Source: Actinobacteria bacterium HGW-Actinobacteria-7 (GTDB taxonomy: Bacteria > Actinomycetota > Coriobacteriia > Anaerosomatales > PHET01). Taken from it: a stretch of DNA of 64,000 nt. Of the stretch, positions 1 to 64,000 are shown piece after piece. The translations under genes were made by a program, and so were the position numbers. The stretch is from positions 87,289-151,288 of the forward strand of contig PHET01000004.1 of NCBI GenBank assembly GCA_002841275.1, written 5' to 3'. The notes below the pieces were generated by a model. That model saw only the letters and a list, made by a program, of their open reading frames with translations. It was not told the origin of the DNA and did no database searches. Numbering within the stretch: position 1 is the stretch's first letter; the number at the start of each line of letters is the position of its first letter.

Positions 1-801
1 CGGGCGGTCGGTGATCATCGCATCGTAGCTATCGGCGACCGCGAGCACGCGCGCACCTAGCGGGATATCCTCGGCGGCGACACCGTGATAGCCGGAACCG
101 TCGTAGTACTCGTGATGGAAGCGCACGATGGGAAGCACTTCTTTGAGCATCCCGCCCATCGGTTCGAGCATCGATGAGCCTTTGGTCGTATGAGTCTTCA
201 TGTGGTTCCACTCCTCAGGGGTGAGCGCGCTTGCCTTCGTGAGTACCCCGAGGTTGATGTCCAGTTTGCCAATGTCATGAAGCAGTCCGGCGACTCGGAT
301 ATCCTCGGCGTCGGCCTCGCTCATCCCCATGCTCAACGCAATCTTCTTGCCTAGCACCGAAACACGCACCGAATGGTCCTGCGTGTAGTCGTCAACCGCG
401 TCGATGAACTTCGCGACGATTTCCAGGATGCCCTCGTATGCTTGCTGAAGGTCCCTGGCCGACTGGGTCTTCAGGTCGTAGAGGGTGCCAACGACATATG
501 CGGTCACAATCAGGAATGCACCCCAGAGGAAGATGTTCAGACCGGGTATGGCGACACTTCCACTGAACAGGTCAGGGCTGATCACCGCATACAGCCCGAT
601 GAGAAGCACCGCCACGACACCCGCGAGGACGCCTCGACGCCGGCCAAGGAAGTAGGCCGCCAAGAGCACTGGAATGTAGAAGAAGTTGAGGAATGCGAGC
701 TTGTTGCTGGCGATCAGCACCGTGTAGGCGGCACCCATCGTTAGCACTGCAACGAGAACGATCTCGAAGTTGTCGAATAACACCCGCTTTACGCGCTCCA
801 T
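1..801 (-). CDS. HD-GYP-like (HD domain) membrane phosphodiesterase, C-terminus outside window
   Basis: Not in the ORF track because it runs off the left edge. My minus-strand translation from ATG 801-799 reads MERVKRVLFDNFEIV..., then about 4 hydrophobic helices, then LLHDIGKL ... FHHEYYDGSGYHG ... AVADSYDAMITDRP. This is the HD-GYP signature with GYH in place of GYP. Confidence 0.8.
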   Translation of the reverse strand, partial: MERVKRVLFDNFEIVLVAVLTMGAAYTVLIASNKLAFLNFFYIPVLLAAYFLGRRRGVLAGVVAVLLIGLYAVISPDLFSGSVAIPGLNIFLWGAFLIVTAYVVGTLYDLKTQSARDLQQAYEGILEIVAKFIDAVDDYTQDHSVRVSVLGKKIALSMGMSEADAEDIRVAGLLHDIGKLDINLGVLTKASALTPEEWNHMKTHTTKGSSMLEPMGGMLKEVLPIVRFHHEYYDGSGYHGVAAEDIPLGARVLAVADSYDAMITDRP

Positions 802-926
802 CGTTGGTTCCCCTCGGCCACGTCCGGCGACCAAACCCCCAGCGATCATCGGCCGCTACTTATGAATCCTCGTCTTGTATCGGTAGCGTCTCGCAGAAAC
901 ATGAGCGAGCCTGAAGCGCCGAGCGC

Positions 927-1487
927 CTAGAGTCGCCGTGTCGCTACGCCAAGCGCCTCGGCCGCCTCGCCGATACTTGCCGCTCCCACTGTCTCTGCGC
1001 ACACGAGAGCGACGCGCGCGCACGCCTGGGCGTCACTCGCCGCGTCGTGGTGCATCAGCCGGATACCGCAGTGGTCGCACACCGTGTCCAGTTTATGGTT
1101 GCCCAGGTCCGGCAATGCCTTGCGGGCGAGATTCACCGTACAGGCGTATTCGTATCGCGGTGCATTGAGGTCCCGGCTGTCGATGAGCGCGCCTAGGACT
1201 CGCATGTCGAACGCCGCGTTGTGCGCGAGCAGCCGTCGCCCCGCCAGTTGCGGGCCGATCTCCCACCACAGCTCCTCGAAGTCTGGAGCGTGCTCCGTAT
1301 CCTCGGGAGTGATGCCGTGGATGAGCGTGTTGCGATACTCGTACTCGTTGAACGGCGGGCGAATCAGCCAACTTACCGTCTCGACGATCTCGAGCCCATC
1401 GATCAGGGCGATGCCCAGGGCGCAGGCACTGGTTGCCTCACGCGAGGCGGTTTCGAAGTCGATGGCGACCCAGAGGTCGTGGGGCAT
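927..1487 (-). CDS. DEDDh 3'-5' exonuclease (DnaQ/epsilon-like)
   Basis: ORF 927..1628 trimmed to the ATG at 1487, which follows GAGGAA. The protein reads MPHDLWVAIDFETAS ... LLAHNAAFDMRVL ... HHDAASDA (ExoI/II/III motifs). Confidence 0.8.
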   Translation of the reverse strand: MPHDLWVAIDFETASREATSACALGIALIDGLEIVETVSWLIRPPFNEYEYRNTLIHGITPEDTEHAPDFEELWWEIGPQLAGRRLLAHNAAFDMRVLGALIDSRDLNAPRYEYACTVNLARKALPDLGNHKLDTVCDHCGIRLMHHDAASDAQACARVALVCAETVGAASIGEAAEALGVATRRL

Positions 1488-1546
1488 ACGGGTTCCTCGG
1501 CGATTCTGAGAGCGTGCGGGCGCGGACCATTCTACGCCGCGCGCCC

Positions 1547-2161
1547 CTATTCGCTCAGAAGCGCGACTACCTCCGCGTCTTCTGTCTGGCTGAAGTCGTT
1601 GTAGAACTGGCCCACGGCCGAGAACCACGCCGGTACCTCGACCGCCACCACCTCGTCCACATGGCTCGACATGGTCGCCAGAGTGTTTGGAGGGGCCACC
1701 GGCACCGCAACGACGACTCGAGACGCACCCTCGCGTGCAAGCCAGTCGGCTGCGGCCATCGCGGTCAGACCGGTCGCCAGGCCATCGTCGACCAGAATCG
1801 CGGTGCGACCCTGCAGATCCAGCGGCGTACGTCCCGCCCTGAAGGTCGCGATTTCGTGCCGGATCTTGCTCAGTGCCACACCTGAGAGCCTGCCTACTTC
1901 CTCGGGAGACAAGCCCGCGGCAGGGTTGGGCAGGACAACACCATCAGGGGCGACCGCGCCCACGGCATACTCGGGGTGATCTGGCGCGCCCACCTTGGCG
2001 GCCGCAACGATGTCGAGCGGCAAATCGAGTGCTCGGGCGACCTCCGCTGCAACAACAACGCCTCCACGGGGTATACCTAACACGATTGCGCCGTCAGCTC
2101 GGTGGTAGGACTTGAGCTGCGCGGCGAGTCTCTGCCCGGCTTCCTTGCGGTTTGCGAACAC
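1547..2161 (-). CDS. phosphoribosyltransferase family protein
   Basis: 204 aa with a GTG start. Contains IPRGGVVVA and the PRPP-binding motif TAILVDDGLATGLT. Confidence 0.75.
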   Translation of the reverse strand: MFANRKEAGQRLAAQLKSYHRADGAIVLGIPRGGVVVAAEVARALDLPLDIVAAAKVGAPDHPEYAVGAVAPDGVVLPNPAAGLSPEEVGRLSGVALSKIRHEIATFRAGRTPLDLQGRTAILVDDGLATGLTAMAAADWLAREGASRVVVAVPVAPPNTLATMSSHVDEVVAVEVPAWFSAVGQFYNDFSQTEDAEVVALLSE

Positions 2162-2162
2162 G

Positions 2163-2188
2163 ACACATCACCTCTCGAGATGATGTGT
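2163..2188. promoter_or_regulatory. inverted repeat ACACATCA-N10-TGATGTGT in the divergent PRTase/ccoN intergenic region; possible operator
   Basis: 8-bp perfect arms at 2163-2170 and 2181-2188, with three more pairs inside. It starts 2 nt from the PRTase GTG and lies about 100 nt upstream of ccoN. Confidence 0.3.
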
Positions 2189-2291
2189 TCCACTCACGCG
2201 CAGGTGCCAAGCGGGACGATGGCGAATAGAATGACGGAGAGGGAGCGCCGCCGGCCACGGTCGCGTGCAAAACAATTAGGTAGGAGGGGCT

Positions 2292-3719
2292 ATGGCAGAC
2301 GCTGTCGAGACGCGCACCTCAGGGGATCGCGCCGCGAAGCTGTTCATGCTGTCCGCGGTGGGGTGGCTACTCTTCGGAGTGACCTTGGGGCTTATCCAGG
2401 CATTGGAGTTCATCGCGCCCGACTTCCTGGCCGGTATCCCGTGGCTGGTCTTCCCGCGAATCCGCCAGGCGCACGTCAACGGGCTGGCCTTTGGCTGGCT
2501 ATCGATGGCGATGATGGGTGGCTGGTACTACATCGTTCCGCGCCTCACGCGCACCAAACTCTACTCACAGACTCTGGCGCTGGTCACCGGCTGGCTGTGG
2601 AACGTGGCCCTGGCGATCGGCGTCGTTGGCGTCACGCTGGGATGGACCCAGGCCCGCGAGTACGCCGAGCTGGCTTGGCCGGTCGACATCGGCATCGTCG
2701 TCCTGCTTCTGCTCACAGGCTTCAATATCTTCATGACCATCGCCCGCCGAGAAGAGAAGGATCTCTACGTCTCTCTGTGGTACATCATGGGCACGCTCAT
2801 CTGGTTCCCCATCGTGTTCTCGATCGGAAACGTCATCTGGGCACCACCCACCGGCGCTCTGGCTGGTCTCAACGATGCGATCTGGGGCTGGTTCTACGGC
2901 CACAACATCCTCGGACTCTGGTTCACAACAGGATCGATCCCGATTCTGTACTTCATAGTCCCCAAGGAGGTGAAGCGCCCGCTGTATGGCTACAAGCTCG
3001 CGCTCATCGCCTTCTGGTTCCTCGCGTTCTTCTACTCGGCAGTCGGTACGCACCACATCCTGCAAGCGCCGGTGCCCGAATGGCTCAAGACCATCTCGGT
3101 CATCACGTCGATCGGGCTGCTGATTCCCGTCGCGGCGTTCGTGGTGAACATCTTCATGACGATGCGTGGCTCGTGGCGAGTGGCGTTCTACTCGATTCCA
3201 CTGCGGTTCGCACTGACCGGCGCGTTCTGGTACTTGGCGGTCAGTTTTCAGGGTTCACTTCAGGCGTTGCGCGGGCTGAACCAATACGTGCACTTCACCA
3301 ACTGGAGCGTGGCGCACGCACACCTCGCGTTGCTCGGCTTCGTGGCCTTCTCCATGTGGGGCGGTGTCTACTACATGATGCCGCGCATCACCGGTAACCC
3401 CCTGTACTCCGAGCGGCTGGGCTGGACCCACTGGTGGCTGACGACCTTCGGGTTCATCGGCTTCTTCCTCGTGCTGACAGCCGCTGGTCTGGTACAAGCG
3501 GCCGGGTTCTCGCGTGGGATTCCCATCATTCAGATACTGCCGGGCATCGAGCCTCTTTTCATCGGCCGAGCAGCCACAGGCACGATCATCATCTTCGGGC
3601 AGTACCTCTTCGCCTACAACATCATCCGCACGCTGAGAGGTAACCGCGCCACCAGTGAAGTCCCCGAAGTGTCCGCTGCCGATAAGCCCGCGGCATCCGC
3701 CGCGTCGGCGACGGCGTAG
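2292..3719 (+). CDS. ccoN: cbb3-type (C-family) heme-copper oxidase subunit I
   Basis: 475 aa, polytopic. Contains HVNGLAFGW, WFYGHNILGLWF, GTHHILQ and NWSVAHAHLALLGF. RBS AGGAGG lies upstream. Confidence 0.9.
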   Translation: MADAVETRTSGDRAAKLFMLSAVGWLLFGVTLGLIQALEFIAPDFLAGIPWLVFPRIRQAHVNGLAFGWLSMAMMGGWYYIVPRLTRTKLYSQTLALVTGWLWNVALAIGVVGVTLGWTQAREYAELAWPVDIGIVVLLLLTGFNIFMTIARREEKDLYVSLWYIMGTLIWFPIVFSIGNVIWAPPTGALAGLNDAIWGWFYGHNILGLWFTTGSIPILYFIVPKEVKRPLYGYKLALIAFWFLAFFYSAVGTHHILQAPVPEWLKTISVITSIGLLIPVAAFVVNIFMTMRGSWRVAFYSIPLRFALTGAFWYLAVSFQGSLQALRGLNQYVHFTNWSVAHAHLALLGFVAFSMWGGVYYMMPRITGNPLYSERLGWTHWWLTTFGFIGFFLVLTAAGLVQAAGFSRGIPIIQILPGIEPLFIGRAATGTIIIFGQYLFAYNIIRTLRGNRATSEVPEVSAADKPAASAASATA

Positions 3720-3733
3720 AAGGGAGTCCGAAG

Positions 3734-5611
3734 ATGCACATGTCACCTCGCACAATCATCATCGGCGGGCTCGCCGTGGTTCTCTCGGTAGTCGCCGTGG
3801 TCGTGTTCCTGCCGTTCGCTGTGTTCCGGCCAACACCCACGGTCACCACGCTGAAGTACACCGCACTCGAACAAGAAGGTCTCGAGCTCTACAAGTCCAA
3901 CGGATGTATGTACTGCCACAGCCAGTTCACTCGCCCCCACGATCACAACACGTCGCGGGTGAGCGTCGCTGGTGAGTATGTCTACGACCAGCCGCACCAG
4001 CTGGGAACACTTCGCACCGGACCGGACCTCGCGAACATCGGATTCAAGCGGGGCGACCGCTGGGAGATGGATCACCTGCTCAACCCGCGCAAATACACTC
4101 CGAACTCGATCATGCCCGCCTTCAGCTACTTGAGCGAGCATCAGCTCGAGGCCCTGGTCGCCTACCTCAATCGCAAGGGCAACAAGCGAAACGCCTCGAC
4201 GGACCTCATGATTCCCGCCGAGTATGACGACGTGAAGCAGCCGCTCGAACTGAGCATCGAGACATGGAACGCAGGCCGCAAGATCTACGCGGAGCGGTGC
4301 CTGACCTGTCACGGATGCGCGGGCAAGGGCGACGGCCCCTACGCCTACATCAATAACGCCAGACCCGCCGACCTGCGGCAACCGCGGTTCAAGGGCCTGG
4401 ATGCCAACTTCTTCTTCTGGCGACTTCGCGAGGGCGTGCCCGGTACCGTCATGCCTCAGTGGGAGGAATCGCTTTCGACCACCGAGATCTGGCAGGTCAT
4501 CGCCTTCATCCAGGGCGGGTTCATGGACATGGTGCCGCACTTCACCGACGAAGGTGACCTGCCGGCGGACTATGCCAAACTCACAGACCCGCTCAAGCGC
4601 GACGATGCGAACCTCGACGCGGGCAAAGCGATCTTCAACATGAACTGCGCGTTCTGCCACGGGTATGGCGGCATGGGAGACGGCCCGGACGCTGCCGGCC
4701 TCGCGCCCGCGCCGCCCAACTTCCACGACACCGCAACCTACGCGGAATGGACGGCGCCGGACTACTTCTGGCGCATCAGCGAGTCGATTCCCATGCGCGC
4801 GATGCCCCAGTGGAAGTACGTACTCGACGAGAAGCAGCGCTGGCTCGTGAGCAACTACGTCCGAGACGTACTCATCTTCCCGCCTGCGGAGGCCGAGCCC
4901 GTCGATCCGACGATACCGACTGCAGTCGAAGCCATGACGATGCCCAAGGGCGCCGACATCATGAAGGGTCGCGAGGTCTATCTGAAGCGGTGCTTCACCT
5001 GTCACGGCGATGCCGGCCAGGGGGAAGGTCCCTCCTCGGTGGTACTGCGTCCGACACCCGCCAACTTCACCGACCCGGACGTGGACGAGATTCCCGATTT
5101 CGAGCTGTTCTGGAAGGTCACGATGGGGCTGAGCAACTCAGCCATGCCGCAGTGGGGCCTGCTCCTGTCCGAGCAAGACCGCTGGAACGCCCTGCTCTAT
5201 GTGAAGAAGACCTTCGTCGCCCCGAGCGAGCCCCAAGACGTCAGCGATGAGCTGCCCGTCGCCTACCAAGCGCTCGAGCCGACCGTCGAGGACACGACAA
5301 GCGCTCGGGCGGCTGGGAAGCTCGCTTACGAGGCCTTCTGCTCGGAGTGCCACGGCCCCAAGGGGCTGGGCGACGGCCCGTATGGACCCGCGCTCATGCC
5401 GACGCCCGCCAACCTCGCCGAGGACCCGGCGTCAGTCTCCCCCGCCGAGTGGTGGTACTGGCGCCTCGACCAGGGCGTCGTGGGCTTCGACGGCAAGACA
5501 CCTCATCCCACCGCGATGCCCGCGTGGCGCTTCATCCTCACCGATGAGCAGAAATGGGACATCATCTTCTACGCCCGCGATCTCGTGGGTGCCAAGGATG
5601 GTGCTCAGTAA
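3734..5611 (+). CDS. CcoO-like monoheme subunit fused to four CcoP-type cytochrome c domains (5 CXXCH motifs)
   Basis: N-terminal TM helix, then NGCMYCHSQ ... GPDLANIG ... IMPAF (CcoO signature). Four further domains carry CLTCHG, CAFCHG, CFTCHG and CSECHG, each followed by GDGP/GEGP and an MPxW axial-Met motif. Confidence 0.85.
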   Translation: MHMSPRTIIIGGLAVVLSVVAVVVFLPFAVFRPTPTVTTLKYTALEQEGLELYKSNGCMYCHSQFTRPHDHNTSRVSVAGEYVYDQPHQLGTLRTGPDLANIGFKRGDRWEMDHLLNPRKYTPNSIMPAFSYLSEHQLEALVAYLNRKGNKRNASTDLMIPAEYDDVKQPLELSIETWNAGRKIYAERCLTCHGCAGKGDGPYAYINNARPADLRQPRFKGLDANFFFWRLREGVPGTVMPQWEESLSTTEIWQVIAFIQGGFMDMVPHFTDEGDLPADYAKLTDPLKRDDANLDAGKAIFNMNCAFCHGYGGMGDGPDAAGLAPAPPNFHDTATYAEWTAPDYFWRISESIPMRAMPQWKYVLDEKQRWLVSNYVRDVLIFPPAEAEPVDPTIPTAVEAMTMPKGADIMKGREVYLKRCFTCHGDAGQGEGPSSVVLRPTPANFTDPDVDEIPDFELFWKVTMGLSNSAMPQWGLLLSEQDRWNALLYVKKTFVAPSEPQDVSDELPVAYQALEPTVEDTTSARAAGKLAYEAFCSECHGPKGLGDGPYGPALMPTPANLAEDPASVSPAEWWYWRLDQGVVGFDGKTPHPTAMPAWRFILTDEQKWDIIFYARDLVGAKDGAQ

Positions 5612-5793
5612 TGGATCTCGCCGTCTACATGATCATCGCCACATGTACGGTCTTCGCGACGATCGCAGCGGTGACGCTGGCCTGGTCGTTCGCGGCCGGC
5701 CAGTGGCGCGACCTCGAGCACAATGCGAACATCGTCCTGGCCGATGACGACCCGTATCCGGGCACGCGCCCGGCACATCCGAACGGAGCGTGA
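5611..5793 (+). CDS. ccoS: cbb3 oxidase maturation protein CcoS/FixS
   Basis: ORF 5554..5793 trimmed to the ATG at 5611 (TAATG overlap with the upstream stop). MDLAVYMIIATCTVFATIAAVTLAWSFAAGQWRDLEHNANIVLADDD matches the CcoS pattern (single TM helix, GQxxDLE, DDD). Confidence 0.8.
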   Translation: MDLAVYMIIATCTVFATIAAVTLAWSFAAGQWRDLEHNANIVLADDDPYPGTRPAHPNGA

Positions 5794-5799
5794 TCACGC

Positions 5800-6120
5800 A
5801 TGCCCGCACAGCAGACCGGCGCGATCTGGTGGGCCCTGGGCGTGGGTGCCGGGTTCATCGTCGTCATCTACTTCCTCATAAGCTCTGCGTGGTTTCGCAA
5901 GGCGACAAACGACGCGGTTCCCGTGTCCGATGAACTGCCCGAACCGACCCAGCCCATCCACGAATACCCTGAAGGGCTGGCCGAGGCGCATGGGAAAGTG
6001 CCGGTGGTGCTTAAGATCCTCATCGGCAGCTTCCTCGTCTTTCTGGTCTACTACGTCGCGCAGTTCCTGATTGCCATGAACGGCACGCTGGGTACTTTCG
6101 ACCGATACCTGACCAAGTAG
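5800..6120 (+). CDS. small two-TM membrane protein in the cbb3 cluster, function unknown
   Basis: 106 aa with two hydrophobic helices. It sits between ccoS and the assembly genes. I recognise no motif. Confidence 0.55.
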   Translation: MPAQQTGAIWWALGVGAGFIVVIYFLISSAWFRKATNDAVPVSDELPEPTQPIHEYPEGLAEAHGKVPVVLKILIGSFLVFLVYYVAQFLIAMNGTLGTFDRYLTK

Positions 6121-6131
6121 CGAGGCAGCTC

Positions 6132-6893
6132 ATGGATATGGGTGCCAGCGGCCAGATGGCCGGACTTGCGAGCGCCGGCCTCTGGGCGGTGTTCCTGCTC
6201 GGACTCACGGGCGGGTTCGGACACTGTTTGCTCATGTGCGGTCCGCTTGTCTCGGCAGCCTCACTTGCCGAGGGATGCGGCGTGCGCGGAGCCGCTGGCG
6301 CTGAGCGCAAAGCGTTGCGCTTCCAGGTGGGCTACCACACAGGACGGCTCATCACGTACGTGCTCATTGGAGCGGTGCTGGGGCTACTGGGCGACGCAGG
6401 TGCTCTCACCGGGCTGGAGTCCGCGGCGCGCGTCGGCCCACTCTCTCTGTGGGTGAAGGTGATCGCCGGCCTGCTGACGCTCGCCGCTGGCGTGGCGCTT
6501 CTGATCGGCTCGCTACGTGGCCGCGGCGTGAAACTGCCCGAACCCACGCGTGCGATTGCCGGCTCCCGCTGGTTCTCGGCTGCCGTGTCATCACTGCTCG
6601 AGCGCGGGCCCCGCTGGGGCCTCGGTCTTGGCATGTTGATGGGGCTGCTCCCGTGTATGCCCCTGCTTCCGGTCGAGCTCACCGCGCTGGCCTCCGGCAA
6701 GCCTCTGTGGGGCATGCTGATCATGCTGGCCTTCGGTTTGGGCACCGTGCCTGCACTTGCGGGTTTCGGCGTCGCCAGCGGGCTTGTAGGAGCCCGAGCG
6801 AGGGGTGCTGCTGTGCTGGCATCAAGCGTTCTGGTCATCGCACTCGGCGCCATTGTGACCTGGCAAGGGTTCGCACTGGCGTTGGGCGCCTGA
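6132..6893 (+). CDS. DsbD_2 / TauE-SafE-like polytopic membrane protein with Cys motifs
   Basis: 253 aa. GFGHCLLMCGP in the first TM helix and LLPCMPLLP in a later one. Proteins of this family commonly sit beside ccoI/ccoS. Confidence 0.7.
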   Translation: MDMGASGQMAGLASAGLWAVFLLGLTGGFGHCLLMCGPLVSAASLAEGCGVRGAAGAERKALRFQVGYHTGRLITYVLIGAVLGLLGDAGALTGLESAARVGPLSLWVKVIAGLLTLAAGVALLIGSLRGRGVKLPEPTRAIAGSRWFSAAVSSLLERGPRWGLGLGMLMGLLPCMPLLPVELTALASGKPLWGMLIMLAFGLGTVPALAGFGVASGLVGARARGAAVLASSVLVIALGAIVTWQGFALALGA

Positions 6894-6899
6894 GCGATC

Positions 6900-9374
6900 G
6901 TGTGCGCCCAAGCGACGCCTCGCGAGAACAGTCCTGACGAATGCGACCTGTGTGGGCTGCCGTTGCTGGGTCGCCCGCTGCGCTCCGGCGACCAGGTCTT
7001 CTGCTGTGAGGGCTGCAAGCGCGTCTGGACCGCCGCGGGCGACAACGGCTTCGCCGAGCTGCTGAGCGCGCCCCGAGACCGAGCCGCCCGTACGGCCAGC
7101 GCGTCTTCTCGGAAGGCCGCTGCGGCGGCGGCTGCAGGGGCCCGCCGCGAGACGCTTCAGATCGGCGGCATGTGGTGCTCGTCGTGTGCGCTGGTGCTGG
7201 AGGACGCACTCTTGGGCGTGGATGGAGTTCTGGATGCCGAGGTGAGCTACGCCGCCTCACTTGCCCGCGTCACCTGGGATCCCGAGCGGACCGATCAGAT
7301 CTCCGTGGTGGGTCGGGTGGACCTGCTGGGTTATCAGGCGCGTCCGGCCCGCTTGGCCGAGTCGACCTCTCGCGACGCTGAAGACGCGTTCTTGCGCTTC
7401 TTTGTTGGTGTCGCGGTGGGAATGTGGGCGGTCTGGCCGACGCTCTTCCTCCTGTACCCTGCCTTCGTTCGCGGTCAGTACGCGTCGGTCCAGCGTGTCG
7501 AAGTCCTCACCGGGGTGTTCGCCTTGGTGGTTCTGCTCTACACGGGATGGCCGTTTCTCGCCGGAGCGTGGCGCGCTGCCCGCGTGGGGCGCGCAACGAT
7601 GGACACGCTCGTCGTACTGGGCACCTGGACCGCATGGGTCTTCAGTGCGTGGGCCACATGGAGTTCATCGGCTCCCACGTATTTCGAAAGCGTCGCGATG
7701 ATCCCAACGATCGTGATGCTGGGTCGCTGGATCGAAGCGCTCGGCCAGCGCGACGCGACGCGCTCACTGGTAGCACTGGCCCAGACCGAAGCCGCCCAAG
7801 ACGCCTGGGTGGTGCGCGCCGCGAATGCTCTGGACGAGACACAGCGCGTGCCACTCGAAACGGTGACGGTTGGAATGCTTGTGGCCGTGCGCGCCGGTGA
7901 ACGTGTTCCTGTGGACGGCAGGATCGTGTCGGGCTCAAGCGAGCTCGATCTCTCACGACTGACGGGCGAGCCACTACCCGCGACAGTCGGCGTGAACGAT
8001 GAGGTGTGGGCCGGTTCGATCAATCTCGCCGGCACCGTGGTGATCCGCGTCGAGCGTGTGGGCGCCGAGACGCTCTCGGGACGGCTCGCTTCGATAGCGG
8101 AGGACGCCGTATTCGCGAAGTCCAACGTCCAGCGTCTCGTCGACCGGATCGCTGCGCTGTTCGTGCCTGTCGTGCTTGCGACCGCAGCCGTCACACTGCT
8201 GATCACGGGCTTCTCGGCTGGCATCGCGGTGGGCGTCAGCCGTGCGGTCGCGGTGCTGGTGGTCGCTTGCCCGTGCGCGCTCGGGCTCGCCACGCCGCTC
8301 GCCATTGCGAATGCGGTCGGTGCGGGTGCGCGCCAGGGGATACTGATTCGCGGAGGACTGGCGCTCGAGCGCGCGGGGATGCTGGCGCTCGTAGCGCTCG
8401 ACAAGACGGGGACCCTGACGCAGGGGCGCCCTGCGGTCACCCGCGTCCTGCCGACAGGCGACGGCCCCGACGCCGAAGACGAGCTGCTTGCGGTGGCCTC
8501 AGGCTTAGAGGCCGGAGAGACGCATCCGGTGGCCCGGGCGATACTCGAGGCGGCGCGCTCGCGTGACGTTACACCTCGGGCGCCATCGGCCGCCGAACGA
8601 ATCGCGGGCATGGGCATCTCCGGTGAGACGGACGGGCGTGTCGTGCTGGCCGGGAGCGAGCAGTTGCTCGCGCAGCACGGTCTGCATCCACCGGCCGCTC
8701 TGGCTGAGTCCGTGGCGCGAGAACGTACTGCGGGCCGCATCGCCATCTGGGTTGCATCTGACGGCCGCGTATTGGGTGCGCTCGTGCTCGCCGACCCCAT
8801 CAGATCTGAGGCGGCGCCGGTCATCGAACAGCTGGCGGCCCGCGGAGTGAGCGTCGCCGTCGTGAGCGGAGACTCGCAGGCCACGACCCAGTCGGTGGCC
8901 GATGAACTCGGAATCGCGAGCGCTTACGGCGAGGTGATGCCGCACGACAAGGAGCGCGTCGTGGCCGAGCTGGGTGCCGCACTCTCAGCAGATGCCCATT
9001 CCGACCGCGCACCGACCGTCGCGTTCGTGGGCGACGGCATCAACGATGCTGCTGCTCTCGCCGCTTCAGACCTCGCGGTGACGGTGGTTGATGCCAGCGA
9101 TGTCGCGCAGCTCGCAGCCGACGCGGTGCTACTCGACGCCGAGAGGCCCCTCGCCGCGCTTCCCGCGCTCGTGGACCTGTCGCGGGCGACCAGCCGGATC
9201 ATCACGCAGAACCTGGTGTGGGCGTTCGCCTACAACGCAGTGACAGTGCCGCTGGCGATACTCGGCCTGCTCTCGCCGATAGCCGCCGCCGTGGCGATGG
9301 CACTGTCGTCTCTGGCCGTGGTGGCCAACTCGTGGCGGCTGCAAGGCACGCCGACCACGGTGCGAACAAGGTGA
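6900..9374 (+). CDS. ccoI: copper-translocating P1B-type ATPase, CcoI/FixI-like
   Basis: N-terminal CDLCGLP...FCCEGCKRVW, HMA site GMWCSSCA, then CPCALGLATP, DKTGTLT and GDGINDAAAL. Confidence 0.9.
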   Translation: MCAQATPRENSPDECDLCGLPLLGRPLRSGDQVFCCEGCKRVWTAAGDNGFAELLSAPRDRAARTASASSRKAAAAAAAGARRETLQIGGMWCSSCALVLEDALLGVDGVLDAEVSYAASLARVTWDPERTDQISVVGRVDLLGYQARPARLAESTSRDAEDAFLRFFVGVAVGMWAVWPTLFLLYPAFVRGQYASVQRVEVLTGVFALVVLLYTGWPFLAGAWRAARVGRATMDTLVVLGTWTAWVFSAWATWSSSAPTYFESVAMIPTIVMLGRWIEALGQRDATRSLVALAQTEAAQDAWVVRAANALDETQRVPLETVTVGMLVAVRAGERVPVDGRIVSGSSELDLSRLTGEPLPATVGVNDEVWAGSINLAGTVVIRVERVGAETLSGRLASIAEDAVFAKSNVQRLVDRIAALFVPVVLATAAVTLLITGFSAGIAVGVSRAVAVLVVACPCALGLATPLAIANAVGAGARQGILIRGGLALERAGMLALVALDKTGTLTQGRPAVTRVLPTGDGPDAEDELLAVASGLEAGETHPVARAILEAARSRDVTPRAPSAAERIAGMGISGETDGRVVLAGSEQLLAQHGLHPPAALAESVARERTAGRIAIWVASDGRVLGALVLADPIRSEAAPVIEQLAARGVSVAVVSGDSQATTQSVADELGIASAYGEVMPHDKERVVAELGAALSADAHSDRAPTVAFVGDGINDAAALAASDLAVTVVDASDVAQLAADAVLLDAERPLAALPALVDLSRATSRIITQNLVWAFAYNAVTVPLAILGLLSPIAAAVAMALSSLAVVANSWRLQGTPTTVRTR

Positions 9375-9387
9375 GGTATGTTCGCAC
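9360..9387. terminator. hairpin GTGCGAACA/TGTTCGCAC spanning the ccoI stop codon, between convergent genes
   Basis: 9-bp perfect stem with a 10-nt loop and no clear U-tract. Confidence 0.35.
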
Positions 9388-9461
9388 ACACGCAACCCCA
9401 GATCATCTGCGGCATGCCCGCAGGGAGCCCGTAGCACAACAACGTCCGCACCGACGTCACC

Positions 9462-10613
9462 TCATGCGCTGATCCTACTGGTCGCGGCAGTGTGTTGCGG
9501 CACTCTCTCCCAAGCGCCTGACTGCCGAACCCACAGGTGCTCTTCGTGGACTCCGCATCGCTCAACGGCGAACGTGGCGGAGTTGAACTCACCCCATATG
9601 ATGGCGACAAAGTCGCCTTCTCCAACAAAGACCTCGCGATTCGCGAAGTCCAAGTCAGTGGCCAGTCGACAAAAGAACTCGCTGGCTATCCACGTCCCGT
9701 ACTGATGGATTCCAGCGACCACGATTGTCTTGATTCCCTCCGGATCAGTAAGTCGCAGCACAATTGCTGAGTCGGACTGCAGGGCGTCCTGCGCATCGAA
9801 GCGGTCCCCCGGCGCAAGCCCCGCGGCCTCCCTGTATGCGCGCTCGGCCTCAGACGACACTGCGGTCTTGAGTTCACAGATCCACAGTTTCTTCGTCGGA
9901 GAATCGGGAACCTGCCCGCCGTGTTCCCACGCTCTATAGTCATCCGCAAACCAACAGGGAAGGTCAATTCCGTCGAAAGCAGGAATACCGGGGGTTGTGT
10001 CGTCAGTGAGGTCAAGAGCCGGCGCCAACCGGCCGAGTGCTGGGTTTCTCTGCGGAGAACACAGGTACACCGCATCGCCGCGTGTCAGCGGCTCAGCCGC
10101 GCTCACTCCGCCATCCTCCGAGGCCATGAGAACGGGCCAGAAGTCGAGCCTATCTTGCCCCAAGAAGCCTTGAAGCACGTGGAGCGCATTATAGTCCCCG
10201 GCAGGGATGAGTGGGAGTGGCCTCTGCTCATAACGAACGGGGACCACGCACTTGTATCTCCGAGAGCCCTCTTCGTCCAAGGAAAAGAAGTGCCTCACGA
10301 ACTCCTCCCTGACGGCCTCTGCGTCGAGTTTGCGCGCCGTACTGCGGGTATCGAGCCCTATGGCCCTGAGTTGCTCCAGCTGCGCCGCTTGTCTCTTGGC
10401 GACAAACAACGCGACGACTATCGCAGCAATCCCGAGTACTACCGGAATTGCAGCGCCGAGCCAGACCATTAGCGTTCTCAAATCCCCTCCCCCATCCGAG
10501 CCGAAGCGGTAGCCCGTCCGACCGCACGCGGCCACATCCACGACCCATTCGTGAAGACCCCCCACTGCGCGCGCATCGAGTCCCCCAACACTCCTAGCGT
10601 CAGTATTGAGCAT
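9462..10613 (-). CDS. hypothetical membrane-anchored protein (orphan, low GC)
   Basis: 383-aa ORF; an alternative ATG at 10469 gives MVWLGAAIPVVLGIAAIVVALFV (TM helix). I recognise no motif. G+C is visibly lower than in the flanks. Confidence 0.6.
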   Translation of the reverse strand: MLNTDARSVGGLDARAVGGLHEWVVDVAACGRTGYRFGSDGGGDLRTLMVWLGAAIPVVLGIAAIVVALFVAKRQAAQLEQLRAIGLDTRSTARKLDAEAVREEFVRHFFSLDEEGSRRYKCVVPVRYEQRPLPLIPAGDYNALHVLQGFLGQDRLDFWPVLMASEDGGVSAAEPLTRGDAVYLCSPQRNPALGRLAPALDLTDDTTPGIPAFDGIDLPCWFADDYRAWEHGGQVPDSPTKKLWICELKTAVSSEAERAYREAAGLAPGDRFDAQDALQSDSAIVLRLTDPEGIKTIVVAGIHQYGTWIASEFFCRLATDLDFANREVFVGEGDFVAIIWGEFNSATFAVERCGVHEEHLWVRQSGAWERVPQHTAATSRISA

Positions 10614-10877
10614 AGTCTCTCACATGCCTCGGCAGCCCAGTATCCCGCGCCCAAGGATCACGGGCTACGCTCATGAGTCGTGCCCCCCTCGCATGCTGCG
10701 CATCCCGCCGGTGCTGGCAATGCGTGCCCGCCGTCGCGCCCCGCTGGAGGCTCCCGTCTCCCTTGAGACATTCAGGGGTAAGACGGATCCGCAACGGCGT
10801 GAATGCTGGATCTCAGATACGCGTTGTCTGAGCATGACGACGTGAGTACGGGGCTTCGGCCTAGCAGAGCGTTCACG

Positions 10878-11894
10878 CTACGCTGCGGTCGAACGAGGCC
10901 TCGCCCACTCTCCCAGGAGCACGCCCCGCACCATCGGTACCTTGGTAATCGCCCATGTGAGCGCAGTCGATGCTGCAATCGTGAACGCGAATGTCGCAAG
11001 AACGCCGGGCACCCCCTCAGCGAAGTGCACGCGCAGGAAGAGCCATTGCGAACAGTAGACACCTAGGGTGAGACGGCCAAGTGAGTCGAGTCGGACCTTG
11101 CGAGCAAGCGGCTCGGCAAACTTCAGGAGCGCTGCCGAGAATCCGATGCCCGGCAACCCGGGGATGAGCTTGGCGAGGCTGTTGCCATAGAGGCCAAATG
11201 ACGGCATGGCGCGCAGTACCGGCACTGCGAACAACGGGTAGAGCAGCAGCGGTGCCCAGCGCATGAGGGGCCGGCCGGGCTCAAGGGTTCGCTTCCACTC
11301 ACCCCATGCATACCCGGCTGCGAAGAAGATCCAATACGTGAGTGTCTTGAGCAGACCGAAATCGGCATCGATTCCCAACCGATCGCGCAACCAGAGCAAC
11401 GCAGCGAAGCCCAGCCATCCGACTGCCGCCATCAGCAACGGCCGCGTGCGAAGGGGGAATAGCACCGCCAGCGCAATCGAGCACAGCAGAAGCGACGGCA
11501 GATACCAGAGACCTGCCGTGGGTGACGCGATCGTCTTGCCCAGATAGCCAGCGAGACCTGACAGCAGCTCGACAGGCGGCTGGTCGCCCAGCGTGCTCGC
11601 GCGAAGCGACAGGAAGAAGACGGCGTGCCACGCGAAGAACGGTACGAGCAGCCTTACCGCACGCTTGCGCAGCCATGCGGGCAGTGAACCACGCACTCGC
11701 CCAGGCAAGACGTATCCGCTCAGGAACATGAACAGCGGCATCTCGAATGCGGTAAGCAGCAGGTAGAGCGAGTTGTCAGCCGGATGGGACGCGTTGCGCA
11801 ACACTGCATGACCCATCACCACGCATGTGATTGCGAACCCCTTGAGCGCGTCGACGGCGAACAGCCGCTGTGAACCCTGAGCCGGCGCGGTCAC
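10878..11894 (-). CDS. acyltransferase family 3 (OatA-like) membrane protein
   Basis: 338 aa, polytopic. LFAVDALKGFAITCVVMGH is the typical Acyl_transf_3 N-terminus. Confidence 0.8.
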   Translation of the reverse strand: MTAPAQGSQRLFAVDALKGFAITCVVMGHAVLRNASHPADNSLYLLLTAFEMPLFMFLSGYVLPGRVRGSLPAWLRKRAVRLLVPFFAWHAVFFLSLRASTLGDQPPVELLSGLAGYLGKTIASPTAGLWYLPSLLLCSIALAVLFPLRTRPLLMAAVGWLGFAALLWLRDRLGIDADFGLLKTLTYWIFFAAGYAWGEWKRTLEPGRPLMRWAPLLLYPLFAVPVLRAMPSFGLYGNSLAKLIPGLPGIGFSAALLKFAEPLARKVRLDSLGRLTLGVYCSQWLFLRVHFAEGVPGVLATFAFTIAASTALTWAITKVPMVRGVLLGEWARPRSTAA

Positions 11895-11905
11895 CTCGAC
11901 ACTCC

Positions 11906-14419
11906 CTACGGCCTCAGCGCGCAGCGGTCGAGCGTCACGAGCGTCGAACCCGCGACCTCCCGCTGCAACAGCTCTGCGGTCTCGGGATGGCAGGTGAAGA
12001 AGATGACCTGCCGCATTCGCGCCAGCTCTCCTACTGCCAGCGCAGATCCGGAGCGCCGCTCGGGGTCGAAGTTCACCACGACGTCGTCCATCAGGATGGG
12101 CAACATCTTGCCCATTTCCCCCAGCGAGCCGATGAGTCCGACCCTCAGCGCAAGATAGAGCTGCTCCGCGGTCCCCCGCGACAGCTCCTCGGATGACCGC
12201 ACCACCCCCTGCTCCGAGATTACCGATATGCCTGTTCCATCGAGCGGGACGCGCACGTCTCGGTATCGACCGCTGGTCATCGCCGAGAAGACCCGCGCCG
12301 CCGTGCGTACGACCTCCGGTTGCCGCTCTGCCTCGAAACGCTCACGAGCACGGTCGAGCAGCCTCACCGACAGCGCGAGTACGGTATACCGCTCTGCCGC
12401 CTTCACGGCCTCAGTACGCAGCCCCTCGAGCTCCTGACGCGCGCGGGCCATCCGATCGTCGCGCCCTTCGTCGTCGAGACGACCACGGAGGCCCGCAACC
12501 TCATCGGCAAGGGCCTCGTAGGTCCGCCGAACCTCGGCAAGCTCCTCTTCTATCAAGGCAGACTTGTCCTCGAGTTGCGCCAGCGTGTCGGCCGAGTCCA
12601 ACCCGCGCGCATTCGCAATCTCACCTAGGACGGACTGTAGCTGCTCAAGTTGCACTTGAGCCGCACTCTTCTCTGCCTCAAACGAGTGGATTCGCGCCAG
12701 AAGCTGGCTCCGATCGTCACGCACGCTATGGGCCCGCTCGAGCGAAGCGCGTGCGCGCGCCGCCAGTTCGAGCGCCCCGGTGAGGGTGGGGATCTGGCCC
12801 GCAGTGTCATCGAAGCTCTTGACCACATCGACAAGGCGGACGACCCATGCTTCCGCAGCGGTGCGCTCACGTGTCGCCGTCGCCAGATGGGCATCCCTAG
12901 TGGCTGCCAAGCGGCGGCGTTCCTGCGCTGCCGCCAGAAGCTCGCGGACGGCCACAGGGTCCTCTCCCCAATCGACGAGCCCCCGCGCCTCGAGCCACGA
13001 CTTCCACTCGGACTCCAGTCGCTGCACCGTGTCGGCCGCCTCTGTAGCGACCTGCCTCTGCGCCAAGGCTTCGGTCTTCAAGCGCGCCGATTCGGCACTC
13101 AGCGATGCCACCGGTGAACTCGCAACCGGACGGCGCACTAGCAGAAGGGCACCCGCGACGACCACGAGCGCGCCCAGACCGGTGGCTATCCACTGCGCCG
13201 TCAGAACCCCCGCCACCGCCGAGCCGACTCCAACCACAACGGCCGCGATGCCGGCAGCCAGCGGCCGCCTTGTTCGAGCGTCACCCTGATGCTGCTCCTG
13301 TTCGAGCTGGGCGGCCTGCTGTGCACGCGCCTCGGCCTGCTGCGCTGAACGGTTCTCCGAGTCGCTGACCCGACGAGCATCGCTCAGCTGATCGCGCCAG
13401 CGCTCGACCGCCGCACGGTCCTCCGCCGAATCGGCGATGGTCTCGGGCACCGCGGGCAGTGCCGCAATCGTCCGATCAACCGATGTCGCATCTGCATCCG
13501 CAACTGCCAACGCATCAACTCGCGCCCTGAAACCGGATGTCTCATCGAGTACGGAGTTCAAGGCGGGTCCTGCCGCGAGCAGACGCTCGTCGACATCGAT
13601 GAGTTCCGCGCTCCGCCGAGCATCGCCGATGCTCTTGTCCAGTTCCGCCACCGAATCACGCACGTCAGCCATCTGCTTGGCTACGGCCTGGACCTGCTGG
13701 AGGTCACGGGCCAGCGCCCGCGCTGCGGAATCAGCCTCGTCACGCTGCTGCTTCAGCGGCAACAGCCTCTCGCTGAGTTCGTTCAGCCGCAGTTGCTCTG
13801 CCGCATAGCTCGCGGCCTCAGACTCCAGCGCCCGGATGTGCTCCCTCAGGCTCTTGATGCTCGCTGCCAGGGCGTTGAGTTGCGGCTTGCTCGCTCGAGG
13901 CGAGTAGATCTCGCTCGCGAGCGCCTCCACCTGTCTGCGGACGTCGATCGGGTTGACCTCGAGCCCCGTTCCGGCAGCGTAGAGCCGCGCCACAACGCCT
14001 GCGCTCTCGGCACTTCCTATCTGCGCCAGCTCGTCGAGGCCGAATCCGAACACGACCCGAAATGTCTGCTCACTCACCCCGCCCACGATCTCATCCAGCA
14101 ATCCTGGGCGCTCCGGGCCGCTGAGGGCGATCACCTTGTACGGCCCTCGCTTGGGGCCTTCGGTGCGCTCGATCGCCCACGTTCCAGCACTGTCCGAGAA
14201 GACCAGACGGGCGGCCCTGCCGCCGGACGGCGGCAGATAGCCGTTCTCCTTGGCATTGGCGTACGGGTAGCCATAGAGCACGTGTCGTGTGAGCGCCGTG
14301 AAGGTGGACTTCCCGGACTCGTTGGGCCCCAAGACCACGGTGAGCCCGGCGCCTAAGTCCGCCAGACACCCATTCTCCAGTGCACCGTAGCGGAGCGCTT
14401 CGATGTTGGTGAGGGTCAT
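11906..14419 (-). CDS. SMC/SbcC-like AAA ATPase (YhaN/SbcE-like) with a central TM hairpin
   Basis: ORF trimmed to the ATG at 14419 (ATGA overlap with the upstream gene). Contains Walker A GPNESGKST, long coiled coils, two hydrophobic helices (LAAGIAAVVVGVGSAVAGVL / WIATGLGALVVVAGALLLV), the signature LSRGTAEQLYLALR and Walker B ILMDDV. Confidence 0.8.
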   Translation of the reverse strand: MTLTNIEALRYGALENGCLADLGAGLTVVLGPNESGKSTFTALTRHVLYGYPYANAKENGYLPPSGGRAARLVFSDSAGTWAIERTEGPKRGPYKVIALSGPERPGLLDEIVGGVSEQTFRVVFGFGLDELAQIGSAESAGVVARLYAAGTGLEVNPIDVRRQVEALASEIYSPRASKPQLNALAASIKSLREHIRALESEAASYAAEQLRLNELSERLLPLKQQRDEADSAARALARDLQQVQAVAKQMADVRDSVAELDKSIGDARRSAELIDVDERLLAAGPALNSVLDETSGFRARVDALAVADADATSVDRTIAALPAVPETIADSAEDRAAVERWRDQLSDARRVSDSENRSAQQAEARAQQAAQLEQEQHQGDARTRRPLAAGIAAVVVGVGSAVAGVLTAQWIATGLGALVVVAGALLLVRRPVASSPVASLSAESARLKTEALAQRQVATEAADTVQRLESEWKSWLEARGLVDWGEDPVAVRELLAAAQERRRLAATRDAHLATATRERTAAEAWVVRLVDVVKSFDDTAGQIPTLTGALELAARARASLERAHSVRDDRSQLLARIHSFEAEKSAAQVQLEQLQSVLGEIANARGLDSADTLAQLEDKSALIEEELAEVRRTYEALADEVAGLRGRLDDEGRDDRMARARQELEGLRTEAVKAAERYTVLALSVRLLDRARERFEAERQPEVVRTAARVFSAMTSGRYRDVRVPLDGTGISVISEQGVVRSSEELSRGTAEQLYLALRVGLIGSLGEMGKMLPILMDDVVVNFDPERRSGSALAVGELARMRQVIFFTCHPETAELLQREVAGSTLVTLDRCALRP

Positions 14420-15675
14420 CGGCCGTCCCCCCCACCGAGAAGTTGATCCAGTGCGATATCCCGCGCCTGTTCGAGTACGAGAATGGGGTCTGCGCTCGAT
14501 TCGTAGCCCCCCAGGGTCGTCGCAAGCGGCGCCGTGATCTGGCCGAGCAGCTGTTGGACCGCATCCGGGTCTTCCGCCAGTTCGTCGGTGATGCGCAGGA
14601 GTTCTGCAGCGAAGTCCGGACCGCTGCGCACCTCGTCGAGATCGATGGCACCGGCGGTTCGAACGTCGAGCCGGTCGACCCACACCCATGGTGTTGCCGA
14701 GGACTGCTCGGAACGGAGCTCAGCCAGCAGGGCATCGAGCACACCGGGGCGCACGAGATCGGCATGCGCCGCAGTCCTGCCCACCAGCGCGATTCTTGTC
14801 ACCACGGCGCGCTCATCGGCCTGCTCTCGAAGCCGCGCACAGGCGTCGGTCAGGAGATTCTGAACCGACTGCAAATCAGCTGCGTCCGAAAGGTCGATTT
14901 GCTCGGCCGCCCAGACCACCGGCGCGGTCTCGATGTGCTGAGCACTGACTACCCCGCTTCGCCCCACCTCAACAAGCATGCATCCATGAACGCCTGTTTC
15001 CTTGGGATTCAGCCCTTGGGGACTGCCTGCGTACACGATCCAGGGGTCTCGTGCGAGAACTTCATGCTTGTGGATGTGACCGAGTGCCCAGTAGTCCATG
15101 TGCCCTGCGCGCAGTTCCTCGAGCGTAGCCGGGGCATACGGGTCGTACTCCGGGTCGCCACCGACGTTGGCGTGCAGCACTCCGATCGCGATCGGGTCCG
15201 CCGGATCGCGCCTGTAGCCTTCGGCGAATCCGGCGGTCTCTGCGGCCTTGCCAAAGCTGCGTCCGTACACCGCCGCCACGACCTCGCCCGCGCGGCAGAA
15301 CTCAAGACGCTCGACGCGGCCGGCCGAGAACACCCGCACGCTCTGGGGCAGGGCAAGACCCGCGGACCACCCGCTGACAGGGTCGTGGTTCCCGTGCGCT
15401 ATGAACGCCGCGATGCCTGCGCCAGCCAGGCGCTGCATCTCTCGCCGGAAGACGAGCTGCGCACGAAGGCTCTTGTCGGCACTGTTGTAGGCATCGCCCG
15501 CGATCAGAAGGAAGTCCACCTCGTGTTCGAGGCACACGTCAACGACCCGCGTGAATGCCTGGTAGGTCGCCTGCGCAAGCGCGGCCCCCACGCGCTCATC
15601 ATCGGCGGTGACCCCCTGGAACGGCGCGTCGAGATGCAAGTCTGCGGCGTGCACGAATCTCACGCTATCGGCCAC
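14416..15675 (-). CDS. Mre11/SbcD-type metallophosphoesterase nuclease (YhaO/SbcF-like)
   Basis: Contains VHAADLHLD, IAGDAYN, GNHD and GHIH motifs. GTG start preceded by GAGGA. Confidence 0.85.
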   Translation of the reverse strand: MADSVRFVHAADLHLDAPFQGVTADDERVGAALAQATYQAFTRVVDVCLEHEVDFLLIAGDAYNSADKSLRAQLVFRREMQRLAGAGIAAFIAHGNHDPVSGWSAGLALPQSVRVFSAGRVERLEFCRAGEVVAAVYGRSFGKAAETAGFAEGYRRDPADPIAIGVLHANVGGDPEYDPYAPATLEELRAGHMDYWALGHIHKHEVLARDPWIVYAGSPQGLNPKETGVHGCMLVEVGRSGVVSAQHIETAPVVWAAEQIDLSDAADLQSVQNLLTDACARLREQADERAVVTRIALVGRTAAHADLVRPGVLDALLAELRSEQSSATPWVWVDRLDVRTAGAIDLDEVRSGPDFAAELLRITDELAEDPDAVQQLLGQITAPLATTLGGYESSADPILVLEQARDIALDQLLGGGDGR

Positions 15676-15778
15676 GAGTCCTCATTTCCCCTCGGAATCG
15701 GGCGTGCGAGAGGGGTTCGCACGCCACACGACCACGCTACCACGCGGGTCTGACATCGACCACGCTCAGACACACTCC

Positions 15779-16528
15779 TCAGCGCCCGGCGCTGCGCCAC
15801 CTCGTGACACGTGCCTCAAGCGCATCGAGCAGTTCGTAGAGCACGACACCCAAGAGGGCCATCGCGAGAATGCCCGCGAACATCGAGGGATAGTCGATTC
15901 GGCCCCACGCGTCCACGATGTACCAGCCGATCCCGTTGCTTCCCGCGATCGACTCGGCCAGGAACAGCACGGCGATCGCGGTACCGGTGCCGATGCGCAG
16001 GGCGGTGAATATCTCGGGCAACGCCGCCGGCACCACCACGTGGCGCGCAACCTGCCAGCGACTCGCGCCCAGCGACCTCACCGACAGCACGCTCGCGTGC
16101 GGGACCGCCTTGGCCGCATCGCGCGCGGTCACGAGGATCTGGAAGAACACGATCATGCCGATAAGCGCGATCTTGGGTGCGTTACCCAGCCCCAGCAGCA
16201 CGAGCAGCACCGGAAGGAACACGACTTTGGGTACGGGGTACGTGAGGAATACCAGCGGGGCGAAGACCGCATCAGCACGAGCCGATCGTCCCAGTGCGAG
16301 CCCGGTCGGAACCGCAAGCGCGGTGCCCAGTGCCATCGCTACCAGCACACGAGCGAGCGACACCAGCGTCTCGGGCCATAGCTGCGGCCATACCGTGACG
16401 AATGCCGTGAGTGCCACAACCGGTCCCGGCAGAGCCGGCGACCCCACGGCCAGCGCAAGCGCCCACCAACCGACGAGCAGCACCACCGTCGCTCCGACGT
16501 AGCCGGCAGCCCGGCGCACGGCGCTCAC
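15779..16528 (-). CDS. ABC transporter permease (NitT/TauT-type)
   Basis: 249 aa, 6 TM helices, with the EAA-like region in ARDAAKAVP...SLGASRWQ. Confidence 0.85.
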   Translation of the reverse strand: MSAVRRAAGYVGATVVLLVGWWALALAVGSPALPGPVVALTAFVTVWPQLWPETLVSLARVLVAMALGTALAVPTGLALGRSARADAVFAPLVFLTYPVPKVVFLPVLLVLLGLGNAPKIALIGMIVFFQILVTARDAAKAVPHASVLSVRSLGASRWQVARHVVVPAALPEIFTALRIGTGTAIAVLFLAESIAGSNGIGWYIVDAWGRIDYPSMFAGILAMALLGVVLYELLDALEARVTRWRSAGR

Positions 16529-17325
16529 GACTCCGCCCGCACAGGAATCTCGGGCGCCGTCCCCGGATGCACGGCGCCCTCACCCGCCAGCAGCCCACGC
16601 AACTGTGCGCACCGCTCATAGAACGCGGGGCTCGAACGGTACCCAGCGGTCCCCATCGCCGGGTTGTCGACCACCGCGGACAGGCGCCCGGGACGCGGCG
16701 ACAGCACGACGATCCTGCGACCCAGGTACACCGCCTCTTCAATCGAGTGTGTCACCAGCACGGCAGTATGACCGCGGCGCTGCCACAGTCCCAGCAACAC
16801 ATCCTGGAGGTCTTCTCGGGTAAGCGCATCAAGCGCCGAGAGGGGCTCATCCATCAGCAGCAGATCCGCGTCGAGCGCGACCGCCCGTGCGAGCGCGAGC
16901 CGCTGGCGCATGCCGCCGGACAGTTCGCCGGGATACGCGCGGGCGAAATCCGCGATGCCCACGCGCTCGAGCGCCTCGGCCACGAGAGTTCTGCGTTCAT
17001 CACGCGACACCCCGCGCAGTTCGAGTCCCAGACCGGCGTTGTCCGCGACCGTCTTCCAGGGCAGCAACCCGTAGTCCTGCAAGATGAGCGCCGTCGCGCG
17101 CCTGACGCCCACGACCTGCGCGCCGCCCACCTCGACATGTCCTTCAGAAGGAGTGAGTAGCCCGGCTGCCAGCAGGAGCATCGTCGACTTGCCGCAGCCG
17201 CTGGGCCCGATCACCGCGACCGGCTCGCCGGGCATCACCTCGAGCGTGAGCGCGTCGAGGGCCCGGACCGCTCGGCCCGAGCCCTCGTACGTGAGTGACA
17301 CGTTATGAAACGCGAGTGAGACCAT
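16525..17325 (-). CDS. ABC transporter ATP-binding protein
   Basis: Trimmed to the ATG at 17325. Contains GPSGCGKST, LSGGMRQR and LLMDEP. Confidence 0.85.
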   Translation of the reverse strand: MVSLAFHNVSLTYEGSGRAVRALDALTLEVMPGEPVAVIGPSGCGKSTMLLLAAGLLTPSEGHVEVGGAQVVGVRRATALILQDYGLLPWKTVADNAGLGLELRGVSRDERRTLVAEALERVGIADFARAYPGELSGGMRQRLALARAVALDADLLLMDEPLSALDALTREDLQDVLLGLWQRRGHTAVLVTHSIEEAVYLGRRIVVLSPRPGRLSAVVDNPAMGTAGYRSSPAFYERCAQLRGLLAGEGAVHPGTAPEIPVRAES

Positions 17326-17336
17326 GCCCGCCTTCG

Positions 17337-18335
17337 CTACTTGGCATCCACGAGGTCGGCATAGGTCACGTCGGCCTTCAGGTAACCCTTTTCGCGCATC
17401 CACGACAGCACCGAATCGACCTGTACCTGCGTGGGCGGTCCGGCCAGCGGATACGTGTTCACCTTGTAGGTCTTGGCCAGCGGCTCGGGCAGGCGCGCCT
17501 TGTCCACGAGCTCGGCGCGGTACTGCTCGGGCTCCATGTTGATGTTGCCCACGGCCACGTCCCACGCCTTGAGTACCGCAGTCGCCGCCTCGCGGCCGCC
17601 CTCCTTGGCAAGATAGGCATCCGAGAAGACCAGTACCGTCTGCGAGAGGTTGGCCTTCGACTTCGTGTCGTCGCCCACCACATTCGCGCCGCCCATCTCG
17701 GCGAGCGTAACGAACGGCTCCGGAAGCGCTGCGGCCTTGAGCTTGCCTGCCATCAGCAGCTCAAAGCGAACGGGAACCTTCTTGACCTCTTCGACTGCGA
17801 CTCCGTCTGTCGCGACCCCCGCCTCACCCATGAGCCCGTCGAGCACGTACTCCTGGATGGTTGCCGAGGAGGTCCCCACCGGCACGCCCTTCAGCTGGGC
17901 GAGCGATGTGACCTTGCTCTTGGGCGGCACGACGACAGCGAACCGGCCCTGGCTCTGGTCGGCGCCCAGCATGACCGTCTCGATGGTATTGGGAGCGCCG
18001 CCGGCCTCGAGGTTGGCAGCCGCGATGATGTCGCCCATGAACGCGTCGATTGCGCCCGAAGCGAACGCAGCGTCGCGCTCCTGCGCGCTCTGGAAACTCA
18101 CGATCTCGACCGACATCAGACCGTTGGTGCCGAAGTAGCCCATCTTCTCTGCGACCCACAACGGCAGCGAGTCCTCGGTAGGCAGGGTGCCGATCTTCAC
18201 CGCCGCCGGCTTGACGGCAGCTGCGGGCTTCTCGGCAATAGGCGCAGCTTTGGGTGCCGAACAGCCGCTCACCAGCAGAGTGGTGGCGAGTGAAGCGGCG
18301 AACAGGGCGCGCGCAATTGAGGCGCGTCGGGTCAT
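17337..18335 (-). CDS. ABC substrate-binding lipoprotein (NMT1/THI5- or SsuA-like)
   Basis: Trimmed to the ATG at 18335, after AAGGAG. The signal MTRRASIARALFAASLATTLLVSGC contains a lipobox. Confidence 0.8.
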   Translation of the reverse strand: MTRRASIARALFAASLATTLLVSGCSAPKAAPIAEKPAAAVKPAAVKIGTLPTEDSLPLWVAEKMGYFGTNGLMSVEIVSFQSAQERDAAFASGAIDAFMGDIIAAANLEAGGAPNTIETVMLGADQSQGRFAVVVPPKSKVTSLAQLKGVPVGTSSATIQEYVLDGLMGEAGVATDGVAVEEVKKVPVRFELLMAGKLKAAALPEPFVTLAEMGGANVVGDDTKSKANLSQTVLVFSDAYLAKEGGREAATAVLKAWDVAVGNINMEPEQYRAELVDKARLPEPLAKTYKVNTYPLAGPPTQVQVDSVLSWMREKGYLKADVTYADLVDAK

Positions 18336-18361
18336 GGTGACTCCTTTCGGGCGGGTCGCTT

Positions 18362-18964
18362 CTAGCGGTTGCATACGTTGCGGCGCAGCCGGATCTCGTC
18401 TCGGACAGGAATCGCCGAGAATCCCGGCGACGCTGAACCAAAGCGATCGGCCGCCTCTCCCACAGCGACTTCGTAGATCGCGAAGCCGTGGCGCTGGTAG
18501 AAGTAGAGCAGCGGGATATCATCATTGGTGACGGCGACGCGGAGCGAGGCGAGATTGCGCTTGGCGGCAAGGTCGTTGGCCGCGTCGATAAGTGCCGCGC
18601 CCACGCCCGTGCCCTGATGCTCGGGATAGACCGACGTGAGCACGACGGTGATCTCGCCACCAAAGACCGCGGTGGACATCAGGCCTATCAGCTGCCCGCC
18701 TGACTCCGCCAGCAGGTTGATGCCATCGAGCACGTCGAACGTCGACCCGAAGACATCGGTCACCGTCTCGCCCAGGGCCTGGTCGCAGATCCGCTCGATA
18801 GCCGATCGGTCCGCCGCCGTGGCGGTGCGCACTGAGAACTCGACCGGGTTCTTCTGGGTATGGCCGGCGCAGGTCACCGTCATGCGCGCCTCGCCAACCG
18901 GGAGATCCTTGCCGCACTCAGGGCAGCGGTAATGAGGATAGGGAAGGTCGAAATCAGCGTTCAT
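18362..18964 (-). CDS. GNAT N-acetyltransferase with N-terminal zinc-ribbon-like segment
   Basis: CPECG...C.GH at the N-terminus, then the GNAT core HQGTGVGAALI ... FYQRHGF. Confidence 0.75.
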   Translation of the reverse strand: MNADFDLPYPHYRCPECGKDLPVGEARMTVTCAGHTQKNPVEFSVRTATAADRSAIERICDQALGETVTDVFGSTFDVLDGINLLAESGGQLIGLMSTAVFGGEITVVLTSVYPEHQGTGVGAALIDAANDLAAKRNLASLRVAVTNDDIPLLYFYQRHGFAIYEVAVGEAADRFGSASPGFSAIPVRDEIRLRRNVCNR

Positions 18965-19118
18965 GGATTACTCCAGGGGTTCGTAGTGCGGAATACTGCC
19001 CACGGGAGCATTCCCGTGCGACTCCCCTGTTATACCGTTTCACGCCCTCTTTAGTAAGGACGCACGAGCAACCGCTCGGCAAGCGGCGCTTCAAAGTGCC
19101 CTCGGCTACAATCAGCGT

Positions 19119-20027
19119 ATGCAACAACCAACACTCATCGGCGAGGATGCTTCGGCCCTCGCAGCGCTTGCGCAGGTCAAGGTGGTCTACACCGACCTCG
19201 ACGGAACGCTGCTGGCCAAAGGCGGTTGCGTGCTCGCCGACTCCGGGGGCGTGCCGTCCGCTACGGTCGCTCAGGCTATCGTCGCCCTCAACACGGCGGG
19301 CCTCTCGGTAGTACCCATCTCAGGACGCGGCCGGCTACAGCTCATCGAGCTCACCCGCCTGCTGGGGTGGAAGGATTTCATCGCCGAGGCTGGCGCGATC
19401 ATCGTCAGCGGCGTAGGCGGCCCCGCTGGCGCCACGGTCACCTACAACAACGGGCATTGGCCCGCTGACTTGCTCGCACCCGGCGAGACTCCGTACGGCG
19501 TCATCGAGCGCTCGGGTGCCTACGAGCTACTGCGCGAGGCCTTCCCCGATCTCATCGAGTACCACACGCCTTGGCACGAGAACCGGGAAGCCACGCATCT
19601 GCTGCGTGGCTGTCTGGATGTCCGAGAAGCCCAAGCGCTGCTCAACCAACTCACGCCGGCCATCGGCATTCTGGACAACGGTGTGGTGCGCAACCCCGGT
19701 GACCTGAAGTGCAACGGGGAACTCCCCCACGCCTACCACCTCGTGCCCTGCGGAGTGAGCAAGGCCCAGGCAATCGAGCTCGACCTCGCGGCTCGCGGAC
19801 TGACTCGCGCCGAGGCTGCAGCGATCGGGGACTCAGCGACCGACATCGAGATGGCCGACGCGGTTGCGGTGATGGCGCTGGTGGACAACGCCTTCGAAAG
19901 CACCGGCGTGCGCTCCGAACTCGAGCGCGTCGTACGTCCCAACGTCTACCGAACCTGTTGCCAGCGCGGCGACGGCTGGGCCGAATTCGCCGCCGCATGG
20001 CTCGCAGCGACCGGCGCGAACGTCTAG
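19119..20027 (+). CDS. HAD-superfamily (Cof-like) hydrolase
   Basis: Contains VYTDLDGTLL (DxDxT), PISGR and GDSATDIEMA. Confidence 0.8.
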   Translation: MQQPTLIGEDASALAALAQVKVVYTDLDGTLLAKGGCVLADSGGVPSATVAQAIVALNTAGLSVVPISGRGRLQLIELTRLLGWKDFIAEAGAIIVSGVGGPAGATVTYNNGHWPADLLAPGETPYGVIERSGAYELLREAFPDLIEYHTPWHENREATHLLRGCLDVREAQALLNQLTPAIGILDNGVVRNPGDLKCNGELPHAYHLVPCGVSKAQAIELDLAARGLTRAEAAAIGDSATDIEMADAVAVMALVDNAFESTGVRSELERVVRPNVYRTCCQRGDGWAEFAAAWLAATGANV

Positions 20028-20130
20028 CCCCACCTGCCGCACGGTTGCCCCCACTATCGTCCGAGGTGTACGATTCGTCTGTTCGGGCCACGCTCGCGTA
20101 CCCGGATATTGACAGCCGAGGAAGTCAGCT

Positions 20131-20357
20131 CCGTCCGTTACGGTGCGGCTCCTGTTCGAACACAGGCCACTGCCCGGAAATGTCGAGAGACGCCAATGGG
20201 TAGAACAGCCCTCGCCGGCTTAAGGCGAAGGCTAAGGTGGCTGGGCTCGTGGACCGGCGCGCAAGCGACCGGCACCACAGGTGGGGCACGACCCCATCGC
20301 GTCGACGACACCACGCGTCGCGCGCCCTACGTCGGACAGTGCCAAATCCACAGACGA
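20131..20357 (+). promoter_or_regulatory. M-box (ykoK) Mg2+ riboswitch aptamer
   Basis: GUUACGGUGCGGCUCCUGU...CACUGCCCGGAAAUGUCGAGAGACGCCAAUGGGUAGAACAG...UUAAGGCG...GCUAAGGUGGCUGG...ACAGUGCCAAAUCCACAGACG aligns block by block with the B. subtilis mgtE M-box as I remember it (GUUAGGUGAGGCUCCUGU...CUGCCCAAAAAUGUCCAAAGACGCUAAUGGGUCAACAG...ACAGUGCUAAAGCUCUACG). Confidence 0.9.
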
Positions 20358-20442
20358 GGGATCGAGCGGTGACAGACCGGCACGTGCTCCCGCCTGAGGT
20401 GGGTCCGCGTGCTGTCATGTGCGCGACGCACACCACCGTACG

Positions 20443-20474
20443 CCCCTGGTCCCAACGGACGCAGGGGTTTTTCT
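20443..20474 (+). terminator. intrinsic terminator (M-box expression platform)
   Basis: CCCCTGGTCC-caac-GGAC(G)CAGGGG followed by TTTTTCT. Confidence 0.8.
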
Positions 20475-20695
20475 ATTGCCGAGAAGCCCAGCGAACCGTC
20501 TCTGCCGTCATGACCTGTAGCCGAAGAGATCAGGGCCTGCGTGAAACCTCACAGTCCATAGGCCCTCCGTGCGCTCCTCGCCGTGTGATGGCAGGGGGTC
20601 CGGAGGACCGCCTGTTGCCCACCGTAGTCCACCGCTTGGCCCGGGTCTCGGCGATTCAGACGCCGCCCGAGCCCTGACCGGAAGGGAGGAGCGCC

Positions 20696-22564
20696 ATGTA
20701 CTACCTCTCGCAGATGCTAGGCAAGCCTGTCGTCGATGCGTCAGGCGATGAGATCGGGATCATCAACGACATCGCCATCGCCACCGGCGAGGTCTTCCCG
20801 CGAGTCACCTCACTCGCATTTCTCGGTCCCGAGAAGACGCCGTTCATGCTTTCGTGGCGCAAGTACGTCGCCCAGATCGACGCCGAGCAGGTCCTGCTCA
20901 ACGTCCCGGCGCCCGAGATCCGCTTCTCCTACCTGCAGCCTGACGAGGTGCTCCTGCACCGTGACCTGCTCAACAAGCAGATCGTCGACACGCAGGGCAT
21001 GAAGATTGTCCGCGTAAACGACCTGAAACTCTCGGAATCACGCAACCAGCTGCGTCTCCTGGGTGCCGAAGTCGGCACGCGCGGCATCCTGCGGGGAATC
21101 TCTCCGACTCTCGAAAACGCCGCCCGCAAGGCGCTGCGCCTGATCGGTCGCGACCTCCCCGAGACGCTCATTGCCTGGAACTACATGGACCTGCTCGACC
21201 GCGACCTGAGCCAGGTGAAGCTCTCCGTCACGCACAAGCGGCTGCACGAGCTTCACCCGGCTGATGTCGCGGACATCCTCGAGCAGCTCTCTCCCAGCCA
21301 GAGGGCTGCGGTCTTCGCGCACCTGGACAACGAGGCTGCGGCCGAGACGATCTCCGAGCTGGAAGACGAGTACCAGGCCGACGTGATCGACGACCTGTCA
21401 GAGCGTCGGGCCTCCGATCTGCTGGCAGAGATGGACCCGGACGACGCCGCTGACATCGTTGGAGACCTGTCGCGCGAGAAGGCCGAGCGGCTGCTGCGCC
21501 TCATGGGCGTCGAGGACGCGACCGCCATCCGCGGGCTTCTGGGCTACAAGGAGAAGACAGCCGGCGGCATCATGACACCGGAGGTCACCACGGTGACCGA
21601 GGAGATGTCGGTCGCGGGCGTCATCGAGCACCTCCGTGACATCGCCGAAGAGCAGGAGTCGATCTACTACGTCTACGTGGTCGAGGGAGACCGCCACCTC
21701 ACCGGCGTCATCTCGCTGCGCGACCTGCTGCTGGCGCAGCCGGAAACGTTGGTGTCCGCTCTCGCGAAGACCGACCTGTTCACATCGCACCCTGACGACG
21801 ATCAGGAAGACGTCGCCGACCAGATGAGCAAGTACGACCTGCTCGCCCTTCCCGTTGTGGACGAGACCGGCAAGCTGCTGGGTATCGTGACCGTCGACGA
21901 CGCACTCGACGTACTCGAGGAGGAAGCCCAGGAGGATCTCGCAATCGCCACCGGCTCCTCCCACGAGCGGGGCCCTGCAGCCAGTCTATGGAACCGCCTC
22001 TGGCGACGCAGCCTGTGGATCGCCGTGTGGGCTGCGGCCCTACTGGGCGTGACGTCGTGGAGCATGACCACCAACGAACAGGTAAGTGCGAACGGCGGCC
22101 CATTCTGGCTTGCTGCGGCGGTCACGTTCGTCTCAGGCGCGGTTCTTCTGCTTCCTCTCGCGTTGCGCACCGCCGAAGAGTCCTCTTCGAGGGCAGTCGC
22201 CGAGATCATCGAAGGAGATGACGACGAGCGGCCGTCATTGAATCGTCGCATCTTCGCCGAGGGCTCGGTGGGACTGGCCATGGGGCTCGCGTCTGGCCTC
22301 ATCGCCTTCGGTTACGGGTGGGTGCGCCACTACGGTCCTGAGATGTCGGCCCTCTTCGGCATCGTCACCGGTCTCTCCATTCTGCTCACGGTGTTCTTTG
22401 GCAGCGTGCTCGCCGATGCCGCCCTGCGGAGGAGCGACCGTGACCACTCTGTGTCCGCTACCGCGCTGTCGGTCGTGGCCATGCTGTTCGCTGCCATCCT
22501 CTACCTGGGGCTCAGCTACCTCGCTGGATTCGTTGCACAGCTGCTGATGCGCGCAGGCGCGTGA
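20696..22564 (+). CDS. PRC-barrel + MgtE-N + tandem CBS protein with a non-canonical 5-TM C-terminus
   Basis: The N-terminus MYYLSQMLGKPVVDASGDEIGIINDI looks PRC-like. HPADVADILEQLS...DPDDAADIVGDL is the MgtE_N domain, followed by two CBS motifs. The C-terminal helices lack the MgtE pore motif (no GNxGxQ). RBS GGGAGGAG. Confidence 0.8.
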   Translation: MYYLSQMLGKPVVDASGDEIGIINDIAIATGEVFPRVTSLAFLGPEKTPFMLSWRKYVAQIDAEQVLLNVPAPEIRFSYLQPDEVLLHRDLLNKQIVDTQGMKIVRVNDLKLSESRNQLRLLGAEVGTRGILRGISPTLENAARKALRLIGRDLPETLIAWNYMDLLDRDLSQVKLSVTHKRLHELHPADVADILEQLSPSQRAAVFAHLDNEAAAETISELEDEYQADVIDDLSERRASDLLAEMDPDDAADIVGDLSREKAERLLRLMGVEDATAIRGLLGYKEKTAGGIMTPEVTTVTEEMSVAGVIEHLRDIAEEQESIYYVYVVEGDRHLTGVISLRDLLLAQPETLVSALAKTDLFTSHPDDDQEDVADQMSKYDLLALPVVDETGKLLGIVTVDDALDVLEEEAQEDLAIATGSSHERGPAASLWNRLWRRSLWIAVWAAALLGVTSWSMTTNEQVSANGGPFWLAAAVTFVSGAVLLLPLALRTAEESSSRAVAEIIEGDDDERPSLNRRIFAEGSVGLAMGLASGLIAFGYGWVRHYGPEMSALFGIVTGLSILLTVFFGSVLADAALRRSDRDHSVSATALSVVAMLFAAILYLGLSYLAGFVAQLLMRAGA

Positions 22565-23820
22565 ACTCGGCACCCGCTCCGCGCAGGCGCGCCCGGTTTC
22601 TCGCACTGTTGGCAGTGATGGGGCCCGGGATCGTGGCCGCATCCGCCGGCAACGACGCCGGCGGCATCTCGACGTACTCGGTCGATGGCGCGAGCTATGG
22701 CTACGCCACGCTGTGGATGATATTCGTGATGACCTTCTCGCTCGTGGTGGTCCAAGAGATGGCCGCTCGAATGGGAGCGGTCACCGGCAAGGGCTTCGCG
22801 GCGCTGATTCGCGAGAAGTTCGGCGTACGACCCACCCTGTTCGCGATGCTCGCCCTGCTGGTGAGCAACGCGGCCACCAGCATTGCCGAGTTCGCCGGTG
22901 TCGCCGCGGGCATGGAGCTGTTCGGGGTCAGCAAGTACATCTCGGTCCCTATTGCCGCAATCGTCGTGTGGCTGCTGGTTGTCCGCGGCAGCTACCGCAA
23001 CGTCGAGAAGGTCTTCCTGGCCCTCTCGAGCATCTTCCTCGCCTACGTCGTCGCGGCGTTTCTCGCCAAACCCGATTGGGGCGCAGTGCTCACGGCGACG
23101 GTCGTGCCTCAGTTCGTGCCCAAGGTCGACTTCGTGCTGCTGGTCGTCGCGACCGTTGGTACCACGATCGCGCCGTGGATGCAGTTCTTCGTGCAGAGCA
23201 ACATCGTCGACAAGGGCGTGAACGTCAAAGACCTGGGCTTGCAGCGCGTCGATGTCATCGCTGGCGCAATCGCGGCCAACATCGTTGCGTGGTTCATCAT
23301 CGTGACCACCGGAACGGTCTTGTTCCCCAAGGGCATCGAGATCACGGGGGCCGAGCAGGCGGCGCTCGCACTGGCACCCGTCGCGGGCCAGTACGCCACG
23401 GTGCTGTTCGGGGTAGGGCTCATCTCGGCGTCCCTGCTGGCCGCCTGTGTCCTCCCACTCACGGCCGCCTACGCGATCACGGAGGCGTTCGGCTGGGAAC
23501 GGGGCATCGACCGCACATGGACGGAAGCCCCGGCATTCAACGCCATCTACACGTTCGTCATCTTCTTCGGAGCGGCGTGGGTACTCATCCCCAACGCGCC
23601 ATTGATCACCATCATGGTCCTCTCGCAGGCCATCAATGGCATACTCTTGCCATTCCTTCTCATCTACATGATCAAGATCATCAACGACCGCCGTATCATG
23701 GGTAAGCATGTCAACGGCAGGACCACCAACGTGCTTGCATGGACCACCACCATCGTTGTGATCGGTCTGAGCATCGCCCTATTGGGCGGGTCGGCTCTCC
23801 AGGGACTGGGGCTCTTGTGA
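22561..23820 (+). CDS. NRAMP-related magnesium transporter (NRMT subgroup of SLC11)
   Basis: GTGA overlap with the upstream gene. The TM1 motif is NDAGG instead of DPGN, and the TM6 motif is GTTIAPW instead of GA(T/I)(V/I)MPH. I remember this substitution pattern from the Eggerthella lenta NRMT. Confidence 0.85.
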   Translation: MNSAPAPRRRARFLALLAVMGPGIVAASAGNDAGGISTYSVDGASYGYATLWMIFVMTFSLVVVQEMAARMGAVTGKGFAALIREKFGVRPTLFAMLALLVSNAATSIAEFAGVAAGMELFGVSKYISVPIAAIVVWLLVVRGSYRNVEKVFLALSSIFLAYVVAAFLAKPDWGAVLTATVVPQFVPKVDFVLLVVATVGTTIAPWMQFFVQSNIVDKGVNVKDLGLQRVDVIAGAIAANIVAWFIIVTTGTVLFPKGIEITGAEQAALALAPVAGQYATVLFGVGLISASLLAACVLPLTAAYAITEAFGWERGIDRTWTEAPAFNAIYTFVIFFGAAWVLIPNAPLITIMVLSQAINGILLPFLLIYMIKIINDRRIMGKHVNGRTTNVLAWTTTIVVIGLSIALLGGSALQGLGLL

Positions 23821-24407
23821 ACGAACCGCTCGACATTTCGGCGCAGAAGGCCGCAATCCGTGTCCACGTTCGGGCCGTACGAGCGGATATCGATCTGGAC
23901 AAGTGTCTCGAGGATTCCGCCAAGCTCGCCGAGAACCTCCTCGCGATGGTTGAGCTGACCGCGGCGAGTATCGTGCTCGCATACAGGGCAATGCCCGAGG
24001 AGATCGATCCGGCTCCCACTCTCCGCGCTTTGAGAGCATCCGGTGTTGCCATCGCGTACCCGCGAATCGAGGCCCCGGGGATCGTGCGGCTGCACCTCGC
24101 AACCGCCGACACCGTGTGGCTCCCTGGCCCGTTCGGCCTGGCCGAACCCCCGGCGGATACGCCTTGCGTGGACCCCGCGCTCATTGATGCGGTGCTCGTG
24201 CCGGGCGTGGCGTTTGATCCCGCTGGCGGACGGCTTGGAATCGGCGGCGGCTACTACGACCGACTGATCCCGCAGTTCCGTACAGACTGCCTGCTGATCG
24301 GCATCGCATTCGACGAGCAGGTGCTCGATGAGGTCCCCGTTGAAGCACATGACGCACGCGTGCATGCCGTGGCAACCCCGACGCGGGTGTTGAGGGCGAA
24401 GCCCTAG
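23817..24407 (+). CDS. 5-formyltetrahydrofolate cyclo-ligase
   Basis: Trimmed to the GTG at 23817 (GTGA overlap). Contains VLVPGVAFD and GIGGGYYDRL. Confidence 0.8.
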   Translation: MNEPLDISAQKAAIRVHVRAVRADIDLDKCLEDSAKLAENLLAMVELTAASIVLAYRAMPEEIDPAPTLRALRASGVAIAYPRIEAPGIVRLHLATADTVWLPGPFGLAEPPADTPCVDPALIDAVLVPGVAFDPAGGRLGIGGGYYDRLIPQFRTDCLLIGIAFDEQVLDEVPVEAHDARVHAVATPTRVLRAKP

Positions 24408-24414
24408 CCAGCCA

Positions 24415-25305
24415 CTACTTGCTGGCGAGGTACTTCATGATTCCGTTCGCCATACCCTCTGCGAGCTTCTTTTGGTAGGCCGCAGTATCGAGTTTGCGGT
24501 CCTCGGCGGAGTTGCTCATGAACCCCATCTCGACAAGGACCGTGGGCACCTTCGCCCAGTTGAACCCGCTCAGGTCGCTACGCTTCACAAGCCCGCGGTC
24601 GGCAGCCCCACTGCTCTTGACCACCGCATCGTGGATGTAGCGCCCCGCCGTCTTGCTCTCGTCAACGATCGGTGCGGTCCAGCTGTTCTTGGCGGGGATC
24701 AACGTCGAAAGCCCGTGCAGACTGTGGTTGTTGTTGCCATCGCAGTGCAAGCGGATGAAAACGTCCGCGTGCGCATCGTTGGCGATCTGCGCCCGCTTCG
24801 AGTTCGCGATGTTCACATCCTGTTTGCTGCGGACCATGACCACCTTCACCCCCCGGCTCTCGAGTTCGTCCCGCAGCCGCTTGGCGACCTCGAGGTTCAC
24901 GCTGCTTTCCGAGTTGTGCGTCGCAACGCCGCTGGTCCCCCCGGATACCTTGGGCTTCATCTCGGTAGCGCCCGGCCCTATGGGCTCGAGGCTCGAATCC
25001 GCCTTCTGCTGATGGCCCGCGTCAATGACCACGGTGGCCGAGAACGTCTTGGTCGGCTTCGGCTTTGCAGGTTGCGGCTTGGGTGCTGCCAGCTTGGGGG
25101 CAACGGGTTCCGGTTCGACTGTGGCCGGCACGGTGGCTACGACCGTAGCGCTTGCCACAACCGAGGCGCTGGGCTCGGGCTGCATCGTCGCGGTGGCTGA
25201 TTCGGTCTGCGGGCTCGGCACAGGGCCCACCATCGCGTTGATCACCCCACTGGCCACGGCCAGTACCGCTGCCAACCCGAGGACGATTCCGCCCAGGGTC
25301 AACAT
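24415..25305 (-). CDS. N-acetylmuramoyl-L-alanine amidase (Amidase_3)
   Basis: TM anchor and Pro/Ala-rich linker, then VVIDAGHQ, ADVFIRLHCDG and LVEMGFMSN. The start is uncertain (25305 or 25413). Confidence 0.8.
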   Translation of the reverse strand: MLTLGGIVLGLAAVLAVASGVINAMVGPVPSPQTESATATMQPEPSASVVASATVVATVPATVEPEPVAPKLAAPKPQPAKPKPTKTFSATVVIDAGHQQKADSSLEPIGPGATEMKPKVSGGTSGVATHNSESSVNLEVAKRLRDELESRGVKVVMVRSKQDVNIANSKRAQIANDAHADVFIRLHCDGNNNHSLHGLSTLIPAKNSWTAPIVDESKTAGRYIHDAVVKSSGAADRGLVKRSDLSGFNWAKVPTVLVEMGFMSNSAEDRKLDTAAYQKKLAEGMANGIMKYLASK

Positions 25306-25387
25306 GATCCGCTTCGTCGAGACCTGATCTCGCTCGTTGTACAACGTGCGCCTGCTTTCACAACAACGGTGAACCGAGCGGCGTCCC

Positions 25388-26533
25388 CTACTTGGGCGCC
25401 CGCTTGACTGCATAGAGTTCTTCGACCGTCACGAACAAGTAGCCCTTCGCCCTGAGCTTCTTGATGATGGTCGGCAGCGCCTTCACCGTCTGACTTCGGT
25501 CTCCCCCACCGTCGTGCATAAGGATGATCGAGCCGGGCTTCGCGTGCCTGACCACGTTGGAGGCGATCTTCTGGGCCCCAGGCTTCGTCCAGTCCTTGCT
25601 GTCGACATCCCAGATGACAACGTGGACCTTCTCGACGCGAGCTACCTTCCACGACTTGGCATTCATGCCTCCGTACGGAGGTCGCAACCAACGCGTGCTG
25701 ACTCCGGTGTACTTCTTTATCGCGGCAGCACCGCCGCGAATCTGGTGCTTGATCTCCTTGGGCTTCTCTTTGGTCAGGAGCCGGTGGCCCAGGGTGTGAT
25801 TCGCCACCTGATGCCCCTCGGCTACCACGCGGCGCGCGACGGCTGGCGCCTTCTTGACGCGCACTCCAAGCATGAAGAATGTGCCGGGCACCTGCTCACG
25901 CTTGAGAACATCGAGAATCGCCTCGGTGGACTTGGGCCACGGGCCGTCATCGAAGGTGAGGGCCACGACTTTCGTTCCCGCCCTGGGGTGGAACCGCTGG
26001 ACCACGGCGTCGTTGGGCTGTATGAGCACGGTACTCGAGACCTCGACACCGGACAGCGCTCCACGCGTCACCAGACGAACGCCTGGTACACCTGGAACCC
26101 GCTCTTCGATCAGAGAGCCCTTGCCCAGATAGCTGATTGCGAAGGGAACCGAGACCTCTGTCGTCTCGAGTGACTCACGGAGGTCGGCACCCGGTCGGCT
26201 GACGATGACATCCCCGCTATGCAGCAGTTCGTCGGGGGTCGCAGGATGGCCGTTGCGCAGCACTTGGATCGGTTGACCACCACGAACCCTGGTCACCGTG
26301 CCATCGACAGCGAGCATATCTCCTGCTGAGGATCTGTACGTCCCGGGGCCCAGGGTGCGCACCGTGGCTCCGTTGGATACTTCACGAGAGACCCCGTCAA
26401 CGGTGACTGTCGAAGGGCGGGACGCGGCCCAGCCCGCGGTGAGGGCGAGTACGAGCAGAATCACGATGGCGCCGGCCACGGTTCCCCAAACCACGCGGGA
26501 CCGCGGCGGACGGTCTATGACGTCATTTGACAC
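25388..26533 (-). CDS. polysaccharide deacetylase (NodB/PgdA family), membrane-anchored
   Basis: Contains ALTFDDGP, HQVANHTLGH and LMHDGGG. I prefer the GTG start at 26533, which follows GGAGGA, to the TTG at 26551. Confidence 0.8.
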   Translation of the reverse strand: MSNDVIDRPPRSRVVWGTVAGAIVILLVLALTAGWAASRPSTVTVDGVSREVSNGATVRTLGPGTYRSSAGDMLAVDGTVTRVRGGQPIQVLRNGHPATPDELLHSGDVIVSRPGADLRESLETTEVSVPFAISYLGKGSLIEERVPGVPGVRLVTRGALSGVEVSSTVLIQPNDAVVQRFHPRAGTKVVALTFDDGPWPKSTEAILDVLKREQVPGTFFMLGVRVKKAPAVARRVVAEGHQVANHTLGHRLLTKEKPKEIKHQIRGGAAAIKKYTGVSTRWLRPPYGGMNAKSWKVARVEKVHVVIWDVDSKDWTKPGAQKIASNVVRHAKPGSIILMHDGGGDRSQTVKALPTIIKKLRAKGYLFVTVEELYAVKRAPK

Positions 26534-26572
26534 AGAGTGGTCCTCCCGCAAGCACGCCGGTCAATCTGAGCT

Positions 26573-27061
26573 TCAGGCGTGCGAGATACATGCCACCCGC
26601 CCACCGGCTACCCGCGCAAGGTCCGCATAGCGCATGCGCACCATCGACGAAGGCGTGCCTGCGGCAGGGTAGACCGTTTCGAAGCGTGTGAGTGAATCAT
26701 CAATGAGCACAGTGAGTTCCTCGGGCAAGTCGAACGGCGACACCCCGCCGATCGCATATCCGGTGACCGCACGCACGGTATCGGCATCCGCCATCTTCGC
26801 CGCAGTCGCGCCCACCTCGCCGCAGATCGCGTCGAAATCTCCTCGACGATCTCCCGCGACCAGCGCGAGCACCGGGGTACCATCGGCCACCACTACAAGG
26901 GACTTCACGATCTGGCCGAGTTCACAGCCCATCGCCTCGGCGGCCGCGGCCGCCGTCTTGGTCGACTGCTCGAACTCGGTGAGGCCCTCGGCCAATCCGT
27001 GCGCTTCTAGAAACGCTCTCACTCGTTCGCGCGAGCCGGGCTTCTTCTGGGGCTGAGTCAT
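26573..27061 (-). CDS. YbaK/EbsC-type aminoacyl-tRNA deacylase
   Basis: Contains KSLVVVADG and GYAIGGVSPF. ATGA overlap with the upstream GNAT gene. Confidence 0.8.
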   Translation of the reverse strand: MTQPQKKPGSRERVRAFLEAHGLAEGLTEFEQSTKTAAAAAEAMGCELGQIVKSLVVVADGTPVLALVAGDRRGDFDAICGEVGATAAKMADADTVRAVTGYAIGGVSPFDLPEELTVLIDDSLTRFETVYPAAGTPSSMVRMRYADLARVAGGRVACISHA

Positions 27062-27699
27062 CGACGCCCGCCTGTCCATGACGCAGGGGCGCGGCTAGGC
27101 ACCCGCGTAGGGAATCTCAGTGAGTTCAGAACCGCTTCGAGGTTCTCGGACCAGCTCACGAGCGATCGCAGATCCAGCCTCATGAGCGGGAACTGCGCAT
27201 CCGGCCGCGATACCGTGAACCCGTTGCGCAGAAGAAAGTCGATTCCCAACATCGGGGAGTCCTCAATCACTGCAGGGCGCTGAGCTGCGGCGAACGCTTC
27301 GACCTTGCGCTCTCCTCGGCCAAGAAGGTCCTTGAGTGCGGCACGAAGCAGAACGCTGCCTAGGCCGTGATGGCGAGCATCAGCGGTAATGTGCAGACAG
27401 GCGATCATTGGCACCGTGGGATCCTCGGGCGCGGACGGGAACGTGGAGGACTGCGGAAAGTACCGGGATGGCGCGTATTTGATGAACCCGAGGATCTCGT
27501 CGTCCTCGCGGGCCACGCAACCGCACTCGCCCCACTCGTCAGTCACCTGCCGGTACCATGCCTCCTGGAGTTCCGGGTCACATACCGAACCGCACATGCG
27601 CCTGCGCTCACCTGCGCTTTCCCAGAACACACAGGACCCGCAGCTCATAGGGAGCTGGTCGAAGTCCGCGAGTGCGAGGGGTCTGAGCTTACGCGCCAT
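27058..27699 (-). CDS. GNAT acetyltransferase with Cys-rich N-terminus
   Basis: CGSCVFWE...CGSVC N-terminal region, then the GNAT core ARHHGLGSVLLRAAL. Confidence 0.7.
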   Translation of the reverse strand: MARKLRPLALADFDQLPMSCGSCVFWESAGERRRMCGSVCDPELQEAWYRQVTDEWGECGCVAREDDEILGFIKYAPSRYFPQSSTFPSAPEDPTVPMIACLHITADARHHGLGSVLLRAALKDLLGRGERKVEAFAAAQRPAVIEDSPMLGIDFLLRNGFTVSRPDAQFPLMRLDLRSLVSWSENLEAVLNSLRFPTRVPSRAPASWTGGRR

Positions 27700-27759
27700 T
27701 GCTGATGGGTGCCTCCGTCAAAGTGGTTCGTACAGTATAGACAGCAGCTTCGCTGCCAA

Positions 27760-28467
27760 TCACTTGTCTTCAGGCTCACCCATCATGTCGACGACCTCGT
27801 CCTTCATCGTCTTGAGCCAGCCCAGTGCCTTCTTGCCGGTCTTGCTTTCCGAGGCGACCTTCGCGGCAGCTTTCACATAGAGAGTGGCCGTCTTCACAGC
27901 CTTGCCAGCGACGTCCTTGGCGACTGCCGTACCGCGCCCAGCCGCCGCCGCCGCACCACCGCTCGTGTCGGCGGCCTGTGCCTCGTCGGCGACCACAACC
28001 ACCTCGCCGTCGAAACCGTCCACCATGGTCACAGGGATGTCTCGAACGCCCACCGCAACGTCAGCAGCCGCTCCGGAACTCAGTCCAAGCGCAGACAGCT
28101 CACCGGTGTCAGAGTCGAACAGACCGTCCCGCACGGTGCCCAGCGAGACCCCGCTCCGGGTTCTCACCTGCATACCCTGCCAGACGACCGTGGCGTCCCA
28201 GGAGGTCTTCAGCCGACTGGCTGCGGGCTTGTCCCAGCTCTCCCGGCCGCCGGTGACCCTCAACTCACCATCGACGATGTCCACGCTGTCGAGTGCAAGA
28301 TATCGATCACGCCGATCGAGGATCATCAGCAAGCGAGGCCTCGCGACGACGAACCCCACCACGGTCTTCGACTGCGGCGCGAACAACACGTCGGACACAC
28401 GTCCGACGCGCTTCCCATTGGCCGAGAACACCTCATGCCGATAGACCTTGCGAAGTGAGAATGTCAT
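27760..28467 (-). CDS. PRC-barrel domain protein (two copies) with Lys/Ala-rich tail
   Basis: VFSANGKRVGRVSDVLF... and a second segment VRTRSGVSLGTVRDGLFD...; this call is by resemblance only. Confidence 0.6.
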   Translation of the reverse strand: MTFSLRKVYRHEVFSANGKRVGRVSDVLFAPQSKTVVGFVVARPRLLMILDRRDRYLALDSVDIVDGELRVTGGRESWDKPAASRLKTSWDATVVWQGMQVRTRSGVSLGTVRDGLFDSDTGELSALGLSSGAAADVAVGVRDIPVTMVDGFDGEVVVVADEAQAADTSGGAAAAAGRGTAVAKDVAGKAVKTATLYVKAAAKVASESKTGKKALGWLKTMKDEVVDMMGEPEDK

Positions 28468-28550
28468 GCCCCGCCTTCCGGCGACAGGAACACCAAGGCC
28501 GGCCCCGCATGCGCCCAGGACCGGCCTCGATAGTAACAGCGTTTACGCGG

Positions 28551-29156
28551 CTAGACCCCCGCGACGCCCGGATCGTCGGTGACGACCGGATTGAACGTAC
28601 CCGAACCTTCGTCACCCTTGGCCTTCTTGGCCACGAAATCGAGCGTGTCCTGGGCCTTCGCGCCAGCAGAATCGAATCCACTCTTGGTCACATCGGCTGC
28701 TCTGTCAACGACGTCCTTAGCGGCGGGAACAACGTCGCCCAGCTTGTCCTTGGCGGTCTCCGCGGTCTTGGCAACCTGGTCCTTGAGCCTATCACGGGCC
28801 TCATCGATCTTCGCGCGCATCTGATCGGATGACTCGGCGACCTTCTCCTTGCCAGTCGAGTAGGCCTCAGTCGCCTTGTCCTTGCTGGTGGAGTACAGTT
28901 CTGTGGCCTTCTCCTTGCCGGTCGAATACAGCTCGGTGGCCTTCTCCTTGCCGGTCTCGATGGCCTCAGAGGCCTTCTCTACGCCGGTGTGGTAGATCTC
29001 GACGCCCTCGCCCCAATACTCCTCGGCCTTCTCGGTCAGGATCTCGCGAGTCTCCTTGCCAGAACGCGGCGCGAACAACAGGCCCAGCACGGCGCCTACA
29101 AGGCCGCCCAGCAGGAATGCCCCGAACACTGACCCCCCACGGCGATATTCATACAT
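28551..29156 (-). CDS. YtxH domain general-stress-type protein with 11-aa repeats
   Basis: GGLVGAVLGLLFAPRSGKETRE is the YtxH motif. It is followed by repeats TGKEKATELYS / TSKDKATEAYS. Confidence 0.8.
   Translation of the reverse strand: MYEYRRGGSVFGAFLLGGLVGAVLGLLFAPRSGKETREILTEKAEEYWGEGVEIYHTGVEKASEAIETGKEKATELYSTGKEKATELYSTSKDKATEAYSTGKEKVAESSDQMRAKIDEARDRLKDQVAKTAETAKDKLGDVVPAAKDVVDRAADVTKSGFDSAGAKAQDTLDFVAKKAKGDEGSGTFNPVVTDDPGVAGV
28822..28986 (-). repeat. 33-bp in-frame tandem repeat (about 4-5 units) inside the ytxH-like gene
   Basis: Units at 28855, 28888, 28921 and 28954, for example gtggagtacagttctgtggccttctccttgccg / gtcgaatacagctcggtggccttctccttgccg. Confidence 0.7.
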
Positions 29157-29248
29157 AACCCAAGCACCTCCGTCATCGATGCGAATACCCTTGGTAGAGT
29201 CGCTAGGGGACCCAACGAACTCGTCAGGCCCTAACTACCTATACCCCA

Positions 29249-30196
29249 TTAGCTCCGGGCAAGTGCAGCCGCGATGACCTTTGATACCACGTCTTGGAAA
29301 GTCATGCCAGCCGCCTTGGCGGCCATTGGCAGAAGGGAAGTCTCGGTCATGCCCGGCGAGGTGTTGCACTCGAGGACCTGCGGGACGCCCGCACTGTCGA
29401 TCACCATGTCGACGCGGCTCACATCTCGGCATCCGATCAGCTGATGGACGCGCGCTGCAATGGACGCAGCGCGAGCGGCAACGTCGGCGCTGACCCTGGC
29501 CGGGACAAAGAAATCCGCTCCGTCTGCCGCCATGCGTGCGTCGAAGTCATAGAGCGCGCCCGTGGGGACGATCTCAACGGCGGGTAGCACCTCGACCTCG
29601 TCTCCGGTCCCCAGGACGGTGATTGCCAGTTCGGTCCCATCAATCCAACGCTCGACGATCGCAGCGGTGTCATACGACAGCGCGTCGAGAAGCGCCTCGG
29701 CCAGCTGTCCCGCGCTCTGCACCTTGCGCATCCCCAGCGCAGAGCCCTGCCGAGAAGGCTTCACGGCCACCGGGAACCCACCAACCGCCTCTCCCATCAG
29801 GTCGATCGCGGTGGCGGCACCCATCTCCTTGAACGCATCGGCGGTCAGTGTGACCCACGCTGGAGTGGACACGCCGTTCTCGGCGAGAAGATGCTTGGTG
29901 ACCGACTTGTCCCACGAGAGTGCGCTCGCGACGACTCCGGGACCGGTGTAGGAGATGCGGAGGAACTCGAGCAGCTCCTGGATGGTGCCGTCCTCCCCAT
30001 ACTTGCCGTGAAGGGCGATGTACGCCGCGTTGGGGCGCTCGCTTCGCAGGGTGCCCACGAGGTCAGCGGTCACGTCGAGCGCGAGCACGTAGTAGCCGGC
30101 TGCCTCAAGCGCAGCGCAGACTTGTCGGCCACTGGACAGTGATACTTCGCGCTCGAGCGAGCGCCCGCCCATCAGAACCGCGATCTTCTCTCTCAC
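29249..30196 (-). CDS. D-Ala-D-Ala-ligase-family ATP-grasp enzyme with variant omega-loop residues
   Basis: Trimmed to the GTG at 30196 (GTGA overlap with the aminotransferase stop). Contains KIAVLMGGRSLEREVS, KPSRQGSALGM and NTSPGMT. Where E. coli DdlB has FYDYEAKY, this protein has LYDFDARM. Confidence 0.85.
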   Translation of the reverse strand: MREKIAVLMGGRSLEREVSLSSGRQVCAALEAAGYYVLALDVTADLVGTLRSERPNAAYIALHGKYGEDGTIQELLEFLRISYTGPGVVASALSWDKSVTKHLLAENGVSTPAWVTLTADAFKEMGAATAIDLMGEAVGGFPVAVKPSRQGSALGMRKVQSAGQLAEALLDALSYDTAAIVERWIDGTELAITVLGTGDEVEVLPAVEIVPTGALYDFDARMAADGADFFVPARVSADVAARAASIAARVHQLIGCRDVSRVDMVIDSAGVPQVLECNTSPGMTETSLLPMAAKAAGMTFQDVVSKVIAAALARS

Positions 30197-31470
30197 GCCG
30201 CTCCCTCCTCGACTTCGATAGCACCCGCGGCAATGAATGCGCGGTAGAGTTCCAGTCGGTCTTCGAGCACCTCGGCCAGCCGCCGGATCCCCTCGGCGAT
30301 CTTCTCTGGCTCGGCGTAGCAGAACGCCAGCCGCATGCAGTTGCGCCCACGACCGTCGGGGTAGAACCCGTCGCCCGGCACGAATGTGACGCCGTGCTCG
30401 ACCGCCTCGGCGAGCATGGAAGCGCAGTCGACATAGGGCGGCATCTCGACCCACACGAAGAAGCCACCATCCGGCCTGGTCCATCGCGCTTCCGGTGGGA
30501 AGTGCTCGTCGAGCGCCGCGAGCATCGCGTCACGGCGTTCCGAGTACGTCGCCGTCAGCCCCTGAAGCACGCGCCGCCACCGCGTGCCCAGGAAGTAGCG
30601 CTCGGCGGTGACCTGCGCGAAGTTGCTACCGCACAGGTCAGCGCCCTGCTTTACCAGAAGTATCTTGGCCAGTATCGGCCGAGGGGCTGTGACCCAGCCC
30701 AGTCGCAGGCCCGGCGCAAAGATCTTCGAGAACGTGCCCAGGTAGATGACCTCGTCGTCGAGTGAGCGCAGCGGCTTCATGTGTCCGCCCTCAAAACGCA
30801 GACGTCCGTACGGATCGTCCTCGACCACGGGGATGTCGTACTCGCGCGCCAGCTCGAGCAGCCTGCGCCGGCGCTCCGGTGACATCGTCACGCCAGCCGG
30901 GTTCTGGAAGTTCGGAATCGTGTAGATGAACTTCGCACCACGCGGCCCCAGACGCTTCAGCTCCTCCTCGAGCAGGTCCGTGCGCATCCCGTCGTCGTCC
31001 ATGGGGATGCAGCGGATATCGGGCTGGTATGCCGAGAAGGCCTGAAGGGCTCCCACATACGTGGGCCCCTCGGTGATGATGACATCGCCGGGATCGATGA
31101 ATGCCTTGGCGATCAGATCGAGCGCCTGCTGCGCGCCCGCGGTCACCACGACCTCGCCAGGCGAGAGGCGCACGCCAATCTCGGCCATCAGCTCGGCAAT
31201 GATGGTGCGAATCTGCTCGCGCCCTTCGCTGGAACCATACTGCAGCGCAGCGGCTCCCTCGTGCATGATCGCCTCGGACGCCGCTTGGGCGACCGCCGCA
31301 ATGGGGACCCTCGAAACCTCCGGCATGCCTCCGGACAATGAGATCATGTCGGGCATCGACGCTGCCGCGAACAGGTCTCGGACGGCGCTCGAGCGTACGC
31401 TGGCGATCCGCCTCGCGTACCGATCCCCCCACCTATCGAACACCACACGTGCGGTACCCATACCCGTCAC
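30193..31470 (-). CDS. PLP-dependent aminotransferase, class I/II (LysN/ARO8-like)
   Basis: Contains NFQNPAG and the PLP lysine in TFSKIFAPGLRLGW. The start is GTG 31470 or ATG 31461, the latter after AGGTGA. Confidence 0.85.
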   Translation of the reverse strand: MTGMGTARVVFDRWGDRYARRIASVRSSAVRDLFAAASMPDMISLSGGMPEVSRVPIAAVAQAASEAIMHEGAAALQYGSSEGREQIRTIIAELMAEIGVRLSPGEVVVTAGAQQALDLIAKAFIDPGDVIITEGPTYVGALQAFSAYQPDIRCIPMDDDGMRTDLLEEELKRLGPRGAKFIYTIPNFQNPAGVTMSPERRRRLLELAREYDIPVVEDDPYGRLRFEGGHMKPLRSLDDEVIYLGTFSKIFAPGLRLGWVTAPRPILAKILLVKQGADLCGSNFAQVTAERYFLGTRWRRVLQGLTATYSERRDAMLAALDEHFPPEARWTRPDGGFFVWVEMPPYVDCASMLAEAVEHGVTFVPGDGFYPDGRGRNCMRLAFCYAEPEKIAEGIRRLAEVLEDRLELYRAFIAAGAIEVEEGAA

Positions 31471-31497
31471 CTACCCCTGGAGACGCGAAACGTCCCC

Positions 31498-31539
31498 GAG
31501 AAACAGAACAGCCCCCTCCGCCTGATAGGGCGAGGGGGC
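31498..31539 (-). terminator. intrinsic terminator of the T-box leader
   Basis: The minus strand reads GCCCCCUCGCC-cuaucag-GGCGGAGGGGGC followed by UGUUCUGUUUCU. Confidence 0.8.
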
Positions 31540-31750
31540 ATCGCGGTACCACCTATCTTCGCTCGATCGCGCCGATCCTCTCGGCGATCTCAAGCCTCAT
31601 TCCCGGGATACCGGTCCGGGACCGACCCGCTTCCGTACGGCGTCAGCCGCCCTGGCGGGGGACATCGGAGGGGTGGCCGGGCATCGCGCCCTCTTCCCTC
31701 ACGTCCGTGGTGTCATATCCAGTCCTGCCAAGAAGAACCTCGCAGGTGTT
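31498..31750 (-). promoter_or_regulatory. T-box tRNA-sensing leader
   Basis: The minus strand 31554-31542 reads AGGTGGTACCGCG (T-box core). The antiterminator is GAUAGG/[UGGUACC]/GCG..CGC/CCUAUC, with a competing terminator. Upstream, GUGAGGGAAGAGGGC resembles the K-turn and specifier-loop 5' strand. Confidence 0.85.
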
Positions 31751-31755
31751 GGGGC

Positions 31756-31785
31756 ACTCTATCACCGTGGAGCGCACAGGGTCAA
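31756..31785 (-). promoter_or_regulatory. candidate sigma-70-type promoter for the T-box operon
   Basis: The minus strand has TTGACC (31785-31780), an 18-nt spacer and TAGAGT (31761-31756). Confidence 0.35.
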
Positions 31786-31877
31786 CGCTCGGCCGCCGGG
31801 CGTCAACCTCGCGTCACCATGCCTGATCATCGGGCACGGTGTATATTCCGCGCTCTGCCCACCACGATGGTGGCGAT

Positions 31878-34805
31878 CTATCGGCCGAAACGCTCCCCAA
31901 TCGCTTCAACCACCTGCGTGCTCACCATACGCTCGACGTCTGCCACGGGCAGCGCTTCGAGGAACCGTGCGCCATACCCCTTGCGAACCACCCGCGCATC
32001 GGCGATCACGAGGCAGCCCGTGTCGGTGCTGCTCCGAATCAGCCGGCCAGCGGCCTGCTTCAGTTCAAGCACCGCTTCGGGAAGAGAATAGCGATTCCAC
32101 GCGGCACGTCCTTCTCGGCGTTCTCGCTCGCACGACAACGGATCCGTGGGGCGGCCGAACGGAAGCTTGGGCACGACCACGCAGCGCAGCGTGTCGCCCT
32201 TCGCGTCGAAACCCTCCCAGAAACTCTTGAGGGCGAAGAGCGAGAGGTGCTCATCAGCCAGAAACTCGTCGCGCAGGCGCTTGGCCGACGTTCCCCTACG
32301 CTGACAGATCAGATCCAAACCCTTCGTCCGCAATCGTGGCTCCAGCAGCGCATGGAGGCGCTCCATGTCGCGGCGATTGGTGAAGAGCGTCAGCACGCTC
32401 CCACCCATAGCCACATGCACACCCTCAAGCAGCGCCTCGAGCCGGGACAGATAGCCCGCTTCTCGCGGTTCCGGCAGATCCGTTGGCACGAACACCGCCA
32501 TCTGACGTTCGAACTCGTAGCTCGATTCGAGGCGCAGCGCGCGCCACTTCGCGCGGTCCAGACGATCGAGTCCCACGCTGCGTGCGAAGTGCTCGAACGA
32601 CTCTCCTGCCGCGATGGTGGCTGAGGTGAAGACCACGCTGTGCGCCCGCGGATAGAGATCCTCTGCAAGCACTTCCCCGATATCCAACCGCTCGGCGACG
32701 AGCTTCTCGGCATTGATGCCTGCCCGACGATCGAGCGTTGCCGAGTAGACCAGCGCGTCATTCTCCCCGTCGACCACCGCCACAAGGCCCAGATGCTGAT
32801 CTGCAAGTCGGGTGAGCAGCCCGACAAGGTCAGCGCGCGGGTCGGAAGCCTCGGGACCGTACTCTTCGAGTCTAGTCACGAGTTCCCGCCCCTCAGCAAG
32901 CAGCTCCGCGAGTCGTCGCGCGAGCGAGCGCCCCGTCGATGCGACCGTGCCCCAAGGCCCGCTCTCCCGCACCTGATCGGTCAGCCAGAGCTCGGCGGCG
33001 TCGTAGTCGCTGTCCCCCGCAAGCGGCGCGAGGTCCTTCACGAACTCGAAAAGCGATTGGGCCAGCGTCGCGCAGCGCTGAGTGCCCTCCTCCATCTGCG
33101 TGATGAGCCCTAGGAGCGCCCCCGCGTGCTGGTCGCCCGCGAGCTTCTTGCGCACAGACTCGAGCAGGCCTCCACGCTTCGTATGTAGTGCGCCGAGGAC
33201 CACCGACAGCTCCAGTTGGCTCGCGCCCAGCGTGAGCTGCTTGCGTGCTTCACTCTCCGCCGAGTGCGCTTCGTCGATGATCCAGTGCCGCACCGGTGGC
33301 AGTATCCCACCCTGCGCCACGACGTCCCTGAAGAGCAGCGCGTGGTTGGTAACCACGATGTTCGAGCTAGCGGCGCGACGGCGAACCCCATGCAGGTAGC
33401 ACAGATTGGGGTAGTAGCGGCAGCGCTTGTGCGTACAGTCGGCCTGGCTCGCCTGGACCGAGGCGCGCAGCTCGCGCCGCCAATGCAGGTTGACCGCGTC
33501 GAGATCTCCCCAAGCGCTCTGCCCCACCCACGCGATCAACATCGCAATCGCCGAGATGAGCTCGGGATCAGACCCGTCGTGCAGCTCTCCTGCCGCACGT
33601 TCGAGCTTGCGCAGGCACGGATAGTGGTCGTAGCCCTTCAGTGCGACGTAGCGGAGCTCTCCTCCCAGCGCCTCGTTCAGACGCGGCAGCTCGTGGTAGA
33701 CCAGCTGGTCCATGAGCGCATTGGTCTTGGTCGCGACGCCTACCCCCACCCGATTCTCAAGTGAGAAGAGGGCCGCGGGGACCAGGTAGGCCATGGACTT
33801 GCCCACGCCCGTTCCTGCCTCGATGGCCACATGCGTGGATGTCTCGAAGGAGGCGAGCACCGCCCGCGCCATCTCGACCTGCTCGGAACGCTTCTCGAAT
33901 CCGGGGTACATGCGCCCCGCGAGGCCTCCGGTCGCGAACTCCGCTGCCACCTCCTCGGACGCCGGACACGTGCACTCGATATCATCGGCATCGCGCAGCG
34001 TCTCGCCCTTGTCGGCTGCGACCCTGCGTCTGCGCACCTCCTTCAGGTCATAGGCAGCACGCGGATGAGCCGCGGCGATCCGGGCGAGCCACGGCCGTTC
34101 AGGCCACGGAGCGCTGGGTGCAAGGCCTGCGATGCGGGAGATCAGCCCGGGCTCGAGTTCGGCCACTCCGGTCAGCGCGACGCGCCAGATGCGCGTGAGC
34201 GCCTCGACGTCGTGCGCGGCCCGATGAGCGGAGTCGGTGAGTTCCGGTGCGAACGCCGCAGCCAGATCGGTGAGTCTGTGGCTGCGCACGCGCGGTAGCC
34301 CGATTCGGGTGAAGACCAGGGAGTCGAGCCATGTCGTCGCGACGACTCCCCTCCCCGCGACAGCCTCGAGAAACCCTCTGTCGAACGCACCGTTGTGCGC
34401 AACGACCTCTCGGCCTCCCGCGAACTCAGCGAGTCTGGCGACTGCGGCCTCTGCGCAAGGAGCGCCCTGCACCGTCTGGTCATCGATACCCGTGAGTTTC
34501 GTGATCTCGGTGGGGACAGGCACCATGGGGTCCACCAGTGAGCTGAACCGCTCAAGCACCTCTGGACCTCGCATGATGGCGGCGGCCACCTCGATGATCC
34601 GATCGCGGGAAGCGTCATAGCCGGTCGTCTCGATATCGAGGACGCAGACCTCTTCCTCGAACCCGAAGGTCGCTTCTCGGGCGCGCTCGGCAAACGTCGC
34701 ATAGGCGTCGACGATATCCGGATCGGTGCCCGGAAGAATCAGCGATGAGAGGGCATCTGAGGTCACGGCCGCCAGCGTATCACGCGGCTGCGACAGTTCC
34801 GGCAC
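31878..34805 (-). CDS. dinG: DinG-family helicase fused to an N-terminal DEDDh exonuclease
   Basis: VLDIETTGYD...HNGAFD...HRAAHD is the exonuclease part. AIEAGTGVGKS and IIDEAHS are the helicase part. The start codon is uncertain: the GTG at 34805 abuts the upstream terminator. Confidence 0.85.
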   Translation of the reverse strand: MPELSQPRDTLAAVTSDALSSLILPGTDPDIVDAYATFAERAREATFGFEEEVCVLDIETTGYDASRDRIIEVAAAIMRGPEVLERFSSLVDPMVPVPTEITKLTGIDDQTVQGAPCAEAAVARLAEFAGGREVVAHNGAFDRGFLEAVAGRGVVATTWLDSLVFTRIGLPRVRSHRLTDLAAAFAPELTDSAHRAAHDVEALTRIWRVALTGVAELEPGLISRIAGLAPSAPWPERPWLARIAAAHPRAAYDLKEVRRRRVAADKGETLRDADDIECTCPASEEVAAEFATGGLAGRMYPGFEKRSEQVEMARAVLASFETSTHVAIEAGTGVGKSMAYLVPAALFSLENRVGVGVATKTNALMDQLVYHELPRLNEALGGELRYVALKGYDHYPCLRKLERAAGELHDGSDPELISAIAMLIAWVGQSAWGDLDAVNLHWRRELRASVQASQADCTHKRCRYYPNLCYLHGVRRRAASSNIVVTNHALLFRDVVAQGGILPPVRHWIIDEAHSAESEARKQLTLGASQLELSVVLGALHTKRGGLLESVRKKLAGDQHAGALLGLITQMEEGTQRCATLAQSLFEFVKDLAPLAGDSDYDAAELWLTDQVRESGPWGTVASTGRSLARRLAELLAEGRELVTRLEEYGPEASDPRADLVGLLTRLADQHLGLVAVVDGENDALVYSATLDRRAGINAEKLVAERLDIGEVLAEDLYPRAHSVVFTSATIAAGESFEHFARSVGLDRLDRAKWRALRLESSYEFERQMAVFVPTDLPEPREAGYLSRLEALLEGVHVAMGGSVLTLFTNRRDMERLHALLEPRLRTKGLDLICQRRGTSAKRLRDEFLADEHLSLFALKSFWEGFDAKGDTLRCVVVPKLPFGRPTDPLSCERERREGRAAWNRYSLPEAVLELKQAAGRLIRSSTDTGCLVIADARVVRKGYGARFLEALPVADVERMVSTQVVEAIGERFGR

Positions 34806-34806
34806 G

Positions 34807-34836
34807 CAAAACGGCCACCCCTGAGGGCGGCCGTTT
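34807..34836 (-). terminator. intrinsic terminator after the 34866..35465 gene
   Basis: The minus strand reads AAACGGCCGCCC-uca-GGGGUGGCCGUUUUG. Confidence 0.7.
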
Positions 34837-34865
34837 GACTGACCATAGTCCGGCGTGGGCCGAAA

Positions 34866-35465
34866 TTACTTCATGCCCGTAACGGCCTTGCTCGCGACAT
34901 ACCAAGTGCCGTCCTTCTTCACGAAGGTCCACTGGTTCTCGAAAGTGCCGTAGGAGGCAGTGACCTGATCCGCAATGACGGTGGCCTTGTCCTTCTCGAT
35001 GTTGGAGCCGGCAATCGAGAAGCTCTGCACGCTGTAGCCTTCGACCTGCTGCTGCAGACCCTCGGGGGTCTGGCCCTGCTGCTTGTCGGCAGGGAGCATG
35101 CTGTAGGCCGCAGCCCAGTCGCCCTTGTCACAAGCCTCGTAGTAGGCCGTGACGAAGTCCGTCGGCGTGCCCTTGGCAACCTTGGTCGCACCCGAGACAT
35201 CGAACGCCGCAGGGTCGGGAGCAGCCTGATTGGGCGTACCCGAGTTCGTGCTCGGAGCCGTGCTCGGAGCCGCCGCGTTGGGATCGGCTGCGGGGTTGGC
35301 AGCGGGGTCCGTGGCGACAGGAGCGGAAGCCACCGGGACAGCAGGAGCGGCCGCACGGGTCTGCTGCCAGATCATCACGCCAACGATTGCCGCGAGCAGA
35401 ACGGCGATCACGGCAAGCGCGATCATGATCATCTGCTGATTGTTGTTCTGAGCCTGTTCCGACAT
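34866..35465 (-). CDS. membrane-anchored protein with Pro/Ala linker and NTF2-like C-terminal domain, function unknown
   Basis: 199 aa with an N-terminal TM helix, a low-complexity PA-rich spacer and a globular tail. Confidence 0.65.
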   Translation of the reverse strand: MSEQAQNNNQQMIMIALAVIAVLLAAIVGVMIWQQTRAAAPAVPVASAPVATDPAANPAADPNAAAPSTAPSTNSGTPNQAAPDPAAFDVSGATKVAKGTPTDFVTAYYEACDKGDWAAAYSMLPADKQQGQTPEGLQQQVEGYSVQSFSIAGSNIEKDKATVIADQVTASYGTFENQWTFVKKDGTWYVASKAVTGMK

Positions 35466-35572
35466 GTGAATCCCTTCTTGATACCTTGGAAACTGAGCGC
35501 TTCCGCGCCCAGTCAGTCTACAAGCTGGTCAAGCTCGCGTACAGTTTCTTAATGTGGTGATACGATGAGCGA

Positions 35573-36244
35573 ATGACACGCCAACGGAGCCTATTCGATG
35601 TTGTGGGTCCCGTGATGATCGGGCCCAGTTCCAGCCACACGGCTGGAGCAGTACGCTTGGGAGCCCTCGCCCGCGCGGTCTTCGGATCGCAGCCAAAGCG
35701 AGCCCAGATAGCGCTGCACGGGTCGTTTGCCACCACCGGGCTGGGTCATGGAACCGACTTGGCTTTGGTCGCGGGACTCCTCGGCATGACCCCCGATGAT
35801 GTGCGGATTCCTCATGCCCTCGAAGAAGCCCTGAGTGCTGGACTATCGGTCGAGTTCACCAGCGTCGAGCTTGGAGAGGTGCACCCCAATACCGCCGAGT
35901 TCGCCCTCTTCGACGCGGCTGGAAACATGATGTGCATCCGAGGTTCGTCACTCGGGGGTGGCGAGGTTGTGGTGACCGCAATCGACGGTTTCGAGGTGAT
36001 TGCCAACGGCGAGCTGCCGCTTCTGGTGGTCGATCACACCGACCGCCCCGGCGTGATCGCAGCGGTCACGGGCATACTCGCCGACAGCGGGACCAACATC
36101 GCCGAGATGCGCGTCTCCCGGGAACGGCGTGGTGCGCGAGCCCTCATGCTTATCGAGACAGACGTCGAGGTGGATGATGTGTGCTCGGCAAGCATCGCCA
36201 AACAGCCCGGCGTTTCAAGCGTCCGCCACGTTCCCGCGGTCTGA
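35573..36244 (+). CDS. sdaAB: L-serine ammonia-lyase (Fe-S type) beta subunit
   Basis: Contains SLFDVVGPVMIGPSSSHTAGAVRLG and a C-terminal ACT-like domain. Confidence 0.9.
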   Translation: MTRQRSLFDVVGPVMIGPSSSHTAGAVRLGALARAVFGSQPKRAQIALHGSFATTGLGHGTDLALVAGLLGMTPDDVRIPHALEEALSAGLSVEFTSVELGEVHPNTAEFALFDAAGNMMCIRGSSLGGGEVVVTAIDGFEVIANGELPLLVVDHTDRPGVIAAVTGILADSGTNIAEMRVSRERRGARALMLIETDVEVDDVCSASIAKQPGVSSVRHVPAV

Positions 36245-36259
36245 GCCCGGCCCGTTGCT

Positions 36260-36787
36260 CTAGTCTGCGTCGTCGGCGGGGGTATGTGCGGGGGCCTGCG
36301 GCGACCAGGCGGCACTCGCAGGATCGGTGAACAGCCGCATCTCAGGCGACTCCACGAACCCGAACTTCTCGTAGAGACCCTTGCCCGCCGGGCTGTAGTG
36401 CAGGGAGACCACATCGGCCCCGTTGGCCCGAGCGTGCTTGATGGCGGCCTCGATGAGCTGATGCGCGATACCCTCGCGCCGGTGGTCCGGCGTGACATAG
36501 GCGGCCAGGATGTAGGCTTGTCGGCCGCTCAGGTTGCGAACAGTCGGAGGGACTCGCTCCCACAGGAGCCCCACACCGCCAACAGGCTCACCCTCCTTCT
36601 CGGCGATCCACGCTGCGAAGTCGCCTGCGGCACGGGCATCCGTGACGTAGCGCGCGTAGGCGGGAGCCAGTTGGGCGAGTCGCTCTTCGTCAGTCCACCC
36701 CATGTCGCGGAACATGGCGCTGCGGAACTCCACGAGAAGCGCGATGTCACCGTCAGAGGCGGGGCGGATGTCGGCTGCAGAAGTCAT
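36260..36787 (-). CDS. GNAT N-acetyltransferase
   Basis: Trimmed to the ATG at 36787. Contains RREGIAHQLIEAAI...LYEKFGF. Confidence 0.75.
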   Translation of the reverse strand: MTSAADIRPASDGDIALLVEFRSAMFRDMGWTDEERLAQLAPAYARYVTDARAAGDFAAWIAEKEGEPVGGVGLLWERVPPTVRNLSGRQAYILAAYVTPDHRREGIAHQLIEAAIKHARANGADVVSLHYSPAGKGLYEKFGFVESPEMRLFTDPASAAWSPQAPAHTPADDAD

Positions 36788-36797
36788 TGGCGACAGT

Positions 36798-37013
36798 CTA
36801 GCGTTCCAGAGGGGTTCCCGGGTGTTCCTCGTCAACTCGTGCGTCCTCACTTGGCGGACGAACGATCGCGGTCTTGACCCGGCAGCTGCTGTCCCCGCTC
36901 TTGCACATCGTGCACGAGCCGGTACATCCCACTACCTTCAGGGTGTTGCAGCGAGGGCAACGGATCTCATCGGAAGCCAGCCCACACGAGGGGCACGTCG
37001 ACAGCATCGCCAC
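36798..37013 (-). CDS. small Cys-rich protein abutting the feoB stop codon (8 Cys)
   Basis: The GTG start follows the feoB TAG directly. The protein has CPSCG..x8..CPRC, then CTGSCTMC..x6..C. Coding status is uncertain. Confidence 0.45.
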   Translation of the reverse strand: MAMLSTCPSCGLASDEIRCPRCNTLKVVGCTGSCTMCKSGDSSCRVKTAIVRPPSEDARVDEEHPGTPLER

Positions 37014-38894
37014 CTACATCACCCCCGTAAATACCAGGCCGCGCGCAACCAGACCGCCCACCAGAAACGCGAGGGTGACCGAGCCGACGATCAGACCTGC
37101 GGTGTATACCCAGCCACGCTCCTTGAGCACGACCATGACACTGGCGATGCAAGGGACGAACAGCGTGATCGTGATCATCGCGACCAGCAGCTGCGGATCG
37201 CTCAGGTGCATGGTGAAGAATCCGGCCGCTCCGAAGTCTCGACGCACAAAGCCCATCACGAACGCCTGAGCTGCCTGCGGCTTGAGCATCAGCCAGCCCA
37301 CCGTCAGGGGCTCAGCAATCCGGATGATCCACCCAAGGATCCCCGTTACCTGGAGCAGCGAGATCAGCAACGCGCCCACGGCGAAGAACACGGCGACCTC
37401 GCGCATGAAGTGCCAGACCTTGATGCCGCTCTTTCGCACGACGTTGTCGAGCCGAGGGGCCCTAAGCGATGGCAGATCGATCAACAAGGCCGTCGACTGG
37501 CCGGGCACAATCTTGTTCAGTACAGTGCCCAGCGCCACAAAGATCAGCACCAGCGCACCAAGGTAGCCGGCGGCATAGAGGGGCCCGGTTCGCGCCATGA
37601 GCGCCGCGATGACGGCGATCTGGGCCGAACACGGCACCGCGATAGCCATAAGCGCCGTCGCGATGAACCGTTCGCGCTTCGAGCCCAGGATCCGAGTCGT
37701 GAGTGTACCCATCGTCACGCAGCCCAAGCCCAGAATCAGCGGGATGACCGCCCGCCCGTTCAGCCCCATCGAGGTGAGTGAGCGATCCGCGAGAGCCGCG
37801 ATTCTGGGCAGATATCCCGTGTCTTCGAGCACGGCCAGCAGCACGTAGAAGCCCGTGACCAGGGGCAGAATCACGCCAATAAGGTAGGTTGGCGTCATCG
37901 TCAGCACGCCGAACTCGCCTGCCAAGACAGTGAAGAGCCAGGAACCCGGCGCTGTGAACGCCCCCACGGCACGTTCTACCAGTGGGACCCAGTAGCCTTT
38001 CATAACAGTGTTCTCGAGCACGCCCACCACGCCTCCGGCGATCCACTGTCCCAACACGACCCACATCGCGTACAAGAGCGCGAGCAGCATGGGCACACCG
38101 GTGAGCGGATGCATCATCGCGTGACTGAGCTTCGCCGAGAAGCTCGCTCCGCGAACCTCCTCGGTGATCACGTGGTGGCAGATATCATTCACCCGGTCGC
38201 GGCGGCGGAGATAGATCTCATCGCGGGACACACCCGGACCGATCCCGTGACGTTCGCTGATGACCTCGTCGCCCTCAAGCACCATGAGCGCCTCGGCTCT
38301 CGAACCCACTCTGGAGGCCATCTCGACGAGTGCGATCTCGAGGTCGTGATCCGAGCGTCCCGTCCGCGCACGATCTAGCGACTCCCTCAGTTCGTCGATC
38401 CCTCGGCCTTCGATGGCCACCGTCTCGACTACAGGAACCCCAAGAAGATCCTCGAGTAGGTCCCGGTCGATTCCGACCCCGCGCTTACGCGCTTCGTCGG
38501 CCATGTTCAGCGCCACAACCATGCGCTTGCCCATGTCGACCAGTTGTAGCGTCAGGAAGAGGTCTCGCTCGAGATGCACGGCGTCGACCACATTCACGAC
38601 CACGTCACCGGTCAGAATGATGTCCCGCGCTACTCGCTCTTCATCGTTGAAGCTCGACACCCCGTAGACGCCCGGAGTGTCGACGACGTCGATGTCGCCG
38701 TAGCGGCCGCGCGTGAGCTCGACTGTTGTGCCGGGAAAGTTGGAAACGTCGACATACGTCCCCGTGAAAGCATTGAACACGACGGACTTGCCAACGTTGG
38801 GGTTGCCGGCGAGTACGATCGTCTCGCACCCGGGTCTGGCGTCGGTACCGCCCGGAATGTGGCAGTGGGCCGATGACTCACTGGGTCGGGCCAT
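37014..38894 (-). CDS. feoB: ferrous iron transporter FeoB
   Basis: G-domain motifs GNPNVGKS and DTPG, with a polytopic C-terminus. RBS GAGGAGAA. Confidence 0.9.
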   Translation of the reverse strand: MARPSESSAHCHIPGGTDARPGCETIVLAGNPNVGKSVVFNAFTGTYVDVSNFPGTTVELTRGRYGDIDVVDTPGVYGVSSFNDEERVARDIILTGDVVVNVVDAVHLERDLFLTLQLVDMGKRMVVALNMADEARKRGVGIDRDLLEDLLGVPVVETVAIEGRGIDELRESLDRARTGRSDHDLEIALVEMASRVGSRAEALMVLEGDEVISERHGIGPGVSRDEIYLRRRDRVNDICHHVITEEVRGASFSAKLSHAMMHPLTGVPMLLALLYAMWVVLGQWIAGGVVGVLENTVMKGYWVPLVERAVGAFTAPGSWLFTVLAGEFGVLTMTPTYLIGVILPLVTGFYVLLAVLEDTGYLPRIAALADRSLTSMGLNGRAVIPLILGLGCVTMGTLTTRILGSKRERFIATALMAIAVPCSAQIAVIAALMARTGPLYAAGYLGALVLIFVALGTVLNKIVPGQSTALLIDLPSLRAPRLDNVVRKSGIKVWHFMREVAVFFAVGALLISLLQVTGILGWIIRIAEPLTVGWLMLKPQAAQAFVMGFVRRDFGAAGFFTMHLSDPQLLVAMITITLFVPCIASVMVVLKERGWVYTAGLIVGSVTLAFLVGGLVARGLVFTGVM

Positions 38895-38962
38895 TATGGA
38901 TTCTCCTCATGATGCAGATTGTCTCGTGAAGACAAGTGACCGGTCCGAACTCGCGGAATACG

Positions 38963-39244
38963 TCAATTCCGCACGGCGCGGTCATGATCTGGTCGGCGAC
39001 GCACTTGGATGCGCTCGGCGAGTCCGCGGCCAACCGCTATCTCCTGGCGGCCGCTCTTGAGCACGATCGGCCCGGCAGGTACTCGCGTCAGACACTCGAC
39101 GCTGGCACCCGCCGACATCCCGAACCGCAGCGCCTGGACGCGGGCCAAGTCGTCATCCACCGAGACTATCTCGAAATGTTCGCCTTTTCGGGCGCAGCTC
39201 AATGCACAGGTCTCGCAGAACTGTTGCTCGGTCTTCTCTACCAT
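38963..39244 (-). CDS. feoA: FeoA-family protein
   Basis: 93 aa. LRFGMSAGASVECLTRVPAGPIVLKSGRQEIAVGRGLAERIQV is FeoA/SH3-like. RBS AAGGAGAA. Confidence 0.8.
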   Translation of the reverse strand: MVEKTEQQFCETCALSCARKGEHFEIVSVDDDLARVQALRFGMSAGASVECLTRVPAGPIVLKSGRQEIAVGRGLAERIQVRRRPDHDRAVRN

Positions 39245-39271
39245 CGGGAGTTCTCCTTGTGCAAGCGTCGT

Positions 39272-39309
39272 ACTTAGTATGTGCTAAGTCTTGCTGAATG
39301 CACATACTA
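39272..39309. promoter_or_regulatory. nested inverted repeats in the feoA / GGDEF-EAL divergent promoter region (candidate metalloregulator operator)
   Basis: TAGTATGTGC (39275-84) and GCACATACTA (39300-09) form a perfect 10-bp inverted repeat. ACTTAG-N6-CTAAGT lies at 39272-39289. The patch is locally AT-rich. Confidence 0.4.
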
Positions 39310-39441
39310 TGCCGAGATGACTCTGGCGGTCAAGGAAGTGTCCCCGACGGCAGTACCGTGCCCCACGCGTACAGCGCACTCACTTCTCCGACCGAGGAAT
39401 TCAAACCAGCGCGCTGTAATGCCGATACCTGTACAGTTAGC

Positions 39442-42327
39442 ATGGTTAAGCAACAGAGCCGCCGGGTCGGGGGACCCGCTGATTCGTCAGGACGGGAACC
39501 ATTGCGGAGTGTCTCGATTCGAACGCGCATCGTGCTCGCCATGGCGCTCGTGGGCGTCGCGGCATTCGGAAGCATGATCGTCGCGCTCAACGCCGACTAT
39601 CACACCCAGGTCGATCGGGCTGCCAACGACGCGCTCCTCAATTCTCGCCTCGCCTTCAGCGCCCTGATTGAGCACGACACCGAGAAGCTGACCGCTGTTC
39701 TCGAGACTGTTATGAGCCGAGACGACCTGCGGCAGGCGTTGGCAGCGCGCGACAAGAGACGACTCCTCGAGCTCAGTAATCCCCTCTACGCAGAGCTCGA
39801 ACGGCGCTACGGAGTCACGCACCTCTACTTCATCGCACCCGACGGCAGGGTTGTCCTGCGAACTCACCGGCCGTCGCAGTCAGGTGACCTCATCGCACAG
39901 ACGACTTTCACGGAAGCTCAGCGGACAGAAACGTTCGGTGCCGGACTCGAGCTGGGGCTGACCGCATACGCGTTGCGCGTCGTGCACCCCGTCACACTCA
40001 CTGACGGCACCCCGGATTCCAGCCACCCATCCACTGAGCCGGTAGTGGGATACATCGAGGTTGCCGAGGACGTCGGGCCGTTTCTCCAGGAGTTGAAGCA
40101 GCAGGACGGCGGCGATTTCGGCTTGCTGTTGGACAAGAAGTCGCTGAATCGCAAGGCCTGGGCAAAGATGCGCTCGGAGAACAGCCAGCCCGATGATTGG
40201 GACGACCGCTCCGCCCAGGTACTGGCCGTGTCAACCAACGTCTCGCTGTCTGACCGTATGCGCTACCCCGGTGCACTTTCATCACTTCCCTCAGAGGGCC
40301 GGGTTCTCGGCGTGACAACGCAGAACGGGCTGACAAAGGCCACCTGCGTCTACCCGGTCTCTGATGCGGCCGGAAAGAGCAGTGGAGCCATAGTCGTCAT
40401 CCATGACCTCAGTCCGGTCACCGCCCAGCTGCGTGACCGTGAGCTCCGAACCGCCGCCATCATGCTCATATCGGGAGCCGCGCTTCTCATGGCCGTGCTG
40501 CTGCTGGTCAACCGCCTGGTCTTTGCCCGGCTGTATGCGATGGATGCTCACATCGGGCCATCGTCGCCCGGCGTGATGCCATTCCCAATTGAAGGCGATG
40601 ACGGCATCGGCCGTGACGAGATCGGGCAGTTCGAGCAGGAACTCGCCCAGAGCCGGCGTGGACTCGAACTACAGTCCGCCCTGCTGAACAACGCAAGTGA
40701 GTCCTTCCTCGCGCTGGATGAGCGGGGCACTATCGTTTACGTGAACGAGGCCGCATGTGTCTCCCGCGGGTACGCTCCCGACGAACTGCTGGGGATGTCG
40801 GCCGGGATTCTGGTCTCCGACGCCTACCGAGCAGCCGTTCCGACTTTCATCAAAGGCATTCTTAGCACCGGGCACGGACGCTTCGAGTCTGAGCACAAGA
40901 CCAAGGGCGGACGCGTCTTCCCCGTCGAGATTCACGCCAAGAGCATCTCAACCGCTGGGCGGAACGTGATTGCCGCCGAAGTCCGCGATCTGAGTGAGCG
41001 CAAAGAGTCTGAGGCCACGATCAAGCGGCTGGCCTACTACGATTCGCTCACAGGGCTCGCCAACAGACGGCTACTGGACGACCGCATCGCGATGGCGCTG
41101 GCCCATGCCGCTCGCGCCGATTCGTCCTTAGCCGTAGTGTTCGTCGATGTCGACGGCCTGAAGACAATCAACGACTCAATGGGCCACCCGGCCGGCGACC
41201 GCGTGCTCAAGGAGGCAGCAAGGCGTCTCTCTCAGATCGTCCGGGAAGAAGACACCGTGTCGCGCATGGGTGGTGACGAGTTCGTGATACTCGTCACCGA
41301 CGTTGGCCCGGAAGAGGCCCAGGAGTTCGCAGAGCGGGTAGCGGGGGTCTTCGCCCCCCCCATGTTCATTGCAGGCAAGAGAATCTCAGTCACAGCCTCT
41401 GTGGGAATCGCCGTTCGCGAAGAAGGCGATTCCACCTCAGACTCGCTGATCCGGCGCGCCGATGCGGCGATGTACGCGGTCAAGCAGTCTGGTGGGCACG
41501 GGCATCGAGTGTTCCAACCTCAGATGACCGCAACCTCTGATGCAACGCGTTTCGCCCTTCGCACAGAGATCAGAGATTCCTTCGACAAAGGTCAGTTCTC
41601 CCTCCGTTATCAGCCGCAAGTGCGGCTCGAGGACGGCGTGATTTCGGGAGTCGAGGCACTTCTGCGCTGGGAGCACCCCACGAAAGGCAACATACCGCCA
41701 GGCGAGTTCATCGCGGTAGCCGAGGAGGCCGGCCTGATCGTCCCCATCGGCACGTGGGTCATAGACACGGCATGCCGCCAGGCGATGCGGTGGCGCGATT
41801 CGGGGCTGGATATCCGCATGAACGTGAACGTCTCAGCCTGGCAGTTCCTGCACGGCGATCTGGTCGGAATCGTCGCGTCGTGTCTCGCGAGCAGTGGTCT
41901 GCCTGCAGAGAGACTTGAGCTCGAGATTACCGAGGGCACCGCGCTCAGTGACTCCGCTGACGTGCAGAAATCGCTGGACGGGCTCAAAGAGCTGGGGGTC
42001 CGCATCGCCATCGACGACTTCGGAATCGGCTACTCCTCGCTTGGAATCATCGACCGCATGTCGGTTCACTCGTTGAAGATCGACAAGCTGTTCGTCTCAC
42101 AGATGGTCGCCCGACCGCAGAGCAGGGCCATCGTGGGCACGATCATCGGGCTCGCGCGCTTCCTGAACCTGCTCGTCGTGGCAGAAGGCGTGGAGAGCGT
42201 CGATCAACTCGCCGCTCTTGGGGAGCTGGACTGTGCCGAGGCGCAGGGTTATCTGCTCAGCCGAGCGGTCACGCCCGATGAGATCGCGAGACTGGCAACA
42301 GAAGTCGTGGACCTGCGACCCAGCTGA
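39442..42327 (+). CDS. membrane sensor with PAS, GGDEF and EAL domains
   Basis: TM helix, large extracytoplasmic region, second TM helix, PAS, then RMGGDEFVIL and EALLRWEHP...EITE...DDFGIGYSSL. The start is uncertain (39442 or 39298). Confidence 0.85.
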   Translation: MVKQQSRRVGGPADSSGREPLRSVSIRTRIVLAMALVGVAAFGSMIVALNADYHTQVDRAANDALLNSRLAFSALIEHDTEKLTAVLETVMSRDDLRQALAARDKRRLLELSNPLYAELERRYGVTHLYFIAPDGRVVLRTHRPSQSGDLIAQTTFTEAQRTETFGAGLELGLTAYALRVVHPVTLTDGTPDSSHPSTEPVVGYIEVAEDVGPFLQELKQQDGGDFGLLLDKKSLNRKAWAKMRSENSQPDDWDDRSAQVLAVSTNVSLSDRMRYPGALSSLPSEGRVLGVTTQNGLTKATCVYPVSDAAGKSSGAIVVIHDLSPVTAQLRDRELRTAAIMLISGAALLMAVLLLVNRLVFARLYAMDAHIGPSSPGVMPFPIEGDDGIGRDEIGQFEQELAQSRRGLELQSALLNNASESFLALDERGTIVYVNEAACVSRGYAPDELLGMSAGILVSDAYRAAVPTFIKGILSTGHGRFESEHKTKGGRVFPVEIHAKSISTAGRNVIAAEVRDLSERKESEATIKRLAYYDSLTGLANRRLLDDRIAMALAHAARADSSLAVVFVDVDGLKTINDSMGHPAGDRVLKEAARRLSQIVREEDTVSRMGGDEFVILVTDVGPEEAQEFAERVAGVFAPPMFIAGKRISVTASVGIAVREEGDSTSDSLIRRADAAMYAVKQSGGHGHRVFQPQMTATSDATRFALRTEIRDSFDKGQFSLRYQPQVRLEDGVISGVEALLRWEHPTKGNIPPGEFIAVAEEAGLIVPIGTWVIDTACRQAMRWRDSGLDIRMNVNVSAWQFLHGDLVGIVASCLASSGLPAERLELEITEGTALSDSADVQKSLDGLKELGVRIAIDDFGIGYSSLGIIDRMSVHSLKIDKLFVSQMVARPQSRAIVGTIIGLARFLNLLVVAEGVESVDQLAALGELDCAEAQGYLLSRAVTPDEIARLATEVVDLRPS

Positions 42328-42347
42328 CCGCCCGACTTCCCCTGAAC

Positions 42348-42929
42348 CTAGATTCCGTCGGGATCGGGTACGTACCCCTCCGCCTGCACGAACGCCGGAC
42401 CCAGGCGCTCTCCCAGTCGGTAGTACTCGAAGTTGTGCATAGAGAAGATGAGCGGGTCGACTTTCGCCATGTTGGGCAGACCCTCGTCGAGGACATCCTC
42501 CTCGACGTAGGCGCCGGCGATTCGGCCAATGTAGGCACGGTTGTTCTGAAACTCAATAACATCGACCAGCTCGCACTCAAGGCAAACCGGGCAGGCCTGG
42601 ACCATCGGAGCGCTCGAAAGGTCTCCATAAAACGACTTGAACAGTCTGGACTTGTCGACTTCGCGCCCGGTCTTGGTCCCTGCGTAGTCCACTGCGGCAC
42701 GCAGACTCACGGAGGGAGTGTTCACCGAGAAGGCCGCATGCACTTCGATGCCGGGGTTGCTGTGGTGGTTCTTGGTCAAAGCCACGCATATGGTGGGCGG
42801 TTCATGATCGACGGCCCCCACATACGTCGCGCACATGAAGTTGGGCTTGCCCTGCAAATCGTGAGAACCAATGATGACAAGTGGCATAGGGTAGAGGTAG
42901 GTGCCTACGTCAATACGCTTCTTCGCCAT
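42348..42929 (-). CDS. flavin reductase-like (FMN-binding split barrel) protein
   Basis: YPMPLVIIGS...GKPNFMCATYVG; this call is by resemblance. Confidence 0.7.
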   Translation of the reverse strand: MAKKRIDVGTYLYPMPLVIIGSHDLQGKPNFMCATYVGAVDHEPPTICVALTKNHHSNPGIEVHAAFSVNTPSVSLRAAVDYAGTKTGREVDKSRLFKSFYGDLSSAPMVQACPVCLECELVDVIEFQNNRAYIGRIAGAYVEEDVLDEGLPNMAKVDPLIFSMHNFEYYRLGERLGPAFVQAEGYVPDPDGI

Positions 42930-42952
42930 TGAGACTCCTGTTTGTCAGACCA

Positions 42953-43300
42953 TCAGATCGCGGCGGTGATGCCCTCCAGGGCGGCGCGCAGACGTTCCGG
43001 CCGAAAAGGCGGGGGAATCCGCAGGGCACTACCCTCTCCAGCCGCATTGTCGTTGATGACGATCACGGGGATGTTCCGCGTGTTCATCGTCTGCATCATC
43101 CCACATGCCTGCGCCATGTCGGCGTCAACGACCACCGCCTGTGGAGCGCGTTCCGCGATCTTCTCCGCAGCAACCTCGCAGGTGGAAGCACGTCGGATGA
43201 GAACCCCCCAGTAGCTTCCCACGGTGAACGTCACAAGAGACATCACCGCGTCAGAGTCCGTGACCACCAAGACATCTGTCACCGCCACATTATGGGCCAT
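42953..43300 (-). CDS. single-domain receiver (CheY-like) protein
   Basis: Trimmed to the ATG at 43300. Contains VLVVTDSD, QAVVVDADM and IPVIVIND. Confidence 0.6.
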   Translation of the reverse strand: MAHNVAVTDVLVVTDSDAVMSLVTFTVGSYWGVLIRRASTCEVAAEKIAERAPQAVVVDADMAQACGMMQTMNTRNIPVIVINDNAAGEGSALRIPPPFRPERLRAALEGITAAI

Positions 43301-43371
43301 TACTGGCCAAAACGGGCACGCCCCTTGTCTGAAGCTCGCAACTTTGCAGTTCAAAAGGGGTATTCTCCGCC

Positions 43372-44271
43372 ATGAGAGCGCCCCGATTCCGCGAGAAAGA
43401 GACCCCCTTGGCCTACGCTGCCTTTTCTGAACTCCTTGCCGCCGCCGAACTGTCCGGCTCGCTTTCCGCTTCCGCAATCGATCGCGAGACCGCAGAGACC
43501 GCTGTCGCCCCTGCCCAGCTACGCGTACGCATGGCCGAGACGCTCACGGTCATGCGTGAGGCCGTCGCCACCGGGCTTCTCGGCGAGTCACGCTCGCGCT
43601 CGGGGTTGACGGGCGGTGACGCCAAACGGGTTGCCGAGTCCACCTCCGGGCCCGTTTCCGGGGTCTTCCAGACAGCCATCGCCGCTGCGCTCGCCACCGT
43701 TGAGGTCAACGCCGCGATGGGTCGCATCGTCGCGGCACCGACCGGCGGCGCTTCAGGTGTTCTGCCGGCGGTCATCCTCACTGTCGGTGCAGACCGCGGA
43801 TCGAGCGAGGACGAACTGGTTGACGCGCTGTTCACCGCTGCGGCCATCGGAGGCATCATCGCCGCCCGTGCCACGCTTTCAGGTGCGGCGGGCGGGTGCC
43901 AGGCCGAGGTGGGCTCGGCTGCGGCAATGGCGGCGGCTGCTGCAACCCAGCTCTGTGGGGGAACTCCAGAGCAGATAGGGCACGCTGCGTCACTTGCCCT
44001 ACAGGGCCTGATGGGTCTGGTCTGCGACCCCGTGGCAGGGCTGGTCGAGGTCCCGTGCGTCCACCGAAACGGCACCGGATGCGCACTTTCTTTAGCGGCT
44101 GCACAGATGGCCTTAGCAGGGATTATCTTTCCTGTACCGCTTGACGAGGTCATAGACGCACAGTCTTTGGTAGGGCGTTCGCTATCTCCATCGTTACGAG
44201 AGACCGCGCAAGGAGGTCTGGCAATCACGCCCACCGGACGTGATCTTGCCGAAAAGGCCCGGAGAAAGTGA
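43372..44271 (+). CDS. sdaAA: L-serine ammonia-lyase (Fe-S type) alpha subunit
   Basis: Contains PTGGASGVLPAVIL, CQAEVGSAAAMAA and CDPVAGLVEVPCVHRN. Confidence 0.9.
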   Translation: MRAPRFREKETPLAYAAFSELLAAAELSGSLSASAIDRETAETAVAPAQLRVRMAETLTVMREAVATGLLGESRSRSGLTGGDAKRVAESTSGPVSGVFQTAIAAALATVEVNAAMGRIVAAPTGGASGVLPAVILTVGADRGSSEDELVDALFTAAAIGGIIAARATLSGAAGGCQAEVGSAAAMAAAAATQLCGGTPEQIGHAASLALQGLMGLVCDPVAGLVEVPCVHRNGTGCALSLAAAQMALAGIIFPVPLDEVIDAQSLVGRSLSPSLRETAQGGLAITPTGRDLAEKARRK

Positions 44272-44275
44272 TCTG

Positions 44276-44956
44276 ATGAGTTTGACCGAGCACCCAAGTT
44301 CTGAGACGACCAGGGCCGCCGAGGACCTCGCGTTGTGCGCCCACGATCTGCGGGGGACGCTCACCGTCATCAGCGGATACGCGAACACGCTTCGCCGCCA
44401 CGGAGACCTCTCTGAGTCCCAGCGGGAACAGGCGCTCTCGGGAATCGAAGCTGCCGTTGCACGTGCTGACGGGATTATCGAAGACACTCTGGACGGGCGC
44501 GTGCGCGCCGGCTCAGGCTCGGGCGCAGTAAGCCTCGACGCCCTGATCCGACGTTCCGTCGCAGACGCTCGGGCGGCGACCGGCCGTGAAGTCAAGGAAC
44601 ACATCACCGCAACCCCCGTGGTCACTGGCGACGAACTCGCTCTCGCGCGCGTGCTCGACAACCTGCTGTCAAATGCAGCCAAGTACGCGCCCGAGGGAAA
44701 CATCGACGTGACTCTGTCTGTCGAGAATCCGGTCGCAATCATCGAGGTCGCGGACCGCGGCCCCGGCATCCCGCGTGCGGACCGGAAGCGAGTGCTTGAG
44801 CCCTTCATGCGACTGGAGCGCGACCAGAAGGCGCCGGGCACGGGACTTGGCCTGACGGTGGTCAAGAGCGTGGTTTCGCGGTTCGGCGGCTATGTCCAGA
44901 TATCTGACCGCAGGGGCGGCGGGGCGGCGATTCGGCTCTACCTGCCGCTCATCTAG
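44276..44956 (+). CDS. soluble histidine kinase (HisKA + HATPase_c only)
   Basis: Trimmed to the ATG at 44276. Contains H-box CAHDLRGTLTVISGY, N-box NLLSNAAKY, DRGPGIP and GTGLGL. Confidence 0.8.
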   Translation: MSLTEHPSSETTRAAEDLALCAHDLRGTLTVISGYANTLRRHGDLSESQREQALSGIEAAVARADGIIEDTLDGRVRAGSGSGAVSLDALIRRSVADARAATGREVKEHITATPVVTGDELALARVLDNLLSNAAKYAPEGNIDVTLSVENPVAIIEVADRGPGIPRADRKRVLEPFMRLERDQKAPGTGLGLTVVKSVVSRFGGYVQISDRRGGGAAIRLYLPLI

Positions 44957-45897
44957 CGACGCGGCTCCATCGCAAGTCCCACGAGTCGCGCGCACAGATC
45001 CGGGAACTCGATGCCTGCGGCGCGCGCAGCGTCCGGCAACAACGAAGTACTGGTCATCCCGGGAATGGTGTTGGTCTCCAGGACGTAGATGTCTTCGTCT
45101 GAAGTCACGATCAGGTCGGTCCGCGACATCCCCCTGCAACCCAGCACATCATGAGCGATCACCGAGAGTCGCTCGCACTCGCGTCTGGCTGCCTCGCTCA
45201 CCCTCGCGGGAATGATGTGCCGCGACATGCCCGGGGTGTATTTGCTGTCGTAGTCGTAGAACTCGTGCTCGGGAACGATTTCGAGCGTCGGCAGGGCGAT
45301 GGGGTGCTCGTTGCCCAACACGCCCACGGTAATCTCGGTTCCCGCAACGAAGCGTTCGACTAGAACGCTGCGGTCGTAATTGAACGCCAGACCGATGGCA
45401 GCGGGAAGTTCCGCATACTCGTGCACGATGGTCACGCCAATCGCGGATCCCTCGTTGGCTGGTTTGACTACGGTCTTGGGCCCCAGCTTGTCCACGATTC
45501 GGTCGAATTCGACCTCGTCGCCCCGCTTGACGATCACGTGCTCAGGCGTGGGTATCCCCGCCGCGACGAACAGCTGCTTGCTCATCACCTTGTCCATCGC
45601 CAGCGCGCTCGCAAGAACCCCGCTGCCGACGTAGGGCAGTTCGAGTAGTTCGCACAGCCCTTGGACCGTTCCATCTTCACCGAAACGCCCATGCAGACAG
45701 ATGAAGACCACGTTGGCCTGGGCACGAGCGAGCTGTATCACGAACTCGTCGTCGCCGCTGTCGATCTCGACTACGTCGAATCCGCTGTGCCGCAGCGCCG
45801 CCGAGACCTGTGCACCGGTGTGGAGTGAGACTTCGCGCTCGGCAGACCGGCCGCCCATCAAGACTGCGACCCGGATCTCCTCGGGGTGGATGGTCAT
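44953..45897 (-). CDS. ddl: D-alanine--D-alanine ligase (canonical)
   Basis: Trimmed to the ATG at 45897. Contains RVAVLMGGRSAEREVS, KPANEGSAIGV, FYDYDSKY (Lys-Tyr retained) and NTIPGMT. Confidence 0.9.
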   Translation of the reverse strand: MTIHPEEIRVAVLMGGRSAEREVSLHTGAQVSAALRHSGFDVVEIDSGDDEFVIQLARAQANVVFICLHGRFGEDGTVQGLCELLELPYVGSGVLASALAMDKVMSKQLFVAAGIPTPEHVIVKRGDEVEFDRIVDKLGPKTVVKPANEGSAIGVTIVHEYAELPAAIGLAFNYDRSVLVERFVAGTEITVGVLGNEHPIALPTLEIVPEHEFYDYDSKYTPGMSRHIIPARVSEAARRECERLSVIAHDVLGCRGMSRTDLIVTSDEDIYVLETNTIPGMTSTSLLPDAARAAGIEFPDLCARLVGLAMEPRR

Positions 45898-45922
45898 ACG
45901 TCCTGCCTTTCCAAACGGGCCG

Positions 45923-46624
45923 CTAGAGCAGTCTGCCCAGTCTGAGTTGATCGAGCAGGACCAGGGCTCCCCACCACAACGCCACGCCGAGCAGCGTCGC
46001 AATCGATCCGCGCACGAGGGCCGAGACGAATAGTGACAACTTGCTGGACCCGTCCTTCTTCCATGAGCCGATCCACACCGCCACAATCAGCAGCGGACCC
46101 GCGATGGTCAGCACGAGGCCTCCCAGGACCGCCAAGGGATACAGGCTTGATTCGAACACGGCCTGCGCCTGGGGGATTTGGATGAACCGCCACACCAGCA
46201 GTGCGGCAAACACCACCCATAGCAAGTCGTATATGACGAATGGTATGGACGACACCTTGTTCGTAGTCGGCGCTGGAACCTCAGTTGGTTCCGCGCGCTG
46301 CGGCTCCGCAGCAGGCGCCGGTTCGTCCGGAACAGCAGCCTCGAGTGGTGCGTCGCCCTCGAAGTTGGCTCCCGCCTCGACGATAGCCGCAGTGACCTCG
46401 TCCTGCTCGTCGGGACCTGTCTCGGTCAGCTGAGCCTCTTCGGCTAGAACCTCAGGCTCGACGACGTCTATCTCCGGTTCAGCGTCGGCGGCCGCGTTCT
46501 CCTCGGAAGGCACTACTGGCTCCTCTGCGGAGGCCGGCATCTCCTGGGCGGAATCCGGAGTCACAGCGTCGGGCGCCGGCTCCAGCGGTTCGGTCATTTC
46601 CAGGTCCTCGGTGCCTTCGGTCAC
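45923..46624 (-). CDS. membrane protein with long acidic Pro/Glu-rich N-terminus, function unknown
   Basis: 233 aa: about 130 aa of E/P/A-rich sequence, then 3-4 TM helices. Confidence 0.6.
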   Translation of the reverse strand: MTEGTEDLEMTEPLEPAPDAVTPDSAQEMPASAEEPVVPSEENAAADAEPEIDVVEPEVLAEEAQLTETGPDEQDEVTAAIVEAGANFEGDAPLEAAVPDEPAPAAEPQRAEPTEVPAPTTNKVSSIPFVIYDLLWVVFAALLVWRFIQIPQAQAVFESSLYPLAVLGGLVLTIAGPLLIVAVWIGSWKKDGSSKLSLFVSALVRGSIATLLGVALWWGALVLLDQLRLGRLL

Positions 46625-46656
46625 ACGTCCCCCTCGGGTAGGCAGCTCACGACAGT

Positions 46657-48114
46657 CTACGGCTTGGCGCTCTCGCTCTCAACCGCGTCCGCAGGGCGGC
46701 CGAACCAGGACAGCACGGCGGCGGCGGCCGCGACCACCGCCGCAACCCGTAGCGCGTTCGACATTCCCGCCGAGAACAGCGTCGCGATGCCCGCCTCCAG
46801 CCGCCCCTCACCGTTAGGGAGTCCTGTGCCGCCCACTGACCCACCCACGATGGCAGCAGTGATCGCGATTCCGATCACCATTCCCACATTCCGCGCCTCA
46901 GCGATGAATGCCGATCCGACCCCTGCCCGAGCGCGAGGCGTCGATCGCATCACAGCCGACGTGTTGGGAGTCTGGAAGATCGCCATCCCCGACCCGATGA
47001 TCAACAACGTCACGCCCACAGCCCACAGCGGGCTGGTCGTCGTCAGAAACGACGCCCCTAGGAGTCCGACGGCCAGAACAGCAACCCCCGTAGTAGCGAG
47101 TCCTCGGCTGCCGTGCCTGTCGGACAGGCGCCCAGCCGTCGGTGCGATGGCCGCCATCGCCAACGGGGTGAGGGTGAGCAGAAGTCCTGCCGCTTCCGCG
47201 TCCAGACCTTGAACCCGCAACAGGTAGAAGGGCATCGTGAAGGTCACCGCGAATAGCGACAGATAGGCCAGCGTCGCCGCGCCAAGGCCCGCCGAGAAGG
47301 CGCGGGACGAAAACAAGCTCAGATCGACCATCGGTGCGGCCGCGCGCGACTCCCACCAGACAAACAGTGCGCCTGCAAGCAGTGAGGCGACCACCGGCCC
47401 GATGACCTGCCACGAGAGAATCCCACTGCGATCGGCGTCACCGAGGCCCAGCAGTAGCAGCAGCAATGTGGCCGCAGCCAGCAATGCGCCGAGTATGTCG
47501 AACGGTTCGCCCGGGAGAGGATCGTCACGCAGCAATCGCCACGCGAACGCGGCGACGATCACCGCAAGAGGAACGTTTATGAGGAAGATGCTCGGCCAAC
47601 CAAACGCGCCCACCAGCAGACCGCCCAGGGCGGGACCCACCGTCAGGCCAGCCGAGACCGCAAGGGCAACGTAGCCAAGTGCCCACCCTCTGCGGTTCGC
47701 GGGAAACGTCTTCACCACGAGGGCCGGACCCGCGGCAAACAGCATGGCCGCCCCTATCGCCTGGAACACCCTCGCCGCTATGAGCATCTTCAGGGATCCC
47801 GAGAAGGCGCAGGCCAGCGAACCAAGGCCGAACGAGAGTAGCCCGGAAACATACAGTTTGCGCAGGCCCCAAAGGTCTCCCAAGCGGCCCATGGTGAGCA
47901 ACAGAGCAGAACTCGCCAACAGATAGGCGCTTGCGACCCAGCTCACCGCGGTGAGGCGCTCACCGAACTGAGAAGCGATCGAGGGGAGCGCGATGTTCAC
48001 GATGCTCGAATCGAGGGGCGCCAGAAATGTACCGATCACAAGCACGAACAGGACGGCGCCCGAACCGTGTTCGGTGTGCTCGGGCTTCCGCTCCTCGGAG
48101 TGTGGTGTTGCCAT
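46657..48114 (-). CDS. MFS transporter (14-TM DHA2/EmrB-like)
   Basis: Contains LDSSIVNIALPSI and GRLGDLWGLRK motifs. Confidence 0.85.
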   Translation of the reverse strand: MATPHSEERKPEHTEHGSGAVLFVLVIGTFLAPLDSSIVNIALPSIASQFGERLTAVSWVASAYLLASSALLLTMGRLGDLWGLRKLYVSGLLSFGLGSLACAFSGSLKMLIAARVFQAIGAAMLFAAGPALVVKTFPANRRGWALGYVALAVSAGLTVGPALGGLLVGAFGWPSIFLINVPLAVIVAAFAWRLLRDDPLPGEPFDILGALLAAATLLLLLLGLGDADRSGILSWQVIGPVVASLLAGALFVWWESRAAAPMVDLSLFSSRAFSAGLGAATLAYLSLFAVTFTMPFYLLRVQGLDAEAAGLLLTLTPLAMAAIAPTAGRLSDRHGSRGLATTGVAVLAVGLLGASFLTTTSPLWAVGVTLLIIGSGMAIFQTPNTSAVMRSTPRARAGVGSAFIAEARNVGMVIGIAITAAIVGGSVGGTGLPNGEGRLEAGIATLFSAGMSNALRVAAVVAAAAAVLSWFGRPADAVESESAKP

Positions 48115-48349
48115 TTGTCGATGTCCTGACTGCGTGAGTGTCGTGTGGTCATCATCATCTCATGCCCGCCGATAAGAGCCGTAGTCGGCGTGTCTGCCGC
48201 CTGATGGTGTTTGAACGTTCGGTCTGCTGGTTATGGCGTCTTCATGGAGAGCGCGCTTTCGGCGGTATTCTAGCTTCTAGCACGGAGTCTCCTGTGGTGT
48301 GCCAGGAACCGCGACACACCTGCGATACCGTCTCGACAGAGGAGTTCTC

Positions 48350-49750
48350 ATGACTGAAGAACATCGTCCCGACGTCACTAGCGTCACGCCGGAGCCCAGC
48401 GTCATGCCGGCCCCGCCCCAGCCGCCTTCTGAGGTTCCGCCGGTGATACCGCCCGTGCCTGCGGTCGAACCTGCTGTAGTCACCCCACCTAGCGCTCCGC
48501 AGTATCAGACGGCCGCCGTACCGCCGGTCGTCCCTCCGCCGCAGCCCACAGAGATGCCGACCTCCTCCTCTGGCCACAAGCCCGGCTCCACCATCGCTAT
48601 TGCAGTCCTGCTCTCGTTCGTCATCGCCGTGTTCTCGGGCGCAGCGGCAGGGTTTCTCGGCGCACGTATCGCCGGCGGCGGCACAAGAACGCGTGCCCCG
48701 CAACAGGTCGAAGTCATCGCTCCCCGTACGTCCGAGCCCATCGTGGCGGCGGCCGCCGCCGGACTTCCGTCGGTAGTCAACATCGACGTGAGCGGGAGCG
48801 GGTCCACCACTGACGCACAGGGCCTGCCCCAGAATCACCCCAGCGTCCCATCGCAGGGAACCGGCTCGGGCGTCGCCTACAAGCGCGCTGACGGCGGAAC
48901 GTACATCATCACAAACAACCACGTGGTCGAGAATGCTGACACACTCACCGTGCGCGATGCCGCCGGCCAATCGATGAAGGCCGTTCTCGTGGGCCGCGAT
49001 CCTGAGAGCGATATCGCGGTGGTCAAAGTCGACCGCAACATCCCGCTCATCAAGACGGCCGACTCCGCCAAGCTGCTCGTTGGCCAGTCTGTGGTAGCGA
49101 TCGGCTCACCTTTCGGCCTCGAGCACTCGGTCACCTCAGGCGTGATCTCTGCCCTAGGCCGATCGCTTCCCGAGTATGTCGGGTCGACGTCAAGCGCTTC
49201 CCCCCTCGTCGATGTCATCCAGACTGACGCCGCCATCAACCCCGGCAACTCCGGAGGCGCACTGGTGGACCGCACCGGGAAGCTCGTGGGAATCAACACC
49301 GCGATCTACTCGGATTCCGGTCAGAACGGCGGCATCGGTTTCGCGGTGCCAGTCAACACAGCGACACGTGTCGCCGATCAGTTGATTGCAGGCGACGGTG
49401 TGACGCACCCGTTCCTTGGCGTGGTGGGCACTACCATCACGAGCCAGTTGGCCCAGCAGGAGAAGCTGACGGTGACCGAGGGCACCTGGGTCTCTGAGAC
49501 CACAAAAGGCAGCGGCGCCGAGAAGGCAGGCATCCGCAAGGGCGATGTCATCACCGCCGTCGACGGAACGGCGATACGCTCCATCAATGACCTCATCCTC
49601 AACGTTCGCCGCAAGCAAGTGGGCGACACCGTGAAGCTCTCGGTCATACGCGGTGAAGAGAAGCTCACGATTGACGTGGTCGTCGGCGACAAACCTGCCG
49701 ACCTTGCAACTCCCAGCGCGCCCGACACGAGCACGCCAAGCACCAAGTAG
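48350..49750 (+). CDS. HtrA/DegP-family serine protease with PDZ domain
   Basis: Trimmed to the ATG at 48350, after AGAGGAG. Pro-rich N-terminus, TM helix, NNHVV, DIAV, GNSGGAL and a PDZ domain. Confidence 0.85.
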   Translation: MTEEHRPDVTSVTPEPSVMPAPPQPPSEVPPVIPPVPAVEPAVVTPPSAPQYQTAAVPPVVPPPQPTEMPTSSSGHKPGSTIAIAVLLSFVIAVFSGAAAGFLGARIAGGGTRTRAPQQVEVIAPRTSEPIVAAAAAGLPSVVNIDVSGSGSTTDAQGLPQNHPSVPSQGTGSGVAYKRADGGTYIITNNHVVENADTLTVRDAAGQSMKAVLVGRDPESDIAVVKVDRNIPLIKTADSAKLLVGQSVVAIGSPFGLEHSVTSGVISALGRSLPEYVGSTSSASPLVDVIQTDAAINPGNSGGALVDRTGKLVGINTAIYSDSGQNGGIGFAVPVNTATRVADQLIAGDGVTHPFLGVVGTTITSQLAQQEKLTVTEGTWVSETTKGSGAEKAGIRKGDVITAVDGTAIRSINDLILNVRRKQVGDTVKLSVIRGEEKLTIDVVVGDKPADLATPSAPDTSTPSTK

Positions 49751-49772
49751 CTCGTTGACCTCAAGGCATATC

Positions 49773-49803
49773 GAAAGGCCCCGGCGCGTTGCCGGGGCCT
49801 TTC
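49773..49803. terminator. bidirectional hairpin between convergent htrA and the cytochrome gene
   Basis: GAAAGGCCCCGGC-gcgtt-GCCGGGGCCTTTC, a 13-bp perfect stem. Confidence 0.7.
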
Positions 49804-49830
49804 GTCTGGTCGACCCGAACGAACTGGCGA

Positions 49831-51216
49831 CTAGCTGGACCTGCGGGAACGCCTCCAGAAGTTGGCGATAACAGCCGCGAGCACGACGAGCACGCCCAGA
49901 ATCACCCACGTGGTCATACCACTCCACTGCACGGCGTCCAGGGTCGGCGACTCAGCCCCACCCATAGCATCTTTGGTCCTGGCAGCCACTGATGCGAAGA
50001 CCGTCTTGGAGTCCATCGCCATCTCGGTGGTTGGATTCTCCACCCCTGCCTTCTTGGCCAGCTCATCAGGAACTGACTTGTAGAAGAGCGCTGCCTTGAC
50101 GGTGGCCTTCTCCATACCCGCAGGCATAGTGAACGCGTACTGATTCGTCACCGACTCCTTGGGCGGAATACGGTCATCGGACTTGATTTTGGTGGCGTCC
50201 CACAGTTCGACCGGAGCATTGCCCTTGTCGTCTTGAAGGATGGTCCCGAAGACTCGTTCTCCAAGCTTCGTGGACTTCCCGCCAGCATCTGTGGCAGTGA
50301 CTTCCAGCCACATCTGACGAACCTCCGTGAGCCCTGTGGGTAGGTAGTGCCCAGCGCCCGAGTTGGTGATGGTGACTGTCGCCTGGGCCGACGAGCCCGA
50401 AGGCACGATCTCCGGAATCTCAAGGACGAGTGTGGCCGCGCTCTTCAATCGTGCTGTCGCAACAACAGAGGGGCCCTGCGCCACCTGCGCACCCACGAAC
50501 GTCATCGTGTAGATGTTGTCACGCTGAGGGGCTCCACCTGCGGCGCGGCCCGTCATGGGTCCGATGACCCCGGGCTGTCTGCTCATATGACAGTCCTGGC
50601 AGACGATGCCTTCCTTGGCATAGGGGCCCTTCGACCATTCCGAGAAGGTCGACTCCAGATGCATGCCGTTCACCGGATGGTTGACGTTGTGGCAGCCGCC
50701 GCAGATATCGGCCTTCCTGTGGAGCTCGGAGTATGCCGCGGGGTGCGGAGCCTGCGGGTCCTCGATCTGAGCGCGACGAGTTCCCGAAGGATCGACCAGC
50801 TGCGAGACATTGCCCGGCTCACCCTTCAGCATTCCACTGATCTGATGACAGAAGCTGCACGATATCCCTTCAGCCGGTCCCGGGCTCAATGCGCCTCCCT
50901 TTGCCAGTTCCCCGGTCATCTCGGCAGCGGGGGCATGGCACCGCTTGCAGAAGGCCCCGAGTTTGCCGTCAGTAGCCGCATTCGCCTCGCTGACCTTGGC
51001 GATGAACAGCTCATCGGTCAACGCTTTGGCGTGCATAGACTGCGACCACTCTTCGATAAGTGCGGCGTGGCAACCGCACGACTGTGACGGCTGGAACTTG
51101 TCCGGAGAGATGCCGGTGTTCTTCACCGGAACACCGACCGCAGACGCCGACGCAGCGATGGCTAGCGCAAACAGGAACGCACCGACGACACCGAGTGGGC
51201 GCAGGAATCTCCTCAT
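49831..51216 (-). CDS. secreted multiheme c-type cytochrome with C-terminal TM anchor
   Basis: Trimmed to the ATG at 51216, after GGAGGAG. Signal peptide MRRFLRPLGVVGAFLFALAIAASASA. CXXCH motifs CKRCH, CSFCH, CGGCH and CQDCH, plus an SCGCH variant. C-terminal helix WVILGVLVVLAAVIANFW. Confidence 0.8.
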   Translation of the reverse strand: MRRFLRPLGVVGAFLFALAIAASASAVGVPVKNTGISPDKFQPSQSCGCHAALIEEWSQSMHAKALTDELFIAKVSEANAATDGKLGAFCKRCHAPAAEMTGELAKGGALSPGPAEGISCSFCHQISGMLKGEPGNVSQLVDPSGTRRAQIEDPQAPHPAAYSELHRKADICGGCHNVNHPVNGMHLESTFSEWSKGPYAKEGIVCQDCHMSRQPGVIGPMTGRAAGGAPQRDNIYTMTFVGAQVAQGPSVVATARLKSAATLVLEIPEIVPSGSSAQATVTITNSGAGHYLPTGLTEVRQMWLEVTATDAGGKSTKLGERVFGTILQDDKGNAPVELWDATKIKSDDRIPPKESVTNQYAFTMPAGMEKATVKAALFYKSVPDELAKKAGVENPTTEMAMDSKTVFASVAARTKDAMGGAESPTLDAVQWSGMTTWVILGVLVVLAAVIANFWRRSRRSS

Positions 51217-51488
51217 GTAGTTCTCCTCCTCGATTTGCGGGACCCCTCCGTCCCAAAAGCAACATACCCCTTCGTGCGAACCCGTATGCCGTTTCATGTC
51301 GCCAGAGGAGCGTAGTATAAATGCGTATCGCGCGCTATCATTTCCCCTGCCCTTGCCTTCCGCTACATGAATCCGTGACCCGCTCTTCCCGCGCTGACGC
51401 GATGTATTCTCACCGCCAAGGAGGTAGGGGCAGGCAGCTTAGGGTAGTGATAGTCGTGGAACATGACACCAAAGCAGAGGAGAAGGAC

Positions 51489-51995
51489 ATGGTTGAGAAG
51501 CTTCGTTGTTCGGGTTGCGGCTACTTCCATATCGGCCCCGCGCCCGATTTCTGCCCGGTCTGTGGAGCACCCAAGACCGCTTTCAAGCCCTACGATGGCC
51601 CCGGCGACCTGACTGGGACGAGCACGCTGGATAACCTCAAGGCGGCATTCGCCGGAGAGTCCCAGGCGAACCGTCGCTACACGCTCTGGCGTCGCATCGC
51701 AGAGCTCGAAGGCGCGCCTCAGGCAGCACTTGATGCCTTCGATCGTGCGGCCGCCGAAGAGACCGCTCACGCGCTTGGCCACCTCGCCTACATCGCAGGT
51801 GCGACCGCGACCGCAGACAACCTGCGTATGGCCGTGGCCGGAGAAGACAACGAGGCCACCGACATGTACCCGGGCTTTGCTGAGACCGCCGAGGCCGAGG
51901 GTTTCTCGGATATCGCGTACTATTTCCGTAGCCTTGGGCGATACGAGGGCGAGCACCGCGAGGAGTACCGCGGCGCCCTCGAAGAAATGGAGTAA
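51489..51995 (+). CDS. reverse rubrerythrin (N-terminal rubredoxin-like domain + diiron four-helix bundle)
   Basis: Trimmed to the ATG at 51489, after GGAGAAGGA. Contains CSGCG...CPVCG, then AGESQANRRY, EETAHA and EGEHRE. Confidence 0.85.
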   Translation: MVEKLRCSGCGYFHIGPAPDFCPVCGAPKTAFKPYDGPGDLTGTSTLDNLKAAFAGESQANRRYTLWRRIAELEGAPQAALDAFDRAAAEETAHALGHLAYIAGATATADNLRMAVAGEDNEATDMYPGFAETAEAEGFSDIAYYFRSLGRYEGEHREEYRGALEEME

Positions 51996-52004
51996 CGAAG
52001 CCGA

Positions 52005-53069
52005 GTGAGCACTCTCCCCTCCCCCGCACTGCCCGACGCCATCGGGATCAAAGCGCTTGATGCCAACGGTGTCGCGAGCCTGGTCGCCGAGCTGGGCGAG
52101 CCTGGGTTCCGAGCCAAGCAGCTGGTGCAGTGGGTCTACGGACGGGGTGCTGCCTCTTACGCCGAGATGACCAATCTGCCTTCCGGCCTGCGAGATCGCC
52201 TCGCAGGCCGGTTCGCGCTCGCAGCCCCCTCGGTTGTCGTGCGGCAGGTTTCCGCAGACGGAACCCGCAAGTACCTGTTGAAGCTGGCGGACGGCGCGAC
52301 GATCGAAACCGTGGGGCTGCCAAAAGACGACCGCCTTACCGTCTGTTTCTCCACCCAGGCAGGCTGCGCGATGGGGTGCTCGTTCTGCGCGACCGGTGAG
52401 TCCGGGCTTACGCGCAACCTCGGCCCCGGCGAGATGGTGGACCAGCTTCATGTTGTTGCCAGGGACTTCGGCCAGCGAGTGACCAACGCGGTGGCCATGG
52501 GTCAGGGGGAACCCTTCGCCAACTACGAACCCACCCTCGGGGCACTGCGGCTGATGAACTCGCCGGACGGCATGGGGATCGGAGCTCGTCACCTCACCGT
52601 CTCGACGTGCGGTCTCACCAGCGGAATCCGCCGCCTGTCCACTGAGCCCGAGCAGTTCACGCTTGCGGTCTCGTTGCACTCGGCGGTACAGACCACCCGG
52701 GATCGTCTCATGCCAGGCGTGAAGGGCGTGCCCCTAGGCGAGCTACGACAGGCGCTGGTCGACTACGCGAACGCTACCGGGCGCCGGCCCTCTATCGAGT
52801 ACGCACTTATCGGGGGCGTCAATGACACTCCCGCGGAGATCGACGCGCTCGTAGTGTTCTGCCGCGGGCTGTTGATTCACGTGAATCTGATCCCCATCAA
52901 TCCCGTGGAGGGCACTGGCTACGGGCGTTCCGCCACCGGAGACATCGCAGCGATCGAACGGCATCTGACCGCCGAGCATATCGAAGTCTCCGTGAGATCC
53001 GAGCGCGGCGCAGACATCGACGCGGCGTGCGGTCAACTTCGACAGAGGTCGACTGCCGCGCCTGAGTGA
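52005..53069 (+). CDS. rlmN: 23S rRNA/tRNA adenine-C2 methyltransferase, radical SAM
   Basis: Contains FRAKQLVQWVY and GCAMGCSFCATG. Confidence 0.9.
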   Translation: MSTLPSPALPDAIGIKALDANGVASLVAELGEPGFRAKQLVQWVYGRGAASYAEMTNLPSGLRDRLAGRFALAAPSVVVRQVSADGTRKYLLKLADGATIETVGLPKDDRLTVCFSTQAGCAMGCSFCATGESGLTRNLGPGEMVDQLHVVARDFGQRVTNAVAMGQGEPFANYEPTLGALRLMNSPDGMGIGARHLTVSTCGLTSGIRRLSTEPEQFTLAVSLHSAVQTTRDRLMPGVKGVPLGELRQALVDYANATGRRPSIEYALIGGVNDTPAEIDALVVFCRGLLIHVNLIPINPVEGTGYGRSATGDIAAIERHLTAEHIEVSVRSERGADIDAACGQLRQRSTAAPE

Positions 53070-53082
53070 GATCCGTCTTCGC

Positions 53083-56000
53083 CTAGTGCGATGCGCCTGC
53101 CGGGGAATGCCTCCTGGCTTCTCCTGATGCCTTGACAGGGCACATCTGCCGTAACGCGGGGCAACTCCCGCATACGTGATCGTCCCACTGCGACAGATGC
53201 CCGTACGAACCCTCGCTCATCCGGTCGTGCACGTTCAGGAGATCGCCTGCGAACGCGAGCGCCTCGTCGGCCGAGTAGTGGAACCGCACTGTTTGCGGTT
53301 GACCGTCAACCAGCACCTCTGGACGCAGGAAGACCGCTTCGACTTTCTGTGCCTCGTCGCGAGCTGCCGCCAGCGCATAGCACTTCGCCTGCAGCTCGTA
53401 CCGCTTGGCGAGGTCCTCGATCGCGCGAGTTGTCTCACCCGTCTTATAGTCGACGATCAGAACGTGACGGGACTGCTTGGCGTATACATCGATGGTGCCA
53501 TCAAGAACGAAGCCCTGCCCAGGCTCGCCGACCCACAATGCGAACGGAGCTTCCCTCCTCACGGAGTCAGCTGCGCGCACCTCTTGGGCCACGCTCGAGC
53601 TGCGATAGACGTCGAAGTTCCGCCGCACGCGCGCCGCATCCGACCTCTCAAGGCGATAGTGCCGCACGACCGAGGCGAACCTCTCCTCCGACAGCTGTCC
53701 GTCTTCGCCTGCCATCTGTAGCAGGAGATGCAGTGCCGAGCCCCGTCTTGACGCAGGGCCCGCCGCTTCGGCAGCCACTCCCAGCCCGAGGATCTTCTCC
53801 GCCCTGAAACGAAGCGGGCACTTCTGGTAGAGGCTCACTCCCGAGTAGGACAGTCGCCGGGGAGTCTCGACCTCCGCCCGGGCATCCGGCTCATCCTGCA
53901 TCAGCCGCGCATACCATTCCTTGGAGCCACGACGATCTTCCGGCGAAGCCGCGACTGGAGATACATCCCGCTCCTGCGGATCGGCGAACGGGAGAACTCT
54001 CACTTTGGCGCTGGCGCCGCCACCAAAGTCGTGTAACCCCTGAGTGTCCGGCACTATCTCAATGCCCAAGGCGTCGACAAGCCAGTTGAGCATGGAACAA
54101 GTGGCCGAATTGCCCACCGTGCGAGCGCCTGCTAGGACCAACAGCTCACGAGCTCTTGTGCAGGCGACATAGAACAGCCTCTTGCGCTCTTCGTCCTCTG
54201 AGGTCCCATCCTGCTCGCCCATATCCACGAAGGCGGTCGGTCGTCTCAGTTCCGAGTCTCGCTCTCCTCCCCATGAAGAAGGGAGCGCCATGGCCAGTGC
54301 ACGGTCCTGTCCCACGCGCCAGCGCGCGATGTTGCGGTCGGTCCGGCCCGTGCTTGAGAGTTCTGGAACGATAACAACTGGAAACTCAAGACCTTTGGAT
54401 GCGTGGATGCTCATGATTCGCACCGCAGATGTGTCCTCGCCCACCAGCGACGCAGGCGTCTCATGATCGCCGAACTCCTCCTTCGCATCGAGATACGCCA
54501 GGAAACCGGCCGGGCCCGTACCCCTTGAGCCCTCGAACGTGGCGGCAAGTCGAGTGAACTTGAGCACGTTGGCATACGCTTGTGCGCCCGCAAGCCCCGA
54601 CGCCACCATGCGGAGATCGAGTCCGCAGTCCTCCACCAGTTTCAGAATCAGCTCTGAGAGCGAAACGCGTCCCAGGGCGTCGGCGGCTCGCGATACTGCC
54701 CGAGCAAGTACGTCCATTCGCGCTCGGTCATCTTCATCCAACAGGGCGCTCTTGTGCGCCGCCCACAACCCCACGCCTTCACCCCGCGCTCTGTCTCGAA
54801 GAGCCAGGAGGCCATCATCGGACAGTCCGCAAAGATCAGACGCCATCACTTCTGCTGCCGCTGCCTCGTCGCGCGTGTTGACGACCACCCGCAGAGCCGA
54901 GCGCAGCGCACACACCTCGCGCTGTTCGAAGAAGCGGCTGCCACCAATCACAACGGCCTCAGCGCCGGCCGCAGTCAGAGCACCGGCATAGACATGCGCA
55001 TGCGTGTAGGCGGGAACGAGGATGACGATATCGCCAAGCGAGACCCCGCCCTCGTCTCGGAGCTCACAGACTTTGGCTGCAATCTCGCTGGCTAGACCTG
55101 CACGGGCCTCGTCGCCTCCCGCATTGCCTTGTGTCGGCGCAATGAGCACCTCCACCCGGGACGCGTCAGCCGGCAACAGGGCTGGCTCCGGCTCGGTTCT
55201 CCCATGTCCCAGAATCACGAGGTGGCCCCCGAACAGGAGCGGATCACCAAAGAGCCTGTTGGCGAAGTCTAGGATCTGCGGGTGAGAGCGATAGTTCACG
55301 CTCAGAGTGACCGGTGTGGCCCCCGACTCGATCATGGCGCGGTTATGTGCCCGATACACTTCAACGTCTGCGCCGCGGAACCGGTAGATCGACTGACTTT
55401 CATCGCCGACGGTACAGAGATTTCTTCCGGCGAGCGCCTCGACCACCTCAAGCTGCAATGCATCGGTGTCCTGGAACTCATCGACCATCGCAAGGTGAAA
55501 CCTATCCCTCCAACGAGCTGCGATCTCCGGCTGTCGCAAGAGCCTGCGAGCTTCCACCTGCAGATCGCTGAAGTCCAAGCCTCCCGCCTGGCCCTTGAGT
55601 TCAGAGAAGACGGCTGAGTACTCTTCTACGAGCGCGACCAACTCCTCTGCAAGCGGCCGTGTGATGATGCCCGCGAGTCGTGAGCACAGGTCAATCCGCG
55701 ACTGCTTGACTGCAACGACGTGGTCCTTCACGCCTGCGGAGGTCCTCGCCATCGGGTGCCCCTGAAGAATGCGCCAGACGGCCTCCGCGAGTTGTTCATC
55801 GTTCAAATCCGTCTTCGTCAGACGGTCCAAAGCCTCGAACGTGAACAAACACGCTCCCCCGTGGTCCGCAACCGCTTGAGTGTCCAGCCCGCATGATTGG
55901 AAGAACGCCGACTTCTCTCCAAAGAAGTCACGGGCTTCACGGGCCAGAGCACGAGCAGTATCCCTCGTCTCAATCCGAAGGTCTGCAGCAACTACGTCTC

Positions 56001-56526
56001 GCGTGCGCAGCTCCTCGGCGAGAACGAACACAGTCGACGCTACTGCCGAGAACTCATACAGACCAAGAAGATTTGAGCGCCCCCTCTTCTCGGCAACGCG
56101 GCGCACGGCCGCCTCGAATGCTTGCTCCTTGAGCTGACCGGTCTCTACCGTCTCCAAAACCCGAAAAGCCGGATCGATCTGCGCCTCCAGTGCCTCCGCT
56201 CGCACGATTCGGGCGCACATTCCATGGATGGTCGATATCCAAGCACCATCAACGCGCCGAGCTTGGCTCTGAAGCCCTGCAAAACGCAGTGTCGCGCGAA
56301 TCCGCTCGGCGAGCTCACCGGCGGCCTTCTCGGTGTAGGTGATTGCCAGAATCTGGTCGATTCCGACAGCCGTCCAATCGGGTGGCACGTCGGCACCTAC
56401 CGCGTTGGCAGCCCTTTCGGTGAGCACCCGCGTCTTGCCGGAGCCTGCCCCGGCCGTGATCAACACGGGGCCGACGAGTGTCGTCGCGGCGATCAGCTGA
56501 TCCTTGTTGAGTTCAAAGGAGCTCAC
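53083..56526 (-). CDS. addA: helicase-nuclease subunit A (AddA/UvrD-type)
   Basis: Trimmed to the GTG at 56526 (GTGA overlap with the addB stop). Contains AGAGSGKT, DEFQDT and a C-terminal RecB-type nuclease domain with four Cys. Confidence 0.85.
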   Translation of the reverse strand: MSSFELNKDQLIAATTLVGPVLITAGAGSGKTRVLTERAANAVGADVPPDWTAVGIDQILAITYTEKAAGELAERIRATLRFAGLQSQARRVDGAWISTIHGMCARIVRAEALEAQIDPAFRVLETVETGQLKEQAFEAAVRRVAEKRGRSNLLGLYEFSAVASTVFVLAEELRTRDVVAADLRIETRDTARALAREARDFFGEKSAFFQSCGLDTQAVADHGGACLFTFEALDRLTKTDLNDEQLAEAVWRILQGHPMARTSAGVKDHVVAVKQSRIDLCSRLAGIITRPLAEELVALVEEYSAVFSELKGQAGGLDFSDLQVEARRLLRQPEIAARWRDRFHLAMVDEFQDTDALQLEVVEALAGRNLCTVGDESQSIYRFRGADVEVYRAHNRAMIESGATPVTLSVNYRSHPQILDFANRLFGDPLLFGGHLVILGHGRTEPEPALLPADASRVEVLIAPTQGNAGGDEARAGLASEIAAKVCELRDEGGVSLGDIVILVPAYTHAHVYAGALTAAGAEAVVIGGSRFFEQREVCALRSALRVVVNTRDEAAAAEVMASDLCGLSDDGLLALRDRARGEGVGLWAAHKSALLDEDDRARMDVLARAVSRAADALGRVSLSELILKLVEDCGLDLRMVASGLAGAQAYANVLKFTRLAATFEGSRGTGPAGFLAYLDAKEEFGDHETPASLVGEDTSAVRIMSIHASKGLEFPVVIVPELSSTGRTDRNIARWRVGQDRALAMALPSSWGGERDSELRRPTAFVDMGEQDGTSEDEERKRLFYVACTRARELLVLAGARTVGNSATCSMLNWLVDALGIEIVPDTQGLHDFGGGASAKVRVLPFADPQERDVSPVAASPEDRRGSKEWYARLMQDEPDARAEVETPRRLSYSGVSLYQKCPLRFRAEKILGLGVAAEAAGPASRRGSALHLLLQMAGEDGQLSEERFASVVRHYRLERSDAARVRRNFDVYRSSSVAQEVRAADSVRREAPFALWVGEPGQGFVLDGTIDVYAKQSRHVLIVDYKTGETTRAIEDLAKRYELQAKCYALAAARDEAQKVEAVFLRPEVLVDGQPQTVRFHYSADEALAFAGDLLNVHDRMSEGSYGHLSQWDDHVCGSCPALRQMCPVKASGEARRHSPAGASH

Positions 56527-59333
56527 TGGTACGCCCTCCTGCAGAAGCTCGATGCTTCGCACAGGGCGCAGGAACGACGGTTTGCTGGCGCGGGTTCGAT
56601 CCGTCTGGCGCGTATCCCCTCCACGGCGTTGGAGATCTGCATCTCCACCTCCGTCAGGAGCTCCCCGAAACGCTCGGCCGAAACCTCGTCTTTGGAGTGC
56701 ACGGTGGGGTCCGCCGAGGCCAAATCCACATTCCAGAACCCCCTGATCACCCCAGTGGGCAGCGAGCGGTACACTCCCGCGACAGCTGGCGCTGCAAACC
56801 CTGTCGATGCAGCGCGCGCGTAGACAACGCACTGGATGATGCGGTGCCCTGCAAAGCCGGCCTGCCCGTGGACCACCGAGGCCGACTTGTAGTCGGTCAC
56901 GACAATCCCCTCCGGCCCCTGGTCGATTCTGTCTACCTTTCCGCGGAGAGCAACGCCCGCGATCTCGAACGCCAGTCCCGAATCTCCCCCGAATGCCCAC
57001 TCGTGAGCCGCCGTTTCGAACCCTTCAAGCATGTCCACGTCCTGCTCGATTGCCGCCTTGACCCAAGAGCGGGCCGCCGAGGCCGAGAGCTCCTCTTTCA
57101 GCCCCCGCGTCTGCCACTCAGGATCAAGCTGCAGCGCGGTAACCACCTCCTCAAGGAGGTTCAGCGCATCAGGAAGGTTCTCGGCGGTGACCCTCGAGTG
57201 TCCCCTCTCTGTGAATATCTGGTAAAAGCCGGCGAGCATCGCGTGGGCGTAGGAACCGCGACTCCGGGCATCGAACCTTCTGTCTACGTCCACAGGCCGA
57301 AGTACCCGGCTGTAGAACCACCTGTACGGACAGTCGAGGTAGGTCTCCAGCTCAGTGACTGAGAACTCATCGGCACTTGGCCACGTCTCATTGGCCTGGG
57401 AGACCCGTCCTCTTGACAGACCCGGCGCATCCAATCGGCCTTCCGCTGCCAGCTCTCGAGCCTCGCGACGATTCAGCGTCAGTGCCGGCGCCGCATGTTC
57501 GAGCTCACCGAGCGTCATCCTGTAGGACACTTCGAGCTGGCCGTCTTCTCCCATGGCGGCCTGAGCGGGGGTCCGGTAGAGGTCTCTGATCTCCTCCCAG
57601 AAGACAGATGGCCTGCGCGCACCACCGGACGCATCAGAGGACTGTCTGACCAGTTCGAGCCGCTTGCGCGCGCGGGTGACGACCAGATAGAAGAGCATGC
57701 GCTCAGCCAGTCGCTCATCCATCCCCGCCGATAGTCCCATCCCCCCCAGCAGCGTCGCCGCAAGCGGCTCCGGCTTCTCGGACGAGAACTCGTCGGCGGT
57801 AAGTCCGCCCAACACCACGGCGTCAAAGCTCCGCGATCGAATCCTATGGGCATCGGTGACCTGGACTGTTCCAGGTCGCTCCGCTGAACCGGTTGATACC
57901 ATGGATTGTGCGAGACTCATCAGCAGATTGATTCCGCTCACCGCGACACCTGAAGCCGCCATCAACGCCACGGTCTCCATGATTCTCCCGTGCACCGCCG
58001 CGTCTATACGCACATCGGCCTCGTGACGACGTCGCTCTTCGCTCGCAACCGACAGCATTGTCGATACCATTTCCTGCCATTTCTCGACGGTCTCCTCTGT
58101 GACCGTGCGCCGGAGAACGTCCTCCGCCAACTGGATCACTCGCCCCGTCATCGGGCTCAGCTTTGAAGCGTGTGACAGAAGGCGTCCGGGGTCGTCCACG
58201 CGAGTGCGTCGCCAGCGGCTGTCGAGTTCGTCCACGGCCTGCGCAGGAACATCGGAAAACGGGCCTCTCAGCAAGTGAAGTAGCTCCTCGCGGCCGCGTG
58301 AGCCGCTGACGGCTCCAGCCAGCGAAAGCAATGCACTTCCCAGTGGCGTTGCTGAGAACTCTGACTGGAACTCCACCGAAAACGGCACTCCCTCAGCCCA
58401 CAGGGCAGCTTCGACGAGGTCCCTGTGACGTGAAAGATCCCTGAAGACGACAGCCACTTGACCGGGTTCGACGCCGTCTCCAATCGCCCTCGCGGCCGCG
58501 GCTGCCACCAGAACCGCCTCCGCCTCAGCTCCTGAAGCTTCCGAGAGCACAACAGAACCGCCAGGCGCGATGGCCGATTGCGGCGCATACAGCGTGGCTT
58601 CGAGTAGCTCCAACTCATCCGAGGGGGCTGACGGCCGGTGCATCCGCATGTGCAAACTGGCGATTTCTGCCAATTGCTCCGCAATGGGGGTCAGCGCCTC
58701 ACAGGCGGCAAACCCCTCTTCCCATGTGAGCGCTACGACGACCTCGTTGCGCTGAGCCAGCTTGCCGATGAAAGCGATCTGTGCCGCCGAAAGATCCGTA
58801 AATCGGTCCCACGCAATTGTGAAACCGGCTACGGCCTCCGACGCGGAGAGCTGCTTCACGGCCTCCCCGGGCTCAATCAGACCGTGGTCAAAGAGAAGCT
58901 GCTCGTAGGCCTGGAGGATTCTCTCGACGGACTCTCCGGCCCGTCCAGCGCCCCGTCCGCGAACCAGCCCGGCGGAGCGAGCAGCCATGCGCGCCACGAG
59001 CTCTACCGTGCCTGGGCTTTGAGATGCTCGTCCCAGCATGGACTCGCCCGCAGGGCAGGCCTGGGCGACGAGATTGCGTCGCAAGACCGTAGATACCAGC
59101 TGCCGTCCATCCCCCTGCTGGCGCCACAGAGACTCGAGCCACTGCTCGAAGGTGGTGATGTCTATGCCCACGGCAACCGTCGAGGCGAATCTCTCGCGTG
59201 CGCGACGAACGTCTGCGAAACCGGGCAGGATCAGAACCGACTCCCGACCCTCACGAACACCTCGCTCCACCCGATCTCGTATGACCCCACTGACTCCACA
59301 GCCAGCACGTCCTGTAATCAGCTCAAGCCCCAT
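56523..59333 (-). CDS. addB: helicase-nuclease subunit B (AddB-type, degenerate Walker A, Fe-S staple Cys)
   Basis: Trimmed to the ATG at 59333. GRAGCGVSG is a degenerate P-loop. YLDCPYRWF and the C-terminal CALCEASSFC are also present. Confidence 0.85.
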   Translation of the reverse strand: MGLELITGRAGCGVSGVIRDRVERGVREGRESVLILPGFADVRRARERFASTVAVGIDITTFEQWLESLWRQQGDGRQLVSTVLRRNLVAQACPAGESMLGRASQSPGTVELVARMAARSAGLVRGRGAGRAGESVERILQAYEQLLFDHGLIEPGEAVKQLSASEAVAGFTIAWDRFTDLSAAQIAFIGKLAQRNEVVVALTWEEGFAACEALTPIAEQLAEIASLHMRMHRPSAPSDELELLEATLYAPQSAIAPGGSVVLSEASGAEAEAVLVAAAAARAIGDGVEPGQVAVVFRDLSRHRDLVEAALWAEGVPFSVEFQSEFSATPLGSALLSLAGAVSGSRGREELLHLLRGPFSDVPAQAVDELDSRWRRTRVDDPGRLLSHASKLSPMTGRVIQLAEDVLRRTVTEETVEKWQEMVSTMLSVASEERRRHEADVRIDAAVHGRIMETVALMAASGVAVSGINLLMSLAQSMVSTGSAERPGTVQVTDAHRIRSRSFDAVVLGGLTADEFSSEKPEPLAATLLGGMGLSAGMDERLAERMLFYLVVTRARKRLELVRQSSDASGGARRPSVFWEEIRDLYRTPAQAAMGEDGQLEVSYRMTLGELEHAAPALTLNRREARELAAEGRLDAPGLSRGRVSQANETWPSADEFSVTELETYLDCPYRWFYSRVLRPVDVDRRFDARSRGSYAHAMLAGFYQIFTERGHSRVTAENLPDALNLLEEVVTALQLDPEWQTRGLKEELSASAARSWVKAAIEQDVDMLEGFETAAHEWAFGGDSGLAFEIAGVALRGKVDRIDQGPEGIVVTDYKSASVVHGQAGFAGHRIIQCVVYARAASTGFAAPAVAGVYRSLPTGVIRGFWNVDLASADPTVHSKDEVSAERFGELLTEVEMQISNAVEGIRARRIEPAPANRRSCALCEASSFCRRAYQ

Positions 59334-59372
59334 GCGTCCTCCTCGCACGAAGGCTCTCACGCACCTCTGACA

Positions 59373-59669
59373 TCAGGGCGTTTGGGTCTGCGTGTATCCT
59401 TCTAGGCCCTCTCGTATCTCTTTCACTCTGCGCCACGCGACCTCTTCATCCCGTCCAAGATAGTGCTCGACACGGCCTCCAATGACCTCTGCGGCATGCT
59501 CGGCCCGCTCAGCTATCGACCGAGCGACCTCTGCGGCCCGCAGAGCCTCGCTGGCAAGGCGCTGTCGTGTCTTCGCGCCACTGGACGGGGCCACCAATAG
59601 GCCCGCCAAGAAGCCCGCCGCCGTTCCGGCAATGACTCCAATAGCAAAATATTCCAGATTCCTCCTCAT
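59373..59669 (-). CDS. YtxH domain protein
   Basis: 98 aa. Contains GVIAGTAAGFLAGLLVAPSSGAKTRQ. Confidence 0.7.
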   Translation of the reverse strand: MRRNLEYFAIGVIAGTAAGFLAGLLVAPSSGAKTRQRLASEALRAAEVARSIAERAEHAAEVIGGRVEHYLGRDEEVAWRRVKEIREGLEGYTQTQTP

Positions 59670-60541
59670 TCGGCGACCTCCTCAACTGCGATCTCCCCTT
59701 GGGTGATGAGCGCGAAGATCCGCTCAAGGTCGTCTTCCCCCCGGAACTCGATCTCGATCTTGTTCTTGTCCTTGCCCAGCTTGACCCTGACGTTTGTGCC
59801 AAAGAGCCGACGCAACCTTCGCGCGATGACCTTGAATGACTTCGGTGTCATGGGCCGAGGCTCTCGAGCCACACTCCCGGCCGCAAACAACCGAGCTAGG
59901 TTCTCTGCCTCCCTCACAGACAGACCGTCCGAAACGATCTTCTCTGCAAGCTTCATTCGTGTGGCCTCCTCAGGTACAGAGAGAACCGCGCGTGCGTGTC
60001 CCGCTGTGAGCGAGCCGGCGTACACCATCTCCTGGACCTCTTCTGGCAAGTCAAGGAGCCGCAGGGCATTCGTGATAGCGGACCGCGACTTCGATACCTT
60101 GTCGGCGAGTTCCGCCTGAGTCATTTGATGCTCTGCCAGTAGCTTTTTGTACCCGCGCGCCTCTTCAATGGAGTTCAGATCGTCTCGCTGTAAGTTCTCG
60201 ATAAGGGCGATTTCCAGGGATTCGGAATCGCTCGCACTCAATACTCGGACAGGCACACGCTCCAGCCCAGCGGCTCGACACGCGCGCCATCTGCGTTCGC
60301 CGGCGATGATCTGGTATCCGTCGCCAAGCGGCCGGACGATAATCGGCTGAAGTAGCCCGACTTTGCTGATGGAATCGCTGAGTTCGGCAATTCCGTCTTC
60401 ATCCATGTCAGTACGTGGCTGCTCCGGGTTGGGTGAGATTATCTCGATTGCGAGCTCGCGCACATCCTCGCTTGTGTGTGACTCCTGAGAAGCACTCGGG
60501 ATGAGAGCAGAGAGTCCACGGCCAAGTCCACGCTTAGACAC
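59666..60541 (-). CDS. parB: chromosome partitioning protein ParB/Spo0J
   Basis: Contains GLGRGLSALIP, GERRWRA and an HTH region. Confidence 0.9.
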   Translation of the reverse strand: MSKRGLGRGLSALIPSASQESHTSEDVRELAIEIISPNPEQPRTDMDEDGIAELSDSISKVGLLQPIIVRPLGDGYQIIAGERRWRACRAAGLERVPVRVLSASDSESLEIALIENLQRDDLNSIEEARGYKKLLAEHQMTQAELADKVSKSRSAITNALRLLDLPEEVQEMVYAGSLTAGHARAVLSVPEEATRMKLAEKIVSDGLSVREAENLARLFAAGSVAREPRPMTPKSFKVIARRLRRLFGTNVRVKLGKDKNKIEIEFRGEDDLERIFALITQGEIAVEEVAE

Positions 60542-61331
60542 GATCCATCACTTCCTTCGCGAGGCTACGATACGCAATCGCGCCCTTGCCATTGGGGTCG
60601 TAGATCGTCACCGGCTGACCGAAGCTCGGCGCTTCAGACAATCGAACGGTTCTAGGAATCAACGTTGCGAATACTTCGGTCTCGAAGAAGTCGCGGACTT
60701 CGTCAACCACCTGGCCCGCCAACCGCGTCCTGGAGTCGAACATCGTCATCACGACGCCAAAGACCTCAAGGGCAGGATTCAAATGGGTCTTCACGAGCCG
60801 GATGCTGTCCAGTAGCTTCGACAGACCCTCCAGCGCGTAGTACTCGCACTGAATCGGGATGATGAGCCCGTCCGCAGTGGTTAGGGCATTGATCGTCAGA
60901 AGCCCGAGCGAGGGCGGGCAGTCGATGATCACAAAGTCGAAATCGTCGAGCACCGGCGCCATGATCGTCTTGAGACGCGTCTCCCGGCTCATAGCAGAGA
61001 CCAATTCGATTTCCGCTCCGGCGAGCTGAATCGTCGCAGGGACCACAAAAACCCCGGGGGATTCCACCGGCTCGATGATGGTTTCGATGGAGGTGTCCCC
61101 GAGAAGTGCGTCATACACACACAGCTCGCGTTGGTTCTTGTTCAGACCGAAGCCTGACGTCGCGTTCCCTTGGGGATCAAGGTCGACTAGGAGTATCTTC
61201 TGGCCGGCCTCACCTAGCGCGGCCGACAAGTTGACGGCCGTAGTGCTCTTTCCGACTCCACCCTTCTGGTTCACAACTGCAAATACTCTAGCCGGACCAG
61301 TGCGAGCACGATCATTCGTTCTGGCGACCAC
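60534..61331 (-). CDS. parA: chromosome partitioning ATPase ParA/Soj
   Basis: Deviant Walker A NQKGGVGKSTT. Confidence 0.9.
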   Translation of the reverse strand: MVARTNDRARTGPARVFAVVNQKGGVGKSTTAVNLSAALGEAGQKILLVDLDPQGNATSGFGLNKNQRELCVYDALLGDTSIETIIEPVESPGVFVVPATIQLAGAEIELVSAMSRETRLKTIMAPVLDDFDFVIIDCPPSLGLLTINALTTADGLIIPIQCEYYALEGLSKLLDSIRLVKTHLNPALEVFGVVMTMFDSRTRLAGQVVDEVRDFFETEVFATLIPRTVRLSEAPSFGQPVTIYDPNGKGAIAYRSLAKEVMDRV

Positions 61332-61365
61332 ACGCCCCCCTCTCGAAGATCAGACAGCACGCCGA

Positions 61366-62139
61366 TTATAGTTCAGAGCCCGCCTGACGGGAACCCGCTT
61401 TGAACAGCGGCTCTCGTTGCGCCATACCTGTCCTTCGCGGCAACTTCACTATGCTCTTGCCGGTCCTGACTACCGTGACAATAGTTCGCGCCTCGCCGTC
61501 TTGTGGCAGAACTTCACGCCGTGTCGAGACAACCTCCATGCCGGTCATGCGAGCGGTGTCTCGAGCAACTTCCAGCTCCGCCTCGGTAATCGGGCCCTTC
61601 AGGGCAACGAGGGCGCCTTCTGGACGCAGAAGCGGCGAGGCCAGCTCCACAAGCGATCCCAATTGGCTGAGGGCCCGAGCTGTGACCAGGGAAGCCTGGC
61701 CGCCAAACCGGAGTGCGTACTCCTCCGCACGAACCGGCTCCACCGTGACCCTCTCCGACCATGCCGATGTGGACTGTTGGATGAACTGCGCCAGCAGTCT
61801 CGCCTTCTTCTGGACGGACTCTACCAGGACCGTATCTCTCCCGCTGGCAATCGCAAGTGGAATCCCCGGGAATCCTCCGCCGCTGCCTAGGTCACACATC
61901 AGCCCCTCGCGCAGTGACATCACTTCCGGGAGGGCGATGAGCGAATCCACGATGTGCAGCCTGATGGCCTCCATTGGATCCGTAATTGTGGTCAGGTTTA
62001 TACGACCATTCCACTCCAGAACGAAATCCAGATGCTCCAGCATCAGTTGCTGACTGTCTTCGCCGACCTCAACCCCGAGTTCGAGACCGCAGAGAAGCCG
62101 CTGGAGGTACTTCCTATGGGTGGAATCCAGATGTTTCAC
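61366..62139 (-). CDS. rsmG: 16S rRNA m7G methyltransferase RsmG (GidB)
   Basis: Contains LEWNGRINLTTI and DLGSGGGFPGIPLA. The start is uncertain: GTG 62139 (inside a parS) or ATG 62196. The 364-aa track ORF is over-extended. Confidence 0.8.
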   Translation of the reverse strand: MKHLDSTHRKYLQRLLCGLELGVEVGEDSQQLMLEHLDFVLEWNGRINLTTITDPMEAIRLHIVDSLIALPEVMSLREGLMCDLGSGGGFPGIPLAIASGRDTVLVESVQKKARLLAQFIQQSTSAWSERVTVEPVRAEEYALRFGGQASLVTARALSQLGSLVELASPLLRPEGALVALKGPITEAELEVARDTARMTGMEVVSTRREVLPQDGEARTIVTVVRTGKSIVKLPRRTGMAQREPLFKAGSRQAGSEL

Positions 62140-62147
62140 GTGAAACC
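62132..62147. other. parS-like site (15/16 match)
   Basis: TGTTTCACGTGAAACC compared with the consensus TGTTNCACGTGAAACA. Confidence 0.75.
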
Positions 62148-62179
62148 TCCTCGGACTGCATCTTACTTCATCGGCCAGA

Positions 62180-62195
62180 TGTTTCACGTGAAACA
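62180..62195. other. parS centromere site (perfect palindrome)
   Basis: TGTTTCACGTGAAACA, extended to the 20-bp palindrome GATGTTTCACGTGAAACATC (62178-62197). Confidence 0.9.
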
Positions 62196-62320
62196 TCTGT
62201 CGGTCGGGTCCCATCGGTTGACTTCGCCGGGCAACGAGGACGAATCCCCTTGCATCGAGGCGTCTTGTCACAGCCCGCGCACCGCTCGGTGCAATGCCAT
62301 GGGACTCGCCGTGGCTGAAG

Positions 62321-62352
62321 TACCAAACAAAAGGGGCGCCCTTAGGCGCCCC
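62321..62352 (-). terminator. intrinsic terminator after jag
   Basis: The minus strand reads GGGGCGCC-uaag-GGCGCCCC followed by UUUUGUUUGG. Confidence 0.75.
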
Positions 62353-62374
62353 AGATACATCCTCTTGCCAATCC

Positions 62375-63124
62375 CTACTTTGGAGCGATGACGACCTGGC
62401 GAAACGGATCTGCTCCATCGCTCGCCGTCGTGACACGCTTGTCGCCTCGCAATGCAACATGCACTACACGCCGTTCATATGCGGTCATGGGTCGCAACCT
62501 CACGGCCATGTGCTGGCGTGCGGCACGATCTGCGGCCCGGCGTGCGATGTCTTCGATCTTCTGACGCCGGCGATGCCTATACCCTTCCACATCGACGACC
62601 ACTGGGTATCTGAATCCGCTCTGGTGGGTGGTAATCGCCCCAACGGCAGTCTGCAATGCATCGAGGGTCTTGCCGTGCCTCCCGATGAGAAGACCGTAAT
62701 CGCCGCCTACAACGTCCAGGATGATCTCGCCTTCGTCACCTTCATACTCCTCGACCGTTGCATTCTCAATCCCAAAACAACCGAGAACGCTCCGCAGAGC
62801 GGCGACCGCAATATCGGCAACTCGATCTAGCTCCTCGTCCGAGAGGTCGGCCGAGTCCCCCAGTTGCAGTTCCACAGGCAGCGGCTCGTCGTCGCTCTCC
62901 TCCTCGGAACTCTGCTCATTGGGCTGAGTGAGCTCGGCAAGCACCTCGGGCCTCACCCAGACCCTCACCTTGGCCTGTTGGCTCGAACCGATGCCGAACA
63001 TCTTCTTTCCGGGCTCCTCCAGCACTTCATACTGCACAGAATCTTGCTGTACGCCAAGCTCTTCAAGAGCCGCATCGACCGCCTCTTCGACGGTTGGCGC
63101 CTGCTTAACACACTCTCGATCCAT
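62375..63124 (-). CDS. jag: Jag/KhpB (EloR) RNA-binding protein (Jag_N, KH, R3H)
   Basis: Trimmed to the ATG at 63124. VEEAVDAALEELG is the Jag_N part; the R3H part ends in YERRVVH. Confidence 0.85.
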   Translation of the reverse strand: MDRECVKQAPTVEEAVDAALEELGVQQDSVQYEVLEEPGKKMFGIGSSQQAKVRVWVRPEVLAELTQPNEQSSEEESDDEPLPVELQLGDSADLSDEELDRVADIAVAALRSVLGCFGIENATVEEYEGDEGEIILDVVGGDYGLLIGRHGKTLDALQTAVGAITTHQSGFRYPVVVDVEGYRHRRRQKIEDIARRAADRAARQHMAVRLRPMTAYERRVVHVALRGDKRVTTASDGADPFRQVVIAPK

Positions 63125-63154
63125 ATCGCACGCATCCTTTCGGACAGCGGACAC

Positions 63155-63949
63155 TTATGACGGCTTCCTGTTCTTAGAGCCCTTCTTCGCTTTTGACTCC
63201 GCAACATTCGGAGACTGCACGAGAACCACTTCCTGGGCCTTAGCTCTCTTGGCCATTCCCATGGTGATCTGCTGCTGTGCAACGCCCCACAGGCTCGAGA
63301 TGTCCCAGTAGAGCAGCACGCCTGCGGGAGCACTCCAGCCGAAGAACAACATCATGACCCCCATGTAGGCGCCTATCATCTTTTGCTGCTTCTCTCCGGG
63401 CATGAGCGCCTGGGGTAGCCACACGCTGAGACCGAAGAGGATGACAAGGAGGATGTAGGGGATCGCGGCGATTGCCCCGAGTTTAGGATCAGAGTAGACC
63501 TGCTTCGGCGTACTGGCAATATTTGGAATTAGAAAGTAGAACTGCCCGGTGATGTGATTCTCCAGGAAGAACTTCATCAGCACTCCGGGCCTGGCTGCCG
63601 TTCCACCAAGCACTCGATACAGCGCGAACATCAGCGGCATCTGGAGAAGGGCCGGCAAGCAGCCCCCTAGGGGGTTCACCTTGTTCTCCTGGTAGAACTT
63701 GAGTGTCTCTTCTTGAAGCTTCTCTTTGTCGTCCTTGTACTTGGCCTGCAGTTCCTTGATCTTGGGCTGGATCTCCTGCATCTCAAGCATCGACTTGGTC
63801 TGCTTCAAGGTCAGGGGCATCAGCGCGAGACGCACGAGCACCGTAAGAACGATGATTGCGAGACCCCAGTCTCCGACCACGCCTTCAATCTGCTGCAGGA
63901 ATACGAAGATGGCCTGCTGAAAGGCTTGCCACAAAGCACCAATACCCAT
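63155..63949 (-). CDS. yidC: membrane protein insertase YidC (short Gram-positive type)
   Basis: 264 aa in the conserved position between yidD and jag. Typical KMQ..QPK..ELQ.KYK and NPLGGCLP motifs. Confidence 0.9.
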   Translation of the reverse strand: MGIGALWQAFQQAIFVFLQQIEGVVGDWGLAIIVLTVLVRLALMPLTLKQTKSMLEMQEIQPKIKELQAKYKDDKEKLQEETLKFYQENKVNPLGGCLPALLQMPLMFALYRVLGGTAARPGVLMKFFLENHITGQFYFLIPNIASTPKQVYSDPKLGAIAAIPYILLVILFGLSVWLPQALMPGEKQQKMIGAYMGVMMLFFGWSAPAGVLLYWDISSLWGVAQQQITMGMAKRAKAQEVVLVQSPNVAESKAKKGSKNRKPS

Positions 63950-63976
63950 GGTCAGTGTTCTCCTTGGTGCGCGCCC

Positions 63977-64000
63977 CTAGGGCACGGGATCGTAGCCGCC
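63977..64000 (-). CDS. yidD: YidD (membrane protein insertion efficiency factor), last 7 codons only
   Basis: The minus strand reads GGC GGC TAC GAT CCC GTG CCC TAG, giving GGYDPVP*, the characteristic YidD C-terminus. The rest lies beyond the window. Confidence 0.7.
   Translation of the reverse strand, partial: GGYDPVP

Follow-up and report, generated by a model that had tools for sequence, protein, structure and literature searches.

Among the Mg2+ importers of bacteria, the Nramp-related Mg2+ transporters (NRMTs) make up the fourth class. To our knowledge EleNRMT, which was studied alone, is the only structural and biochemical model for them. EleNRMT carries out H+-uncoupled Mg2+ transport that is driven by the membrane potential (PMC8806188), and other importers of this ion, e.g. 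CorA and MgtE, carry built-in cytosolic gates (PMC4072509). Both NrmT of C. acetobutylicum and EleNRMT can be expressed and transport Mg2+ without a partner protein (PMC4072509, PMC8806188). A pairing of such transporters with a second gene was described by Shin et al. in 2014 (PLoS Genet, PMC4072509), who reported 'mgtE-nramp operons' with an 'MgtE-like fragment', many of them under the M-box control that is typical of mgtE, and who proposed that this fragment acts in the cytoplasmic feedback regulation of NrmT or as a metal chaperone. When the A. capsulatum pair was co-expressed, the rescue of a Mg2+-transport mutant was unchanged, and the pair appears to transport Mn2+ (PMC4072509). The MgtE-like partner is almost universally co-encoded with NRMT.

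Here we describe a version of this pair found in the window, i.e. the whole 64,000-nucleotide stretch of DNA that was analyzed, to which all positions refer and on whose forward strand all features lie. An initial annotation of this DNA knew of no two-component NRMT system; since the pairing was published in 2014 (PMC4072509), the 622-residue partner encoded here is instead a variant of a known system, although its membrane-embedded form is not in the 2014 description. The locus and its relatives make the question of partner function testable, as they present a former channel in which the sensor is kept and the pore is lost, with pore loss tracking linkage to NRMT.

The M-box operon and its NRMT gene

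The initial annotation had placed the gene for the 622-residue partner first in an M-box operon, and this agrees with a riboswitch aptamer at 20127-20368 that matches the full Rfam model RF00380 (1-169) at 113.2 bits (GA 44; E 1.7e-24). Folding of the RNA from 20425-20490 yields a terminator-like hairpin of 10-11 bp with a CAAC loop and one bulge, followed by a U-tract (20442-20477), which we presume to be the expression platform of the riboswitch by analogy with the M-box mechanism (PMC4072509). A scan for consensus promoters and terminators found nothing and missed this bulged stem, which was located by reading and folding. Direct reading also identified a Shine-Dalgarno-like GGAAGGGAGGAG at 20680-20691, with the ATG of the partner gene 4 nt downstream. 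The partner gene itself (20696-22564) is an open reading frame backed by Pfam and NCBIfam matches, by conservation within its family and by an AlphaFold2 model with a mean pLDDT of 92 and a pTM of 0.77. Its stop codon (TGA, 22562-22564) overlaps the start codon of the next gene (GTG, 22561-22563) in a GTGA at 22561-22564, just as the initial annotation had read it, and the downstream frame is confirmed as an Nramp-family gene of 419 residues (22561-23820; PF01566, 316 bits; match to EleNRMT, 7qia). Such an overlap implies stoichiometric co-production of the partner and the transporter. At most of 80 related loci the two genes lie -8 to +30 nt apart, and a homologous M-box lies 5' of the partner gene in 79 of the 82 family loci, but at just 1 of 16 sampled loci from other lineages. 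In other phyla, M-boxes were sought with Rfam scans, as an nhmmer model derived from those of Coriobacteriia lacked sensitivity.

The 419-residue product is far closer to EleNRMT (E 2.7e-151, 61% identity over 404 residues) than to the best canonical MntH (about 1e-28). The EleNRMT site residues D55, G58, T224, Q379 and E133 (PMC8806188) align with D32, G35 (D32-A-G-G35), T201, Q356 and E110, respectively. The product carries the NRMT-clade signature, in which the TM1 Asp is kept, Asn is changed to Gly, Ala to Thr and Met to Ala in TM6, and a Gln in alpha10 and a Glu in alpha3 are present. The Met-to-Ala change in TM6 (A227 of EleNRMT) is one that we take to be an NRMT signature, and A204 at this locus matches it by alignment. 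The product would accordingly resemble EleNRMT in being an H+-uncoupled Mg2+ uniporter devoid of a cytosolic sensor of its own, with the H+ uncoupling carried over from the single case of EleNRMT.

Cytosolic sensor and membrane domain of the partner protein

The N-terminal PRC-barrel-like module that was expected from the initial annotation is a PRC-barrel at residues 1-75 (20696-20920), with a match to PF05239 over residues 1-55 at 47.8 bits (GA 21.2) and beta-strands modelled across residues 11-68 at a pLDDT of about 96. It is joined by a weak second copy, a PRC-like barrel (residues 84-125) that is followed by a helical hairpin (128-149) and a linker (20921-21250 in total); here the PF05239 match is sub-threshold (17.5 bits, residues 86-128), while AlphaFold2 places strands at 84-125 and helices at 128-149 with a pLDDT of about 95. 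In pairwise comparisons between family members the first barrel is on average 74% identical, and the second PRC-like segment with its hairpin and linker, the best-conserved part of the protein, is 82% identical. An AlphaFold2 model from only 31 close homologues had pLDDT values < 50 at residues 78-126 and 157-181, rendering the N-terminus of that model unusable, and a diverse alignment of 106 sequences repaired it.

Behind these barrels lies the sensing half of MgtE, which the initial annotation had also recognized, consisting of MgtE_N (residues 186-286; 21251-21553; PF03448, 100.8 bits) and a CBS pair (residues 287-415; 21554-21940; two PF00571 matches, 74 bits). In MgtE of T. thermophilus (TtMgtE) the ligands of the cytosolic sites Mg2-Mg7 are E258, D259, D91/D247, D226/D250, D95 and E59 (PMC5882242). 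By residue mapping, E59, D91, D95, D226, D247, D250, E258 and D259 correspond to E217, D249, D253, D381, D402, D405, E413 and D414 of the partner, with the Mg4, Mg6 and Mg7 ligands D249, D253 and E217 in MgtE_N, and the Mg2, Mg3, Mg4 and Mg5 ligands E413, D414, D402, D381 and D405 in the CBS pair. Seven of these eight positions are Asp or Glu in 75-77 of the 77 family members, and at the remaining one, the E59 equivalent (Mg7), 58 of 77 members have an acidic residue. Judged from this mapping, all of the cytosolic Mg2+ ligands of MgtE (sites Mg2-Mg7) are kept in the partner and its sensor is intact. The modelled N and CBS part superposes on Mg2+-bound TtMgtE (2yvy) with a target-normalized TM-score (TMt) of 0.89 at 2.7 Å, and on 5x9g with a TMt of 0.87 at 1.5 Å. 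At the ATP site of MgtE the contacts to phosphate and ribose are retained, and K358 and L382 stand in place of the adenine contacts N203 and F227, so that MgtE-type modulation by ATP may not carry over.

The C-terminal region (residues 427-619; 21974-22552) consists of five hydrophobic helices (427-466, 470-506, 515-543, 547-581 and 588-619), as delineated by hydropathy and AlphaFold2 (pLDDT mostly > 85). PF01769 matches only residues 497-575, at 20.6 bits and below its GA of 27.6, and TIGR00400 reaches 222 bits against a cutoff of 232.75, with a match that is confined to the cytosolic part (residues 172-442). When the region was compared with a canonical MgtE TM profile using hhalign, the probability was 98% (E 1.9e-13, 166 columns), and PF01769 scores fall in a gradient from 100-112 bits in pore-intact relatives, through 60-62 bits in intermediate sequences, to 20.6 bits in the 622-residue partner. 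The initial annotation's view of a non-MgtE membrane domain was rejected on the basis of the hhalign result, the score gradient and the intermediate sequences, and by these profile comparisons the domain is MgtE-derived and degenerate. Its description as a chimera does not hold either, as pore-intact PRC-MgtE fusions exist as stand-alone channels and the architecture is no ad hoc assembly.

The lack of an MgtE pore signature, on the other hand, had been read correctly. The partner has no GNxGxQ motif; P487-LALRTAEESSSR stands at the position aligned with P321-VLLGTGGNTGNQ of TtMgtE, and the equivalent of GGNxGxQ is RTAEESSSR. Only the proline (P487) stays of the TM2 residues P321, G325, N329, N332 and Q333, the others being R491, E495, S498 and R499. 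The TM5 selectivity filter residue Asp432, the only acidic residue of the pore that is conserved across MgtE and SLC41 (PMC4241985), is replaced by Met596, a position occupied across the family by Met (51), Ala (14), Leu (3) or Val (2) in 77 members, and D418 and E275 of MgtE are lost as well. Family members share on average 33% pairwise identity in the TM domain vs 72-82% in the cytosolic parts, compared with 36% vs 44% in the pore-intact class that served as a control. The hydrophobicity of all five helices is conserved across the family, and invariant TM residues are few (R437, R438, W441, W445, P487, L490, R491 and M596). From this pattern of conservation, the TM domain is under relaxed constraint and evolves like a membrane anchor.

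These data bear directly on whether the partner could be a divergent but functional MgtE-type channel, in which case the operon would encode two parallel Mg2+ importers. Foldseek aligns its MgtE-like part with TtMgtE over the entire length (E 1e-25, 443 columns), its TM domain is homologous to that of MgtE and is kept in all of about 80 species, the M-box control is typical of mgtE, and source annotations read 'magnesium transporter' or 'MgtE'. Against this stand the replacement of Asp432 by Met (Ala, Leu or Val in relatives) and of the TM2 Gly/Asn/Gln residues by charged ones, PF01769 and TIGR00400 scores below threshold, a TM domain with the lowest conservation in the protein, and sister lineages that have one helix or none and still keep the linkage to NRMT. 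With the pore Asp and the TM2 motif gone and the TM domain evolving fast, the pore appears dead and a Mg2+ channel function of the partner very unlikely, in line with the hypothesis of the initial annotation. The hundreds of 'magnesium transporter' or 'MgtE' database entries for this family are probably mis-annotated. A decaying relic, i.e. an mgtE gene that is turning into a pseudogene now that Mg2+ uptake has passed to NRMT, would likewise show lost pore residues and a fast-evolving TM domain; however, the open reading frame is intact at 600-632 residues in about 80 species, with well conserved cytosolic domains (72-82%) and Mg2+ ligands, a preserved five-helix hydrophobic pattern and a confident AlphaFold2 model, and because of these conservation data we consider this explanation effectively refuted.

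Linkage to NRMT and proposed function of the partner

Relatives of the partner are encoded in 234 species-level genomes, and > 120 clusters (90% identity) are 63-81% identical to it over the full length; with so many full-length relatives, the 622-residue gene is no chance ORF. The coupling to NRMT that the initial annotation had pointed out at this locus is conserved in other genomes, with an NRMT gene directly downstream in 80 of 81 informative Coriobacteriia family loci and in 2 of 3 loci with pore-lost five-TM forms from other phyla. Neither of the two outcomes that the initial annotation had named as contradicting its hypothesis, a confident PF01769 match with conserved pore residues or an absence of conserved linkage, was observed. 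Overall, linkage was found for pore-lost five-TM forms at 82 of 84 loci and for TM-less forms (about 415-430 residues) at 49 of 51, and for pore-intact forms at none of 14 (PRC-MgtE 0/5, canonical MgtE 0/9), the latter being a further argument against a functional channel in the operon. The Nramp genes at linked loci all encode an NRMT-type site (DxGG or DASG, and GTTI[AT]P). NRMT linkage tracks pore loss (Fisher exact p = 2e-16 for pore state vs linkage, across loci that are not phylogenetically independent). Exceptions are the family locus L013, where the partner is present without NRMT, and L176 (pore-lost five-TM form), L160 and L163 (TM-less forms), with no NRMT nearby.

Relatives of EleNRMT that are 91-92% identical to it are accompanied by a 450-residue partner (Eggerthellaceae) with a single hydrophobic tail helix at its end, and this degeneration series down to one helix suggests that what the TM region still does is to tether the protein to the membrane and not to conduct. 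In addition, one M-box operon with a partner-NRMT pair also encodes a bona fide MgtA P-type ATPase (TIGR01524, 1120 bits) to which a paralogous sensor (PRC-MgtE_N-CBS) is fused, and this sensor shares 58.5% identity with the 622-residue partner. A second, partial sensor-MgtA fusion was found in a Thermoleophilia MAG. The fusion of the same module to the importer MgtA argues that it acts on transporters. A sensor fused to SufBD (P0134) was set aside as a probable chimera, being found on one contig and having a truncated CBS pair.

Taken together, a kept sensor, a lost pore and co-encoding with NRMT make a Mg2+-sensing regulatory subunit of NRMT, in the form of an MgtE-derived pseudo-channel, the most likely function of the partner, and we lean modestly towards this reading. 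In such a scheme, low cytosolic Mg2+ would cause the riboswitch to allow expression of both genes in a fixed proportion, and the membrane-tethered sensor, probably an MgtE-like dimer, would be positioned beside NRMT. [quoted passage not shown] The parts of this scheme that we infer are that the partner touches NRMT, in which direction the regulation works and what the PRC-barrels do.

Several observations count against a regulatory subunit. NrmT and EleNRMT work without a partner, co-expression of the A. capsulatum pair had no effect on rescue, and the tight operon linkage could mean co-regulation only. The same holds for the four loci without an adjacent NRMT, for the presence of PRC-barrels on NRMT-unlinked MgtE, and for the K358 and L382 changes in the ATP site. 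NRMT docking as the sole role of the PRC-barrels was rejected, because pore-intact, unlinked MgtE proteins also carry these barrels, which are therefore no NRMT-specific docking module.

Some of these points would fit a protein that buffers or chaperones Mg2+ (or Mn2+), or a sensor for a non-NRMT target (e.g. one reached via the PRC-barrels), with NRMT co-located as part of a shared low-Mg2+ response. The alternative of 'metal chaperone activity' put forward by Shin et al. and the A. capsulatum result (PMC4072509) are in line with this, as are L013, L160, L163 and L176 and the PRC tandem, which shows the highest conservation in the protein and is older than the association with NRMT. We nevertheless regard it as unlikely given a near-universal linkage across phyla that is specific to NRMT-type sites, the stoichiometric co-production implied by the stop/start overlap, membrane tethering kept in two forms (five TM helices and a single tail anchor), and the covalent fusion of the same module to MgtA. 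Less probable still, and in our view rather improbable, is a Mg2+-independent factor for assembly, stability or membrane insertion, whose MgtE-derived TM domain would pack against NRMT. Translational coupling, the retained five-TM domain and its invariant residues (listed above) would suit such a factor, but EleNRMT and C. acetobutylicum NrmT are expressed and function alone (PMC8806188, PMC4072509), the partner is TM-less in most lineages, and the strongest constraint falls on the cytosolic domains with the Mg2+ ligands and not on the TM domain.

Building on the regulatory-subunit reading, a broader and more tentative proposal, which we consider somewhat less probable than not, is that an MgtE was exapted as a trans-acting gate. 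A pore-dead dimer would then form a hetero-complex with the LeuT-fold NRMT and gate it in response to cytosolic Mg2+, and PRC-MgtE_N-CBS would be a portable sensor serving Mg2+ importers of three unrelated classes, namely an MgtE pore in cis, the P-type ATPase MgtA by fusion and NRMT in trans. The family would represent a preserved intermediate in a path from an intact pore, via a pore-dead five-TM form and a one-TM tail anchor, to a soluble protein. If the gating model is true, uncoupled uptake through NRMT would be kept safe by a borrowed sensor, and the partner would clearly exemplify how a pseudo-channel can become a regulatory subunit. The lineage closest to EleNRMT offers a tail-anchored partner that is suitable for reconstitution.

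Comparison with described systems

The closest described counterpart is the ancillary ORF of Shin et al. (2014), with which the partner shares homology to the MgtE N and CBS domains, an NRMT-clade neighbor, an M-box in many cases and co-transcription. That ORF is small and soluble, whereas the protein described here has 622 residues and a complete, pore-dead five-helix MgtE domain, and the 2014 paper makes no mention of the N-terminal tandem PRC-barrel that is conserved in the 622-residue family. Compared by published description (C. acetobutylicum, A. capsulatum), it is the TM-less relatives of about 415-430 residues that fit the ancillary ORF. In the literature, we found no paper in which PRC-barrels and MgtE are brought together, nor any work later than 2014 that returns to the ancillary gene.

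With MgtE of T. thermophilus (PDB 2yvx/2zy9/4u9l) the partner shares the order of N domain, CBS pair, plug region and five TM helices, the cytosolic ligands and the TM fold, at 35% identity over 397 aligned residues. It differs in lacking Asp432 and GGNxGxQ, in falling below the PF01769 and TIGR00400 thresholds, in its additional tandem PRC-barrel of about 180 residues at the N-terminus, and in being paired with NRMT, which its pore-intact relatives are not. Among the latter, the PRC-MgtE proteins P0170 (Nitrospirota), P0274 (Riflebacteria) and P0267 have the same PRC-MgtE_N-CBS-5TM architecture in 603-620 residues, with a Pfam PRC domain detected in P0170 and P0267 and not in P0274; P0170, P0221 and P0267 are 27-32% identical to the 622-residue partner (alignment A3). 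Unlike the partner, these pore-intact proteins score 100-112 bits against PF01769 and have GNxGxQ and the Asp432 equivalent, and no NRMT was found within 4-5 kb of P0170, P0274 or P0267. They are probably ordinary stand-alone channels that represent the ancestral state.

In concept, the partner may be likened to the RCK proteins KtrA and TrkA, separate cytosolic subunits that gate KtrB and TrkH through a demonstrated interaction, since in both cases a ligand-sensing regulator would be encoded beside the transporter that it gates. The two systems differ in fold, RCK vs MgtE_N and CBS, and in that the interaction of the partner with NRMT is one that we infer. They differ further in that the partner, unlike KtrA and TrkA, was once a channel and has stayed in the membrane.

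Organization of the M-box operon

The window protein, hereafter the partner, is encoded by an ORF of 622 codons on the forward strand (20696-22564, +), preceded by an M-box riboswitch aptamer (20127-20368, +; RF00380, 113 bits against a GA of 44), a GC-rich hairpin with a bulged stem plus U-tract 3' of the M-box (20442-20477, +), and a strong Shine-Dalgarno sequence 3' of the hairpin on the same strand. A spacer of ~218 nt (20478-20695) separates the riboswitch terminator from the partner start codon. The downstream ORF (22561-23820, +; 419 codons) begins with a GTG that overlaps the TGA stop of the partner inside GTGA. All of the features listed in the initial annotation (domains, C-terminal helices, overlap, and the lack of a GNxGxQ motif) were found where it had placed them.

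We assign the downstream gene as a true NRMT by sequence comparison. Its product matches the solved NRMT of Eggerthella lenta (EleNRMT, 7qia) at 61% identity and an E-value of 2.7e-151, against only ~1e-28 for canonical MntH structures, and carries the NRMT binding-site signature, i.e. the helix 1 residues D32 and G35, the helix 6 residues T201 and A204, Q356, and E110, which align with D55, G58, T224, A227, Q379 and E133 of EleNRMT. The gene pair is flanked 5' by a Cof-type HAD hydrolase (19119-20027) and 3' by a 5-formyltetrahydrofolate cyclo-ligase (23739-24407), both of which are syntenic with it in Anaerosoma tenue (L001). The hydrolase is likewise a neighbour in one relative (L177) and the cyclo-ligase in another (L013); we saw no obvious functional tie of either gene to the pair.

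Membrane domain and cytosolic sensor of the partner

Five long C-terminal helices are indicated in the partner by both hydropathy and AlphaFold2. [quoted passage not shown] A TM-only profile built from 73 members of the Coriobacteriia family of relatives nevertheless aligned with the canonical MgtE TM profile across 166 columns, covering all five helices, with a probability of 98% and an E-value of 1.9e-13; phmmer aligned the partner to T. thermophilus MgtE (TtMgtE) from aa 180 to 606, and Foldseek aligned 443 columns with full-length MgtE structures. When 1.84 billion proteins were searched, the PF01769 scores of the representatives fell into a gradient, from PRC fusions that retain an intact motif as well as the equivalent of Asp432 (100-112 bits), through intermediates that keep G.QS and have lost the Asp (60-62 bits), to the window type at its low end. 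The initial annotation was therefore right that the pore signature is missing, and mistaken in calling the membrane domain non-MgtE.

The TtMgtE pore residues are replaced in the partner (G325 by R491, N329 by E495, N332 by S498, Q333 by R499, D418 by R582, and D432 by M596), including Asp432, the selectivity filter and the one acidic residue of the pore that MgtE and SLC41 both conserve (PMC4241985). The predicted domain is MgtE-derived and pore-dead. The hydrophobic character of the five helices is kept in every family member. We regard a functional, divergent channel as very unlikely, and the database labels for the family ('magnesium transporter' or 'MgtE') are probably wrong.

Mean pairwise identity within the family is 74% for the first PRC barrel (aa 1-75), 82% for aa 76-185, 79% for MgtE_N, 72% for the CBS pair and 33% for the TM domain, where conservation is highest in the cytoplasmic loop between TM2 and TM3; among relatives whose pore is intact, the TM domain is conserved nearly like the cytosolic part (36% vs 44%). 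The membrane anchor is under relaxed constraint, and the MgtE-type Mg2+ sensor is intact. Pfam places a PRC-barrel at aa 1-55 (47.8 bits), MgtE_N at aa 186-286 (100.8 bits) and two CBS domains, with another, weakly scoring PRC-like stretch at aa 86-128. The Mg2-Mg7 ligands of TtMgtE (E258, D259, D91/D247, D226/D250, D95 and E59; PMC5882242) are all present, as E413, D414, D249/D402, D381/D405, D253 and E217, and these positions are Asp or Glu in 75-77 of 77 relatives, except for the E59 equivalent (acidic in 58/77). In the AlphaFold2 model, made with a diverse alignment (mean pLDDT 92, pTM 0.77), the N-terminal 170 residues form a pair of small beta-barrels with a helical hairpin after them, and N+CBS fits onto the cytosolic domain of Mg2+-bound MgtE with a target-normalised TM-score of 0.87-0.89 at 1.5-2.7 A. 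At the ATP site of MgtE, phosphate and ribose contacts are retained, and other residues stand at the adenine-contacting positions F227 and N203. Relaxed constraint on the anchor is what a decaying relic would display; with so well conserved a sensor, that reading is extremely improbable.

Pore state and linkage to NRMT genes

Scanning one genome per species, we found relatives in 234. The 80 best are all proteins of 600-632 aa, mainly from Coriobacteriia MAGs; a separate contig look-up reached the same gene pair in Anaerosoma tenue. An NRMT homologue lies directly 3' of the partner in 80 of 81 informative family loci, mostly at gaps of -8 to +30 nt. The exception, L013 (CAMTUW010000038.1, 5573-8110), has an M-box and partner running straight into the cyclo-ligase gene with NRMT missing, either a real deletion or an assembly artefact. 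M-box control is characteristic of the family (5' of the partner in 79/82 loci, against 1/16 sampled loci beyond it). The two genes are co-transcribed and translationally coupled, and their linkage is conserved and specific. Translational coupling would also fit a Mg2+-independent assembly factor, a role that leaves the conserved Mg2+ ligands idle and that we consider quite improbable.

Outside the family, linkage depends on pore state. NRMT is directly downstream of 2/3 PRC proteins with five TM helices and a lost pore motif and of 49/51 TM-less PRC proteins of about 415-430 aa, versus 0/5 with the pore motif intact and 0/9 canonical MgtE without PRC. Comparing all pore-lost and TM-less loci with the pore-intact ones yields a pooled Fisher p of 2e-16, the loci being phylogenetically non-independent. 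All linked Nramp genes bear an NRMT-type site (DxGG or DASG, plus GTTI[AT]P). No Nramp gene was found within the sequence examined near L176 (P0143, pore-lost with five TM helices) or the TM-less L160 and L163; in these organisms the partner may act on another target, or their NRMT gene may lie at a separate locus. For the window protein, which adjoins an NRMT gene, a role as buffer, chaperone or sensor for another target is unlikely.

Metagenome contigs L092-L108 carry a linked Nramp sub-clade in which helix 1 reads DASG instead of DAGG, helix 6 reads GTTITP, and Ser or Ala replaces the conserved alpha10 Gln; the substrate may be a different one. The partners at these loci have no TM domain and share 56-60% identity with the cytosolic portion of P0170, a PRC-MgtE whose pore is intact, a similarity suggestive of recent or repeated TM loss. 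Stand-alone MgtE channels with an intact pore motif and the same N-terminal extension (matching from residues 1-8) occur at L087, L089, L090, L091 and L110 (P0274, Riflebacteria; P0170, Nitrospirota; P0267), with no NRMT nearby; Pfam detects PRC in P0170 and P0267, not in P0274, and L090 has its own M-box and adjoins kdp genes.

Candidate regulatory role and known NRMT systems

In the Eggerthellaceae lineage of EleNRMT (L171:3644-6296, L173:3645-6416; Paraeggerthella and relatives), NRMTs 91-92% identical to EleNRMT follow a 450-aa partner, 62% identical to aa 1-422 of the window protein, in which PRC-MgtE_N-CBS ends in a single C-terminal hydrophobic helix, i.e. a tail anchor. These loci lack an M-box and have an Rrf2-family regulator gene downstream. 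EleNRMT, the sole NRMT structure, was reportedly characterised without this partner. Since the former channel domain is a pore-dead five-helix unit or a single anchor helix within one bacterial class and absent in other phyla, its residual role would appear to be tethering, not conduction.

Two assemblies of a related organism (L177:1423-8382 and L178; Logan SRR31012037/38) contain an operon of M-box, a 1314-aa protein (P0126), a 621-aa pore-dead partner and NRMT. P0126 joins a paralogous PRC-MgtE_N-CBS module (58.5% identical to the window protein, 61% to the neighbouring partner) to what its match identifies as a bona fide Mg2+ P-type ATPase, MgtA (TIGR01524, 1120 bits), and a second, partial fusion (CBS to P-type ATPase) is P0430 from a Thermoleophilia MAG. 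We know of no description of a MgtE-sensor-MgtA fusion. With this fusion beside MgtE and the NRMT pairing, the predicted sensor module is attached to three unrelated Mg2+ importers. P0134 (602 aa, one ENA contig), in which PRC-MgtE_N and one CBS are linked with a SufBD core domain, probably reflects a chimera made in assembly or gene calling.

To our knowledge, EleNRMT has no cytosolic domain. It is an H+-uncoupled uniporter driven by membrane potential (PMC8806188), and CorA and MgtE both have built-in cytosolic Mg2+ gates (PMC4072509). When Mg2+ is replete, the riboswitch would shut off synthesis, and transporters already in the membrane would escape it; a co-produced sensor closing on Mg2+ binding could silence them. 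For these reasons we lean towards the partner being a Mg2+-sensing regulatory subunit of NRMT. Counting against this role, the interaction is one that we infer, NrmT functions alone, and co-expression of the A. capsulatum pair, the sole published test, had no effect (PMC4072509).

Our searches of the literature turned up no account of a pore-dead form with five helices, of a conserved PRC-barrel tandem, of a degeneration series that correlates with NRMT linkage, of an EleNRMT-lineage partner with a tail anchor, or of a sensor-MgtA fusion. The two-gene system, of which the initial annotation knew no description, and the hypothesis attached to it are already known, since Shin et al. reported that in many NrmT operons the MgtE-like gene is under M-box control and co-transcribed, and offered feedback regulation or chaperone activity as speculative roles (PMC4072509). 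The locus is a variant of this known, functionally uncharacterised NRMT-partner system.

Follow-up and report, generated by a model that had tools for sequence, protein, structure and literature searches.

The window, by which we mean the whole 64,000-nucleotide stretch of DNA analysed, encodes two genes of the D-alanine--D-alanine ligase (Ddl) family on its minus strand, as a sequence-only reading had proposed. The divergent copy, Ddl2, follows an aminotransferase gene (AT), both are preceded by a promoter and by a T-box leader that carries an intrinsic terminator, and a further block of genes on the same strand extends downstream (24415-29156). The features are as follows.

44953-45897, minus strand: Ddl1, the canonical paralog, with Lys215-Tyr216 and the motif EFYDYDSKY
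31756-31785, minus strand: sigma-70-type promoter (TTGACC, 18 nt spacer, TAGAGT, TG extension)
31499-31755, minus strand: T-box leader of the transcription termination control type, from an alignment of 56 orthologous leaders
30193-31461, minus strand: AT, a class I/II PLP aminotransferase of 422 aa in the KAT-II/multiple-substrate-AT/LysN subgroup, PLP lysine K246 in TFSK
30193-30196, minus strand: GTGA overlap of the Ddl2 start and AT stop codons, read from the sequence
29249-30196, minus strand: Ddl2, a DdlB-type D-alanine--D-alanine ligase paralog of 315 aa
29531-29554, minus strand: omega-loop motif LYDFDARM of Ddl2 (Arg221 = DdlB Lys215, Met222 = DdlB Tyr216)
28551-29156, minus strand: YtxH (Pfam)
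27760-28467, minus strand: PRC-barrel (Pfam)
27058-27699, minus strand: GNAT (Pfam)
26573-27079, minus strand: YbaK-like tRNA-editing domain (Pfam)
25388-26551, minus strand: polysaccharide deacetylase (Pfam)
24415-25413, minus strand: MurNAc-L-Ala amidase (Pfam)

Ddl2 exceeds the NCBIfam cutoffs of both PRK01372 (330 bits against 243; Ddl1 scores 377 bits) and TIGR01205 (267 bits against 245.65), and carries the Pfam domains PF07478 (4e-52) and PF01820 (2e-20), that is, Dala_Dala_lig_N/Dala_Dala_lig_C. Its best PDB matches are the DdlB enzymes of E. coli and Y. pestis (~40% identity), with residues 1-309 aligning to E. coli DdlB 1-303 in phmmer (E ~1e-67), while the Leuconostoc ligase LmDdl2 (1ehi) is a distant match (E = 6e-31, 23% identity). 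An AlphaFold model (pLDDT 84.7, pTM 0.84; low pLDDT in the omega loop) has the three-domain ATP-grasp fold of DdlB, and Foldseek gives it TM-scores of 0.84-0.87 against 4zqi, 1iow and 2dln (DdlB of Y. pestis and E. coli). The two copies in the window share only 41% identity, which indicates that their split is old. Among the best 120 matches of each, orthologs are 74-88% identical for Ddl2 and 70-86% for Ddl1; by this comparison Ddl2, which has no frameshift or premature stop, is under purifying selection and about as conserved as Ddl1. In three other assemblies, orthologs of both are reported on contigs equal in length and so most likely lie on the same contigs. To judge from these comparisons, Ddl2 is a genuine second, divergent and well-conserved Ddl paralog, and D-Ala-D-Ala formation is its predicted function.

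The Glu15-Ser150-Tyr216 triad counts as characteristic of strict D-Ala-D-Ala ligases, and published work gives Lys215 an important part in catalysis. Judged by the Lys215-Tyr216 pair as a mark of Ddl enzymes, Ddl2 has Arg-Met instead: the phmmer alignment to E. coli DdlB runs without gaps through the omega loop (ptgalydfdarmaadgadff over psgtfydyeakFlsdetqyf), bearing out the earlier claim that Lys215 has become Arg and Tyr216 Met in Ddl2 while Ddl1 retains Lys-Tyr. A mere shift in register of the Lys-Tyr pair, which the same reading had named as one of two observations that would overturn its claim, is ruled out, given this gapless loop and the equal loop lengths and gapless alignment in all of the 80 species-level Ddl2 orthologs. 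None of these orthologs keeps Lys215 (Met in 58, Arg in 20, Ala in 2), and the pairs at 215-216 are Met-Tyr in 58, Arg-Met in 9, Arg-Tyr in 7, and Arg-Thr, Arg-Val and Ala-Tyr in 2 each. Tyr216 is kept in 67/80, all with the complete triad, and is lost among the orthologs only in the window's Arg215 subclade. Since those 67 have the same operon and T-box, so that one operon occurs with either residue, residue 216 evidently does not track operon context. At least 12 changes are required at position 216 across 122 close Ddl2 homologs, and Tyr212 (DdlB numbering) is Phe throughout the orthologs. Lys-Tyr occurs in all of the 120 closest homologs of Ddl1; across the family as a whole the pair is, by our counts, not universal, and Arg215 is common (Lys-Tyr in 102 of 160 aligned Ddl-family sequences, Arg-Tyr in 28, His-Tyr in 5, Met-Tyr in 2). 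Tyr216 is missing altogether from the sister clade of Ddl2, whose 8 clusters at 50% identity carry Arg-Phe, Arg-Met, Arg-Leu or Arg-Gln, and one protein of that clade, P0123, is alone in showing the VanC-like signature of Phe216 with Arg282; altered specificity may consequently exist in the wider family. The window's own Arg-Met enzyme may also have it. The Arg-Met pair is real, but appears to be local variation in an otherwise canonical family, with no clear sign of new chemistry.

Apart from positions 215 and 216, the catalytic and D-Ala-binding residues align as invariant: E15, H63, K144, S150, E180, R255, D257, E270, N272, G276, S281 and L282 (DdlB numbering) are kept in the window's Ddl2 and in 80/80 orthologs. 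A VanA/B/D-type D-Ala-D-Lac ligase was considered and rejected, as the family models fall far under their cutoffs (D_ala_D_lac 157 bits against 550, VanA 135 against 775), and so was a VanC/E/G-type D-Ala-D-Ser ligase, marked by Arg282 with Phe216 (VanG 195 bits against 495, D_ala_D_ser 160 against 520), Ser281-Leu282 being present in 80/80 orthologs without an arginine at 282.

The partner gene had been called a LysN-like PLP aminotransferase, and this assignment holds (Pfam Aminotran_1_2, E = 9.5e-35). Its PDB matches are PH0207, the P. horikoshii KAT-II homolog (1e-111), the T. profundus multiple-substrate AT (7e-106), the T. litoralis alanine:glyoxylate AT (1e-83) and Thermus LysN (3e-81). 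In an alignment to 2egy the equivalents of LysN R23, K238 and R386 are all kept, so that the PLP lysine, the alpha-carboxylate arginine and the N-terminal distal-carboxylate arginine are present, as they are in this subgroup; unlike those enzymes, the window's AT is uniquely coupled to a ddl gene. By its residues AT is probably an ordinary Glu/2-oxoglutarate-linked L-amino-acid transaminase; no NCBIfam equivalog model passes its cutoff for it, and the T-box codon is the sole pointer to alanine as a candidate substrate. The conserved start is the ATG at 31461 rather than the GTG at 31470.

The GTGA overlap at 30193-30196 proved real, with a Shine-Dalgarno site (GAGGAGGG) 6 nt upstream of the Ddl2 start. 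A survey of the co-occurrence of the two genes, as suggested earlier, finds Ddl2 tightly coupled to AT in most of 78 loci, with a 4-nt overlap in 33/78, a 1-nt overlap in 9/78 and a gap of at most 13 nt in 66/78. AT (71-94% identical) lies directly upstream of the Ddl2 orthologs wherever the contig reaches far enough, and the pairing is conserved across genomes of 42-73% GC. The pair also occurs in the sister clade without Tyr216 and, with a 4-nt overlap and an Arg-Tyr Ddl, outside the clade altogether; from this distribution it is evidently old. It is likewise present at two loci, L081 and L090, from which the T-box is absent, and because it persists there the AT-Ddl link seems to run deeper than alanine regulation. 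L090 matches the gene order of the downstream block except for the amidase, whereas in L081 the block is reduced to an unannotated gene, the PRC-barrel and the polysaccharide deacetylase. A terminator scan found no terminator-like site 3' of Ddl2, and neither the window nor ~90 loci (~13 kb per genome examined) yielded a gene for alanine racemase. In relatives, the AT-Ddl pair often adjoins a small zinc-peptidase-like protein (PF18921) that is absent from the window; this mini zinc peptidase is homologous to the N domain of cyanophycin synthetase.

Upstream of AT, the leader can be divided into the following parts.

31660-31706, minus strand: Stem I (GGACGU / GAGGG / internal loop / GGGC hairpin), the MFE fold being the same as the hand model
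31675-31677, minus strand: GCC, an Ala codon and the proposed specifier, with the conserved purine A after it; within Stem I, on the 3' side of its internal loop
31601-31659, minus strand: Stem II (CAGG/GGAA internal loop) plus the pseudoknot of Stem IIA/B, with F-box-like CCG(G/U)UA
31524-31560, minus strand: T-box sequence GAAGAUAGGUGGUACCGCGA and antiterminator (helix A1, 7-nt UGGUACC bulge, helix A2)
31499-31539, minus strand: intrinsic terminator hairpin GCCCCCUCGCC...GGCGGAGGGGGC and U-rich tract, the 5' arm common to the antiterminator

That both genes sit behind a T-box is confirmed by covariation in the 56 leaders, which share a truncated Stem I, Stem II, the IIA/B pseudoknot, Stem III and a mutually exclusive antiterminator and terminator. 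Pairing is found in 83% of cells, against 36-50% with slid partners, and 35 pairs show compensatory changes, the observed values being reached in 0/500 shuffles. The base and distal helices of Stem I (helices 3 and 5) covary; the base of Stem II (helix 6, 98.6% paired) shows compensatory changes, as does the pseudoknot (helix 9); helix 11 covaries as do helices 6 and 9 (Stem II, IIA/B pseudoknot, Stem III), CCG(G/U)UA being conserved; and helix A1 has UA 31 / CG 25 at one pair and AU 53 / UA 3 at another. The promoter is the only promoter-like match in 28400-32000, and TTGAC-N17-19-TA...T is kept in the orthologous leaders. The Rfam model RF00230 gives no match to the leader even at E up to 10, a result that carries little weight because a canonical-looking pheS T-box in L085 is missed too.

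Stem I has neither an AG bulge nor the distal-loop platform with which T-boxes contact the tRNA elbow, a 4-bp hairpin lying directly above the specifier loop, and at the place of a K-turn there is GUGA, with the 3' GA not conserved. The Stem I of the Mycobacterium tuberculosis (Mtb) ileS T-box is likewise short and is not known to carry the distal platform. The specifier proposed by homology (G79, C80, C81) is invariant in 56/56 leaders, it is followed by A in 66 loci and by G in 2, and the base before it is A or G; the layout, GCC-A-CCCC-UCCGA, corresponds to the UUC-A-CUCC-CGA of the related L085 pheS T-box. As GCC specifies Ala, the module would sense a canonical amino acid. Discriminator base A73 is compatible with the UGGU bulge. 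The motif GGTGGTACCGCG is exact at 31542-31553, and a T-box motif is present in 70/73 loci with sufficient upstream sequence; UAGGUGGUACCGCG agrees at 12/14 positions with AGGGUGGNACCGCG, the consensus that PMC11297988 gives. The terminator (-23.2 kcal/mol, against -9.6 for the antiterminator) is kept in all orthologous leaders, although a simple terminator scan passed over it because its U tract is interrupted. We predict tRNA-dependent antitermination by this leader.

The explanation that we favour, with a probability of roughly 0.55, is an alanine-starvation-induced operon in which AT would make L-Ala and a second Ddl isozyme would sustain D-Ala-D-Ala synthesis. The leader analysis shows a sigma-70-type promoter placed to drive an ~250-nt T-box leader, whose default -23 kcal/mol terminator would halt transcription before AT. 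Uncharged tRNA-Ala would pair its GGC anticodon with the GCC specifier and its free ACCA end with the UGGU bulge, stabilising the antiterminator and allowing AT-ddl2 to be transcribed. AT would convert pyruvate to L-alanine, and Ddl2, as a functional D-alanine--D-alanine ligase isozyme co-transcribed and translationally coupled with AT, would maintain D-Ala-D-Ala and peptidoglycan precursors when little D-Ala is available. Weak binding at the second D-Ala site makes the flux through Ddl enzymes fall off sharply as D-Ala becomes scarce. Housekeeping would fall to Ddl1, a presumed constitutive Lys-Tyr enzyme, while a Coriobacteriia-specific Ddl lineage would have given up Lys215 and the window's subclade also Tyr216; the Arg-Met pair would then be a tolerated variant in a loosely constrained loop, perhaps somewhat relaxing second-site selectivity as in DdlB Y216F. 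The isozyme reading is favoured by the family membership and fold of Ddl2, its invariant active site, mostly retained Tyr216 and purifying selection, by the frequency of Arg215, by the covariation, energies and invariant GCC of the T-box, by an alanine:glyoxylate AT among the AT homologs, by the peptidoglycan deacetylase and amidase genes downstream, and by the age of the AT-Ddl pair. Against it stand the absence of Lys215 from 80/80 orthologs despite its described catalytic importance, a sister clade without Tyr216, the persistence of the pair without a T-box, and the racemase not seen. Moreover, DdlB mutants lead one to expect worse, not better, affinity for the second D-Ala once the Tyr216 hydroxyl is lost, which weakens a 'high-affinity isozyme' rationale.

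The earlier proposal of a tRNA-charging-controlled two-enzyme module survives in its coupling and its T-box, but not in its specific, possibly non-canonical amino acid, against which speak the invariant GCC, Tyr216 in 67/80, the common Arg215, the low Van scores, the kept Leu282 and the ordinary AT residues. The altered specificity put forward in that proposal, doubtful in our estimate, is that Ddl2 joins D-Ala to another partner that AT supplies or removes, in the manner of VanH-VanA or VanT-VanC. Met at 216 in the window, the loss of Tyr216 from all 8 sister-clade clusters, Phe at 212 and the loss of Lys215 throughout would suit it, as would the AT-ligase pairing over such a range of GC content, T-box or not, and the frequent zinc-peptidase-like neighbour, reminiscent of VanX; according to PMC7691350, which cites the DdlB mutant studies, loss of the Tyr216 hydroxyl from DdlB (Y216F) confers a low level of depsipeptide (D-Ala-D-Lac) formation. 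However, 67/80 orthologs with the identical operon have the complete triad, Ser281 and Leu282 are kept and provide no VanC-type arginine, the VanA/VanC/VanG models reach 120-195 bits against cutoffs of 495-775, the T-box codon is that of alanine, and what a fold-type-I AT makes are L-amino acids, which, glycine apart, are not substrates of Ddl-type enzymes. Glycine, made by AT from glyoxylate, is one candidate residue, with D-Ser and D-Lac, in an unlikely alanine-sparing switch, whereby uncharged tRNA-Ala would induce AT and a Ddl2 with a loosened omega loop that accepts a non-alanine residue at stem-peptide position five, which is disposable, the mini zinc peptidase of relatives recycling D-Ala-D-Ala. 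If true, this would mean peptidoglycan synthesis at half the D-Ala cost, and a starvation-driven Van-like remodelling with no antibiotic link.

We regard as improbable a self-contained D-alanine branch in which an AT-like enzyme yields D-Ala by stereo-inverting transamination or racemisation, leading from pyruvate or L-Ala to D-Ala-D-Ala. The tight and ancient AT-Ddl coupling and the lack of an alanine racemase gene agree with it, and racemase or stereo-inverting activity is known for fold-type-I PLP enzymes of other subfamilies; but that lack holds for ~13 kb per genome only, the closest solved AT relatives are ordinary L-specific transaminases whose key residues are kept, and we know of no racemase in the KAT-II/LysN/multiple-substrate-AT subgroup. 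Very improbable is a redundant, decaying duplicate, with a drifting omega loop and an AT and T-box adjacency meaningless for the ligase: positions 215 and 216 do vary (hence the 12 or more changes at 216 in 122 close homologs) and the loop has low pLDDT, yet the gene has no frameshifts or premature stops, its catalytic residues are invariant in 80/80, its conservation equals that of Ddl1, the AT overlap and Shine-Dalgarno site are conserved, and the pair is kept across deep divergence.

Two D-Ala-D-Ala ligase paralogs per genome are also found in E. coli and P. aeruginosa (DdlA/DdlB). Ddl1 and Ddl2 each belong to the short DdlB type; Ddl2 differs in lacking Lys215 and Tyr216, in its coupling to AT and in its T-box control. 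Ddl2 resembles DdlB Y216F and the D-Ala-D-Lac ligase LmDdl2 (Phe at 216) in that no hydroxyl at 216 is left to close the Glu15-Ser150-Tyr216 network, although its residue is Met rather than Phe, most of its orthologs keep Tyr, and it retains Ser150 where LmDdl2 has Ala (PMC7691350). The VanH-VanA-VanX and VanT-VanC systems, like the window pair, combine a Ddl-family ligase with an enzyme for a pyruvate-level or amino-acid substrate, and the small metallopeptidase-like gene of relatives recalls VanX, though its fold family differs (PF18921); here an aminotransferase replaces the dehydrogenase or racemase as partner, a T-box rather than VanRS exerts control, and Ddl2 lacks a VanA/VanC signature, scoring far under the cutoffs. 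The alaS T-box of Firmicutes (Clostridium acetobutylicum, PMC4695836) is also alanine-specific and acts by transcription antitermination, but the window leader precedes AT and a cell-wall ligase rather than a tRNA synthetase, and its Stem I is truncated. The Mtb ileS T-box (PMC11297988) has the same actinobacterial-type decoding module of Stem I, Stem II and IIA/B pseudoknot, yet sequesters the ribosome-binding site to act on translation, whereas the window leader has a terminator/antiterminator switch. Our literature search found no report of a T-box controlling a peptidoglycan-precursor ligase.

Known T-box targets are tRNA synthetases, amino-acid biosynthesis genes and transporters. If the isozyme reading is true, an uncultured-rich Coriobacteriia order (Anaerosomatales / OPB41-like) ties its cell-wall precursor supply to tRNA-Ala charging. 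Since the Rfam search missed these T-boxes, riboswitch annotation in Coriobacteriia may be incomplete. Lys215 and Tyr216 are treated as mechanistic or diagnostic residues in work on antibiotic targets and vancomycin resistance, and in the Ddl2 family nature has itself varied the Ddl omega loop, with Lys215 replaced in 80 species and Tyr216 lost in a subclade.

We find two D-Ala-D-Ala ligase (Ddl) family genes in the window, which comes from the metagenome-assembled genome HGW-Actinobacteria-7, and both pass two NCBIfam Ddl models at their curated cutoffs, in agreement with the sequence-only reading. These genes, and the elements that accompany the divergent one, are as follows:

29249-30196, minus strand: Ddl2, divergent Ddl paralog, 315 aa
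30193-31461, minus strand: AT, PLP-dependent aminotransferase, upstream of Ddl2
31499-31755, minus strand: T-box leader
44953-45897, minus strand: Ddl1, canonical Ddl paralog, 314 aa

The alignment of Ddl2 to E. coli DdlB (phmmer against the PDB) runs from end to end, without gaps in the omega loop, where the LYDFDARM of Ddl2 lies over FYDYEAK(Y/F), such that Lys215 is replaced by Arg221 and Tyr216 by Met222; the DdlB reference sequence used is consistent with the PDB alignment. Given this ungapped alignment and the constant omega-loop length of 80 species-level Ddl2 orthologs (61-88% identity), the proposed change of Lys-Tyr to Arg-Met stands. The corresponding loop of Ddl1 reads FYDYDSKY. 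Ddl2 possesses E15, H63, K144, S150, E180, R255, D257, E270, N272, G276, S281 and L282 (DdlB numbering), and its AlphaFold model (pLDDT 84.7, with lowest confidence in the omega loop) reaches TM-scores of 0.84-0.87 to the DdlB structures of Yersinia pestis and E. coli. The two paralogs share 41% identity and their ortholog sets are comparably conserved, on which ground we rejected the idea that Ddl2 is a decaying copy. Moreover, orthologs of both are reported on contigs of equal size (2,515,883, 301,658 and 181,275 bp), and so the two genes most likely share contigs in three other assemblies.

Across the 120 database clusters closest to Ddl2 (74-100% identity, all from the window's own subclade), position 215 is always Arg, while position 216 varies (Met 55, Tyr 38, Val 14, Thr 11, Ile 1, Leu 1). 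A first parsimony run, which sampled only homologs of at least 74% identity and was consequently biased, suggested Met as the ancestral state at 216; this result was dropped because most of the wider set of 80 species-level orthologs combine Tyr216 with Met215. There, 58 carry Met-Tyr at positions 215-216, 9 Arg-Met, 7 Arg-Tyr, and 2 each Arg-Thr, Arg-Val and Ala-Tyr, so that none carries Lys215, 67 carry Tyr216, and all 80 keep the remaining active-site residues. A residue other than Lys at position 215 is unexceptional in the Ddl family, since 160 aligned Ddl sequences include Arg-Tyr (28), His-Tyr (5) and Met-Tyr (2) besides Lys-Tyr (102); for Ddl1, each of the 120 nearest homologs has Lys-Tyr. 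Viewed against the family, the hallmark of the Ddl2 paralog is the loss of Lys215, with the loss of Tyr216 a local event. Literature searches on Met at the position of Tyr216 returned nothing relevant.

The 80 related loci that we drew from a genome collection all belong to Coriobacteriia, some being labelled Anaerosomatales, and AT (71-94% identity) lies directly upstream of Ddl2 wherever the contig reaches far enough. The start/stop overlap noted earlier for the window is a recurrent arrangement: of 78 loci, 33 have a 4-nt and a further 9 a 1-nt overlap between the AT stop and the Ddl2 start, and in 66 the two are separated by 13 nt or less. The 3' end of AT contains a strong Shine-Dalgarno site for Ddl2, and the AT start conserved among relatives is the ATG at 31461. 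AT falls in the KAT-II / multiple-substrate-aminotransferase / alanine:glyoxylate-aminotransferase / LysN subgroup and reaches the cutoff of none of the curated equivalog models searched. Its PLP lysine is retained, as are the two arginines that bind carboxylate groups, indicating an ordinary Glu/2-oxoglutarate-linked L-amino-acid transaminase. One locus (L041:2819-5695) has two inverted Ddl2-ortholog copies with partial copies of AT close to the end of a contig, which probably reflects either faulty assembly or an inverted duplication.

Searches with the Rfam T-box model detected no T-box in the window (at the gathering threshold, and with slices of 801 and 331 nt at E up to 10), nor in 11 orthologous and 4 sister loci; the sole Rfam report in the window is an M-box, with nothing upstream of AT. 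We treated these negatives as uninformative, given that a canonical-looking pheS T-box directly behind a Ddl2-like gene (L085:6040-6340), complete with K-turn, AGAGAG bulge, UUC-A, GGUGGUACCGCG and terminator, also escaped Rfam at the gathering threshold, so that this tool may systematically miss T-boxes in Coriobacteriia. We therefore built the case on alignment and covariation. The leader, preceded by the single promoter-like site of the region, carries an exact GGUGGUACCGCG inside a textbook antiterminator, which is overlapped by a terminator of -23 kcal/mol. When 56 orthologous leaders are aligned, the model structure accounts for pairing in 83% of cells, compared with 36-50% in slid controls, and compensatory changes are seen in Stem I (which is truncated, without the distal platform), in Stem II, in the IIA/B pseudoknot, at the foot of Stem III and in the antiterminator. 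The T-box earlier placed ahead of AT and Ddl2 is thereby borne out, and its motif is present in 70 of the 73 loci with sufficient upstream sequence, regardless of residue 216. Further one-mismatch matches to the motif in the window do not exceed chance expectation, and a second match in one relative (L010, 2417) lies within coding sequence and was dismissed as chance. Literature searches on T-boxes with ddl or aminotransferase genes returned nothing relevant.

On its 3' side, the Stem I internal loop contains an invariant GCC, with a variable purine before it and an A after it (G in two loci), and the UUC-A-CUCC-CGA of the L085 pheS T-box matches the position of GCC-A-CCCC-UCCGA in the leader. 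On the strength of this position and conservation we assign the specifier codon to alanine, and GCC together with the UGGU bulge fits tRNA-Ala. The sole alternative, tRNA-Pro read one base later (CCA or CCG), is disfavoured because the base following that shifted codon would be a pyrimidine. The window itself contains no tRNA genes. In one ortholog leader (L090:3566-3711), the promoter, 5' hairpin and 5' half of Stem I (GAAGGAAGAGGACAUCAUCC) are retained and everything from Stem II through the terminator is lost, which looks like a single lineage with a deleted T-box.

Sequence and covariation show a promoter, a T-box of the Ala type that switches between terminator and antiterminator, and a tightly coupled gene pair. 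Uncharged tRNA-Ala would stabilise the antiterminator, AT would convert pyruvate to L-Ala, and Ddl2 would provide extra ligase capacity, sustaining D-Ala-D-Ala synthesis when the D-Ala pool is low, with Ddl1 as the constitutive enzyme. The sequence-only reading had instead suggested a module for a specific, possibly non-canonical, amino acid, and the comparative data argue against such a dedicated new substrate; as with Y216F, selectivity at the second site may be relaxed by the Arg-Met loop.

The main rival, a ligase of altered specificity with an aminotransferase supplying its substrate, keeps some weight owing to a sister clade without Tyr216, one VanC-like member with Phe216 and Arg282, and the persistence of the AT-Ddl pair without a T-box. 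A crude neighbour-joining tree on Kimura distances places eight clusters (one labelled Coriobacteriales), all lacking Tyr216 (Arg-Phe, Arg-Met, Arg-Leu, Arg-Gln), as sister to the Ddl2 clade, and AT lies directly upstream in three of the four sister-clade loci looked up, at 57-60% identity to that of the window. One sister-clade protein (P0123, L084:1419-2435), likewise preceded by AT, has Phe at Tyr216 and Thr-Arg at Ser281-Leu282, residues that resemble a VanC-type D-Ala-D-Ser signature. Outside the Ddl2 clade, an Arg-Tyr Ddl from a genome of 73% GC (L089:2619-4957) overlaps an upstream AT (48% identity to that of the window) by 4 nt, implying that the pairing arose before the T-box and before Tyr216 was lost, and that it is broader than the Ddl2 of Coriobacteriia.

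The surroundings of the operon include the following features:

20127-20368, plus strand: M-box (Mg2+) riboswitch, 113 bits, upstream of the PRC-MgtE_N-CBS gene
20696-22564: PRC-MgtE_N-CBS protein, behind the M-box
22561-23820: Nramp transporter, behind the M-box
24415-27699, minus strand: GNAT acetyltransferase, YbaK/ProX-type aminoacyl-tRNA editing protein, polysaccharide deacetylase and MurNAc-L-Ala amidase, on the same strand after Ddl2
31878-34805, minus strand: DinG-like helicase, 975 aa, RNase T-type exonuclease domain at its N terminus, directly upstream of the T-box promoter
35573-36244, plus strand: L-serine dehydratase beta chain, ACT domain
43372-44271, plus strand: L-serine dehydratase alpha chain
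L064:3945-4427 (related locus): stand-alone PF18921 protein, 48.5 bits against a cutoff of 27

Downstream, the window and L090 share YtxH, PRC-barrel, GNAT, YbaK-like editing domain and polysaccharide deacetylase genes, to which the window adds the amidase and of which L081, a low-GC relative, has a reduced version. A trans-editing factor thus adjoins an operon that would sense tRNA-Ala, perhaps, though not necessarily, by coincidence. A protein of about 155 aa of PF18921, a family with the cyanophycin-synthetase N-domain fold, bearing the Cys-x(15-22)-HxxEH zinc-peptidase motif described in PMC9262961, is encoded on the same strand just ahead of the T-box promoter in 53 of 81 loci (the 80 relatives and the window region). 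This gene also adjoins sister-clade Ddl genes (L081, L087, L090), and no PF18921-Ddl fusion occurs among long Ddl representatives. It is absent from the window, which, like its closest relative L001, has other genes there, the DinG-like gene standing where most relatives have that for PF18921. A tblastn search for alanine racemase, with a Geobacillus Alr query, found no match in the window or any locus. The same MgtE and Nramp genes border the AT-Ddl cluster in L081, and the two L-serine dehydratase chains of the window lie about 7 kb apart rather than adjacent.

Follow-up and report, generated by a model that had tools for sequence, protein, structure and literature searches.

The window analyzed here comprises 64,000 nt of contig PHET01000004.1 from Actinobacteria bacterium HGW-Actinobacteria-7. 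On its minus strand, segment 31785–31498 carries a promoter, a short Stem I, a T-box core, an antiterminator, and a terminator mutually exclusive with it, and precedes the genes of a class I PLP-dependent aminotransferase and a D-alanine–D-alanine ligase (Ddl). The coordinates of all features are collected in Table 1. The aminotransferase gene has a Shine-Dalgarno sequence (SD) of its own, AGGUGA, ~6 nt upstream of the ATG. The GTG start codon of ddl (30196) overlaps the aminotransferase stop codon by 4 nt (GTGA), and the two genes are translationally coupled. In every T-box–bearing locus that is long enough, ddl lies directly downstream of the aminotransferase gene, and the pair is conserved beyond the T-box clade. 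The original prediction, made from this DNA, described an operon of an aminotransferase and a “Ddl-like” ligase; the gene order stands, and the ligase is a genuine Ddl, as judged by its NCBIfam matches to PRK01372 (328.6 bits; cut-off 243) and TIGR01205 (265.5 bits; cut-off 245.65). The aminotransferase matched no NCBIfam equivalog at its cut-off. Its closest solved relatives are the PH0207/KAT-II-like enzymes, the Thermococcus multiple-substrate aminotransferase, the T. litoralis alanine:glyoxylate aminotransferase, and Thermus LysN, and the protein is predicted to be a broad-specificity class I enzyme that may make alanine. An HGW-Actinobacteria MAG encodes a protein 100% identical to this aminotransferase. 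A gene with a YbaK-type tRNA(Pro)-editing domain is located four genes downstream.

Table 1. Features of the leader and of the genes that follow it (window positions).
Feature	Position	Strand	Description
Promoter	31756..31785	-	-35 TTGACC (31785–31780), 18-nt spacer with TG, -10 TAGAGT (31761–31756)
5′-proximal hairpin P0	31724..31746	-	CCUGC…GCAGG; outside the canonical T-box plan
Stem I, short, platform-less	31660..31706	-	basal helix GGAC/GUCC, helix GAGGG/CCCUC, specifier loop, apical hairpin GGGC-GCGAU-GCCC
Proposed specifier GCC (Ala)	31675..31677	-	followed by invariant purine A (31674) and C (31673)
Stem II	31626..31659	-	base helix CCCGC/GCGGG, variable apical helix
Stem IIA/B H-type pseudoknot	31601..31625	-	IIA UCGG/CCGG; IIB (U)CCCGG/CCGGG(A)
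Stem III	31558..31598	-	conserved purine flanks GAG(G) 5′ and (G)AA 3′
Antiterminator	31524..31557	-	A1 GAUAGG/CCUAUC; 7-nt bulge UGGUACC (31551–31545); A2 GCG/CGC
Intrinsic terminator	31498..31539	-	stem GCCCCCUCGCC / GGCGGAGGGGGC (31539–31511), U-rich tract CUGUUCUGUUUCU (31510–31498)
Class I PLP-dependent aminotransferase, 422 aa	30193..31461	-	PF00155; first regulated gene
D-alanine–D-alanine ligase (Ddl), 315 aa	29249..30196	-	second regulated gene; GTG start

The T-box core AGGTGGTACCGCG (31554–31542) occurs once in the window, where 0.04 chance matches are expected even when one mismatch is allowed. The terminator stem draws on the 3′ strands of both A2 and A1, and it is mutually exclusive with the antiterminator. 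Since loop lengths differ between sequences in the MAFFT alignment of the 41 related leaders considered below, the terminator was judged by folding each sequence separately. Every one of the 41 leaders has a terminator hairpin, with energies of −15 to −23 kcal/mol and a median of −18.9, and the median ΔG of the antiterminator was −6.5 kcal/mol; the means given in the TBDB preprint are −19.5 and −7.4 kcal/mol, respectively. Of the 10 nt that follow the hairpin, a median of 7 are U, compared to a background U content of 15.6%. The distance from the end of the hairpin to the ATG is 23 to 100 nt (median, 43), and the SD lies outside the hairpin. Because its U-tract is interrupted, the terminator of the window escaped detection by a generic scanner. 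The stable terminator, the U-rich tail, and a ribosome-binding site outside the hairpin indicate that regulation should be transcriptional. A G-C pair in place of G•U at the base of A2 was considered as a deviation from the “steric sieve” and rejected: three of seven canonical T-boxes also have CGC-CCCU.

The promoter is the sole σ70-like site in region 31200–32100, where 0.2 such sites are expected, and its elements (TTGACC, a spacer of 17 or 18 nt, and TGnTAnnnT) are kept upstream of the leader among relatives. The start of transcription is predicted at ~31750–31748. The position of P0 is occupied by a 5- to 9-bp hairpin of variable sequence in ~40 of the 41 leaders.

To collect related leaders, orthologous loci were fetched by the aminotransferase protein alone. 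The leader was present in all 41 loci whose aminotransferase is at least 76% identical to that of the window, with the core AAGAYAGGUGGUACCGCG located 70 to 145 nt upstream of the aminotransferase gene. The core was found in none of 39 more distant aminotransferase loci. The leader family is found in uncultured Coriobacteriia. Metagenomes were scanned with the Stem I 5′ strand GTGAGGGAAGAGNGC for specifier variants or for copies located before other genes. Among the at least 121 matches listed, 118 were chance hits in coding sequence. Two further copies of the leader (L118 and L165) were found in metagenomes, with the same specifier strand and the same operon downstream.

In the alignment of 41 leaders, 94.0% of cells pair in the T-box structure, compared to 42 to 56% in slid controls. 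Nineteen pairs covary, changing on both sides, a number reached in 0 of 500 shuffles. Covariation is located in Stem II, IIB, Stem III, and antiterminator helix A1; with no structure supplied, RNAalifold recovered the first three of these elements unaided. In A1 + A2, 100% of cells are paired, and A1 changes from C-G to U-A in 19 sequences and from A-U to U-A in 2. The UGGUACC bulge directly beside A1 is invariant in 43 copies. The family model built on the leaders (R1) scored members at 142 to 184 bits and the two metagenome copies, which were outside the training set, at 154 and 147 bits; it found no match in T-box–less orthologous loci or in 98 unrelated loci.

Between Stem I and the antiterminator, the leader has the remaining modules of a T-box. 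In the base helix of Stem II, 99.5% of cells are paired, and three of five pairs are altered in a compensatory way, with U-A replacing C-G in 10 sequences; the internal loop of this stem is purine-rich and invariant, with CAG on one side and GGAA on the other. The IIA/B pseudoknot, which can be drawn in ~40 of the 41 leaders, contains an F-box–like ACCGGUA (CCGUUA in many relatives). All five pairs of IIB covary (CCCGG/CCGGG, GCCGG/CCGGC, CCCGA/UCGGG, GACCGG/CCGGUC, and GUUCCC/GGGAAU), as does each of the six lowest pairs of Stem III. The flanks of Stem III, with invariant residues G121, A122, G123, A160, and A161, are of the same kind as the purine string “RRRxG–Stem III–AA” reported for T-boxes (PMC7583486).

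Comparative sequence evidence thus confirms the leader as a genuine T-box, even though Rfam model RF00230 misses it. Run on the 193-nt leader alone, the model gave 15.0 bits against a gathering score of 93 (E = 0.18). The local match covers only the antiterminator (model positions 183–216), and nothing upstream aligns. RF00230 had no match in the whole window at the gathering threshold, and none at E ≤ 10 on 701 nt or in 15 orthologous loci. The RF00230 match proposed as a check in the original prediction nominally failed to appear at 15 versus 93 bits, and that threshold is too strict: a canonical T-box with a long Stem I, found on a viral contig (L225), scored only 87.2 bits. The model cannot align a Stem I that lacks the IDTM, and RF00230 is an unusable test for this T-box class. 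The viral-contig scan for canonical T-boxes returned ~63 of 71 matches without an antiterminator, which are probably due to chance; Rfam found nothing in eight of the viral-contig matches taken blindly, and L225 came from a pre-screened set. The conserved alternative between antiterminator and terminator, present in 41 of 41 relatives, bears out the T-box–type leader that had been predicted from the single sequence. The core, the switch, and Stem I had been recognized there; Stem II, the IIA/B pseudoknot with its F-box, Stem III, the promoter, and the 5′ hairpin had been missed.

Stem I departs from the consensus. All sequences quoted in the original prediction, including GGGC-GCGAU-GCCC and the GCC at 31677–31675, are present on the minus strand at the positions given there. 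The distance of ~110 nt between Stem I and the T-box core holds from the 3′ end of the stem; its start is 148 nt upstream of the core. The stretch GUGAGGGAAGAGGGC of its 5′ strand lies at 31702–31688 and begins with a GA-motif–like GUGA (31702–31699) that faces N-A-N. In the family, GUGA is invariant and N-A-N is conserved, resembling the consensus gaUGA…gGA. This K-turn region is non-canonical, with a 2-nt instead of a 3-nt bulge and one extra nucleotide on the opposite strand, and in the minimum-energy register its “GA” is paired in the Watson–Crick manner. The internal (specifier) loop has AAGA on its 5′ side and RGCCAC on its 3′ side. Compared to the RF00230 consensus, which was read from the L225 alignment, the AGUA/GAA S-turn is absent from this loop. 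The basal helix covaries (GAAC/GUUC and AGAC/GUCU), a single compensatory change (GAGC/GCUC) occurs in the upper helix, and the lower helix is invariant. Compensatory changes that appeared in the GAGGG/CCCUC helix in a larger alignment (A3) were discounted, their source being a 15-bit chance hit (L042). Stem I is capped, right above its specifier loop, by an apical hairpin of 13 to 17 nt that varies in length and sequence. There is no AG bulge and no distal-loop platform for the tRNA elbow, and the stem ends 4 to 7 bp above the specifier loop, which agrees with the short, platform-less Stem I that had been drawn for the window.

The specifier was sought on the 3′ side of the internal loop. The whole strand RGCCACCCCUCC is invariant in the family, so neither covariation nor synonymous change can set the specifier frame. 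In folding calculations, RGCCAC was unpaired with p = 0.73 to 1.0 and CCCUC was paired with p ≥ 0.96. T-box specifiers tend to obey two rules, a purine after the codon and C at the third position (PMC7583486), and within the invariant strand both are satisfied by the GCC-A frame alone. It is one base off the canonical specifier position; the strictly canonical frame, beside the GAGGG/CCCUC helix, reads CCA (Pro) followed by C. Ala T-boxes, moreover, prefer specifiers ending in U (TBDB), which speaks against Ala-GCC. On balance, GCC-A (Ala) is probably the specifier and CCA (Pro) is its main alternative. Alanine is suggested by the exposed RGCCAC strand, the two rules, the A73 that UGGU implies for the tRNA, the use of D-Ala by Ddl, the relatives of the aminotransferase, and the conservation of the gene pair beyond the T-box clade; both downstream genes are alanine-related. 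The GCC (Ala) assignment of the original prediction is therefore the best reading, in a frame that the alignment of orthologous leaders, for all its 19 covarying pairs, does not fix. An apical-loop specifier of the ileS type was rejected because the apical loop of this Stem I is not conserved, even between the window (GCGAU) and most relatives [(A/G)YCAUCN in ~60% of members].

The same attenuator could in principle read another tRNA, either tRNA-Pro (CCA, or CCC in the K-turn register GGG/UCC) or tRNA-Thr (ACC). When the codon is taken, as in RF00230, as the three positions before the last unpaired base, RGCCAC yields CCA followed by C, and alignment of GCCA-CCC-C to the consensus GAAa-NNN-r yields CCC. 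The UGGU of the T-box bulge implies that the cognate tRNA would have A73. Bacterial tRNA-Pro and tRNA-Thr likewise carry A73 and are compatible with UGGU, and the YbaK-type gene mentioned above fits a proline reading. No tRNA genes, which were sought for their anticodon and discriminator base, were present in the window or in the 41 loci. Against these readings, the CCA, CCC, and ACC frames all lack the near-universal purine 3′ of the codon, and CCA also violates the C rule (PMC7583486). CCC and ACC would require melting of the paired CCCUC helix, which is 7.6 kcal/mol more stable than the alternative by nearest-neighbor energies that ignore K-turn tertiary contacts. Variant leader L012 keeps register B and destroys the K-turn register, and with the energy difference this led us to disfavor CCC (Pro) in the K-turn–preserving register. 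The aminotransferase and Ddl have no evident link to proline or threonine supply, while in one survey the T-box specifier always fitted the function of genes whose function was known (PMC2494555). A tRNA other than tRNA-Ala is thus unlikely, though it deserves to be kept in mind.

The reading that we favor, and consider probable, is that of a T-box riboswitch that controls transcription of the aminotransferase and ddl genes by tRNA-dependent antitermination, with tRNA-Ala(GGC) as its most likely ligand. RNA made from the conserved promoter would fold first into the short Stem I, whose side bulge displays the codon, and then into Stem II, the IIA/B pseudoknot, and Stem III. By default, the more stable terminator hairpin would form and RNA polymerase would stop at the U-rich tract, ~31510–31498. 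An uncharged tRNA would be captured by codon–anticodon contact, aided by Stem II and the pseudoknot, and its ACCA end would pair with UGGU, stabilizing A1 + A2. These helices would tie up the CUCGCC strand that the terminator requires and allow read-through into the aminotransferase and ddl genes. Since Stem I lacks an elbow-binding platform, tRNA capture would have to rely on the codon–anticodon contact; the conserved 5′ hairpin P0 might compensate for the absent platform. We infer tRNA binding, the identity of the tRNA, and the direction of regulation from the sequence. The elbow platform has been reported to be essential for transcriptional T-boxes, which must capture tRNA quickly, and dispensable only in translational ones (PMC7583486). 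As transcriptional T-boxes generally need the platform, the function proposed here for a leader that lacks it is a prediction.

The divergent Stem I, which lacks the S-turn and the platform and has a non-canonical K-turn, together with the non-significant RF00230 match, could also mean that the leader senses no tRNA at all and has another effector (protein, metabolite, or leader peptide), or that it is a constitutive attenuator that has kept a T-box–like antiterminator. We consider this highly improbable. All T-box modules except the platform are present in the canonical order and covary, the invariant bulge adjoins A1, and the purine flanks of Stem III and the F-box are conserved. An invariant, exposed RGCCAC strand is what would be expected of a codon contacted by a tRNA. 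No conserved small open reading frame is evident, and AUG-ACA-CCA-CGG-ACG-UGA of the window is absent from relatives. Least credible of all is a translational T-box in the style of actinobacterial ileS, in which the “terminator” would be a sequestrator hiding the ribosome-binding site: short or intermediate Stems I lacking the IDTM are indeed known mainly from translational T-boxes (PMC7583486) and the 3′ strand of the hairpin (GGAGGGGG) is G-rich and SD-like, but this G-richness is accounted for by complementarity to the invariant CCCUCGCC, the window has no start codon at SD spacing past the G-rich strand, a U-rich tract follows the hairpin in all members, and a separate SD (AGGUGA or GAGGAG) lies outside the hairpin, 6 to 10 nt before an ATG that is itself separated from the hairpin by the distances given above.

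The tRNA-dependent attenuator that we favor was compared to known systems. It shares with canonical transcriptional T-boxes (RF00230; B. subtilis tyrS and glyQS) the order of Stem I, Stem II, IIA/B, Stem III, and antiterminator, the 7-nt UGGNACC bulge between A1 and A2, and a terminator with U-tract that excludes the antiterminator. Its folding energies are near TBDB averages, and AAGAG on the 5′ side of the specifier loop aligns with AaaAG. It differs from them in lacking the AG bulge/distal-loop platform (IDTM) and the S-turn, in its non-canonical K-turn, in the extra 5′ hairpin, and in its RF00230 score (15 bits versus 93).

The ileS T-boxes of actinobacteria (M. tuberculosis, M. smegmatis, and N. 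farcinica) belong to the same phylum, also lack the elbow platform, conserve the discriminator domain, and retain Stem II and the IIA/B pseudoknot, both reported to be indispensable to tRNA binding by leaders with a truncated Stem I (PMC7583486). In ileS leaders, the specifier (AUC) is in the apical loop, the SD is sequestered, and translation of ileS is controlled (PMC7583486; TBDB preprint). The leader described here, in contrast, has an “intermediate” Stem I that places the codon in a side bulge under a small hairpin; an intrinsic terminator is located well upstream of the SD, and the targets are the aminotransferase and ddl. The earlier likening to ileS leaders therefore extends to the missing platform and fails for the side-bulge specifier and for the read-out, which is transcription termination instead of translation. 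By analogy, we propose that tRNA may be captured without a platform as in the short-stemmed ileS T-boxes, with transcription as the read-out.

The S. aureus glyS T-box is described as keeping the glycine supplied to protein synthesis in step with that for pentaglycine bridges (PMC4574755 and PMC9177973), and as in our case its output bears on both translation and cell wall synthesis. That T-box controls an aminoacyl-tRNA synthetase gene and is connected to the wall through tRNA-Gly, which Fem enzymes use; the operon regulated here itself includes the gene of a peptidoglycan-precursor enzyme, Ddl. The hisDCB leader of C. glutamicum is likewise actinobacterial and precedes genes of amino-acid biosynthesis, not a synthetase gene; it too has been proposed as a tRNA sensor. 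That element has no Stems II and III and a moderately conserved T-box sequence, and its T-box status is doubtful (PMC3896937), whereas the leader described here has Stems II and III and the T-box sequence, with covariation.

A well-conserved T-box family of an uncultured actinobacterial clade is thus missed by RF00230, the model used by TBDB for transcriptional T-boxes, and T-box censuses outside Firmicutes are therefore probably incomplete. A platform-less Stem I combined with an intrinsic terminator would be a natural counter-example to the platform requirement (PMC7583486), and the family could be used to test whether Stem II with the pseudoknot, or the 5′ hairpin, substitutes kinetically for the platform. 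In a broader and tentative picture, which falls somewhat short of what we would call probable, the leaders may form an uncatalogued T-box class confined to Coriobacteriia/Anaerosomatales, in which a kinetic co-transcriptional decision is made without a platform and charging of tRNA-Ala is tied to the supply of D-Ala–D-Ala and alanine. The arrangement suggests that in these bacteria the supply of a cell-wall precursor is coupled to the charging state of alanine tRNA. Regulation of ddl by a T-box was not described in the literature searched; if true, it would add a cell-wall enzyme to a T-box regulon made up of aminoacyl-tRNA synthetases and of genes for amino-acid biosynthesis and transport. 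If the specifier is indeed Ala, the leader would also provide a hint that the family labeled “2-aminoadipate transaminase” or “PLP-dependent aminotransferase family protein” is an alanine-forming transaminase.

Orthologous loci were collected with the downstream aminotransferase protein as the only bait, which yielded 80 loci from GTDB species representatives (46–94% identity). Each of the 41 loci at ≥76% identity, which belong to Coriobacteriia/Anaerosomatales-type MAGs, has the core AAGAYAGGUGGUACCGCG 70–145 nt 5′ of the gene. The core was not found in Eggerthellaceae loci (60–65% identity) or in loci from Solirubrobacterales/Thermoleophilia and a few others (46–50% identity). A MAFFT alignment of the 41 leaders consists of variable hairpins between invariant blocks. 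Without a supplied structure, RNAalifold predicted from this alignment three elements rich in compensatory changes: the Stem II base, helix IIB, and Stem III. When an explicit T-box structure was imposed, 94.0% of cells were standard pairs, compared to 42–56% in a control with 3′ partners slid by 1–3 columns. Covariation in orthologous leaders, proposed as a check in the original prediction, was evident: both sides change in 19 of the 41 pairs, a number reached by none of 500 shuffles. In Stem I it affects the basal helix, where GGAC/GUCC becomes GAAC/GUUC or AGAC/GUCU. At the base of Stem II, U-A replaces C-G in 10 sequences; in antiterminator helix A1, it replaces C-G in 19 sequences and A-U in 2. 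The five IIB pairs and every Stem III base pair covary as well. For ~40 of 41 leaders, it is possible to draw an H-type IIA/B pseudoknot in which the F-box reads CCGUUA or CCGGUA, and the purine flanks of Stem III (GAG…AA) are invariant.

All T-box modules are thus present in canonical order (Stem I, Stem II, IIA/B pseudoknot, Stem III, T-box bulge, A1, and A2), of which only Stem I and the switch had been recognized originally. Together with the covariation, this bears out the claim of a T-box-type leader: every discriminator-domain and Stem II/III criterion that can be read from sequence identifies the leader as genuine and as a T-box. A covariance model of the family (R1) scored 142–184 bits on its members and had no hit across the 39 orthologous loci that lack a T-box, where the top score was 15.5 bits (E = 0.11). 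Among the matches listed for 100 unrelated metagenome loci, only two were genuine untrained copies (L118, 154 bits, and L165, 147 bits), both upstream of the same aminotransferase–ddl operon. The listed matches of metagenome and viral pattern scans were mostly due to chance; two “compensatory” changes in the invariant lower Stem I helix of another alignment (A3) came from a chance hit (L042) and were discounted.

Elements of the leader and genes downstream of ddl in the window
Feature	Position	Strand	Basis
Sigma-70-type promoter: TTGACC, 18-nt spacer with TG, TAGAGT	31785–31756	minus	promoter search
Stem I segment GUGAGGGAAGAGGGC, with small hairpin GGGC-GCGAU-GCCC	31702–31688 (for GUGAGGGAAGAGGGC)	minus	sequence check
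GCC, candidate specifier	31677–31675	minus	sequence check
Antiterminator GAUAGG / UGGUACC / GCG…CGC / CCUAUC	31557–31524	minus	sequence check
T-box core AGGTGGTACCGCG	31554–31542	minus	sequence check
Hairpin GCCCCCUCGCC / GGCGGAGGGGGC, overlapping the antiterminator	31539–31511	minus	sequence check
Tract CUGUUCUGUUUCU after the overlapping hairpin	to 31498	minus	sequence check
Genes after ddl: YtxH, PRC-barrel, GNAT, YbaK-like aminoacyl-tRNA editing domain, polysaccharide deacetylase, N-acetylmuramoyl-L-alanine amidase	24415–29156	minus	

Every sequence quoted in the original prediction was found in its place on the minus strand. The 13-mer T-box core occurs once in the window, with 0.04 chance matches expected at one mismatch. 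The position of the promoter implies a leader of ~290 nt. A 5′-proximal hairpin (31724–31746, minus strand) outside the canonical T-box plan follows the inferred transcription start and precedes Stem I; it is kept at the same position in ~40 of 41 leaders (L001–L055) despite varying sequence and is followed on its 3′ side by a loosely conserved GGAUA/GAAUA/GAACA stretch.

Above its internal loop, Stem I is only a 13- to 17-nt hairpin variable in sequence and length, and no AG bulge/distal-loop platform is present in Stem I of the aligned family members, as had been claimed. For comparison, the RF00230 (Rfam T-box model) consensus was taken as seen through L225, a viral contig. Its order is the K-turn gaUGAa, a 4-bp helix, the 5′ loop AaaAGUA, and the 3′ loop GAA-a-NNN-r, the latter directly before the helix and then gGA. 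The window’s UGA-GGG-AAGAG aligns with the consensus UGA-a-agGG-AaaAG. The upper helix takes the place of the S-turn (UA opposite GAA), and the K-turn is noncanonical, with a 2-nt bulge and one extra base on the opposite strand. Pair C16–G56 is mismatched, without compensation, in 5 of 41 sequences. In terms of PMC7583486, this Stem I is of the “intermediate” type with the codon in a side bulge, in contrast to the ultrashort ileS type, where the codon is in the apical loop. The proposed likeness to ileS leaders therefore holds for the missing platform but not for the codon position or for the read-out, which is through a terminator instead of translational control; as defined, the actinobacterial translational ileS class does not include this leader. 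The apical loop is GCGAU in the window (31683–31687, minus strand), whose subclade has unrelated loops of this kind, and (A/G)YCAUCN in ~60% of members (L014–L038 and others). The latter contains AUC followed by a purine, the Ile specifier context of actinobacterial ileS apical loops, and may be a remnant of an ileS-type T-box ancestor.

Intermediate or ultrashort platform-less Stem I is typical of translational T-boxes (PMC7583486). In all 41 members, a hairpin reusing the 3′ strands of A2 and A1 (CUCGCC) is formed upon per-sequence folding, at −15 to −23 kcal/mol (median −18.9), with a median of −6.5 kcal/mol for the antiterminator; the TBDB means are −19.5 and −7.4 kcal/mol, respectively (bioRxiv 10.1101/2020.06.17.157016). 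The predicted mutually exclusive antiterminator and terminator are thus conserved in relatives. The tail after the hairpin has a median of 7 U per 10 nt (background U, 15.6%), the hairpin ends 23–100 nt (median 43) before the ATG, and a separate SD, AGGUGA or GAGGAG, lies outside it. Since the hairpin is stable, its tail U-rich, the ATG distant, and the SD outside, the mode of control indicated by the folding models is transcription attenuation, not SD sequestration. An extra hairpin, GGGGACG-UUUC-GCGUCUCC (~31478–31497, minus strand), is located right after the U-tract and 5′ of the SD, and several relatives have similar ones. The closing pair of A2, G-C in place of G•U, was considered as a special feature and dropped, being common to three of seven canonical T-boxes compared.

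The 3′ strand, RGCCACCCCUCC, shows no variation among the 43 copies with Stem I, so that covariation gives no information on the reading frame. By folding energy, the GAGGG/CCCUC register reached −18.9 kcal/mol versus −11.3 kcal/mol for a K-turn-style GGG/UCC register, with C47–C51 paired (p ≥ 0.96) and RGCCAC unpaired (p = 0.73–1.0). The single natural variant (L012, CC to AG at 51–52) retains four GAGGG/CCCUC pairs and abolishes the GGG/UCC register. The bulge UGGU implies a tRNA with A73, which is compatible with tRNAs Ala, Pro, and Thr. Shifted by one base, the unpaired strand reads GCC and then A, leaving C46 over; no other frame satisfies both the purine-after-codon and the third-position-C rules, the latter tied to Stem II contacts (PMC7583486). 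The originally proposed GCC specifier thus probably reads tRNA-Ala, although the strictly canonical frame is CCA. A tRNA-Pro specifier, which that frame would give, is unlikely, as CCA is followed by C instead of a purine and does not end in C; other amino acids share the little likelihood that is left. His (CAC) was ruled out by the implied A73. No tRNA genes for an anticodon check were found in the window or the 41 loci.

Architecture, alternative helices, and operon structure are observed directly, whereas we infer that a tRNA binds, which one it is, in which direction it regulates, and what the aminotransferase makes. When alanine is sufficient, the 3′ end of charged tRNA-Ala would be unable to pair with UGGU (31551–31548), the terminator would form, and transcription would end near 31510–31498. 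Under alanine limitation, uncharged tRNA-Ala would be held by GCC–GGC pairing, aided by Stem II and the pseudoknot, and its ACCA end would stabilize A1 and A2, withholding the CUCGCC strand from the terminator and allowing expression of the aminotransferase and Ddl.

The second gene encodes a genuine D-Ala–D-Ala ligase (PRK01372, 328.6 bits versus a cut-off of 243). Its start overlaps the aminotransferase stop via GTGA (30196–30193), through which ddl is predicted to be translationally coupled. The closest solved relatives of the aminotransferase are broad-specificity enzymes, including the alanine:glyoxylate aminotransferase of T. litoralis. The gene pair is also kept in T-box-less Eggerthellaceae and some Thermoleophilia, a gene context that favors a functional connection via alanine. 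Such T-box-less pairs occur in L039–L052 (Raoultibacter and Adlercreutzia), where the region upstream of ~4001 has no Rfam family and no R1 match. In one T-box-bearing locus (L010, 5228–6001), a ~0.7-kb insert separates the two genes, which elsewhere abut or overlap.

In the literature searched, the T-box targets listed are aminoacyl-tRNA synthetase, biosynthesis, and transporter genes (PMC2494555, PMC3766115), and no paper linking a T-box to ddl was found. Conceptually, the closest case is the S. aureus glyS T-box, with a role in translation as well as in cell-wall synthesis (PMC4574755). The leader does not reach the RF00230 threshold, and it differs from canonical T-boxes in having no Stem I platform and S-turn features. 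We rate the family as putative platform-less yet transcriptional T-boxes restricted to an uncultured Coriobacteriia clade, with a cell-wall ligase within the predicted regulon. Earlier surveys may already have described T-boxes that combine a terminator with a missing platform, which bears on the novelty of the family.

RF00230 had no match in the window at the gathering threshold, on 31300–32000 at E ≤ 10, or on 15 orthologous loci. When the 193-nt leader was searched alone, a local match of 15.0 bits (E = 0.18; gathering score 93) spanned model positions 183–216 of 219, i.e., the antiterminator only. The original prediction had taken lack of an RF00230 hit as refutation, so that it is nominally refuted. 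This criterion is too strict, because the canonical long-Stem-I T-box of L225 itself reaches only 87.2 bits, and because TBDB, too, had to use a dedicated custom model for the short-stemmed T-boxes of actinobacteria (bioRxiv 10.1101/2020.06.17.157016). The L225 T-box (3156–3357, minus strand; IMG/VR), under the 93-bit gathering score of the Rfam copy used, has GCC in the RF00230 codon slot and precedes a chloramphenicol-acetyltransferase-family protein (2456–3151, minus strand), an unusual T-box target.

No consensus terminator was found among the genes after ddl in the window; the ddl–YtxH spacer contains a strong hairpin without a U-tract. Gene order through YbaK is kept in most T-box loci reaching that far and missing in at least six. 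The upstream same-strand neighbor (31878–34805, minus strand), detected among the fetched loci only in the closest relative, L001, encodes a 975-aa DinG-like protein with an RNase T exonuclease and a DEAD/Helicase_C_2 helicase. The sole Rfam family at threshold in the window is an M-box (Mg2+) riboswitch aptamer (RF00380; 20127–20368, plus strand), at 113 bits (gathering score 44).
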